This document shows positions 1 through 33,246 of a stretch of 33,246 nucleotides of DNA, piece after piece. A program made the position numbers and the translations under genes. A model generated the notes under the pieces. It did no database searches. It was not told the DNA's origin and saw nothing but the letters and a program-made list of their open reading frames with translations. How positions within the stretch are numbered: the stretch's first letter is position 1; every line of letters starts with the position of its first letter. This DNA comes from a bacterium (lineage in GTDB: Bacteria; Zixibacteria; MSB-5A5; GN15; FEB-12): positions 1 through 33,246 of the forward strand of contig JBDRNJ010000032.1 in the NCBI GenBank assembly GCA_043811375.1, written 5' to 3'.

Positions 1-127
1 GCAGCGGGAACGAATCAAGACAGAAACAATCAGGAAACGGAGAGAATCATACCGAAAAGCCATTGCAATGAGGCAAAGTGTGTCTTAGCTTAAGGAGCAA
101 CGTGTCCGACTTGTTTGACGACATACA
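1..127 (+). mobile_element. Right end of an IS3-family element (transposase C-terminus and IRR)
   Basis: Frame 2 reads QRERIKTETIRKRRESYRKAIAMRQSVS* (stop 86-88), continuing the transposase cut at the window end (...AEILEQR). 102-127 (gtgtccgacttgtttgacgacataca) is an imperfect inverted match to the IS left end at 31872. Confidence 0.9.
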
Positions 128-175
128 GTCTTAACAAAAAGCCCATCCGTGTCCGACTTCTGCTGAACCGATACA
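128..175 (-). repeat. Inverted 48-bp copy of the IS3 left end
   Basis: Exact reverse complement of 31872-31919. Confidence 0.95.
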
Positions 176-176
176 C

Positions 177-1511
177 TTGGCTGTGGCAGAGCAGTTCGTA
201 GATGTAGAAACTGCTAAAACCGCGGGTCGCTTTCAGTTCCAAAGGATGATCTCATTTTTGAGAATACAAAAACAGGTCCGTACTGTATTGGTCGAAAAGA
301 CTGATAGGCTCTATAGGAACTTCAAAGACTGGGTGACGATCGACGAACTCGATATTGAAATCCACTTGGTGAAAGAGAATGTAGTCATCTCAAAAGATTC
401 TAAGTCCAGCGAGAAGATGGTGCACGGAATCAACCTCGTCGTAGCTAAGAACTACATTGATAACCTGTCCGAAGAAGTGAAGAAAGGTTTGGCTGAAAAG
501 GCAGCTCAGGGGAAATGGCCACACCGGGCACCTGTTGGGTACGTGAACAACAAGCTTACTCATACGATTGAGCCGGACCCGGAAAAGGCTACCCTCATAA
601 GGAGACTTTTTGAAGAATACTCCACCGGCGAAAAGTCGTTGGTACAATTATCTGAAATAGCCAAGAGTTCCGGGCTGTTCTCTCGCAATTCACAGGCAAT
701 CAACAAGGCCGGTATTCATCGCATTCTGGATAATCCACTGTATTTCGGAGAGTTTGTCTGGAAAGGAAAGCGATATACAGGCGACCATGAACCGATAATT
801 AGCGGGCGACTCTTCCAGAAGGTGCAGGACATTTTGCATAGTGATTCGAGCGGCAAGCGAGCCAAACGTGGATTTGCTTTCTCGGGATTGATCAAATGCG
901 GGATTTGTGGTTGTGCTATGACTGCCGAATTAAAGAAGAGGAAGTATGTGTATTACCATTGCACCCAATATCATGGCAAGTGCGGGAACACTTACATCCG
1001 TGAAGAGACCCTCGACAAGCTGTTCGCTGAGGTGGTGGACCGAGTGAAGGTGTCACCTTCCGCTGTGGAAGACATCAAGGCCGCACTCAAGGCCAGCCAG
1101 CGGGACCGAGTGACTTATCAGGCGGATATGATAAAGGCTCTCAGAAGAAGGCGAGACCACTTATCTCAGATGCTTGATAAGGCATACGAAGACAAGCTGT
1201 GCGGGAATATCTCTGAGGAGATGTGGATACGAAAATCGAAGGATTGGCAGGATAAACTCGATGAAACTAACGTCAGTCTAAGTGCATGTGATTCGGCCAC
1301 TGGCAATTACTACGATACTGGTGCCCGGATTCTCGAACTCGCTAATACAGCTTATAGTAGGTACTTAAAGCAGACTATGGATAAAAAAGCCAGATTGCTT
1401 CGTGAGCTACTATCGAACTCGACATTTACACGCGGAACCCTTTGTCCCACATACAATAAACCCTTTGACATACTTGCCAAAGGGACTGAAATGCAATCAA
1501 TGCGGGGTTGA
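177..1511 (+). pseudogene. Large serine recombinase, N-terminally truncated by IS
   Basis: Resolvase motif VEKTDRLYRN, recombinase domain (APVGY, ILDNPLYFG, HEPII), Zn ribbon (CGICG...YYHC...C) and coiled coil. The N-terminal YxRxS catalytic-serine motif is absent and the IS end abuts at 175. Confidence 0.88.
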
Positions 1512-1526
1512 CGAGACTCGAACTCG
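1500..1526 (-). other. att core: 3' fragment of a tRNA, probably tRNA-Asp (copy 1)
   Basis: Minus strand CGAG-TTCGAGT-CTCGT-CAACCCC-G-CA gives a T-arm, acceptor 3' strand and G discriminator. No D or anticodon arm is present. Confidence 0.8.
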
Positions 1527-1683
1527 ATCGGACGCGTTTTCGTAACCGACTACAACAAAGCGCCTTAGGGCGACAACTCGGCGGACGACAAGAGCTTGCA
1601 CAGTCGTTCTTCTTCAGTTTGGTTTAAATTGTTTTGAAGTGTTTTGAACTGTTTGTACGAACAGATGTCAAAAATACGTCAAA
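1500..1683 (+). repeat. 184-bp direct repeat, copy 1 (att core plus arm region)
   Basis: Ungapped match to 17850-18033; my hand count is about 150/184 identical. Confidence 0.95.
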
Positions 1684-1997
1684 TCGGTCGGTAGGCTCCA
1701 CTAATTGAACGGTTTGTCTTAGCAGAACCCCACACGGCACTCACTGGCTTGAGCCAACACCAGTGCCGGTCGATTTGACGTCTCACCCTATTGGCGATCC
1801 TACGATCTGAGAATCGGGAAGACGAAATGGACGCTACACTCTCGCCCTGATTATCGCATTTCAAAAATGGACAGGGATAGTGCCATACGTGATATTGTCA
1901 CTTATGTGGTGGAGATCAATCAGAGCCGAGGAAGGAAACCAAGGATGAGGTAGTTTATGCCGGAAACAGGAATTGCAGTACAGGAAGGAGGTTCGGT

Positions 1998-2642
1998 GTG
2001 TTCAATTATGCGACGCAAAGGCATTTGACTCACATCTTGCTCATCGACGCGGAGCCGGTGGAGATAATGCAGGAACTGGTGCAGAACGCCAGGCAACTCT
2101 ACAGTCATTTCTGCGAGATCGCGGGTAAGGATAGATACCACCACTACTCTTTGAGAATCGTCTTTCCGGAGACACGTACCGACTTAGCATCACCGGCTAA
2201 TGAACTGGTGTCTCGTCTGAAGCAGGAGGGGATTGACTGCGGTCTTTATGACGTCAAAGATGCAGACATGTTCTTGGTGAAAGGAAAGGCAGGTCTCTTG
2301 GTCTGCAGCCTTTGGCTTATGGCAGGTGCCGTCCTGCTGAACGATGTGCCATTGTCAACCGCGGATGCGGGCTCTCTTCTTACACTGGCCAATCGGGAGG
2401 AGGGTATTCATCTCTTGGATCGAGGTCTTCATGCGGCGTTGATTGGAAATCAAACTACAATAGACAACAAGCTTCTCAGGCTGCCAGCAGAGCATGATCT
2501 CAGTGATGTGTTGAGGACACTTGGCGCAGGAGAAAGACGCGGTCATATACGATTAGGCAGGACTTCGGACGGCTGCTTGCCCTTAGTGTTTGCCCTTGGA
2601 ATGCTGCTATTAACAGCGACCCTCAAATTATGGCTGGCGTAA
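1998..2642 (+). CDS. Hypothetical protein with C-terminal hydrophobic anchor
   Basis: 214 aa, strong RBS (ggaaggagg) before GTG, hydrophobic tail LPLVFALGMLLLTATLKLWLA. Confidence 0.7.
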   Translation: MFNYATQRHLTHILLIDAEPVEIMQELVQNARQLYSHFCEIAGKDRYHHYSLRIVFPETRTDLASPANELVSRLKQEGIDCGLYDVKDADMFLVKGKAGLLVCSLWLMAGAVLLNDVPLSTADAGSLLTLANREEGIHLLDRGLHAALIGNQTTIDNKLLRLPAEHDLSDVLRTLGAGERRGHIRLGRTSDGCLPLVFALGMLLLTATLKLWLA

Positions 2643-2773
2643 CATCAGACGAAGTTATGAGACAAGTACCACTGCGTGGAGCGGAATGTTCTGGTCCCAC
2701 TCTGACGTGGATCGGGACCCCGTTGTCGTAGACCAGCTAGAGTAGAGATCCTACGCCTTCGGGTCCGATAAGG

Positions 2774-2831
2774 TTGTAACGCTCAGGTTTAGCGGCGGCG
2801 CAGCGACGTCTGCTGCAACTTGTTGCTAGAC
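2774..2831 (-). other. Integron attC site (58 bp), last of the array
   Basis: Minus strand GTCTAGC-AACAAGTTGCAGCAGACG...CGCCGCTAAACCTGAGC-GTTACAA. Imperfect palindrome similar to attC 3750-3811, starting 16 nt after the ankyrin stop. R'' has AGC in place of AAC. Confidence 0.75.
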
Positions 2832-2846
2832 GGGTTTTCGCATGCG

Positions 2847-3281
2847 TCACCTTCGCCACTTCTTGCCATGTTTAGCCCCCTTCTCACGCAGCAAGTGAAC
2901 GACAGGAGGAAGCGTAGCAGCGATGCCTTCACGCTTGTAGTTTGCGAAGGCAGCGAAATCCAAAGGGGCGTCGCCGTTGTTGTCTAGGGCGTTGATGTCC
3001 GCACCATTATCAATGAGCAACGCCGCGACGTCCTCACTCGAGCTCGATGCAGCAATGTGTAGTGGAGTCATCTCGTGACTTTCACGACCATCGACTTCCG
3101 CGCCATTGGCCAGCAAATACTCTGCTACCTCCCGATGGTCAAAGCGTGCCGCCCAGTGCAGTGGCAGGAATCCCTCGTTATCTTTGACATTCACGAGTTC
3201 GGACTCGGCCGCAAGAAGGGACTTGACACGGTCCAAGTCTCCAAAGCGAGCAGCTCGACATAAACGGAAATCTGTTCTCAT
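2847..3281 (-). CDS. Ankyrin-repeat protein (gene cassette)
   Basis: GFLPLHWAA, MTPLHIAA and GDAPLDFAA repeats. Start moved to ATG 3281, after RBS ggag. Confidence 0.92.
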   Translation of the reverse strand: MRTDFRLCRAARFGDLDRVKSLLAAESELVNVKDNEGFLPLHWAARFDHREVAEYLLANGAEVDGRESHEMTPLHIAASSSSEDVAALLIDNGADINALDNNGDAPLDFAAFANYKREGIAATLPPVVHLLREKGAKHGKKWRR

Positions 3282-3297
3282 AGCTGCTTCTCCCTGC

Positions 3298-3726
3298 CTA
3301 GCCATCCCGCAGGGCGGTACGAGCGAAGTCCTCATGCTCGCTCATGCCCAGAGCTCGGAAGGTATTGGCCGCCTGCTGAAAATACTGCTTGGCCTCATTC
3401 TTGTCGGCGCGCTTGTGCAAATGGCCGAGTGCCATCAGCATGGTTGCTTCCTGGAGTCGGTGGCTACCTTGCCGGAAAAGTGCGAGGGCTTCGTCGTAAG
3501 CTTGCCGTGCCTCGCTGTCACGACCAGCCAGCGCATCCAGGAATCCCCGGCCTTTGAGGGCGTTACCCTTGCCCAGGAAGTCTGCATTGGTTTCGGCCAA
3601 GGCAAGAGCCTCATTGAACAGTCGTCTCGCCTTCGCCTCGTTGCCATGCACCGATAGCTCCCTCGCCTGGTGGAGGAGGGAACTTACTTTGACAGTTTCC
3701 GCTTTCACGTCGGAATCGAAGTCCAT
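3298..3726 (-). CDS. Small TPR protein (gene cassette)
   Basis: 142 aa from MDFDSD, with RBS aaggag just after the attC GTTAGGC. TPR-like helices GNALKGRG..EARQAYDEALALF and EATMLMALGHL. Confidence 0.85.
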   Translation of the reverse strand: MDFDSDVKAETVKVSSLLHQARELSVHGNEAKARRLFNEALALAETNADFLGKGNALKGRGFLDALAGRDSEARQAYDEALALFRQGSHRLQEATMLMALGHLHKRADKNEAKQYFQQAANTFRALGMSEHEDFARTALRDG

Positions 3727-3749
3727 GTGGTCTCCTTTCGTGGTTCTCT

Positions 3750-3811
3750 GCCTAACGGCTTCGGCATCAGCGGCGGAGAGCAGTGCCGTCTGCTGCATGC
3801 CGTTGTTAGAC
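3750..3811 (-). other. Integron attC site (62 bp)
   Basis: Minus strand GTCTAAC-AAC-GGCATGCAGCAGACGG...CCGCCGCTGATGCC-GAAGCC-GTTAGGC. Canonical RYYYAAC and GTTRRRY ends; GGCAT(G)CAGC pairs with GCTGATGCC with an extrahelical base. Confidence 0.92.
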
Positions 3812-3820
3812 GGTCGTTCG

Positions 3821-4501
3821 TCACGCGAAGGGGGACATGCTTCGCCGATCAACCTTCCATCGATTTCGTCTCGCCACTCGTTCCATTCCGGCAGCGAGGT
3901 CGTCAAGTTTGGAGCGAATTGGAGCACTGAAAAACCTCGTTGGAAACAAGCTCCTCGACCGATAATAACTCGTATCAGGGAAATCCAACAAACCACCCTC
4001 CCACTCGTAGTCCTTCGCCAGCAAGGGTAGGCTGGGGGAGAGTAGCGCTGCCGGATCTAGAACCAGATAGTGCACGCGTCGGTCGACGCCCACCTTGCGG
4101 ACAGTAATCATGCAGTAGTCAGGAACATCAGCGTCGAAACACTCTGCCAGCGTGACGAGGCGTCTCGCTCGCCAGCTCGTGAATGGTTCGTCATAGACGA
4201 GGACGGCACCTGCGGGTGGGTCACATTGGGATTGATAAGATCTGAGGAGTCCTCTCAAGCCCTCGAATTTGGCGGTCGGATCCCGAGTAGTCATAAGGGC
4301 GAAACGAATTCCACGTTGGGCGGACAGTGCGTTCAGCTCTGGCACGAGAACACGCTCCCAACCAAGGTCATCGTGCCACCAGGTCATCACGGTGAGGTCC
4401 CGAAGAGCAGGTGGTTCGAGGGTCAACAAGGCACTCTTAGCTAATGCCAGAATCTGCGGCGCAGGCTCGTCATCCCACAATACTACGGCATTCACGTTCA
4501 T
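3821..4501 (-). CDS. Hypothetical protein (first gene cassette)
   Basis: 226-aa ORF that fills the space between the attI-like site and the attC. Confidence 0.8.
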   Translation of the reverse strand: MNVNAVVLWDDEPAPQILALAKSALLTLEPPALRDLTVMTWWHDDLGWERVLVPELNALSAQRGIRFALMTTRDPTAKFEGLRGLLRSYQSQCDPPAGAVLVYDEPFTSWRARRLVTLAECFDADVPDYCMITVRKVGVDRRVHYLVLDPAALLSPSLPLLAKDYEWEGGLLDFPDTSYYRSRSLFPTRFFSAPIRSKLDDLAAGMERVARRNRWKVDRRSMSPFA

Positions 4502-4517
4502 CTGGTCTCGATCACAC

Positions 4518-4582
4518 GTCTAGCGACGGTTATGTGGGTTCCTCATAACACCTTTGGGCCATGACATCGCGGCATAACACCT
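4518..4582 (-). other. attI-like site
   Basis: Minus strand has two AGGTGTTATG direct repeats (4544-4553, 4573-4582), then CATAAC-CGTC-GCTAGAC just before the first cassette ORF. The layout resembles attI (DR2, DR1, L, R). Confidence 0.55.
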
Positions 4583-4845
4583 CTGCGTCAGGCTCGGCAT
4601 AGAGTGGCTCAGACAGGATCGCTTTAGCTACGAGTATAACATGGACAATATTGCTGATCTCATTAGCTTTCGCAAGCAATTGCCGTCACAAGCTACTGCG
4701 TTTGGGAGTTGAAATGGACCAAAGAATTCAGCCTCTCCGGTGGTACTCGATAGCTAATGACCATTAGGACCAGATACCAAGCAGACACTAAAGTCGAATC
4801 AAGCACTTGAACTTCCGGGGTCTCTCATGACTGCCGATTATCAAC

Positions 4846-4865
4846 GCCGTACTGCCCAGTACGGC
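4846..4865 (-). terminator. Possible terminator hairpin
   Basis: Perfect 8-bp stem gccgtact/agtacggc downstream of the 4945-5397 gene; weak U tract. Confidence 0.3.
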
Positions 4866-4944
4866 ATTCTACTGGCCGCTTGATACACTGCGCATCACCA
4901 CCGGCAAGACAAGGTGTTGACAGCTGCATGCACGTGTCAGGCGA

Positions 4945-5397
4945 CTATCCGCCTGCATTTAGCAGGTCGACGCTAGCAGTAAGGTATGCGATCAGAAGTT
5001 GAAATGAATGATACTCCTTGTCGCCACCCACCGCTTGAATCTTGGCGCCAAGTCTGTCGATCTCCCCCGAATCCCTCCTGGTCCCCGGGGCCAATAGAAA
5101 GCCGGCTGCGAGTTCTTCGGAATGGCGGGGATTGTCTAGAAGGGCGGATTCCTCCACCAAACTCACGATTCGTGAAGACACACTGGAGGAAGGCACGATC
5201 GGCATCCCCGGAATGACTTCTAAGTGCGAAGTTGAACCTGTTCGACTCTTCAAGCGAATCGCCTCTTTTAGCGCATTTACTGCCCTGTTGTCGCCACGGC
5301 GAGCTAGCCGGAGCGATTCCTCGAGAGCGTTGTCTCTAACCCCAACGTGTGTATCAAGGAGACCGTCGACCAAGCGTGCGGTCTTCTTCTTGAACAT
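4945..5397 (-). CDS. Hypothetical protein with N-terminal HEAT-like repeat
   Basis: RBS gagaggagg; LVDGLLDTHVGVRDNALEESL..GDNRAVNALKEAI. Confidence 0.75.
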   Translation of the reverse strand: MFKKKTARLVDGLLDTHVGVRDNALEESLRLARRGDNRAVNALKEAIRLKSRTGSTSHLEVIPGMPIVPSSSVSSRIVSLVEESALLDNPRHSEELAAGFLLAPGTRRDSGEIDRLGAKIQAVGGDKEYHSFQLLIAYLTASVDLLNAGG

Positions 5398-5569
5398 GCG
5401 TCCTCCTCTCCGTTAAGATCCAACTCCTGGCAATGTGATAACATGGTTTCGACACCCAAAAGCTAAACTCGCTTGCAGGACTGGAACACTGCCGAGTCGT
5501 CTCCCGGTGTAGTACCTTGTCACTGCTTTCCTCGCTTTGATGCGCGCCCACGCATATCTCGTTTCTTCA

Positions 5570-6232
5570 CTACACCGAGCCGAATTGCTTCTCAACACGC
5601 TCGGCAACATCTGGGAACTGCTGTGACATTTCCCTACGCTGCTCCTTTGAGAGCGGTGCGAAGGGGTTTTTACCCTCGCGCAGAAGCTGGAGCATGAAAC
5701 TCCGCATTATCGCCGTTTCTGCGATGCCTATGACACGTGCCACTTCATCGACATCTGGGCCATTATCAGAAAACCGAGCACCATGCTTCAAGAGGAATCT
5801 AACCATCTTGCGGCGCTCCTCTTGCTCGGACGGATCCATCGCCAGTCCCCAGGACGCGTATAGCCGGTCAGTAGGCAGCGCAGCGAAGACGTGTTTAAGC
5901 GCATTCCTGCCTTCGTTGTCCTCTACATTCACATCAGCTCCATTCTCGACCAAAAGGCAGAGCATTTCATAGTTGGCCGTTGCGGTAGCAATGTGAATAG
6001 GAGTCTTGCCATCTGAGGACTTAGCATTCACATCAGCGCCGTGCTTGATGAGCAGCAGTAGAATAGCCGGCGTGCTGTTAACTGCGTAATGGACGGGACG
6101 ACTTCCGCGCGAATCAAGGGGCGCATTTACGTCAAGTCCCGCTGACAGATGCTTCTTCACTTGCCGCAGATTTCCTTTGAGAATGGCGGCTTCAATGTGA
6201 TCGTGACTCAATCTTCTGCTGAAGATTGCCAT
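5570..6232 (-). CDS. Ankyrin-repeat protein
   Basis: GSRPVHYAV, GADVNAKSSDGKTPIHIA and GADVNVEDNEGRNAL. Start at MAIFSRR after RBS aaggagg. Confidence 0.92.
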   Translation of the reverse strand: MAIFSRRLSHDHIEAAILKGNLRQVKKHLSAGLDVNAPLDSRGSRPVHYAVNSTPAILLLLIKHGADVNAKSSDGKTPIHIATATANYEMLCLLVENGADVNVEDNEGRNALKHVFAALPTDRLYASWGLAMDPSEQEERRKMVRFLLKHGARFSDNGPDVDEVARVIGIAETAIMRSFMLQLLREGKNPFAPLSKEQRREMSQQFPDVAERVEKQFGSV

Positions 6233-6505
6233 GTGTACCTCCTTCACGGCGCAACTGTGATGGTATCGACCCGCATCTGACAACGATCAGGAGATCGCTG
6301 CCTGTCGGCAGAAGTGCTCTTCGGCGACTTATCAGACGTACGCTAAAAAACAGCTTCCGCAGATACTCTCGTTGCGCTCCTGGATTCATCTCGAAGTCCT
6401 GCACGGATCAGTTCGAAATCACTGGCTTCCAAGTCCACATCACGTTCCTACAGCGAGAGAGAGATCTCCCGCATTCACGAGAATCAGAGTCCATTTTGAC
6501 TGTCC

Positions 6506-6694
6506 TGGATTGCTCCTCATCTTTGAGCCAGTTCCGGTGAGAATTTACAGTTTCTTTGGACTGCTCCCCATCTTTGATCCAGTTCCAGTGAGAATTTACA
6601 TCTTCTTTTTTGATTATGCAACGGTGACCTCCGGGCGTTTGGATTCAGCTACAAACTCGGTTGGAGATAGGTTGTCCAGGGAACTGTCCGGTCT
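6506..6694 (-). mobile_element. IS3-family remnant with tandemly duplicated right end
   Basis: 6694-6614 reads RPDSSLDNLSPTEFVAESKRPEVTVA*, like the IS3 C-terminal RPHSSL...P.EF motif. Two 51-bp tandem copies (6506, 6557) start TGGA(T/C)TGCTCC. Confidence 0.7.
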
Positions 6695-6809
6695 ACTGTG
6701 ATTCTGGCCGAGCCCTGCGAACAAACGGCGGAATACCGCTCACGATCGCCGTAACTGTGCGGACTGCAACTGGCATTTTGTGTTCCCTTACTCGCTGCGC
6801 TGACGTCTG

Positions 6810-7325
6810 TCACGACGAGTTCCCCTTGAGTCTGAAGATCGGCAGTGACCTGAGGAATTCTTTGACGCTGCCCTTGGGTGGCGTCAACTCAAACTCTATC
6901 TCTGTATTCTTGTTCTTGTACTTGATTCTAAATCGCGTTGATAGCAACACGACGATGAGAAGCACTTGTGGAATGTCGATATTAGCGAGGATATCAGCAA
7001 GTGCGAATTCACCCCCCGCTTCCATTCCCAGGCCATCCAAGAGGCGCGTTACGGCTTCAGGTCGGCTCTCAGCATATCGCTCAACCAGTGATCGGAACGT
7101 CTGAACAAGAGCGAGATCGTCGGGTCTCTCGCGCAATGTATGGATTCCCAGGTCCTTAAGCAGCTGGTCGAGAGAAGGTGCAAATGTCTCCCTCTTTAGT
7201 TCACTCAAAGTGGTCTCTGCGATGATACCCCCCGCGCTCCTTCTCTCCTCGTTAAGAAGCCAGATGGTAAGGCGTGCGACATCCGCATCAGACAACCACG
7301 CTATCCTCTGCTGCAAGTCTGTCAT
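6810..7325 (-). CDS. CHAT-associated hypothetical protein (171 aa)
   Basis: ATG overlaps the CHAT gene stop (ATGA, 7322-7325). Helical N-terminus, then a hydrophobic segment, a basic beta-like segment and an amphipathic tail. Confidence 0.85.
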   Translation of the reverse strand: MTDLQQRIAWLSDADVARLTIWLLNEERRSAGGIIAETTLSELKRETFAPSLDQLLKDLGIHTLRERPDDLALVQTFRSLVERYAESRPEAVTRLLDGLGMEAGGEFALADILANIDIPQVLLIVVLLSTRFRIKYKNKNTEIEFELTPPKGSVKEFLRSLPIFRLKGNSS

Positions 7326-10300
7326 AACCAGTCTCCCGTTAAAAAGTAAGGACTCCAATGCAATAATGAGCTAAATCTATCATTGCGGATCATCTCTGTT
7401 TGCGCCTCTTTAAGTGCTCCACTCTTTCCAGCCTCCGGGTTAGACAGCCAGTTGCTGTAGAATACCTTCATGAAGAGACATTTGGATTCAGCATTTACCG
7501 GCCATAGCGAGTGGAGAATGGAAGGCGCTCGCGAATGGAGCAGAGACCTCGTCATGCCAATGAGTTCATCGCCGGGCTTAATCTCCGCTCGACCTATTTC
7601 GCATGAGCTCAGTGTGATTAAACGACAGCGAAGTGACAGATTCATCCACTCCCGAGCGGAAAGAAATGCGCCAGAATCGATGGTTTCAAGGAAACGATCC
7701 TTGTGTGGTCTCTGCGGGAAGTCTCTGCCGTCAGTTAGCAATACGCCTGTGGAGGCCATCGTGTCCTCAGAAACCACCATGTAACCGTGTGCAGCCAAAT
7801 GAATGCAATCACATTGCCGCATTTCATCGAGCACGCGTACTCTGGAGCAGTCCGTACCGGTCAATGCGTTCACGTTGAGGAGCTTTCCTATTGCCTCTGC
7901 CTCTTGTTGTACTGACTTCTGATAGCGGCCGCGGTCGTCGCGAGCCCATGTCCCGCACACAAGTGGGGAGGTAATCCTGGTATCCTCTTGTCGGGCGGGG
8001 TTGTTACGACGACAGAACGGTAGTGTCGAGGCGGACGGAAGGTATGTCACCTCGAATCGTTCAGCACAGTGTTTGGTTGCACCATCTATTCGAATCCTCA
8101 TTGCATGAAAAGGGAAATAATGCAAGTATCCATGTGGGACAATATATAGAAGCCGCATGTCCTTGAGCTGCTCGACAACCGGATCAAGAAGGAGCTTTCC
8201 AAGCCCCAGGAAGCCTTCTACGCTCTGATCAAAGCTGTCAGTATCGAGCGGATTCGCCTGTGCGACGGCCGTATATAGATTGACCCACTCCCGCTTCCAG
8301 TACTTGCTGCCATGAGCAAGCTCATGAATATGGACCGTTGGATCATCGCCAGCGATAGCAAGAACATAGGTATGATCGTCGTCGGTGAAATACTCAATTA
8401 GCGCTGTGTCAGGATCTAGATGTGCGCGGATATCCTTCAGCTGACTAGGTGTTCCGCGTCGTGTAGATACATATTCGGGGTAGCTATCCTCCATTTGATC
8501 GTATATCTCTTCGAGTTCATTCCATACGTTATGCTCGACTTCGTCAACGTTCTGCTCGACGAGCGAATCTGAGCTCGCAGGCCTCTTCAACTCGCTGATT
8601 TCGGACAGACAGGTTGTCTCCCTCTCAAACAGTTGAGCGTGGTCGCCGCTGATGGGAGTTGGGCGGTGCAGATCGCCGGCGCCGAGCATATCAAGAAGAG
8701 TGCGGGACTTGCATGATTCAATGAATTCGAGGAGCTTTTCCGGTGCATCACCGTTGGGGAGAGGAATTCCTCGGCGGTACATCTCCATTAGAAGCGCAAT
8801 CCCGTCACTATATATGGACTCATGTGATCCTAGAAAACTGATTTTCAATTCCGGATATAGTGCTGTTTGTCTGCTCCTATCGATGTTCTTGATTCCCTCT
8901 TCATAACAGAGAAACGCCTGCTGTTGTCGAAGGACTTGATTCTGAGTATCAGCTCGTATGAGCGCCTGATACGTTTGTCCGAGCTGATGTCGGAACCCGG
9001 CATCACAGGAGGTGCGAGAATTCACCTCCCTAAGGAGCATTTCAGAAGTGCTCAGATTGCCCATTGCTTTTTCGGGTGAATCGGCAAGCTCGGCAATGTA
9101 GCGGAACACGCTTCCTTTGACCGCGAGTATCTGAAACAGGTGGTGTTGATTTCCGATAGATCGGGCAATTGCCGTAGCTTCGTCAAGAAGCCTCAGACAG
9201 CCCCTCAGTAGTCCCACATTACGAATGCGGCGGCCTTGCACCGACTGAATGTGAGCAAGTCCCGTGATCGCTCTCATTTCCATTGACCGCTCCATGTGGG
9301 CTCGCCGATAGAAGTCGACAATCCTATTCTGGTGTTCAATGGCTCTGCTAATCCATTCCTCGAACTCGGTGTCATCACCGGCTCGCTCCGCAATGCTAAA
9401 ACAACAAGTGGCGAGATTCCCATTGTCTTTAGCCACATTTTGGAGAGATCGATATTGAATGTCAATGCCGAGTGCCTGCTCGTGATATGCAATAGCCTTC
9501 CGAAAATCACCGAAATGAGCATAGCAAATGCCGATATTGCCTAAATTGTGAGCTACGCTCACAACATCGCCCAGTTCACTCCCTAAAAGGGCAGCTTTGC
9601 GGCTCACGTCGATAGCTTTGCCGTAGAGGCCGCTATTCAGCAATATAAGTCCTCGATTGGTAAGTATGTGACATCTGCCTCGCGGAAGACCTGCCTTGAT
9701 GTAGAGGTCGAGTGCACGCTGATTGAACCTCAGTGCGTCCGTGTATTCACTACGGTCCATTGCGATGAAAGAAAGCAGATTGTCTAGTCCGGCATGCTCG
9801 ATTTCTGCACCTCGATCAGGAAGTGTTCGCCGTGCCGCCTCGCTCTTCCTGACAGCGTCATCGAATCGGCCGCGCCTTTGAAATGTCAAAGCTTCTGTAA
9901 CCAGTCTTTCATACTCTTCCCATGCACTTCTCAAGGCCGGATCACTGTGCATAGATATACTGATGTTGTCTTTCGATTGTTTTTCCTTGTCTAGCTCGGC
10001 CAGCCACTCCTTCCTGTACTCTGAAAACGTCTGTCCCATGTCAATACGGTGTACCGCAGCCTCCGCGAGCGGATTATGCGGTGAGTGCGCCAGTGCTTCC
10101 TCCAGGTTTCGGCGTGCTGCTCCGATGTCACTTCTAGCCCACGCTGCGACGCCGATGAATGCTTCGGCTTCGGAACGATATCGGCCAGCGAGCAACTCCA
10201 GCTCCCGGGGCGTCTCGGCAAGTCTTGCTGAATTACTTACAGCCTCAGCATCACTTGAGAGTTGAACCACTTCCTTTCCAAGAGCCACCATGCGGTCGAA

Positions 10301-11695
10301 GTCGCCCTTGTTCATGCAGATGGACGCGCCCGTTAGCCTGGAGTTGATGTACTTTGGTGCAAGTTTTGCAGCGTTCTCAACTGCCTTAAGAGCTTCATCG
10401 TACAGTTCACTCCCCTCCAATGTGATAGCCAGGTCATTGTAAACCCGGGCGATTTCTGAGTTAGGCAGATCATCGGTATGCTCAAAACATGTTCGGAGAC
10501 TCTTTATCGCCTTATCATGAAACCCAATTCGCCTATAGCATCCACCGAGAAGCCAGTGGATCATAAAAAGGACACCGCTATCTGAGCATTCAGGAATGGC
10601 CTTCCTGAAATTGGTGATGGCTTCGTGGTAGTCGCCGTGATTGAAAGCATCAAAACCAGCCTTAGCGTTGTGCGAGAGCTGACCATACTGGAATAGAGGT
10701 TTCTCTTCTGGTGATGCAGGGACAATCGGCGGGCTTAAAGCAGCATCATATCTACGAGCATTTTCGAAACACTCATTGGCTTCCTTAAGTCGATTGAGTC
10801 TGATGTAGACCATGCCGCGTTCATAATACGCTTGCGCGTAGTCGGGCTTCAAGCGAATCGCTTCACTGTATTGCTCTAGGGCTTCGTCGTACCTACCTTC
10901 TGAGGAATAGTACCCGCCAAGATTGAATCGGACCGAGGCCGTGTCAGGGACGAGCTGAACAGCCTTCTCATAGCATTCACCAGCTTGCTTGATTTGGCCG
11001 ATCTCCATAAGTGCATTCCCCTTGCTATTCAGGACGTTTCTGTTGCGAGGGTTAATCGCAAGGGATTCTTCAAAGGAAGTCAGGGCTTGCTGGTACTGTC
11101 CCATCTCATATTGAGCATGACCTTTACCTGCCAGGGCGTCAGCGTTATTCGGATGGTGCTGCAAACAGACATCGAAGCTTGAAAGGGCTTCAGTTGGACC
11201 ATCTGTCTGGAGAAGGGTAAGTCCTTTGTTGACAAGCGCGATCTCATAGCTCGGGTTTAGCTTGAGGGCGCGATTCAGAGAGCCAAGAGCCAGCTCCAGA
11301 TCTCCGATCTCTTTGTGACAGGTCCCTTTGGCGGTTAGAGCCTCTACATCATCTGGATTGGTTTCCAGCGTCCGCTCGAACGCTACGAGCGCCTCCCTGA
11401 AGAGCTTCCTGTCGAGCAGAAGAAGCCCCTTGTTATACCATGCGAGAGGGAATGCTGGATTAAGCCGCAAGGCTCTCTCATAGCACTCCAACGCTTCATC
11501 ATCGCGACCGAAGTGTCGAAGAACGTTTCCCTTATCAGACCATGCAATGAAGAAGTTGGAGTCTTTGCGTAACACTTGTTCAAGACAGGACAGGGCGTCG
11601 TCATACTTGCCTCTGCGGATGTATTCGATCGCATGCTTGTATTTAACTGGGGCATCGCCCATTGGATTGAGAAGTCGACCAATAAAGGAACCCAT
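7322..11695 (-). CDS. TPR-CHAT (caspase-like clan CD) cysteine protease
   Basis: Many N-terminal TPRs. CHAT motifs IVPHGYLHYFPFHA, IHLAAHG (His), ITLSSCEIG (Cys), SLWPV and HWSPYFLTG. Confidence 0.96.
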   Translation of the reverse strand: MGSFIGRLLNPMGDAPVKYKHAIEYIRRGKYDDALSCLEQVLRKDSNFFIAWSDKGNVLRHFGRDDEALECYERALRLNPAFPLAWYNKGLLLLDRKLFREALVAFERTLETNPDDVEALTAKGTCHKEIGDLELALGSLNRALKLNPSYEIALVNKGLTLLQTDGPTEALSSFDVCLQHHPNNADALAGKGHAQYEMGQYQQALTSFEESLAINPRNRNVLNSKGNALMEIGQIKQAGECYEKAVQLVPDTASVRFNLGGYYSSEGRYDEALEQYSEAIRLKPDYAQAYYERGMVYIRLNRLKEANECFENARRYDAALSPPIVPASPEEKPLFQYGQLSHNAKAGFDAFNHGDYHEAITNFRKAIPECSDSGVLFMIHWLLGGCYRRIGFHDKAIKSLRTCFEHTDDLPNSEIARVYNDLAITLEGSELYDEALKAVENAAKLAPKYINSRLTGASICMNKGDFDRMVALGKEVVQLSSDAEAVSNSARLAETPRELELLAGRYRSEAEAFIGVAAWARSDIGAARRNLEEALAHSPHNPLAEAAVHRIDMGQTFSEYRKEWLAELDKEKQSKDNISISMHSDPALRSAWEEYERLVTEALTFQRRGRFDDAVRKSEAARRTLPDRGAEIEHAGLDNLLSFIAMDRSEYTDALRFNQRALDLYIKAGLPRGRCHILTNRGLILLNSGLYGKAIDVSRKAALLGSELGDVVSVAHNLGNIGICYAHFGDFRKAIAYHEQALGIDIQYRSLQNVAKDNGNLATCCFSIAERAGDDTEFEEWISRAIEHQNRIVDFYRRAHMERSMEMRAITGLAHIQSVQGRRIRNVGLLRGCLRLLDEATAIARSIGNQHHLFQILAVKGSVFRYIAELADSPEKAMGNLSTSEMLLREVNSRTSCDAGFRHQLGQTYQALIRADTQNQVLRQQQAFLCYEEGIKNIDRSRQTALYPELKISFLGSHESIYSDGIALLMEMYRRGIPLPNGDAPEKLLEFIESCKSRTLLDMLGAGDLHRPTPISGDHAQLFERETTCLSEISELKRPASSDSLVEQNVDEVEHNVWNELEEIYDQMEDSYPEYVSTRRGTPSQLKDIRAHLDPDTALIEYFTDDDHTYVLAIAGDDPTVHIHELAHGSKYWKREWVNLYTAVAQANPLDTDSFDQSVEGFLGLGKLLLDPVVEQLKDMRLLYIVPHGYLHYFPFHAMRIRIDGATKHCAERFEVTYLPSASTLPFCRRNNPARQEDTRITSPLVCGTWARDDRGRYQKSVQQEAEAIGKLLNVNALTGTDCSRVRVLDEMRQCDCIHLAAHGYMVVSEDTMASTGVLLTDGRDFPQRPHKDRFLETIDSGAFLSAREWMNLSLRCRLITLSSCEIGRAEIKPGDELIGMTRSLLHSRAPSILHSLWPVNAESKCLFMKVFYSNWLSNPEAGKSGALKEAQTEMIRNDRFSSLLHWSPYFLTGDWL

Positions 11696-11701
11696 TACTC
11701 G

Positions 11702-13939
11702 TCATTCTCCACTGTGGCTCTCATACAACGCCAGATTGTACCGTGCAACTTCGTTATTAGGATCAATACGCAGCATCTCCTTCCATGCCTCGCATGCCCG
11801 GCGTATATTCCGCTCCTGCACGCTGATCGCTGCGACATTGCCATGAGCAGGTAGGAAGTCAGGATCATGCTCAATAACCCGTTCGTATTCCTCCAGAGCC
11901 AGTCCTGTCTGCTTCCAACGGAGGTAGATCCCTGCCCGATTGAAGCGGGTCATTGTCATCGAAGGGTCAATCCTCAGTGCTTGGCTATAGCATTGTTCCG
12001 CCTCCTCCCACCGCTCGAGCCTTCCGAGAGCATTACCTTTGTAGGCTCGAGCTTGAGCGCACTCCGGATCTATCAGAATAGCTGCCTCGCAAGGCTTAAT
12101 CGACTCCTCCCATTTTCCTGCAGTGTAGAAGAGCCTTGATTGGCTAAGTAGAACATCCACCGTGGTCGCTGAGTCACTTCGAGTGCTCAGGTCGCGCTGA
12201 TATTCGGTTCGTTTTTTCTCCTCCCACGCCTTATAGGGACCTCCTGCTTGTTTCTTGCTTTCCCCAACCGCCTTCGCCTGGCGTATGACCTCGTCAGGGT
12301 TATCTATGTGAGTGAGTTTCGCGATCTCCCGCATGGCTTCTTCATCGTGTCCCAGCAACTGATACGCAGCGACTAAATTCACTCGTGCAAGGCTATTCTC
12401 CGGGTCAATCTCAGCGGCCCTCCTGAGGTAGCGCAGGCCCCTGTCGTTGTCCTTCATCTTGATATAGCAAGCTCCTAGAAATGCGTGAGCCTCAACGTTA
12501 CTCGGATCAGCTGTGATGACCTTCTCATATACCTCTGCGGCTTGCTTCCAGTCATTTCGGATTCCGTGGCACTTGCCTATCATGAAGAGGGCCTCCTTGT
12601 TCTGCGTATTGTTGTATAGCTCGGCCTCAAATTCAGGTATCGCTTCAGAGAATCGTTCCTCGGCGAATAGCGCCTGCCCAAGTTGAAAGCGCGTATCTCT
12701 GAAACCGCCGTCGATCTCGAGTATCTGTCTGTAGTACTCAATCGCACTGCTGTGATTGCCATGGCTCATGTGCAGCGCCCCCGCTGCATATCGTGGCAGC
12801 AAATAGGAAGGATCGATCCGGATTGCCTCGTTGAAATGAAAAAGGGCGTCTTCGGCACGGTGAAGATTCTGAGTCATGACCCCCAACTGATGGTGCACAC
12901 GTGCAAGATAGGGAACTTCTTTGAGGTCATAAAGAGAGTACAATTCCCACGGATCAGCATGATCGATTTCGAGCGCTCTCGCGTACCACTTCTCGGCTTC
13001 CTCACAGTTTCTTTGATCCCAGTAAAGATCTGCAAGAAGCAATGGAGCGATATGATAACGGGGATCGATCGATACAACAGTCTGAAGCTCCCGGATGGCT
13101 TCATCAGGAAGCTGCTCTCGTCCCTTCGCATAGACTATAGCCAAGTTGTAATGGGCTTCTATACAGCACGGATCAAGTTGTAACGCCCGCATATATTCGG
13201 ATATCGCTCGGTCGTAGTTGCCGAGCGCGTAATAGGTGAGCCCAAGTTGAATATGAAACCCGGAATCATTCCTACCTGCCTTTTGGTCATCCGGCGCTTC
13301 TGCGGAATCACTCCCCTTGCTTTCATCAGAGAGAAACGAGGCACTATCACCTCCGGCGGCAGTCGGAGCGTCTTTACACTGCCCCAGGGACTCCCGAGCG
13401 CCGCCGTCTAAACTTTGTGGAAGCACACCGGCTTCGCGGTTGTTTGGATCCGATTCAAGCACGTCTTCTGTATCCCTGCGAGCTGCTGTTTCGAGTTCCA
13501 TTATCGCACTGGTTGTACGAATCCACATTCGCTTGTCGGGCGTAGATGCCTCCATGAGGTTATTCAACGGCATGTTAAGCTCCTCGAAAGTATGCTCAAA
13601 CCTCCTGCCGCCAGACCGCGTGTACCGCTCTCTGATTTCATTAGCTTTCGCCCGATACGCGCTGGCCCGCCCCATCTTGGCATCGATGTGCAATTGACCA
13701 CCCGGCTCGATGAGCATCGAGTAGTCTTCGATGGCCGAGTCCCACTCTCCCAGAATGCCGTACAGACCTGCCCGAAGAAGCCGAACCTCTTCGGAGCCCG
13801 GTAAGAGGGCCAGGGCCTTGGAAAGAATCTTAATCGCCACTTCGTATTCGTGCCCTTCCATCTTCGAGCGGGCTTGTGCTGCCAACTGGCGGACTCTGAC
13901 TTCCTTGTCTTTGCGTCTGAAAATGTCGAGAAGACCCAT
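11702..13939 (-). CDS. Large TPR-repeat protein
   Basis: Canonical TPRs throughout with an acidic low-complexity linker. Likely start MGLLDIFRRK at 13939. Only 6 nt separate it from the CHAT gene. Confidence 0.93.
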   Translation of the reverse strand: MGLLDIFRRKDKEVRVRQLAAQARSKMEGHEYEVAIKILSKALALLPGSEEVRLLRAGLYGILGEWDSAIEDYSMLIEPGGQLHIDAKMGRASAYRAKANEIRERYTRSGGRRFEHTFEELNMPLNNLMEASTPDKRMWIRTTSAIMELETAARRDTEDVLESDPNNREAGVLPQSLDGGARESLGQCKDAPTAAGGDSASFLSDESKGSDSAEAPDDQKAGRNDSGFHIQLGLTYYALGNYDRAISEYMRALQLDPCCIEAHYNLAIVYAKGREQLPDEAIRELQTVVSIDPRYHIAPLLLADLYWDQRNCEEAEKWYARALEIDHADPWELYSLYDLKEVPYLARVHHQLGVMTQNLHRAEDALFHFNEAIRIDPSYLLPRYAAGALHMSHGNHSSAIEYYRQILEIDGGFRDTRFQLGQALFAEERFSEAIPEFEAELYNNTQNKEALFMIGKCHGIRNDWKQAAEVYEKVITADPSNVEAHAFLGACYIKMKDNDRGLRYLRRAAEIDPENSLARVNLVAAYQLLGHDEEAMREIAKLTHIDNPDEVIRQAKAVGESKKQAGGPYKAWEEKKRTEYQRDLSTRSDSATTVDVLLSQSRLFYTAGKWEESIKPCEAAILIDPECAQARAYKGNALGRLERWEEAEQCYSQALRIDPSMTMTRFNRAGIYLRWKQTGLALEEYERVIEHDPDFLPAHGNVAAISVQERNIRRACEAWKEMLRIDPNNEVARYNLALYESHSGE

Positions 13940-13965
13940 ATTTACACTTCCAATAATGGACCATT

Positions 13966-14517
13966 CTAGGTTTGTTGCAGCAGCGTATTCAGCTTGACCG
14001 AAACAGCCCACGAGGGGAGGGGCTCGCTCGGTGTACATTCTCCCGGAAGTACTCGACAGCAAACAGACTCAAAGTGGCTAAGGTATATGCGATTATCAGG
14101 CTGTTGGAGGAGGATTCGCCGAATCGGCGGATTAACTTCGAGTTGGGTGTTGACTGCGGCACGGCGGCCCGCTACCAGGAGCTGAGACAGGCACTTATCA
14201 CCAATCGCTAGATTCCCGATGATCTGAATGGCACACTTGTGAAAAGTTCTAGCAGACATCTGCTTCTCCGCCCATAGCTCTTGGTTCTGTCGCGTGAGCT
14301 GGGTAACCTGTCTCTGAAGCCCTGCTTCGTTAGATGAAGTACGACTCCCGGTGATGCACTTCCAGAATGCGAAGGCTCCAGCGAGCATCACAATGACCAA
14401 CGGAATCGCTACCTTAGGCTGAATTGATGTGGCTTCCCCGACAGTGCGTGCTTCTGGAATTGCCTGTTCGGCTGGGCGCATGTCGCCAGACTTCTTAGGT
14501 GATAACTTGCCAGTCAT
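13966..14517 (-). CDS. Hypothetical single-TM protein
   Basis: TM helix VAIPLVIVMLAGAFAFW followed by a short coiled coil; co-oriented with the cluster. C-terminal half uncertain. Confidence 0.55.
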   Translation of the reverse strand: MTGKLSPKKSGDMRPAEQAIPEARTVGEATSIQPKVAIPLVIVMLAGAFAFWKCITGSRTSSNEAGLQRQVTQLTRQNQELWAEKQMSARTFHKCAIQIIGNLAIGDKCLSQLLVAGRRAAVNTQLEVNPPIRRILLQQPDNRIYLSHFESVCCRVLPGECTPSEPLPSWAVSVKLNTLLQQT

Positions 14518-14628
14518 GGTTCATACCCCGTAATCTGCCTTCGCAAAAAGGCATCAGCACCGGCGTCACCTTCGGATGTGGAGCGCAACTGACCAGCCGT
14601 CGGTTGCGTACCATTCTTAGCCGTAGAA

Positions 14629-14889
14629 TCAACCCACATACATCCACATCTGAAAGGCTTCGAATTGCGTTCCTCCACAGTTTCTACACCCACCAATCAT
14701 CCCAAACCCAAATCCTTGGCAATACTCGCAAGTGAGATCGCCGCATTGGAGGCACTTCATTGTTGTGCATGGATGTCGTGTCCGCGTGGGCGTGATATCT
14801 CCACGCTGGACCGGCTCAAGAGGCTGGCCACACTGGGAACATCTCAGTCCAGTCCAGAAAACGGATCTTAGAAAGCGACGAATACCCAT
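14629..14889 (-). CDS. Small Zn-binding protein with four CxxC motifs
   Basis: CSQC, CLQC, CEYC, CRNC; RBS gaggag. Confidence 0.8.
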   Translation of the reverse strand: MGIRRFLRSVFWTGLRCSQCGQPLEPVQRGDITPTRTRHPCTTMKCLQCGDLTCEYCQGFGFGMIGGCRNCGGTQFEAFQMWMYVG

Positions 14890-14995
14890 TACTTCTCCTC
14901 ATGATAACATTGGGCCGCGAGCGTTCCTATCCACCCATGCAAGGTATGACGGTTGTGAGACCGCCCACGCAGACAACTTGCCTTTGGGACATTGT

Positions 14996-16627
14996 TCATC
15001 CTGCAAACCGCCGCCATTTCTCCAGAAATACTTGAGCTAATCGCTCGCATTCACACAACCTTGCTTCCAAATCCGTGATGTTAACCAACTGCTCAATACC
15101 CGGAAGACTACCCACTAAGCGAGTTTGATGCGCCGTTTTCCACGCGTTCGGTAGATCTTTACGGGCATTCCGGAGCGCGCTGAGACATCGTTCAAGGTAA
15201 CTCGCGACCTCTGGCGGCAAGCTGCCCTCGCGATATCTGACGACCCTCAGGGCATGAAGTGCCTCTCCAGCCGTGTTCAGGGCTGCAACGAAGCCATCAA
15301 TGGCGGCTATATCAGAGGCAACGGCCCGCCATGCCTCTGGAGAGCCATGCTTAGCCTCAAGTGCTCCTTTCGTCGCTGAGAGGATACCCGCCGCGGTTGC
15401 CCTTCTCATATTCAATGCCTCCTGGACATCTTCCACGCATCTCACAAGGGTCCTGAGGGCTCCGAGTACCTCACCGACTCGTCCAAACGCATTCTCCGTT
15501 TCTAGGCGCAAAGCTCCCGAACGAAACTCATTCTGCAACTCTGTTTTGCCTGGGCCAACGCCTGTGCAACGCTGCCATCTCTGCCCCAGTATTACGCCCC
15601 AAAACAGGGAAATGGTACCGAGCAACACGAAGACTTCAAAGTAGGGAATAGGAAATCCGCCAATGCCGCCGACGAATGTTGTTTGCGCTTCTACTGTTAG
15701 TCCGAAAAGGAGAAAGAACATGAGCAGAGCGACATACTGACTGCGCTCTCCATGAACCCACTTGTCCGGGAGGTTACTGATACCACGCCTTGCTGACCAA
15801 TAACCGATCGAACCGATCATCATGATCGCCACATAAAGGAAAATCGATAACCCTACATATGCCCCTTCCCGTGCGGCTGCGAGTACAGGATTCGTAGCGA
15901 AGTAGATTGCGACAGATGACATCCATGCCACTGTGCACGCTCTCTCATCAAACACCTTTGAAATACGTCGGTGTCCCAGAAACAAGAATAGGCTTACACC
16001 CAGCAGCAGAACCACTATGAGAGCGGGTATACTTGACAGCCAGTTCACATAGATCCGGGCCAAATGCGGCTCCATTCCGCCGGGGCTCAGAAAACCCCAA
16101 GGGAAGTAGTAGATTGAACCGCTGGATACAAAGAGCATGACCAACACATATGACATGCCCAAAGCGACCAAACCATCGAAGATCCGCGCGCTGAAGCCCA
16201 TAAGGCGATATCGAATGATTCTTGCTATTGGATATGCCACAGCCGCAGGAACAAGTAACAGGATTGCACTCTTGAGATCCTGGACTAGTTTCCAGTCTAG
16301 ATGACGGCCGAGACTGCTGCTGTTATCGATGAGTAAGGCGGCAATCCCAATCCAGAGAAGGAGGTCGATTCTTGCCTTGCCGCGCCAGAAGAAGCGACCC
16401 AGTGCATAGCCGCTGGCGATTGCAGCGAATCCAGCCGCCAAATAGATAACGTGAAAATCCGAGGTAAGAAGTTGGAGCATTCCGTAGAGCAAGAGAACGA
16501 TGATCACAAACCCGATTCTCTTGGACTGTGCTGCTGCCAATCTACCTATTAGACCACACAAAAAGAATAGCGTGAAGGACACTGCGGCAAAGGCAGCTAT
16601 ACCGAGAATCCCAAGCATAAGTTTCAC
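14996..16627 (-). CDS. Polytopic membrane protein with C-terminal helical soluble domain
   Basis: About ten or more hydrophobic segments in the first ~350 aa, then an Ala/Leu/Glu/Arg-rich helical region. Confidence 0.85.
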   Translation of the reverse strand: MKLMLGILGIAAFAAVSFTLFFLCGLIGRLAAAQSKRIGFVIIVLLLYGMLQLLTSDFHVIYLAAGFAAIASGYALGRFFWRGKARIDLLLWIGIAALLIDNSSSLGRHLDWKLVQDLKSAILLLVPAAVAYPIARIIRYRLMGFSARIFDGLVALGMSYVLVMLFVSSGSIYYFPWGFLSPGGMEPHLARIYVNWLSSIPALIVVLLLGVSLFLFLGHRRISKVFDERACTVAWMSSVAIYFATNPVLAAAREGAYVGLSIFLYVAIMMIGSIGYWSARRGISNLPDKWVHGERSQYVALLMFFLLFGLTVEAQTTFVGGIGGFPIPYFEVFVLLGTISLFWGVILGQRWQRCTGVGPGKTELQNEFRSGALRLETENAFGRVGEVLGALRTLVRCVEDVQEALNMRRATAAGILSATKGALEAKHGSPEAWRAVASDIAAIDGFVAALNTAGEALHALRVVRYREGSLPPEVASYLERCLSALRNARKDLPNAWKTAHQTRLVGSLPGIEQLVNITDLEARLCECERLAQVFLEKWRRFAG

Positions 16628-17013
16628 CCTGGATCTCCCAAGATCTGCTTGACCGACGCCCTATGTTGCGACGAGGCCAACAGCAATTAGATGGACCCAC
16701 ACATAAAATGTACATCCCCTCGTTCCTGTGCATATACGACGCACTTGGCTAGTCTCTCGAGGACGTAAGAAAGCTCCCCATTCCATAGGGTTGCAGTTGG
16801 CACGCACACCTTCCACGACATGGCACGCGGATCGGCATATCGGTCTTCTTTTTGCACACCGCAGGAGTGCATACACTTGATGGCATCTTCCGAACCCGCG
16901 TGCGTACGGCACAAGATCTTTCATTCCTTTGGACAATAAGCAGAAACTAGCTGGACTACGCCCAGGAGTCAAGCTATATTTATAACACGATACCATAGTC
17001 AAGGCGGATGGAA

Positions 17014-17187
17014 ATGCCAAGAGAAAAAACAACTCATACGAAACCTAAGATGATTCACATTCGACTGAGTGAGGATTTGCACCAGCAACTGAGAATCCAA
17101 GTGGCAAATGAAAATCAGACTATTCAGGACTGGGTAGAACAGCTAATAGACGAAAACGTCAAGCCGGGGCGAAGGAAGCAGTCTTGA
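17014..17187 (+). CDS. Ribbon-helix-helix (Arc/ParG/HicB-like) protein, not in the ORF track
   Basis: Hand translation MPREKTTHTKPKMIHIRLSEDLHQQLRIQVANENQTIQDWVEQLIDENVKPGRRKQS*. Confidence 0.8.
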   Translation: MPREKTTHTKPKMIHIRLSEDLHQQLRIQVANENQTIQDWVEQLIDENVKPGRRKQS

Positions 17188-17196
17188 GTCTTGTAA

Positions 17197-17466
17197 ATGG
17201 TGAAAAGAAGCGTTGCTACATTAATGCGAGGCTTTCCGCTAAGGACCAGCACCGGCGCGCCTAATACTCCCTCACTGGAAAGCCAAGAGAAGGTCTGCAA
17301 GGCAAACATCACCAGCCAGGAATCGAGCGGTTGGGAGTACGTAAGCACGACTGAAGATCTCGGCTCTGGCGGCAGCACCGACCGGCTCGGATTGAGTGAG
17401 CGTCTCAAACATATCAAGCAGGACAAAGTCGACGTTGTCGTCACGATCAAGACGGATTGGCATTGA
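17197..17466 (+). pseudogene. Degenerate serine recombinase N-terminal domain
   Basis: KRCYINARLSAKDQ in one frame, then SLESQEKVC..SQESSGWEYV..EDLGSGGSTDRLGL..DKVDVVVTIKTD in another. Truncated. Confidence 0.8.
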
Positions 17467-17849
17467 AGGCGCAGTCGTTCTGACCAATTCCGACCGCCGT
17501 TTACACCCAAGTACACCGAAGACGCAGGAGAAGTCGCATGGCGGTGCGCGATCTATCCTAGGCTGATCCGCTGATGCCGTTCTGAGGGAGCATTGGATGC
17601 CGCCGGCCGTCATGACAGGATGGAGATTGATATCAGTTTCACTGTCGAGTCCATGCAAGGTAGATACAGGATGGCGAGAACCTGTCTCGTTTCCCTCCGT
17701 GTCAAATTCGCGTCAAATCAAACGACACGAAGATACGCTGATATCGTAAGGCAGTATCAATCAGTAGATTGCGGGAGGGGTTTTAGGAAAGGAACGCGAG
17801 ACAATCTCGCCGACCTTAGACTGCGTAAGTTGATGTGGCACAACGAATT

Positions 17850-17876
17850 ATGCGGGGTTGACGAGACTCGAACTCG
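17850..17876 (-). other. att core: tRNA(Asp)-like 3' fragment (copy 2)
   Basis: Identical to 1500-1526. Confidence 0.8.
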
Positions 17877-18033
17877 CCTCGGGGCGTTTTCGTAACCGAC
17901 TGCTGCAGGGCGACTTACGGAGACAACTTGTCGACTAACAATGGCTTGGGGCGCTGTTCTTCTTCAAACTGGTTTAAGTTGTTTTGAAGTGTTTTGAGTT
18001 GTTTGTACGAACAGATGTCAAAAATACGTCAAA
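17850..18033 (+). repeat. 184-bp direct repeat, copy 2
   Basis: Colinear with 1500-1683 at an offset of 16350. Confidence 0.95.
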
Positions 18034-18085
18034 CGGAGTTGACTGTAGAACACCGTAGACGGCAAATTCCCTCTGCGCGGGGATC

Positions 18086-18292
18086 CTACAGCCCATATCG
18101 AGCGTACTTCGAATCGGCCTCACCTATTCGTGATAGGATGGTTTCCATCTGTTGTGTTAGGTGAGTTACTTGTGTCCTTAGGTCACTGATCTCAGCCTCC
18201 TTGGCGTCGTTTTTGGCCTCGAGGGCTTCGATTCTTCTGGATTTTTCGTCCAGTTGGATTAGGTAGAGGGTTTGTTCCTCGAGTTTCTCCAC
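18086..18292 (-). pseudogene. C-terminal coiled-coil fragment of a peptidase S74 (intramolecular chaperone)-type protein
   Basis: EKLEEQTLYLIQL resembles the L.KIEELTLY.I motif and is followed by heptads. No upstream domain. Confidence 0.6.
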
Positions 18293-18550
18293 GCCAGGAT
18301 AGCATAGTATCCCTGCGGCCTCTTTGGATTAGATTGGCATGATACTGGCGCTTTTTTTGTGTTTTGTCTTACGGCAACGAATTCATATAGTATTGTGTTA
18401 GCAAGAGAGTAAAACATGAAGTTCGGAGGTATTCTCAAATGTTGTGGACGAAGGGAGGGGTAAGTCTCTCGGATGGTGTTGTTTTCAGGCAACCGCCTTC
18501 TGCACAGAACGTTCAATACCCAGCTGAACCAAGGCCAAGTGGAGTAAGCC

Positions 18551-20179
18551 ATGACATCAAGTAGATTGTATTCACAAGTTCTCGGCTATTATGACTTCAC
18601 AGGGAATCCTCAGGTAGTGAATCCAATGGAAGTAGGTTGTGGTGTAGTGGATAGCAACATCACGCATGTTCACGAGACAACACATCGCATATTGGCATCG
18701 TCGACAACAACCGGTCATTTGGTACGGTTGCTTGTCGAGGGACGGAAGCATTTCCCGCAAGACATGCAAGCCGATCTCAATGAAACCGTCCGACACATAA
18801 TTGAAGCTTGCCGCATGCCGCATGAAGCAGCCGCGACCTACTTCAGTCTGCGTTCTGCCGCAGCCTCGCATGTGGATGTGACACGCGAACACCTAGCTGC
18901 TTTGCCACAGTATTATCGTGACGCAATATCCTATTTTGAACAGGCCATAGGGCCAATTCTCGACGGTGGCACAATTGCGGACCAGCGGGCTATTCAGGCC
19001 ATCGTCATGACTGTGACCAGGCTTTCACTCAATGTGCCAATTGGGGGGTTAGACGGATTCCGGCGCCTGGCAGATGTACGGTCGCTCATCAGCAGCGACA
19101 ACCCGACGGAAAGGTTCGAGTGCCTGGTAGATTTAATGAAGGCCAAACATTTGACACCTATTCTCCACGAAGAAATATCAAATACGCTAACAAGATACAT
19201 TGGTGACGACTGGCGTGACGACGTGGCCAGAATTCCGTACTCGGATATAGGTTCTCATTTTCAAGAGGCATGTGAACATATGGGCCAACTGTTCTTGGAA
19301 TTAGATGTTCCGTTCAAAATCGTGTTGGAATCACAGGTACTCGATGAAATCGAAGCATTTGGCTCGCAACCATTTAGTCCGTATTGGGAAGGAACGGTGT
19401 TTACAAAAGTGCGCGATGACCCGAACACTAGCGAGGTCGCCTTGCATCCGGGGCATCCGAACCGGCCTAAGGACTATGCCATCGCGAAGAGATACATGCC
19501 CGGTAGTGTCGAGGACATCCGCAACGCAGTGAGCGATGCCAGCAGAGAAGGCTTCCTGTTTGTGCATGTCCGCCGACCAACGCACGCATCTCCGGACGTT
19601 TTCGAACTTCTCGCTGAGCGCCTCACTGACGGGATTGGAAACAGTCGTATATCATGTACTCTTGAGATGGGACATCTCTGGTTTTTCCATGATGCAAACC
19701 CCGAAAGAGTCGCGCTCAAGATTGATGAGCGATTGTTTCGTTCGCCAGAGTGTAGACAGTTCCTTATGCTATTGGATAACTTCTCAATCCCGATATTCGT
19801 ACTAGCACATGAGACAACGGCAGATCGCATGGCAAAGTGGTTGGAGACGGAGCTGAAGCGGTTGCGAGACGACTACATGGTTTTTGCTCAACACATAGTA
19901 GTCTCAGATTCAGATACGCCAGAAATTGAATCCCTTTGCGTGGCTATCGCTGGTAATGAGCGCGACGGTCTTCGATATTCAACGCTACTGGTACCATCAG
20001 AAGTTGAAAAGTTGGTCGACATGTTTCTCGCCTGCCCTACCTCAGGGTCTGTGTACGCACCCACCTTCAGCTCAAAGAGAAGTGAAGACACACGTATTCA
20101 TAAGCGCTTTGAGAGATGGGCTCTCGGTGAGATAACTCAGAAGTTCATTGTCTGCACTTATCTAGATGATGTTGAATAG
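18551..20179 (+). CDS. HExxH putative zinc metallopeptidase-like protein
   Basis: VHETTH plus a downstream EAAATY (possible third ligand); RBS ggag. Confidence 0.75.
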   Translation: MTSSRLYSQVLGYYDFTGNPQVVNPMEVGCGVVDSNITHVHETTHRILASSTTTGHLVRLLVEGRKHFPQDMQADLNETVRHIIEACRMPHEAAATYFSLRSAAASHVDVTREHLAALPQYYRDAISYFEQAIGPILDGGTIADQRAIQAIVMTVTRLSLNVPIGGLDGFRRLADVRSLISSDNPTERFECLVDLMKAKHLTPILHEEISNTLTRYIGDDWRDDVARIPYSDIGSHFQEACEHMGQLFLELDVPFKIVLESQVLDEIEAFGSQPFSPYWEGTVFTKVRDDPNTSEVALHPGHPNRPKDYAIAKRYMPGSVEDIRNAVSDASREGFLFVHVRRPTHASPDVFELLAERLTDGIGNSRISCTLEMGHLWFFHDANPERVALKIDERLFRSPECRQFLMLLDNFSIPIFVLAHETTADRMAKWLETELKRLRDDYMVFAQHIVVSDSDTPEIESLCVAIAGNERDGLRYSTLLVPSEVEKLVDMFLACPTSGSVYAPTFSSKRSEDTRIHKRFERWALGEITQKFIVCTYLDDVE

Positions 20180-20376
20180 ATCGATAGTACACCGGGGAGT
20201 CGGAAGGGCAATCCGGTGTCGCGCCTTGGAAGGCAAAAGGGGTCAGGTTGTACTTCGTAACGTACGGCAACATATTCTGTGGCATTTGGTAACATGTCAC
20301 TGCACTCGGACCGGTAAAGGCTACCGCTTTTCCCGTCCGGTGAGTTTTGCGTTAGCCCGGAGAACGATGAGAACAA

Positions 20377-20882
20377 ATGACGGCCGAACCAGACGATTTC
20401 TTTGACGGAAGCCTATTTGACCCGGTGACACTGGGTCTGCATGTTCCCCCATCGGTCTTGACAGGTGGAGGCGACACAACGCGTTCCGACTTGGCCAAAG
20501 ATGAGCTACTTCTGCACGACTCGGGTGTGTTCGTCCATGAACTCACGCATTATCTACAGTTCCATGGCTCATGGTTCGGATACTACTGTCTCTTCCATTC
20601 CCAACTCAAGACGCACTTCTTCCTGAAGTTCTTGCGCCACCTTTGCCAAACAAAACGGCTGGTGCCACCGGTGGCCTATCACTATCCCATCGATACCGAC
20701 AGGGTTTCTGATTTCATTGCGCAGGAAGACGATCAGTCAATCTTTCTCAGAATGCTGAATGCCGAGCGGTATTTCCAAGAAGAACTCTATGGCTGGAATT
20801 ACCCGTACCTGTCCATGCATCCGCTGTATGAAGACAGCAGGTGGGTCAAGCAATCTTCCGTGTTGTATCTGGGCGTTCAAGG
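20377..20882 (+). pseudogene. Second HExxH protein, probably truncated by an IS end
   Basis: VFVHELTHYLQ. The ORF reads on to 21096 but crosses an IS-end-like sequence at 20883. Confidence 0.6.
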
Positions 20883-20908
20883 TGTATGTCTTCAGACAAA
20901 GTGGACAA
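20883..20908 (-). repeat. Orphan IS3-like terminal repeat
   Basis: tgtatgtcttcagacaaagtggacaa matches the reverse complement of IRR 102-127 at 20/26 positions. Confidence 0.65.
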
Positions 20909-21041
20909 TTGAACACCAAGAGTTAAGCCGGGTTCCGGCTGAGGGAAACGACATCGCCGCGGGGCCAAAGCCACCTACTGTGTTTACTTCAGACTCCGAT
21001 CGAGCAACCATTCATGCGGGATTTACAAAAAGTCCAAAAGT

Positions 21042-21248
21042 GTGGTTTCATATACCATTTCTCGTTATTCTGCAAGGACTTATGGGGAGAGAATAAGGCA
21101 GAAGCGGCTTGAAATGGGCTTGAGACAGGTGAATTTGGCTAACTTGTTGAGTGCCAATGAGACAAGCGTCTTCAACTGGGAGAATGACAGAACGGTACCA
21201 TGTCGGAGATATCGAGAGAAGCTGGCTGGGGTTCATGAGATTGGGTAG
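21042..21248 (+). CDS. XRE-family HTH protein, possibly a pseudogene
   Basis: GERIRQKRLEMGLRQVNLANLLSANETSVFNWENDRTVP; start unclear. Confidence 0.7.
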   Translation: MVSYTISRYSARTYGERIRQKRLEMGLRQVNLANLLSANETSVFNWENDRTVPCRRYREKLAGVHEIG

Positions 21249-21355
21249 CAGCTCTTCAAGCAGTCCATGCGCTCGAACTCTCAGGTTCCGATTGATCCAG
21301 TTTTTTTTTGGTAACGTCCGTCATCCAATATTTGATACTCGTGACACTTCACAAA

Positions 21356-22429
21356 TCATGGACTAAAGCTAAATGATGAGACAACTACTTCATCTGCTTT
21401 GTTCTGTTCTGGGGGATCCCCATCAAAGAGCCAGAGATTGAACCGCATCCGCTCGCCTCCAGGGGGCGGAATATCACCGCCAGTATACTCCCATTGGTAG
21501 ATGAGCGTGGCATGAGTCGGGTCAGCCTCGTGGCCTCGCCAGCTTTTGAAGCTGATGCTGTCAGCGGTCCAGATAAAACGGTGGCTGGTCTTGGCAACGG
21601 CCGGCATGTCATAATGGACGATATTTCCAGACACATTCCATGGTTGCACCACGTACTGGGCGTTATGGGGATTAGCGAGCACCCGAGAAAACTCGATATC
21701 AATTTCCCGCGACTGCGATTCGTAGACAAAACCGGCAAACACAGCATTGTAATCGAGTGAGTCGATTCTTGAATCTACCTGGAAAACATAGGTACCGTAT
21801 CCAAGCGAGTGATCCAGTACAACTTCAGCGCACTGCCAGGTATCGTGGTGGTAGTTGGTTTTCAGGTGTAAACCCTGTCCGTCGAGCCAGACATTGGCAA
21901 TGCTGTCCGAAAAAGCGTTGGGGCCAGGCCCGGCATAATCAGAGTGCTTGACCCGCCAGCTGTAACCGCTGAAATTAAGGATGCGATCGCCGGACGGTTC
22001 CGGATACTCATCTCGAGCCAGAACACCTGGATCATTGGCCGGATGGTGCTCGCGAACGGCTCCGGGATCGTAAGAATTGTCAACTAGCAGAGCCAGCATA
22101 CGCCACCACGGGTGGGTCCAGCTTTCCCAACTGCCGTCAGACTTCACGTAAGTGTAAGGACTGTTGATCCAGGGCTGGACATACCAGCGGTCTGTCTTGG
22201 CCCAGAGTACCACTCGTACGTTACCGGTATCAAGGTTATTGGCAGTTCCTTTAACAACGTCGTCACCTGGCTGCAGACCAATAATGGTGATTTCCGGTGG
22301 TAGGGTGGTGTCGCCGACGATACCAGTCGGCGCTTCCGGTGTTACGGGATTATCATCCTCACCGTTGCATCCTACAAATCCGGATGTCAAGAACAGCGTG
22401 CCAATAAGCGTCATTGCTATAATGCGCAT
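21356..22429 (-). CDS. GH16-like glycoside hydrolase lipoprotein
   Basis: Lipobox FVGC and catalytic-type EIDIE motif. Start MRIIAM after RBS aggagg. Confidence 0.8.
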   Translation of the reverse strand: MRIIAMTLIGTLFLTSGFVGCNGEDDNPVTPEAPTGIVGDTTLPPEITIIGLQPGDDVVKGTANNLDTGNVRVVLWAKTDRWYVQPWINSPYTYVKSDGSWESWTHPWWRMLALLVDNSYDPGAVREHHPANDPGVLARDEYPEPSGDRILNFSGYSWRVKHSDYAGPGPNAFSDSIANVWLDGQGLHLKTNYHHDTWQCAEVVLDHSLGYGTYVFQVDSRIDSLDYNAVFAGFVYESQSREIDIEFSRVLANPHNAQYVVQPWNVSGNIVHYDMPAVAKTSHRFIWTADSISFKSWRGHEADPTHATLIYQWEYTGGDIPPPGGERMRFNLWLFDGDPPEQNKADEVVVSSFSFSP

Positions 22430-22439
22430 CTCACGCCTC

Positions 22440-25163
22440 CTAAGGCTTGACACTGACTGCACCGCGCCCAGCGGTCGGGTTGGCAATAATGTGGTAGTCA
22501 GTGCCGTTCAGCAGAAGCCAGTGCACGCCGTCGCCAGTGCGGCAGGCAATGGCGTCTTTTAGCGGTGACCATGAAAAGTCGTACACAGAGGAATACTTGA
22601 TCAGCCATGCAGAACCCCAGTCGCCGACTGTACCGTGGTGTAATCCAGTTGATGACACATAGGCATATACCGACTTGTCGTTTGACAATCTCAATAACGA
22701 GACATTGTCAGACACCACTTGGACTGGCGACACTAATGTGGTGTCCGTGTAATCAATCAGATCAAGTAAGTAAATGCCCGATCCGGTCTCGAATATCAGC
22801 TGTCGATCATTGATCCAGGTCAAATTGATGTCTTCATCAAATCCTGTCCCGAATGTGTTAGAGACCCTGTGTGTACCAGTCCCGTCTTTACTCATCAGGC
22901 AAAGATAGGCACGAGTACCATACTCCTGATGGATAAAGGCGATGACTGAGTCGCCTGGTGCATAAGTCGGGCAGTGGTCCCAACAATAGCACCAGGTGGA
23001 CATTATCCTCTTATACTCATCTGTCTGAGTGTCATACCAGTAAACGCCGCTCCTGTAATGGCCATAAACCAGATATCGGCTGTCATGCGACCAGTCAAAA
23101 TCCATGGAACGTGAGCCGGCCAAGCCGGCTTCCAGATCACCCTCACGGCTAATGATGGTCACGGGACTAGTCAGTCCAGTAAATACTAGGTATTCACCGT
23201 CAGGTGACCAGAGCAGATCGCCGGGATAGTCCACATAGGAATCAATCCAGCTGTCATAGCCAATTGACAAAACCTGCGGATAAATCCCGTCGAGACTCAC
23301 CATATAGACAGTGTCAGCAACAGTATAGGTGATCTGGCGGGTTGGTGCGAAATCATGGTGCAGGCTGGCTGTATGAGTGTAGCCGGTTACGACTTGAATC
23401 GTAGTATCCGCGGGGAAGTGATTAGGAGAGAGTGTACGCACATAGTATTGGCCTGGGCTGATATCCTCCAATGTGTGGGGAGTAACATATCCTGTCGGAC
23501 TGCCGTTCAGACAGATCTCAGCCCCCGAAGGCACTGATTCTATTATCAGTGCTGTAGGCGCTTGCTCCAGTTGGACGTTGATAGCAGTCTCCTGATCAGC
23601 GGTCACCAAGACCGTTTCCGTATGGTCGAGATAAGCTGGCAGAGTCAGTTTGACCACATAAGTGCCTGGGTTTAGATCAGCCAGAGTATCAGGAGTTGTC
23701 AAACCAGTGTTGATATAGCCAAGATAGATGGCAGCGCCGGCAGGCGAAGACAGAACAACGATCTTTCCATAGATGGACGTTAGGTCTACATTTACTACGG
23801 TTGTCACATTCACATTGACCGTTACAGTCGAATCCCAGGTTGTGTAGCCGACTCTTGAAAGTGAGAGCCGATGGCTACCGGTCCAGACGTCATCCAACGT
23901 GTATGGTGTTGTCAGGCCAGTGCCGACTCCATCAAGAGTGATATGTGCAGCCTGAGGATCGGAATTGATGTTCAAGCTGCCGACTTCGTGATCCAGTTCA
24001 ATGGCGAGGAAGACATTATCAAACGGGATGATTTGTACATCAGCCTCGTAGTCCTTGTAGTCTGCCAAGGTGAGCTTGAGCCGATGCATGACGGAAGTTA
24101 GGTCCTCGAAAGTGCATGGAGTTATTTGGCTGGTATTGGTACCGTCAAGCCAGACAGCAGCTCCACTTGGCGCGGACTGTACGTGAAGCGAGCCGTGCTG
24201 GACATTGAGTTGCGGACTGACGTTTGTTGTCTGGTCTGTAGCAACCAAAGCGCTGTCAGACCACTCATCATAACCGTATTTGACCAGTTCCAAATGATAC
24301 CAGCCAGTCTCCAGTCCTGTGAAGGTATGCGGTGTTTCAGAATTGGAATTTGAACCGTCAAGCCAGATAGCAGCTCCGTGTGGGTCAGAACTTATGTACA
24401 GATTGCCAACTTCACGCTGTAGAACGGCATGAACTTCAATGGTGTCGAAAGCCTGGACGGCTACCGGTTCGACGTAGTCATAATAATCCGGCAATGTCAA
24501 TCTCAGTTCATGACTGTTAGCCAACAGACTGTCCACGGTGGCTGGCGTAACTATGCCCAAATCAACTCCATCAAGCAATATGGCTGCTCCCGCAGGCTCT
24601 GAAGTAACTGCAAGTCCGCCAACCAGCTTTTCCATGACCGCATTTACCACGGTAGTGCTATCACTGCCAATGCGGACTGTGTCCATCCACTCTGAATAGT
24701 TGGTCAGCGTGAGCTTTAGTTCGTAATCTCCGATTCTCCGGTTAACGAATTGCCACGGCGTGACATAAGAACTGCCGGAATACCCATCGAGGTAGATTTT
24801 AGCACCTGCTGGCTCAGAGTAGACTACGAGATTGCCGATAGTTTTAACCAGCATGGCCACCACTTCTTTGGTTTGGTTTTCAGCAACTGTCACCGTATCA
24901 ACCCAGTCCGCATATAGGTGTTTGGTTACCTTAACCACGCGGTCGCCCACCAGCACCTCGTTTATCTGGAGAGTACTGTCTAAGCCAGTGCGGCCCTTGC
25001 TTCTTCCATCAATGTAAACCGTGGCATATTCCACGCTTTTCACCAGGATTGAGCCGACTGGGGGGGCTGGGCTCACTGGGTCATCATCACATGAGACGTA
25101 GATTGAGCAGGTAACAGCGAGAAGGACCATTACCATCAACTGCTTGCGCCGTTTCACAATCAC
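22440..25163 (-). CDS. Lipoprotein with ~8 PEGA domains and a TolB-like beta-propeller
   Basis: Repeated G.L.V.S.P.GA.I.LDG units; C-terminal WSPDG/WSHD/WSP motifs; signal peptide ending YVSC. Confidence 0.92.
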   Translation of the reverse strand: MIVKRRKQLMVMVLLAVTCSIYVSCDDDPVSPAPPVGSILVKSVEYATVYIDGRSKGRTGLDSTLQINEVLVGDRVVKVTKHLYADWVDTVTVAENQTKEVVAMLVKTIGNLVVYSEPAGAKIYLDGYSGSSYVTPWQFVNRRIGDYELKLTLTNYSEWMDTVRIGSDSTTVVNAVMEKLVGGLAVTSEPAGAAILLDGVDLGIVTPATVDSLLANSHELRLTLPDYYDYVEPVAVQAFDTIEVHAVLQREVGNLYISSDPHGAAIWLDGSNSNSETPHTFTGLETGWYHLELVKYGYDEWSDSALVATDQTTNVSPQLNVQHGSLHVQSAPSGAAVWLDGTNTSQITPCTFEDLTSVMHRLKLTLADYKDYEADVQIIPFDNVFLAIELDHEVGSLNINSDPQAAHITLDGVGTGLTTPYTLDDVWTGSHRLSLSRVGYTTWDSTVTVNVNVTTVVNVDLTSIYGKIVVLSSPAGAAIYLGYINTGLTTPDTLADLNPGTYVVKLTLPAYLDHTETVLVTADQETAINVQLEQAPTALIIESVPSGAEICLNGSPTGYVTPHTLEDISPGQYYVRTLSPNHFPADTTIQVVTGYTHTASLHHDFAPTRQITYTVADTVYMVSLDGIYPQVLSIGYDSWIDSYVDYPGDLLWSPDGEYLVFTGLTSPVTIISREGDLEAGLAGSRSMDFDWSHDSRYLVYGHYRSGVYWYDTQTDEYKRIMSTWCYCWDHCPTYAPGDSVIAFIHQEYGTRAYLCLMSKDGTGTHRVSNTFGTGFDEDINLTWINDRQLIFETGSGIYLLDLIDYTDTTLVSPVQVVSDNVSLLRLSNDKSVYAYVSSTGLHHGTVGDWGSAWLIKYSSVYDFSWSPLKDAIACRTGDGVHWLLLNGTDYHIIANPTAGRGAVSVKP

Positions 25164-25186
25164 CTCCTAAACAAATCGTTACACAG

Positions 25187-26186
25187 TGTGATATGACGTA
25201 CCCTGTAGGACAGTTCTCCTGTTATTATAACATACTTCTCAGGGCTTCGTAAGGAGTTTTTCCGTTGAATGCTCCATGGGGTCGGCCAAAATTGTAGAAT
25301 CGTTCCCATTCCTCGAGTTTCTTGTTCAGATCCACGTCGTCAGTGTAGGTGAGGAGCTGATAGAACTCCTCTTTGTCGGAACGGTGAGATCTCTCGACCT
25401 TGCCGTTGAGCTGCGGTGAACGAGGTTTGATGTAAACATGACGGATGCCCCTGTCCTCGACGTGCCAATGGAATAACGCTTGGAACTCGTGGCCCCGATC
25501 AGTACGGACGGTATGAAGGCGAAAGGGGAACTTCTCGATCACGTAGTCAATGAAGTCTATGGCGTTCTTCTGAGTATGGCGTGAATAGATCTTCAGGGCT
25601 CGAATCCTGGTAGCATCATCGATAGCAGTATACTGGAAACGCCGTATCTTCTTGCCTTCGTTGTTCTTGAGAGTAAGGAAGGTTACGTCGACTTGGATGT
25701 GGTGGCCGGGAACCTGTTTTGCATAACGCTTGGTGTGGATAGCTCGACGACCAACGTTTCTGGGTAGACGTCTCAAATCATGGCGGATAAGGGTCCGGTA
25801 GACACTCGAACTGGAGGTCTTGACAGCATGGTAACGCTCCAGATACCAAGTGATTCGCTCGGGACCGAAGTGGTAAACCTGCCTGAGATGAAGGATCTTT
25901 TCGACTACTTCGTCAGATAACTGTCGTGGATGACTCTTGGCAATTGGTTTCTTTCGGACCAAACCCGCTTCACCATGCTTGGCATAGGCCTCCTTCCATC
26001 GGTAGAATGTTGACCTGGGCACATCCCACTCTCGACATACTTTGGCGGTGTTGCCCAACGCCTCGGCTAACTCCAAAATCAGCTTCTTCAACTTGACGGT
26101 ACGCACCGGATACTTCGCCATATTCACCTCCATATTGTGGCTTACAAAATAACACAATATGTCCCGCAAGGTCTGCTATATCTACA
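25187..26186 (-). mobile_element. IS481-family element (~1.0 kb)
   Basis: TGT...ACA termini with imperfect ~26-bp inverted repeats around a single transposase gene. No target duplication evident. Confidence 0.85.
25225..26121 (-). CDS. IS481-family DDE transposase
   Basis: N-terminal HTH; QVDV, TDRGHEF and NGKVER motifs; start MAKYP after RBS ggagg. Confidence 0.95.
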   Translation of the reverse strand: MAKYPVRTVKLKKLILELAEALGNTAKVCREWDVPRSTFYRWKEAYAKHGEAGLVRKKPIAKSHPRQLSDEVVEKILHLRQVYHFGPERITWYLERYHAVKTSSSSVYRTLIRHDLRRLPRNVGRRAIHTKRYAKQVPGHHIQVDVTFLTLKNNEGKKIRRFQYTAIDDATRIRALKIYSRHTQKNAIDFIDYVIEKFPFRLHTVRTDRGHEFQALFHWHVEDRGIRHVYIKPRSPQLNGKVERSHRSDKEEFYQLLTYTDDVDLNKKLEEWERFYNFGRPHGAFNGKTPYEALRSML

Positions 26187-26312
26187 ATCTAGGATACTCG
26201 GAACAATGCAGGTCGGATTACCGTGGGCACAACGAATTGTAGTTGACAGAAGTTGACTGTATAATAGGAATAGGTACATTTGAGTTTTACTCGTACAATG
26301 AAGTGGTAACAG

Positions 26313-29300
26313 GTGGATATTCAATCAGGTTTGTTCAAACTGGGAGCGTTAGTTCTGAAGCTGCTTTCCCAAGAATTGGGGAAGAAAGCACTATCATCTG
26401 CTCTCAAACGTCCGTTGGAACAAAGGGCCTTTGAAAAGGCTATCGACGAAACCGTTGCTACTTTGCACAAGTACGGATATTCCTTTGACAGCCGAGGTGG
26501 CTTCTATGAAGAGTTCCTCACTAGTGAAGAGGTCATTCGAGAACTGTGGTCGGGACTGTTTGATCCATCAGGTGTCTTCTGGGTCAACCGCACAAGAATG
26601 ATTGAAATCCTTCGAACGAAATGGGAATCCGATATTCCGCTTAATCACTCATTAGAAGACTTCCTATTTGCGTTTATTATTGAGTTACAATATAGAATAT
26701 CTCAATCTCCCAGGTTAGAGTACCTCGCAAGACTTCGAGTGCAAAGGATGCAAGCAGGTGTGATCAGTTTGCAATCCATGCGAGTATTACTTGATCGATG
26801 CAGAGAAGAGATTCGCTCAAGAGCCTCAGTGGCCCTGAACAACTTGCTCATGGAAATGCCATTTATAGAACCTCGTTTCGCTCTGTTTCGTGACCACTTT
26901 ACTCAGACAACCACTACTCGACTCAGCGAACATACTGGGCAGTTTGGTGATTTGTGCCTGGACTCGTTGCAGGAACTCGTTAAGTCCAAGAGAAACTTCC
27001 TCTTCATTGCGGATTCAGGATTCGGGAAGTCTATTGTACTGAGACAACTCGAATTGTTGATTTCTTCTGAGTCAGAGGCCGGTGCCCGAGTTCCCATCTT
27101 CAGCCATATCTCCGACGTTTTGCGGTACGACACACCAAACGCTTTGATACGTTTTCTTACTGCTCGCTTTTCAACACAAGCTGTCGACACATGGATCATT
27201 GAAACGGCACTTGAGAAGCTTTGGCATGAAGGCAGACTCGTGTTTCTCCTTGACAGTCTGGATCAGATTGACAACTACGCGCCAGCAATCGATCGGATCA
27301 CCTCCGCAGACGTTTTCAGCACAAATCAAATCATGATCGGAACACGGCCCTCCGGATACAGGCGAATTTCCGATGCGATATCTGACTTCGTTCCCGTCAG
27401 TGTTCTTAGGTTTTCTGAGAGCCAAATGAGAGAGTACTTGGGAGATTCTTGGAAAATAGAAAACATACGGAAAATGTTAACTGAGAATCCTGAACTGTCG
27501 GGAGTACCTCTGTTCTTGCAGATGTTAGCAGAGTTGGCCAAGTACAAGCCACATAGACTCGCAACAATGAATAGCCGCAGCCAGCTATACGGAGCATACC
27601 TACGCCGGGTATTCGAGACTGAAAAGGCACTAGACAAACGTAGACTACCTAGTCATGATGAACTCAACTACGAAGTATACATAGTCCCCTCTATGAAGCA
27701 ATTGAGTTACAAGAGCCTTCTTGACGGACATGTAGGAAGGTTTCCTGAGGAATCCATACTTACGTACGAGATCGAGCCCTCTATGCTCAACCATATTCTT
27801 CGGTGGAATCTTCTCAAGAGAGTAGTCGTCCAAAATGACTCATACTTGGAATACCGACATCATTCCTTTCAAGAATACTATGCGGCACTTGAATTAGCAG
27901 AGGTCTTGTTCGATGCCGATGGGAGAGTATGTACTGATAAGCTCTGTGAACTGGTTGAGCACACTCGATGGGATGAGCCCCTCAGGTTCTTAATAGAAAT
28001 ACTAGATCACGACAGAGCAGCTAGATTACTAAGCAGCATATCGTCTTACGACATGCTGCTTGCTTGCGAGTTGATAGACTGTGTGCCAGAGTTCCTCTGC
28101 TCTCGAGAAGAGGTGCGGGCAGTATACTTGGATTGGCTGGCCAAATGCTCTAATCCTATCAACATCCTTAGTGAAGGTGATGCGCGATATACTTGGATGC
28201 TCCTCTTCTTTGCTATCGCGACAAAAAACAACCAAGATGCGATAAGCCGATTTCTTTCTTCGCATGAAAGGGACTTAGAAAGCGCGATGGTTGATGCTGC
28301 ACTAGACCTCCTCTACCAGATCCACTTCAGCCACTTCGGCGGCGAGCATGCCTTACTCTATACGCTGTTTTCAGATCACGACTTAGAGTTGTCGCCGGAA
28401 CTCAATCGAATTGGAGAAGCGCTAGCTTGGATGCTTGGGATAATCGCACTAGGTCAGCTAGGTGGATCAAAGGCAGCAAAGGCCTTAATGAAGCTGTGGC
28501 GACTGGCCAAAGGAGAAAGTCGCAGAACCATCTCATGGGCACTCTCAAGATTGAGAGATCCTGACAGCCTGGAAGTCCTGCTCGATATGATGTTTGATGC
28601 GGATGGAGAGGTACGGTTCTATGCAGTGAATGCATTCAGGGAACTGGGTATTAACAACAAAGTGGAAAGGATCGTAGAAACTGTGAGAAGAGACAAGAAG
28701 AGGCTCACAGATGAGGTTGCAATTATCCTTGCCGAATCCAACAATGCTTCGGCCCAAGCACTTGTCAACGAACTGAAAAACGACGAGAACTGTAGGTCCA
28801 GAGCACTTGTGCATTTTGCGTTAGATTGGGCGTCGTCTGTCAAAGACCGATCTGCTTCCCTTAACGACGATTCGACCGGCACACGACGAGAGCCGGACGA
28901 GGGAGTGGAATCGGCCCGTATACGGGATGAGGAGCTGCAGGACCTGAGAAGAATGTTGGGAGACTCAAACTGGGCGCTAAGGTGGTTTGCTGCATCAACA
29001 CTTGGGGCACGGCGCGATAAACGCACCGAGGATGATCTGAAAGCGATGCTGGAGGATCCAGAACCGGCAGTACGCGGAGAAGCGGCACTTTCCTTAGGTA
29101 GGTTTACGTCTGTATCATCGATGGAAGAGATCGCAAAGCTGCTCGACGACGCATCCGATTTCGTAAGATTTCGTGCGGCCTGTGCGCTCGCCCGACTAGG
29201 TGACAGCAGATCATTGAGTTATCTGTTACAGGTTATCTGCCAGGATGATGTCGATTCAGCCCTCAGCGCATTCCAGTCTCTCAAAGAACTTTTCGTCGTG

Positions 29301-29447
29301 CGTCCTCAGCTCTTAAAGAGTTCCTACGAGACCTCTTGGAAAGAATGGTACGCGTTCTATAGGCAGCACCCACACTTGTTTGTGCAAATGAACTTGGCCA
29401 TTGGGAGACGTTTCTTGCACGTGAAGTTAGTGTATTGGACAATTTAG
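26313..29447 (+). CDS. NACHT NTPase with C-terminal HEAT repeats (bacterial NLR-like)
   Basis: Walker A ADSGFGKS, Walker B VFLLDSLDQ, GVPLFL, YRHHSFQEYYAA, and HEAT repeats (DPEPAVRGEAALSLG). Confidence 0.92.
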   Translation: MDIQSGLFKLGALVLKLLSQELGKKALSSALKRPLEQRAFEKAIDETVATLHKYGYSFDSRGGFYEEFLTSEEVIRELWSGLFDPSGVFWVNRTRMIEILRTKWESDIPLNHSLEDFLFAFIIELQYRISQSPRLEYLARLRVQRMQAGVISLQSMRVLLDRCREEIRSRASVALNNLLMEMPFIEPRFALFRDHFTQTTTTRLSEHTGQFGDLCLDSLQELVKSKRNFLFIADSGFGKSIVLRQLELLISSESEAGARVPIFSHISDVLRYDTPNALIRFLTARFSTQAVDTWIIETALEKLWHEGRLVFLLDSLDQIDNYAPAIDRITSADVFSTNQIMIGTRPSGYRRISDAISDFVPVSVLRFSESQMREYLGDSWKIENIRKMLTENPELSGVPLFLQMLAELAKYKPHRLATMNSRSQLYGAYLRRVFETEKALDKRRLPSHDELNYEVYIVPSMKQLSYKSLLDGHVGRFPEESILTYEIEPSMLNHILRWNLLKRVVVQNDSYLEYRHHSFQEYYAALELAEVLFDADGRVCTDKLCELVEHTRWDEPLRFLIEILDHDRAARLLSSISSYDMLLACELIDCVPEFLCSREEVRAVYLDWLAKCSNPINILSEGDARYTWMLLFFAIATKNNQDAISRFLSSHERDLESAMVDAALDLLYQIHFSHFGGEHALLYTLFSDHDLELSPELNRIGEALAWMLGIIALGQLGGSKAAKALMKLWRLAKGESRRTISWALSRLRDPDSLEVLLDMMFDADGEVRFYAVNAFRELGINNKVERIVETVRRDKKRLTDEVAIILAESNNASAQALVNELKNDENCRSRALVHFALDWASSVKDRSASLNDDSTGTRREPDEGVESARIRDEELQDLRRMLGDSNWALRWFAASTLGARRDKRTEDDLKAMLEDPEPAVRGEAALSLGRFTSVSSMEEIAKLLDDASDFVRFRAACALARLGDSRSLSYLLQVICQDDVDSALSAFQSLKELFVVRPQLLKSSYETSWKEWYAFYRQHPHLFVQMNLAIGRRFLHVKLVYWTI

Positions 29448-29512
29448 TTTGACGGAACCGACTCGTGGTACAAAGGCATCATGGACCTCAGCCGGAAGGT
29501 TTTGGATACAGT

Positions 29513-29644
29513 CTTTTCTAACACTTTTCTAACAATACAAGCCAAAACGCCAGACACCGTGTTTCCCGTAAGCAATTGATACTACTACAGGTTAGTGTCT
29601 GGTGTTTTCTGAGGTTTGACTGTTGAACAGGCTCATAACCCGAA
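29513..29644 (+). other. Putative att-end remnant with tRNA(fMet) anticodon-arm fragment
   Basis: Perfect tandem cttttctaaca x2, a 13/14-bp inverted repeat (29544-29557, 29595-29608), IHF consensus taa-gcaa-ttgata, and ggctcataacccgaa at 29630-29644. Confidence 0.5.
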
Positions 29645-29715
29645 TACTAGGCAATGCCGGCTTGTAACAGGAAACTACGGCAATTATTGCCATGGTACAT
29701 TGCAGAATAATTAAC

Positions 29716-29768
29716 TTGACATTTTGAGAACAAACCACATATCATGTGCTATATTAAGTGCCATAGCA
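29716..29768 (+). promoter_or_regulatory. Sigma70-like promoter with downstream inverted-repeat operator candidate
   Basis: TTGACA-N18-TATCAT, then tgctat-N10-atagca upstream of the XRE gene. Confidence 0.6.
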
Positions 29769-29807
29769 TTAGACTGTTTGTTAATTTGCGAAAGTGAGAC
29801 AAGAGTT

Positions 29808-30008
29808 GTGGGCATTTCAAGGGACGATAAATTGGCAAAAAAAATAAGAAGACTACGCTCAGAATTCGGTCTAACTCAAGAACAATTTGCAGTTAAGATA
29901 GGCGTGACTTTTAGCACTGTAAATCGTTGGGAAAACGGAAAGAGCAAACCCTCACCATTGGCCTTAAAACGGATTGAGGAGCTGGATGAGAATAAAGATA
30001 GGAAGTAA
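29808..30008 (+). CDS. XRE-family HTH regulator
   Basis: GLTQEQFAVKIGVTFSTVNRWENGKSKPSPLA; start uncertain. Confidence 0.9.
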   Translation: MGISRDDKLAKKIRRLRSEFGLTQEQFAVKIGVTFSTVNRWENGKSKPSPLALKRIEELDENKDRK

Positions 30009-30024
30009 CAAAGGAGAAAAATCA

Positions 30025-30912
30025 ATGTTTTCTTGCAAGGAAAGAATGCGACTTTTTCTGCACGTGCTGATAGTTGTTTGTATGGTGTCGTCATTTATAA
30101 GCTTTTTGGGGTGCAATGAACAGACATCGCAAACTAGTGAGCAAAGCAATGAGACTCTTTATCAAAAGGTATTGAAAGCAGGAGCGATCCGATGTAGTTA
30201 TGTAGCATACCCTCCCTATTGTATAAAAGATCCAAATACTGGCAACATGACCGGGATATTTGTTGAAGTTATGGAAGAAGTAGGAAGAAAATTAGAATTG
30301 AAAATTGAATGGGTTGAGGAAGTAGGTTGGGGTACAATTTTCGAGGGATTTGAGTCAGGTAGATATGATGTGCATGGATCAGGGCTGTGGCAAAATTCAT
30401 CACGAGGGAAAACAGGTTACTTTAGTGTCCCACTTTTCTACAATGCAATACGTGTTTGGGTCAGGTCTGATGACAAACGCTTCAAAACGCTTTCGGATTT
30501 GAATTCACCAGAAGTCAGAATTGCTGTTCAAGATGGGGCAATGGAAGATATCATAGCCAAAACAGATTTCCCAAAAGCTCAACGTATCTCTGTTCCCCAA
30601 CTAAATCCTTGGTCTGATAATTTGTTAAATATGATCACTAAGAAAGCAGATGTCACTTTTGCAGAGTTGAGTGTAATAACACCTTTTTTAGAGAAGAATC
30701 CTGGAACTCTCAAGGAACTGGAGCTTGATCAGCCAATTAGGGTTTTTGCAAATAGCTACCCATTCAAAATGGGAGAAGATGAATTCAAGGCCATGATTGA
30801 TGCTGCTATTACAGAGCTTATCAGTGAGGGAATTGTAGAAAACATTCTGAAAAGATATGAAACGGTACCTGGAGAATATCTTCGTGTTGCATTGCCTTAT
30901 CGTTTGCGATAA
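30025..30912 (+). CDS. Polar amino-acid ABC transporter substrate-binding lipoprotein
   Basis: Lipobox FLGC and family-3 SBP motifs (YPPY..D..G..TGI); RBS aaggag. Confidence 0.9.
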   Translation: MFSCKERMRLFLHVLIVVCMVSSFISFLGCNEQTSQTSEQSNETLYQKVLKAGAIRCSYVAYPPYCIKDPNTGNMTGIFVEVMEEVGRKLELKIEWVEEVGWGTIFEGFESGRYDVHGSGLWQNSSRGKTGYFSVPLFYNAIRVWVRSDDKRFKTLSDLNSPEVRIAVQDGAMEDIIAKTDFPKAQRISVPQLNPWSDNLLNMITKKADVTFAELSVITPFLEKNPGTLKELELDQPIRVFANSYPFKMGEDEFKAMIDAAITELISEGIVENILKRYETVPGEYLRVALPYRLR

Positions 30913-30950
30913 GTGAAGAATTGACGTGAAAGAACAAGAATTGGAAGACA

Positions 30951-31619
30951 ATGGATACCTTTCTTCAAATACTCATTGAGCACAGACAGGCATTCCTAAA
31001 CGGCCTCTCCGTAACCGTCCAGTTGGCGCTTATCATATGGTTCTCAGGACTTCTAATTGGGTCAATGGTTGGAATCCTTTCTGCGAAATTCAAAAGGGCG
31101 GTCGGTATACCAGCCAGAATATGCTCATTTGTGTTGTCCGGTATCCCGGTCTTAGCATACCTTTTCTGGGCACATTACCCCATGCAATCACTACTTGGAA
31201 TTGTCATTGATCCTTTCTTCACTGCGGCTGTTGTGTTAAGCACGATCAACATTTTTGCCGTATCGGACCTTGTTAGCAGTCATCTAATTGACTTTCCAGA
31301 GCAGTACATTGTTGCGGCTAAAGTATGTGGCCTATCTTCTCGAACAACTATAATGAGAATTCAAATTCCTATTGTTCTTCGCCAAGTAATTCCCGCATTA
31401 CTCCCATTACAAATTCTTATGCTTCATACAACCCTTTTTGCAAGTCTCATTTCAGTGGAAGAGATATTCCGAGTAGCACAAAGAGTAAATTCAATTGAAT
31501 ACAAACCGGTTGAAATATATACAGCTCTTGCTCTACTTTTCCTATTGACGAGTTTACCGGTAAATGGGTTTGCGATCTGGTTGCGACACCGATTTACTAG
31601 AAACATATCGGAGGTATAG
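30951..31619 (+). CDS. Polar amino-acid ABC transporter permease
   Basis: HisM/GlnP-like: GIPVL, QYIVAAKVCGLS, IVLRQVIPAL, SLISVEE. Confidence 0.92.
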   Translation: MDTFLQILIEHRQAFLNGLSVTVQLALIIWFSGLLIGSMVGILSAKFKRAVGIPARICSFVLSGIPVLAYLFWAHYPMQSLLGIVIDPFFTAAVVLSTINIFAVSDLVSSHLIDFPEQYIVAAKVCGLSSRTTIMRIQIPIVLRQVIPALLPLQILMLHTTLFASLISVEEIFRVAQRVNSIEYKPVEIYTALALLFLLTSLPVNGFAIWLRHRFTRNISEV

Positions 31620-31871
31620 ATGTTGATAGGGCAGGGTATTCACAAATCCTTCAATGGTAAGGATGTTCTCCAGGGAGTTAATGTTGAAGTACAATCTGGC
31701 AGAATTTCTGTTCTTATTGGACCGAGCGGCAGTGGTAAGACCACCCTAATTCGAGCTTTAGCCCTCATTGATTACCCATCAAAAGGCACTATCTCCTTCA
31801 ATGGAGACAAGTATTCATTCCCATTGGAGTCAGGCCTTAAGATCAAACAACCTTGGCCAGAGATTACCGTT
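31620..31871 (+). pseudogene. ABC ATP-binding subunit truncated by IS3
   Basis: Walker A GPSGSGKTT; interrupted at 31872, before the signature motif and Walker B. Confidence 0.92.
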
Positions 31872-31958
31872 TGTATCGGTTCAGCAGAAGTCGGACACGG
31901 ATGGGCTTTTTGTTAAGACGTAGTTTTAATAACTTAGTCTTAGAGAAAGGAGCAAGCC

Positions 31959-32312
31959 ATGCGTGTCAAACAGGGCCAGAGTCCGGAATCGGTAGTGAAG
32001 GAGATTCGTCGTCAGACGCGTCGGAAGTTTACGTCTGAGGAGAAGATTCGGATCGTTTTGGAGGGGCTCAAAGGGGAAGCCAGTATCGCGGAGTTGTGCC
32101 GTCGGGAAGGAATTGTCAGCAATTTGTATTACCGCTGGAGTAAGGACTTCCTGGAGGCGGGTAAGAAGCGTCTGGCGGGGGACACGGTCCGGGAAGCCAG
32201 CAGCGGTGAGGTAATCGGTCTTCGCCAGGAGAACGAACAGTTCAAGCAGTTGGTAGCGGAGCTGTCTCTGAAGAACCGCCTGCTGAAAAAAAGTCTGACT
32301 GGGCTGGAGTGA
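31959..32312 (+). CDS. IS3 transposase OrfA (HTH)
   Basis: RRKFTSEEKIRIVLEGLKGEASIAELCRREGI. Confidence 0.95.
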   Translation: MRVKQGQSPESVVKEIRRQTRRKFTSEEKIRIVLEGLKGEASIAELCRREGIVSNLYYRWSKDFLEAGKKRLAGDTVREASSGEVIGLRQENEQFKQLVAELSLKNRLLKKSLTGLE

Positions 32313-33246
32313 GGCGACAGCGTTATATGCGGCACAGTCAATCGGAGAAGCTTGAGATCATCCGGGTGGTGGAAGACTCGGCGCTCGGGGTGAAGCAGAC
32401 GCTTCGGGAGCTGGATGTTAACCGGAGCACCTTCTATGCCTGGTACCGGCGCTACCAGGAGTGTGGCGTTGAGGCTCTAACCGACTGGACCTCACACCGT
32501 CGCCAGTTCTGGAATGCCATTCCACCCTGGGTCAGAAAGAAGGTTGTTGAGACGGCCCTGGAACATCTGGACAAGTCTCCCCGGGAGTTGGCCTGGTATC
32601 TGACTGATACCCAAGGGTATTACATCTCGGAATCGAGTGTGTACCGCATCCTGAAGGTCAACGACCTGATCACCAGCCCGGCCTACACCGTTCTCTCTGC
32701 CAAGGACAAGTTTGACCAACCGACGACCCGAGTGAATCAGCTCTGGCAGACCGATTTCACCTACCTGAAGATCATCCACTGGGGCTGGTACTATCTGTCG
32801 ACGGTGCTGGATGATTACTCCCGGTACATTCTGGCCTGGCGGCCCTGCTCGGGCATGTCAGCCGAGGATGTGAAGGAAACGATTGACCTGGCCATCGCCG
32901 AGTCAGGTGTGGATCATGCCTATGTCCGTCACCGGCCGAGACTGCTCTCGGACAACGGGCCGTGCTATATCTCGGGCGAATTGAAGAAGTACCTGGCCGA
33001 CCAGGGGTTTACTCATACCCGCGGCAAGCCGTATCATCCGATGACCCAGGGGAAGATCGAGCGGTATCATCGGTCAATGAAGAACATCCTGCTGTTGGAT
33101 AATTACTACTGTCCAGATGATCTCAAGGCTCAGATTGAGGCCTTCGTGGACCACTACAATCATCGGCGGTACCACGAATCACTGTCCAACGTGACCCCGG
33201 CAGACGTTTATCATGGGCGGGCAGCGGAGATATTGGAGCAGCGGGA
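32309..33246 (+). CDS. IS3 transposase OrfB (DDE), partial; -1 frameshift fusion with OrfA
   Basis: Hand translation gives WQTDFTY, LLSDNG, GKIER and RYHESL; open to the window end. Confidence 0.93.
   Translation, partial: MRRQRYMRHSQSEKLEIIRVVEDSALGVKQTLRELDVNRSTFYAWYRRYQECGVEALTDWTSHRRQFWNAIPPWVRKKVVETALEHLDKSPRELAWYLTDTQGYYISESSVYRILKVNDLITSPAYTVLSAKDKFDQPTTRVNQLWQTDFTYLKIIHWGWYYLSTVLDDYSRYILAWRPCSGMSAEDVKETIDLAIAESGVDHAYVRHRPRLLSDNGPCYISGELKKYLADQGFTHTRGKPYHPMTQGKIERYHRSMKNILLLDNYYCPDDLKAQIEAFVDHYNHRRYHESLSNVTPADVYHGRAAEILEQR

Follow-up and report, generated by a model that had tools for sequence, protein, structure and literature searches.

We report a two-gene unit in a genomic island of a bacterium of the Zixibacteria, in which the gene of a TPR-CHAT protease overlaps that of a 171-aa partner protein from an unnamed family; the window, by which we mean the whole stretch of DNA that was analysed, is 33,246 nucleotides long. 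The coupling of the two genes, the intact catalytic dyad of the protease, the conservation of a loop in the partner and the setting in an island with attC sites are direct observations. On balance, and with modest confidence, we favour a reading in which the two form a coupled pair, the protease cuts its partner near Glu102 and the C-terminal piece damages the membrane and kills or arrests the infected cell; the role in defence is suggested by context and analogy. An earlier note had placed both genes in a six-gene caspase-like system, of which the supported core is the TPR-CHAT protein and its partner, with a neighbouring 745-aa TPR protein perhaps a member.

The protease (1457 aa; 7322..11695, minus strand) comprises about 850 aa of TPR repeats, a helical linker and a C-terminal CHAT domain (residues 1165-1455, nt 7331-8203), which matches Pfam at E 1.6e-45 with 156 bits against a cut-off of 24 and is the sole domain matched in the C-terminal 592 aa (residues 866-1457). 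The protein has no TM segment. It belongs with the CHAT class by a domain over the cut-off, His-Gly and Cys motifs and preceding TPRs. His1303 (HLAAHG; 7787..7789, minus strand) and Cys1365 (LSSCE; 7601..7603, minus strand), which we take to be catalytic from the CHAT/caspase family motif, form the intact dyad that had been described before, and both are retained, with Gly1304, in a full-length TPR-CHAT orthologue (P0020) that is identical at 702 of 1444 positions (49%). A DNA pattern for the C-terminal CHAT motif gave six loci in genome contigs, one an unrelated CHAT and five of them chance matches, and a CHAT orthologue fragment had no match in viral contigs.

The partner (6810..7325, minus strand) consists of an acidic helical domain (residues 1-99), a loop (100-108), hydrophobic helices (109-129), a beta-hairpin (132-147) and an amphipathic helix (151-165), and its structure model (pLDDT 81.5) is mostly helical with one hairpin. 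The family numbers 16 sequences, in which a near-invariant L-x-x-E-A-G loop separates the acidic helical domain from a hydrophobic helix and basic beta-hairpin. Conservation and the model of the complex both point to this loop, L99-G-M-E102-A103-G104 (7014..7031, minus strand), as the predicted cleavage site: L99, A103 and G104 are invariant in 15 of 15 members, while E102 is found in 14 and replaced by Asp in one. The loop always lies directly before the hydrophobic helix (Kyte-Doolittle 1.53-2.15), which in some members is borderline for a TM span (down to 1.53), and the net charge runs from -3 to -14 in the N-terminal part and from +1 to +7 in the tail. W22, R18, R28 and R78 are conserved in the N-domain.

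No Pfam family matches the partner, no Foldseek match to its model was found at E 0.001, VIA-align gave a best Z of 3.4, with none of 48,161 chains reaching 5 and no gasdermin chain among the matches listed, and the 'named' search of the Atlas returned no usable match. Nor was a description of the partner found in the literature searched, which took in few subscription journals or bioRxiv supplements and, for Kaur 2020/2021 and Evans 2025, the articles apart from their supplementary lists; no literature was found on CHAT or caspase proteins in Zixibacteria. The statement that this combination is not recognised as a named system thus held in every profile library and literature search, and no PADLOC model covers the pair.

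The ATG of the partner gene overlaps the stop of the CHAT gene (ATGA), and the synteny search that had been suggested for conserved subsets found this overlap again at one independent locus, L006, where the start of a partner relative that is 34% identical (P0011) lies within the stop codon of a CHAT gene whose encoded C-terminus ends almost identically. Coupling is therefore seen in the one relative of one with readable context, and L006 holds just 27 CHAT residues. At 63 other CHAT loci, no ORF immediately downstream matches the profile (best E 0.028). A word search with the single sequence found the partner itself alone among 273 candidates; an alignment search recovered 4 of its 13 input sequences and 3 new ones, and its misses say little because so few of the inputs were recovered. 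Searches of 60 relatives, of 284 other genomes from the same phylum, of 401 from that to which genome G285 belongs, and of viral contigs and plasmids found no partner homologue. Three candidates were set aside: a match in genome G247 (E 0.01) looked antisense and was dropped; on a Streptomyces plasmid (L040) a small gene, frameshifted but similar in layout, overlaps a TPR-CHAT gene, and is not counted as a homologue because the comparison was non-significant (hhalign probability 0.1); and its viral match (L042) is antisense to a capsid-like gene. We see a very slim chance that the neighbourhood is accidental, with a TPR-CHAT protease of other targets lying beside a small membrane protein: the pair occurs in two loci only and cassette arrays do juxtapose unrelated genes, but the ATGA overlap recurs in the independent relative and the predicted complex, described below, is far above its controls.

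Complex structure prediction, which had been named as a check, placed the partner loop in the CHAT active site with a score of 0.85, where the best of 3 controls reached 0.00; of 157 solved complexes 116 attain the mark set for such scores, as do 2 of 215 mismatched pairs, although these figures are only rough for alignments of our own. At least 92% of contacts are shared between runs, and the partner pLDDT is at least 80. In the predicted complex, partner residues 100-108 contact CHAT residues 1301-1305 and 1363-1366, so that the loop lies on the catalytic His and Cys, and the protease helix 1138-1158 forms an exosite against partner Arg18 and Trp22. Within the partner, conservation is higher at interface columns than elsewhere (0.62 vs 0.47, permutation p 0.0013), although the test is not independent because the model had been fed the same alignment; the CHAT side of the interface is only slightly more conserved (24/40 vs 215/428, from two sequences). 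The conserved basic residues R1255, K1332, R1369 and K1405 lie in the predicted interface and would fit an acidic P1.

This modelled fit to the active site suits an inhibitor equally well, and it could reflect resemblance to solved caspase-substrate complexes. Inhibitor genes typically lie downstream and are translationally coupled, as the partner gene is, and the predicted occupancy of the active site would be that of a pseudo-substrate. We nevertheless judge it unlikely that the partner is a substrate-mimicking inhibitor (antitoxin) whose loss or displacement would leave a toxic protease to cut host proteins: the hydrophobic helix, the alternating beta-hairpin and the basic tail are kept in 15 of 15 members and lie mostly outside the predicted interface, and an acidic P1 followed by Ala-Gly looks cleavable.

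Comparison with known systems gives the substrate reading its nearest parallels. In Craspase, Csx29, a TPR-CHAT protein, has a dedicated co-encoded substrate, Csx30, and our pair shares the TPR-CHAT architecture and has a single dedicated, co-encoded protein as its predicted substrate; it differs from this type III-E system in that the window holds no Cas7-11, array or sigma factor, and a sequence comparison of the CHAT region with the PDB gave no Csx29 chain at E 0.01. The CATRA/CATASP system is defined by CATRA domains on the protease together with a CATASP partner, whereas the C-terminal 592 aa of the present protease carry no CATRA domain. Gasdermins are activated by removal of a short C-terminal peptide, whereas our partner, of 171 aa and with one beta-hairpin only, is predicted to lose its N-terminal domain and matches no gasdermin profile in Pfam, NCBIfam or PADLOC. 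The likeness to bacterial gasdermins encoded with TPR-CHAT or caspase-like proteases, as treated in the available text of PMC12642450, is that a neighbouring protease is predicted to license a latent membrane effector. Pepco (Trypco) and CATASP likewise are small genes adjoining the protease in that text, where Pepco is a pre-formed beta-barrel cut in its C-terminal tail; the partner has no Pfam match to either.

The closest analogy is with EACC1-caspase, which is System 4 of Kaur et al. 2020 (PMC7159879), and the mechanism of which is given by Evans et al. 2025 (PMC12642450). According to the available text of the latter, a single cut in EACC1, at a modelled Asp49, yields a non-toxic N-terminal piece and a toxic 7.1-kDa C-terminal piece that makes liposomes leak. 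Both systems have two genes and a caspase-family protease fused to a variable sensor, and in both the small non-enzymatic partner has a single hydrophobic helix followed by C-terminal beta-strands (found in our partner model), with an acidic residue at the predicted cut and a C-terminal piece of similar size (~7 kDa). Gene and domain order are reversed, however: EACC1-caspase is defined, in the available text of PMC7159879, by an EACC1 gene 5' and a protease gene 3' with an N-terminal caspase domain, whereas here the partner is 3' and the CHAT domain C-terminal. The N-terminal part of the partner is an all-helical domain of 100 aa where that of EACC1 is a short alpha+beta piece, its hydrophobic helix lacks the central glycine patch, and none of 13 family members matches the EACC1 profile (Pfam) at E up to 1.

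A mechanism may be proposed on these grounds. A signal, probably a phage protein, would bind the TPR array, perhaps aided by the 745-aa TPR protein; the CHAT domain is predicted to dock the partner through the exosite helix (1138-1158, with Arg18 and Trp22) and the loop 100-108; a cut at or next to Glu102-Ala103 would strip away the acidic helical N-domain; and the basic fragment of ~7.5 kDa that is left (hydrophobic helix, beta-hairpin, amphipathic helix) would, as in EACC1, insert in the inner membrane and oligomerise. A quite improbable alternative is that the pair acts as a non-lethal signalling switch, in which the cut would detach the helical N-domain from a membrane anchor and let it act on another protein or on DNA. 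The conserved W22, R18, R28 and R78 would suit such a domain, as would its weak structural matches (Z up to 3.4), among them SAP and death-fold domains; these Z values are background level, and so are the death-fold chains at Z 2.1-3.1, obtained with the whole partner as query (best NLRP14 PYD, Z 3.1, rmsd 2.9, 65 aligned). R18 and W22 are, besides, accounted for as protease-docking residues in the predicted complex, and Pfam found no sigma factor or regulator near the pair.

The pair lies on an island that is real and bounded by two tRNA-Asp 3' ends. Its boundaries, left (1500..1683) and right (17850..18033), each unstranded and each a tRNA-Asp 3' core with an arm (~160 bp at the left), emerged from comparison of 184-bp repeats, which are 82% identical and both open with an exact 25-bp copy of the tRNA-Asp 3' end. 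The island's own serine resolvase survives as a fragment broken by stops and frameshifts (17197..17466, plus strand; Pfam Resolvase E 2.7e-07, and translation). Of the claim that six genes are the main cargo of an island, the island is borne out by the repeats and the broken resolvase; the six are not all of its cargo, there being five further co-oriented ORFs at 2847-6283. It was correctly noted that cas genes, a CRISPR array, a cyclase and a recognisable gasdermin are lacking: searches with Pfam, PADLOC and NCBIfam turned up no cas gene, no cyclase and, among the six ORFs, no gasdermin, and the window yielded neither a CRISPR-like repeat family nor an Rfam match. A suspected IS3-like remnant between the partner and an ankyrin gene was unsupported (best E 0.18).

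The five ORFs lead to a second feature of the island, an integron-like cassette array. One canonical attC (GTCTAAC ... GTTAGGC; 3750..3811, minus strand; fold z -3.1), the sole one found in the genome, and three decayed copies, at 2772-2831, 4877-4942 and 14551..14622 (minus strand), were found, all on the gene strand and all between ORFs, by our own scans rather than IntegronFinder. The last, which a profile from the three left-hand sites missed and a two-arm scan detected, agrees with the canonical site at 32 of 42 arm positions, against a best background score of 30 in 7.05 Mb of other contigs. Hairpins resembling attC that lie upstream of the membrane gene, and in the gap between it and the CxxC gene, fold no better than shuffles (z 0.24 and -0.03) and were not counted. 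NF011946, which we take as the integron integrase model, had no match over its cut-off in the genome, which is 95% complete (best 62 bits vs 435); attC arrays without an integrase are named CALIN. The likeness to integron cassette arrays, described as defence-gene stores in the available text of a review (PMC12409362), lies in co-oriented orphan ORFs with attC between them; the differences are that most attC here are decayed, that the integrase was not found and that, at 7 kb, the three-gene unit far exceeds the size of typical cassettes. Large multi-gene systems are absent from integrons in that review, as far as its available text goes (PMC12409362), and the 7-kb unit may therefore have joined the array by another route.

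The six genes are indeed co-oriented minus-strand ORFs, and they are closely spaced in part: 6 bp separate the 745-aa TPR gene from the CHAT gene, which overlaps the partner gene by 4 bp, while the remaining gaps are 106, 111 and 26 bp. The outermost gene (14996..16627, minus strand) encodes an orphan membrane protein of 543 aa, with 8 hydrophobic segments followed by ~190 soluble residues; neither a family nor a homologue was found in Pfam, PADLOC, NCBIfam or further homologue searches. Next is an 86-aa four-CxxC protein with a strong RBS (AGGAG; 14629..14889, minus strand), the gene of which ends 6 bp before the decayed attC and is likely a cassette of its own; its codon score is atypical, on a scale that does not separate real from spurious among short ORFs. 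For neither protein was a homologue found among 284 related genomes of the same phylum. The third, a 183-aa ORF (13966..14517, minus strand), had been read as a single-TM protein and proves to be a chimera, likely a broken gene: ~100 N-terminal residues with one TM are followed by read-through of an antisense IS21 remnant, and its exact sequence is absent from the protein collection. The remnant (14034..14174, plus strand, with similarity spanning roughly 13985-14200) comprises the left end of an IS21, now decayed, with a 5' fragment of istA whose start codon is lost; it shares 73% identity across 141 bp (E 5e-15) with a contig of which the genes are IS21 istA and istB, both above cut-off. The fourth gene (11702..13939, minus strand; start ATG 13939) encodes the TPR-only protein of 745 aa (Pfam TPR), for which the protein collection calls the identical start and holds a singleton cluster; it is a possible third component, as sensor or regulator.

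That all six form one system, with the membrane, CxxC and single-TM proteins sensing and relaying through the TPR protein to the protease, is very unlikely. They are all co-oriented and promoter-like sites are not above chance (7 found vs 11.3 expected; a terminator scan was also at chance level), but genes 2 and 3 are separated by a decayed attC, gene 3 is broken by an IS21 remnant, the co-orientation reaches the five other orphan ORFs with attC between them, the TPR-CHAT protein has no TM segment and no homologue of gene 1 or 2 was found in 284 other genomes. The reading by which membrane or TPR sensing activates the protease, which then cleaves the partner, accordingly survives in its last step, through coupling, the conserved loop and the predicted fit, whereas membrane sensing and six components are unsupported, because attC and IS21 remnants break the block and membrane and CxxC homologues by which to judge co-occurrence were not found. 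Of the four genes upstream, three are likely unrelated cargo, in part decayed: separate cassettes of a decayed integron-like array rather than members of a six-gene system. The locus also illustrates that a cassette array in decay can pass for a system of many genes.

Substrates are known for few of the caspase-like proteases of bacteria, and in this case both a docking site and a cut site can be predicted on a small protein of an unnamed family. If the prediction is right, the partner adds an effector family to the ten protease-linked modules that PMC12642450 surveys, and a large set of hypothetical proteins may gain a name. It is possible, though somewhat doubtful, that the partner is the founder of an undescribed family of pore-forming effectors gated by proteolysis, in which the autoinhibitory domain is all-helical and a dedicated clade of TPR-CHAT proteases cuts after Glu, that it is a branch of a much wider unnamed group (30 Atlas clusters, ~0.94; Actinomycetota the commonest phylum in the top three), and that the 745-aa TPR protein is a second sensor.

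All six ORFs that an earlier note took to be a single caspase-like system are present at 6810..16627 on the minus strand of contig C32, which the window spans entirely and which belongs to a genome of 3.56 Mb that is 95% complete. In the 1457-aa product Pfam recognises TPR repeats and, at the C-terminus, CHAT, as had been proposed, and the proposed catalytic dyad is indeed intact, His1303 and Cys1365 both being retained in P0020, a full-length orthologue (702/1444 identities). The 745-aa protein contains TPR only (Pfam), and the remaining four ORFs, encoding the membrane, CxxC and single-TM proteins and the 171-aa partner, could be placed in no family of Pfam, NCBIfam, PADLOC or PHROG. Pfam, PADLOC, repeat and Rfam scans detected no cas gene, CRISPR array, cyclase or gasdermin, in agreement with the earlier reading.

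The block was also described as the main cargo of an island. The island itself stands: a pair of 184-bp repeats, spaced 16.35 kb apart, bounds it, the first 25 bases of each being identical to the 3' end of a tRNA-Asp on contig C27, and its right end encloses a broken resolvase. The six genes are, however, not its whole cargo, which comprises eleven co-oriented ORFs. Five further orphan ORFs (2847-6283, minus strand) encode two ankyrin proteins, one short TPR protein and two proteins of 150 and 226 aa without a family; between them lie three attC sites, of which one is canonical and the others have decayed. An intact serine recombinase gene (177-1511, plus strand) has its stop codon within the left tRNA-Asp core; the cores at 1500-1526 and 17850-17876 share one arm, which points to tandem integrative elements. 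Immediately before the broken resolvase, a short ORF (~17005-17190, plus strand) resembles by eye a ribbon-helix-helix regulator.

In the neighbouring island, a 1044-aa NACHT and HEAT-repeat protein (26313-29447, plus strand), whose N-terminal 230 aa carry no assignment, is an NLR-like defence candidate. Two adjacent ORFs of 542 and 239 aa without a Pfam match (18551-20179 and 20377-21096, plus strand) each contain an HExxH motif (HETTH and HELTH) and are possibly a metallopeptidase pair. The region 21356-25163 (minus strand) encodes a lipoprotein-like product of 907 aa that carries eight PEGA domains, and another of 376 aa that weakly matches a glycanase. An IS481-like transposase lies at 25225-26169. 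A repeated IS occupies both contig ends (31872-33246 and 1-175), one copy interrupting an ABC-transporter ATPase gene at ~31870, and 40 dockerin-like motifs were counted, which may point to Zixibacteria.

A repeat at 2800-2840 and 3780-3820 pointed to an attC site at 3750-3811, the sole canonical site detected by an attC scan of the genome. When its two arms were used as a scan query, with 7.05 Mb of other contigs as background, four sites were found in the window (3811, 2831, 4942 and 14622), all between ORFs and on the gene strand. The attC-like site at 14622 scores 32/42, the background best being 30, and lies within the six-gene block, separating the CxxC ORF from the single-TM ORF; that at 4942 scores 28, inside the background range by this score alone. 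Candidate sites flanking the membrane gene on both sides were not significant, and no integron integrase matched above the cut-off in the genome. Because gene-strand attC sites sit between the ORFs, with 14622 inside the block, the six genes are best read as a portion of a decayed cassette array. Furthermore, 14034-14174 is, in the opposite orientation, 73% identical to the start of an IS21 istA gene, so that residues ~105-175 of the single-TM ORF are antisense read-through, and the single-TM protein is not an intact component. The queries used recovered no homologue of the membrane protein from the phylum's 284 other genomes, from plasmids or from viral contigs, and none of the CxxC protein from the same genomes or from plasmids. 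That all six genes form one system is very unlikely in the face of the 14622 site and the disrupted single-TM ORF; of the earlier proposal, a core of two or three genes survives.

In L006, a 1391-bp locus and the one in which gene context among partner relatives was read, the start of the relative falls within the stop codon that ends a CHAT C-terminus, the same arrangement as in the window. In none of a further 63 CHAT loci did the first co-oriented ORF downstream match the partner profile. These loci were drawn from the genome itself, its phylum and that of genome G285, together with five plasmids and a single genome contig; two of them offer hardly any sequence downstream, and in another the match was to an N-terminal CHAT region. 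On the evidence of two loci, the partner thus associates with a narrow CHAT clade; a chance neighbourhood of protease and partner is the least probable of the explanations weighed. The 745-aa TPR protein may be a third part of the core, since its gene lies 6 bp upstream, without space for an attC. Beyond the partner relative, L006 encodes another TPR protein (616-1391); the window has an ankyrin there, and the gap after its partner (6284-6809, given as 577 bp) contains a 51-bp stretch duplicated in tandem (6506-6607), while positions 6280-6336 give a hairpin (z -3.4). Three additional CHAT proteins of this genome (L001, L003 and L004, on contigs C65, C64 and C14) have no partner, and two of them adjoin genes that by eye are ECF-sigma-like and anti-sigma-like. 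In L040 (4213-8038; Streptomyces sp. NBC_01483 plasmid NZ_CP109439.1), a small gene, frameshifted and sharing the partner's layout of helical N-part, hydrophobic helix, beta-hairpin and helix, overlaps an unannotated TPR-CHAT gene; its sequence is not significantly related to that of the partner.

Relatives of the partner were recovered by full HMMER search (12, at 29-43% identity) and by alignment search (3), and the resulting 15-row alignment, from which a truncated relative (P0013) was omitted, has invariant columns at W22, R78, L99, A103 and G104. Residue 102 is Glu in 14 of 15 members and Asp in the other, and in all 15 the loop sits between an acidic N-part and a hydrophobic helix that is followed by a basic tail. 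In the AlphaFold2 model (pLDDT 81.5), residues 1-99 form a helical domain, which the loop connects to helices at 109-129; a hairpin at 132-147 and a helix at 151-165 come next. Pfam gave no family better than E 0.09 for any of 13 members and PADLOC no meaningful match among 15. The ESM Atlas returned 30 unnamed clusters, of which the top three score 0.94, together with a single structural look-alike (TM 0.66).

When the partner was modelled in complex with CHAT residues 990-1457, the score was 0.85, and none of 3 controls exceeded 0.00. Among solved complexes 116 of 157 attain the mark for this score, against 2 of 215 among mismatched pairs, though these counts apply only approximately with the alignments used here. 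The runs share at least 92% of contacts, with a partner pLDDT of at least 80. Partner residues 100-108 are predicted to lie against CHAT 1301-1305 and 1363-1366, and R18, W22 and helix 107-115 against 1138-1158. The prediction supports binding of the partner by CHAT; resemblance to solved caspase-substrate complexes may add to the score, and a PDB sequence search found no relative of either chain. From conservation and the basic interface residues we infer that P1 is Glu102. Partner binding might equally mean that the partner inhibits the protease, which seems unlikely, and a non-lethal freeing of its N-domain is a little less likely.

We somewhat favour a protease-gated membrane effector, in which the TPR part would sense a signal, the protease would dock the partner and cut it near Glu102-Ala103, the acidic N-domain would be set free and the C-piece would, by analogy with EACC1, damage the membrane. 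In EACC1, toxicity is confined to the C-terminal fragment and liposome leakage to the cleaved form (PMC12642450). The likeness to EACC1-caspase is one of proposed working; the partner does not match the EACC1 profile, and gene and domain order differ (PMC7159879). EACC2 and death-like systems have other layouts (PMC8195603). By the membership tests run, the pair is not Craspase, Pepco or CATRA, and Pfam, NCBIfam and PADLOC gave no gasdermin match. The earlier observation is partly confirmed and its interpretation partly supported; the proposed six-gene system resolves into cassette cargo and a core of two or three genes, whose effector family appears to be new to the libraries and literature searched.

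Follow-up and report, generated by a model that had tools for sequence, protein, structure and literature searches.

A small protein encoded beside a TPR-CHAT protease is a plausible cleavage-activated membrane effector

Pairing a protease with an effector is emerging as a dominant logic in the immunity of bacteria, and such pairs also emerge as the evolutionary roots of caspase-gasdermin pyroptosis; the known effectors are still few, namely gasdermin, EACC1, Pepco, MBL, alpha/beta-hydrolase and Csx30. The described systems that bear most directly on the locus analyzed here are the following: (i) the cut made in bacterial gasdermin by the Runella CHAT protease falls after the P1 residue Leu247 in an exposed loop of ~12 residues, and the Leu-Gly dipeptide at this site is essential (10.1101/2021.06.07.447441), (ii) the site at which Csx29 cuts Csx30 is a small flexible loop (residues 427-429), and deletion of Met427 blocks this cleavage (PMC10028731), and (iii) EACC1 is cut once by its caspase to give a 7.1-kDa C-terminal fragment that is toxic and permeabilizes liposomes and an N-terminal fragment that is inhibitory (Evans et al. 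2025, 10.1101/2025.11.14.688446). EACC1 had been delineated earlier as a conserved transmembrane helix with a glycine patch and flanks of alpha and beta structure, encoded 5' of the caspase gene (Kaur et al. 2020, PMC7159879).

The stretch of DNA analyzed here, referred to as the window, comprises 33,246 nucleotides. On its minus strand, three genes are tightly packed in the operon order TPR protein (P0003), TPR-CHAT protease (P0002) and small protein (P0001). A first-pass annotation of the window had described the small protein as joined to the protease gene by an ATGA motif and had stated that CHAT proteases cleave the products of neighboring genes. The Runella gasdermin (10.1101/2021.06.07.447441) and the Csx29-Csx30 pair (PMC10028731) are published precedents for the latter. 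The P0001 gene (6810..7325, minus strand, stop codon at 6810-6812; supported by homologues and alignments) encodes 171 aa, and the ATGA coupling was found as described: The P0001 ATG at 7325-7323 overlaps the TGA at 7324-7322 of the upstream 1457-aa gene, and the two genes have four bases in common (7322..7325, minus strand). A Shine-Dalgarno-like GGGAG, read from the sequence, is located at 7333..7337 on the minus strand, 7 nt 5' of the P0001 ATG and within the end of the CHAT gene. P0003 (11702..14062, minus strand) is a TPR-only protein of 786 aa whose own start codon is uncertain; because its stop codon lies only 6 nt 5' of the P0002 ATG, it likely belongs to the same operon as P0002. A scan for promoters and terminators at the locus gave counts no higher than in shuffled sequences, and base composition revealed no distinct island boundary around the three genes. 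The 4-base overlap is evidence for co-transcription or translational coupling only and not for a protease-substrate relation.

P0002 (7322..11695, minus strand, 1457 aa) matches a large number of TPR families and has a CHAT domain at its C-terminus (E 1.6e-45 in a Pfam scan), which comprises residues 1165-1455 (7331..8203, minus strand) and includes His1303 (7787-7789) and Cys1365 (7601-7603). In an alignment of P0002 with 12 CHAT proteins of the same phylum, the columns of these two residues are invariant in 13 of 13 CHAT domains. P0002 keeps the catalytic His/Cys dyad and, judged by this alignment, the protease looks active. Among solved structures, the CHAT domain is closest to those of Csx29/TPR-CHAT (E 1.5e-8). 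TM-like segments are lacking in both P0002 and P0003 (Kyte-Doolittle 19-residue maxima 1.15 and 1.03, respectively). CHAT proteins are present in 95 of 284 other genomes of the phylum, and the best of them have at most ~30% identity to the CHAT domain of P0002. The host genome has four CHAT genes; the other three have different neighbors, and beside none of them is there a P0001-like partner.

Other arrangements of CHAT genes were encountered during this work. Four genomes of the same class have, 101-143 nt after a TPR-CHAT gene, a gene for a protein of 148-162 aa (L018 2866-3342, L019 2910-3356, L027 2706-3194 and L030 2694-3182); these proteins have a signal-peptide-like N-terminus and motifs that are visibly common to all four, and they look like another small partner, distinct from P0001, that recurs with TPR-CHAT proteases. 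Beyond another CHAT gene of the host genome (L032, on contig C65 of G000), a 284-aa ORF on the opposite strand (2613-3467, minus strand) starts with a Cys-rich motif, which we take to resemble zinc-finger anti-sigma factors, and the CHAT gene and this ORF may form an anti-sigma type CHAT cassette. A cassette of the anti-sigma type was also considered for the P0001 locus and rejected; P0002 and P0003 have no TM-like segment and no sigma factor is among the ORFs scanned.

P0001 is present in a single copy in its own genome. A HMMER search of 1.84 billion representative proteins identified 12 relatives of 113-180 aa (E 8e-30 to 6e-9, 29-43% identity), and because of these matches and because the N-termini of the relatives align with the P0001 ATG at 7325, we regard P0001 as more than a chance ORF. 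A profile search of 90% clusters added three sequences and cluster look-ups added three near-duplicates, giving a family alignment (A5) of 19 sequences, i.e. P0001 and 18 others; three pairs in A5 are at least 98% identical and, therefore, all conservation counts given below rest on 16 distinct sequences. The 18 other members are all metagenomic; two of them, a pair, come from contigs of ~10 kb and the others from contigs of 0.7-2.6 kb. Searches elsewhere were negative within the sets covered: There was no credible match to P0001 in 60 relatives (best E 0.109), no match to the family in 284 other genomes of the phylum, no family locus in scans of genome contigs and viral contigs, and no family match in plasmids and phages by tblastn. 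Fused or longer forms of P0001 were also searched for, and no candidate scored, which by the nature of this search is weak evidence. The ESM Atlas places unnamed actinobacterial proteins of 158-178 aa nearest to P0001 (score 0.94, TM 0.66/0.70) and has no named cluster near it, and described partners that match the family are absent from the literature searched by family names and general terms, with supplementary tables outside the scope of that search. We conclude that the P0001 family is very rare and previously undescribed, and that P0001 is its founding member in the window.

Outside the window, the gene context of one other family member is readable. This locus (L010), the only one found by scans of metagenome contigs, is on a contig of 1391 bp that carries the P0001 homologue (83-613) and, after a gap of 3 nt, a gene for a TPR_12 protein, which ends with the contig after 258 aa, with no CHAT domain visible. 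The best local match of this TPR protein in P0002 is to residues 680-770, the TPR_12 region before the CHAT domain (34% over 93 aa, E 4e-7); given that the match lies in TPR repeats, it is at most weak evidence of orthology. Gene order in L010 is reversed relative to the window and the adjacency to a TPR gene recurs, whereas linkage of the family to a CHAT gene was seen only in the window. Among CHAT loci of the phylum, 12 of the 19 fetched were assessed, the seven left out holding the gene on the other strand, and a P0001-like coupled ORF was present in none of the 12. These data bear on the alternative that the function of P0001 is unrelated to the protease and that its gene is merely co-transcribed in a mobile island. 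The context comes from two loci only, in which gene order differs, and the family is too rare for neighborhood statistics. Against this alternative, the P0001 gene is within 4 nt of a same-strand TPR-repeat gene at both readable loci, and P0001 contains a loop motif that fits known CHAT specificity, as detailed below; we consider an unrelated function quite improbable.

The architecture of P0001 was deduced from an AlphaFold2 model built from the 19-sequence alignment (pLDDT 80, pTM 0.79); a single-sequence fold reached a pLDDT of only 37 and was useless. In the model, residues 3-98 are helical and lead into a loop (99-108); two further helices (109-114 and 118-129), two strands (132-137 and 142-147) and the C-terminal helices (151-165) follow. 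In terms of features, all on the minus strand, an acidic all-helical N-terminal domain (residues 1-98, 7032..7325; pI 4.95 for residues 1-99; conserved L11, S12, D13, R18, W22, D25, R28 and R78) is followed by a predicted flexible loop (residues 96-108, LDGLGMEAGGEFA, 7002..7040), by a short amphipathic helix and then a hydrophobic helix (residues 109-130, 6936..7001; Kyte-Doolittle 19-residue maximum 1.99), by a modeled amphipathic beta-hairpin with the strands RFRIKYK and TEIEFEL (residues 131-148, 6882..6935), and by modeled amphipathic C-terminal helices (residues 151-165, 6831..6875). The layout in the first-pass annotation, which ran from a helical N-terminal domain through a Gly-rich linker, a hydrophobic stretch and a beta-like segment to an amphipathic tail, is the same as that in the AlphaFold2 model, and the segments quoted there, DGLGMEAGGEF and IPQVLLIVVLLST, are both in P0001.

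No other element of the family is as conserved as the Gly-rich linker singled out in that annotation, for which the model predicts flexibility. The most conserved stretch is the loop LDGLGMEAGG, with the best 9-residue window centered on residues 100-101: L99, A103 and G104 are found in 19 of 19 sequences, E102 in 18, G100 in 16 and G105 in 15, with a hydrophobic residue occupying position 101 in 17. In the AlphaFold2 model, the block of residues 101-110 has a pLDDT of 66 and is located between blocks of 86 and 85. The loop motif fits CHAT specificity because the Runella CHAT protease requires a Leu-Gly pair at P1-P1'. By analogy and from conservation and the model, Leu99-Gly100 is a candidate cleavage site; as a counterpoint, a loop that serves in binding could be just as conserved and flexible.

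The two sides of the loop differ in charge. The net charge of the N-terminal part ranges from -2 to -13 across all 19 family sequences, and a cut at Leu99 would split P0001 into 99 residues of 11.3 kDa with a pI of 4.95 and 72 residues of 8.0 kDa with a pI of 9.23. The hydrophobic segment keeps its aligned place in the family, with a Kyte-Doolittle 19-residue maximum that lies between 1.5 and 2.15 in 18 of 19 sequences and is 1.6 or higher in 16 of these; the single sequence outside the range is truncated, with 113 aa. The beta hydrophobic moment calculated for RFRIKYK, the first strand of the hairpin, is 1.46 and barely exceeds the 95th percentile of shuffled sequences (1.39); in most family members, the equivalent strand gives a weaker signal and is not the top-scoring window. 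The purely hydrophobic run of P0001 comprises ~12 residues and, because it is this short and is packed in a compact model (pTM 0.79), it may be an ordinary buried core helix.

Combining the operon structure with the conservation of the loop and the division of charge, we suggest as the most probable of the explanations considered, tentatively and with a confidence that stays somewhat short of even, that P0001 is the dedicated substrate and output of P0002 and that a cut in the loop would free a membrane-active C-terminal fragment, which would make P0001 a new effector family within the known protease-effector logic. In this model, (i) the acidic N-terminal domain would autoinhibit P0001 until it is cut, (ii) activated P0002 would cut the conserved exposed loop at or beside Leu99-Gly100, (iii) the freed basic C-terminal piece of 8 kDa would insert into or disrupt the membrane, and (iv) the system might function in abortive infection or cell death. 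The proposal of the first-pass annotation that P0001 is a candidate cleavage-activated membrane effector is plausible and partly supported.

Alternatively, P0001 may be a subunit of the TPR-CHAT protease that is not cleaved and has a regulatory or adaptor role as an inhibitor, a pseudo-substrate or a localization factor, with its N-terminal domain or loop docking on the TPRs or in the active-site cleft and the hydrophobic helix forming part of a globular core. The tight coupling of the two genes, which suggests a partner in 1:1 stoichiometry, the compact and confident monomer model with the hydrophobic helix inside the fold, and the conservation of the charged residues D13, R18, D25, R28 and R78 in the N-terminal domain are all in line with such a subunit. 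We nevertheless consider it unlikely, in that it leaves unexplained that the most conserved element is a flexible Leu-Gly loop of the kind that CHAT proteases cut and that the split into an acidic N-terminal and a basic C-terminal part is conserved.

Searches for known families and folds assigned P0001 to none of those covered. Scans of the 19 family members against Pfam, NCBIfam, PADLOC and PHROGs gave scattered single matches with E > 0.002, none of them consistent, and a sequence search of the PDB gave nothing with P0001 and a best E of 0.15 with the family profile. The P0001 model was compared with the PDB by Foldseek and had no match (best E 0.63); with 48,161 chains by VIA-align, the best Z was 3.5 and no chain reached Z >= 5, and with BFVD the best E was 0.36. 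Gasdermins were absent from the rows listed in both the Foldseek and the VIA-align comparisons, an absence that is not decisive against that family. The statement made beforehand that P0001 is not recognizable as gasdermin or Csx30 agrees with the lack of a sequence match to either of them, and the same holds for EACC1. By sequence, profile or fold, no likeness of P0001 to a pore-former was found in these searches. No Pfam, PADLOC or NCBIfam family matches the P0001 family consistently, which would extend to Pepco and CATASP if, as is presumed, Pfam includes models for these two.

Among the VIA-align rows for residues 1-103, there were weak ones to pyrin (Z 3.0), DED (Z 2.5 and 2.2) and CARD (Z 2.0), which are far below noise level and serve as a lead only. 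Rows to Death folds of the adaptor type would also suit an adaptor function of P0001, all of them below the meaningful threshold. Returning to the effector model, an extended version of it would make P0001 the founder of a new family of cell-death effectors that are gated by a protease and whose fold differs from all solved ones. In this version, an acidic helical, possibly Death-fold-like cap would hold a membrane-inserting module of helix plus hairpin until the TPR-CHAT protease cuts the Leu-Gly loop. Such a protein would constitute a third solution to caspase-triggered pore formation, independent of gasdermin and EACC1; we put this forward as a doubtful but possible extension.

Among the described systems, bacterial gasdermins (Johnson et al., 10.1101/2021.06.07.447441) resemble the P0002-P0001 pair in that a CHAT protease with repeat domains adjoins a latent membrane effector and the effector is cut in a loop after the Leu of a Leu-Gly pair, to which the invariant Leu99 and the Gly100 in 16 of 19 sequences correspond in the P0001 loop. 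In contrast to gasdermins, P0001 has no gasdermin sequence match and is only 171 aa long, the putative inhibitory part is a large N-terminal domain rather than a C-terminal peptide of ~20 residues, and the hydrophobic and basic part of P0001 is C-terminal of the conserved loop.

The likeness to Csx29/Csx30 lies in the protease, whose closest solved CHAT relatives are Csx29/TPR-CHAT, and in the arrangement, given that Csx30 is encoded nearby and is cut at a hydrophobic residue in a flexible loop (PMC10028731). P0001 differs in that it has no similarity to Csx30, and the output of Csx30 is sigma factor regulation and not a membrane effect. This pair lends itself to another alternative, namely that P0001 is cut by the CHAT protease with an output other than membrane damage, a soluble signaling or inhibitory domain being released or destroyed as in the case of Csx29 and the anti-sigma-like Csx30. 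The coupling and the loop are evidence for this scenario as they are for a membrane effector, Csx29-Csx30 demonstrates that the substrate of a TPR-CHAT protease need not be a pore-former (PMC10028731), and P0001 has no similarity to any known pore-former. On the other hand, neither CRISPR-Cas nor sigma families were found among the 24 ORFs of the window scanned against Pfam, and no other obvious target gene is among them; moreover, the position-conserved hydrophobic segment and the amphipathic hairpin are better explained by contacts with a membrane or an oligomer. An output other than membrane damage therefore appears to us distinctly unlikely.

P0001 resembles EACC1 in design in several respects. 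Both are small non-enzymatic proteins encoded beside a protease of the caspase superfamily, and in both the N-terminal part leads into a Gly-rich patch, which is followed by a hydrophobic helix and then by a beta-hairpin, with a C-terminal piece of 7.1 kDa in EACC1 and a predicted one of 8.0 kDa in P0001. They differ in that (i) the N-terminal domain is all-helical with ~100 residues in P0001 and of alpha and beta structure with ~45 residues in EACC1, (ii) the gene is 3' of the protease gene in the window whereas the EACC1 gene is 5', (iii) the protease of P0001 has a C-terminal CHAT domain behind TPRs and that of EACC1 an N-terminal caspase, and (iv) the candidate P1 residue is Leu in P0001 and Asp49 in EACC1. 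The Gly-rich patch of P0001 (G100, G104 and G105) precedes the hydrophobic helix by ~15 residues instead of being part of it. The homologue in L010 is on the EACC1-like side, 5' of the gene for the TPR protein, in which no protease domain is visible.

These comparisons concern design, and several searches for membership in the EACC1 family were negative. None of the 19 members of the P0001 family matched the EACC1 model (Pfam PF19953, cut-off 23.6 bits) at E <= 1, and the two halves of P0001 scanned singly had no match to it at E <= 10. As a control, the model identified two true members in an Embleya record, with 50.4 and 34.3 bits. Both Embleya sequences have a hydrophobic helix rich in small residues that is followed by a beta-hairpin, and one of them has a Gly-rich patch before the helix. 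An hhalign comparison of A5 with these two sequences, which form a thin profile that leaves room for distant homology, gave a probability of 0.03 and an E of 0.94. Because of this low hhalign probability and because there is no match to the Pfam EACC1 model, we interpret the relation between P0001 and EACC1 as resemblance in design and not as membership. EACC1 was not found in the host genome or in 285 genomes of the phylum, a blank that means little as the controls were also without a match.

The Embleya record provided further observations. In locus L037, the EACC1 gene (1468-1770) is separated by 8 nt from a caspase-like gene (1778-2806) with YVGHG and DCCFSG motifs, and this EACC1 gene is absent from the PLSDB gene table of the record. 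A tblastn match of P0016 in the Embleya record (E 0.6) was rejected as spurious, being antisense to an apparent HTH-like ORF of 278 aa, and the A5 profile had no match in the same record of 5.7 Mb.

If the effector model holds true, P0001 would extend the effectors described to date by a pore-former or toxin scaffold whose fold is new and whose candidate Leu-Gly cut site is clear, and P0002 and P0001 would make up a compact two-gene system that is directly testable. Should P0001 instead be a regulator, it would still be without described precedent as a dedicated partner of a TPR-CHAT protease of this free-standing cytoplasmic type.

The remainder of the contig contains several other genes of note. 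A large serine recombinase with Resolvase, Recombinase and zinc-ribbon domains is encoded at the contig start (177-1511, plus strand), and transposase genes at 25225-26169 and 31959-33244 flank a gene (26313-29447, plus strand) for a NACHT NTPase of 1044 aa with C-terminal HEAT repeats, which is of the STAND type and matches HEAT-ARM_XIII of PADLOC. The recombinase together with the IS-type transposases suggests that the contig is a mobile or variable island, and the NACHT-HEAT gene may be a second conflict-system gene on it. Located 5' of the TPR gene and on the same strand are genes for a protein of 183 aa (13966-14517, minus strand) with a single TM-like segment and for a protein of 543 aa (14996-16627, minus strand) with ~8 TM-like segments and a helical C-terminal domain, both without a family match; these two proteins could be the membrane sensor part of the P0003-P0002-P0001 unit or be unrelated to it. 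Ankyrin-repeat proteins are encoded at 2847-3335 and 5570-6283, both on the minus strand, with matches to the PADLOC candidate PDC-M72A at E 2.7e-17 and 2.9e-15; the gene at 5570-6283 is the next gene 3' of P0001, after a gap of ~530 nt. Finally, a protein of 907 aa encoded at 22440-25163 on the minus strand contains eight stretches of PEGA domain (E 5.5e-95).
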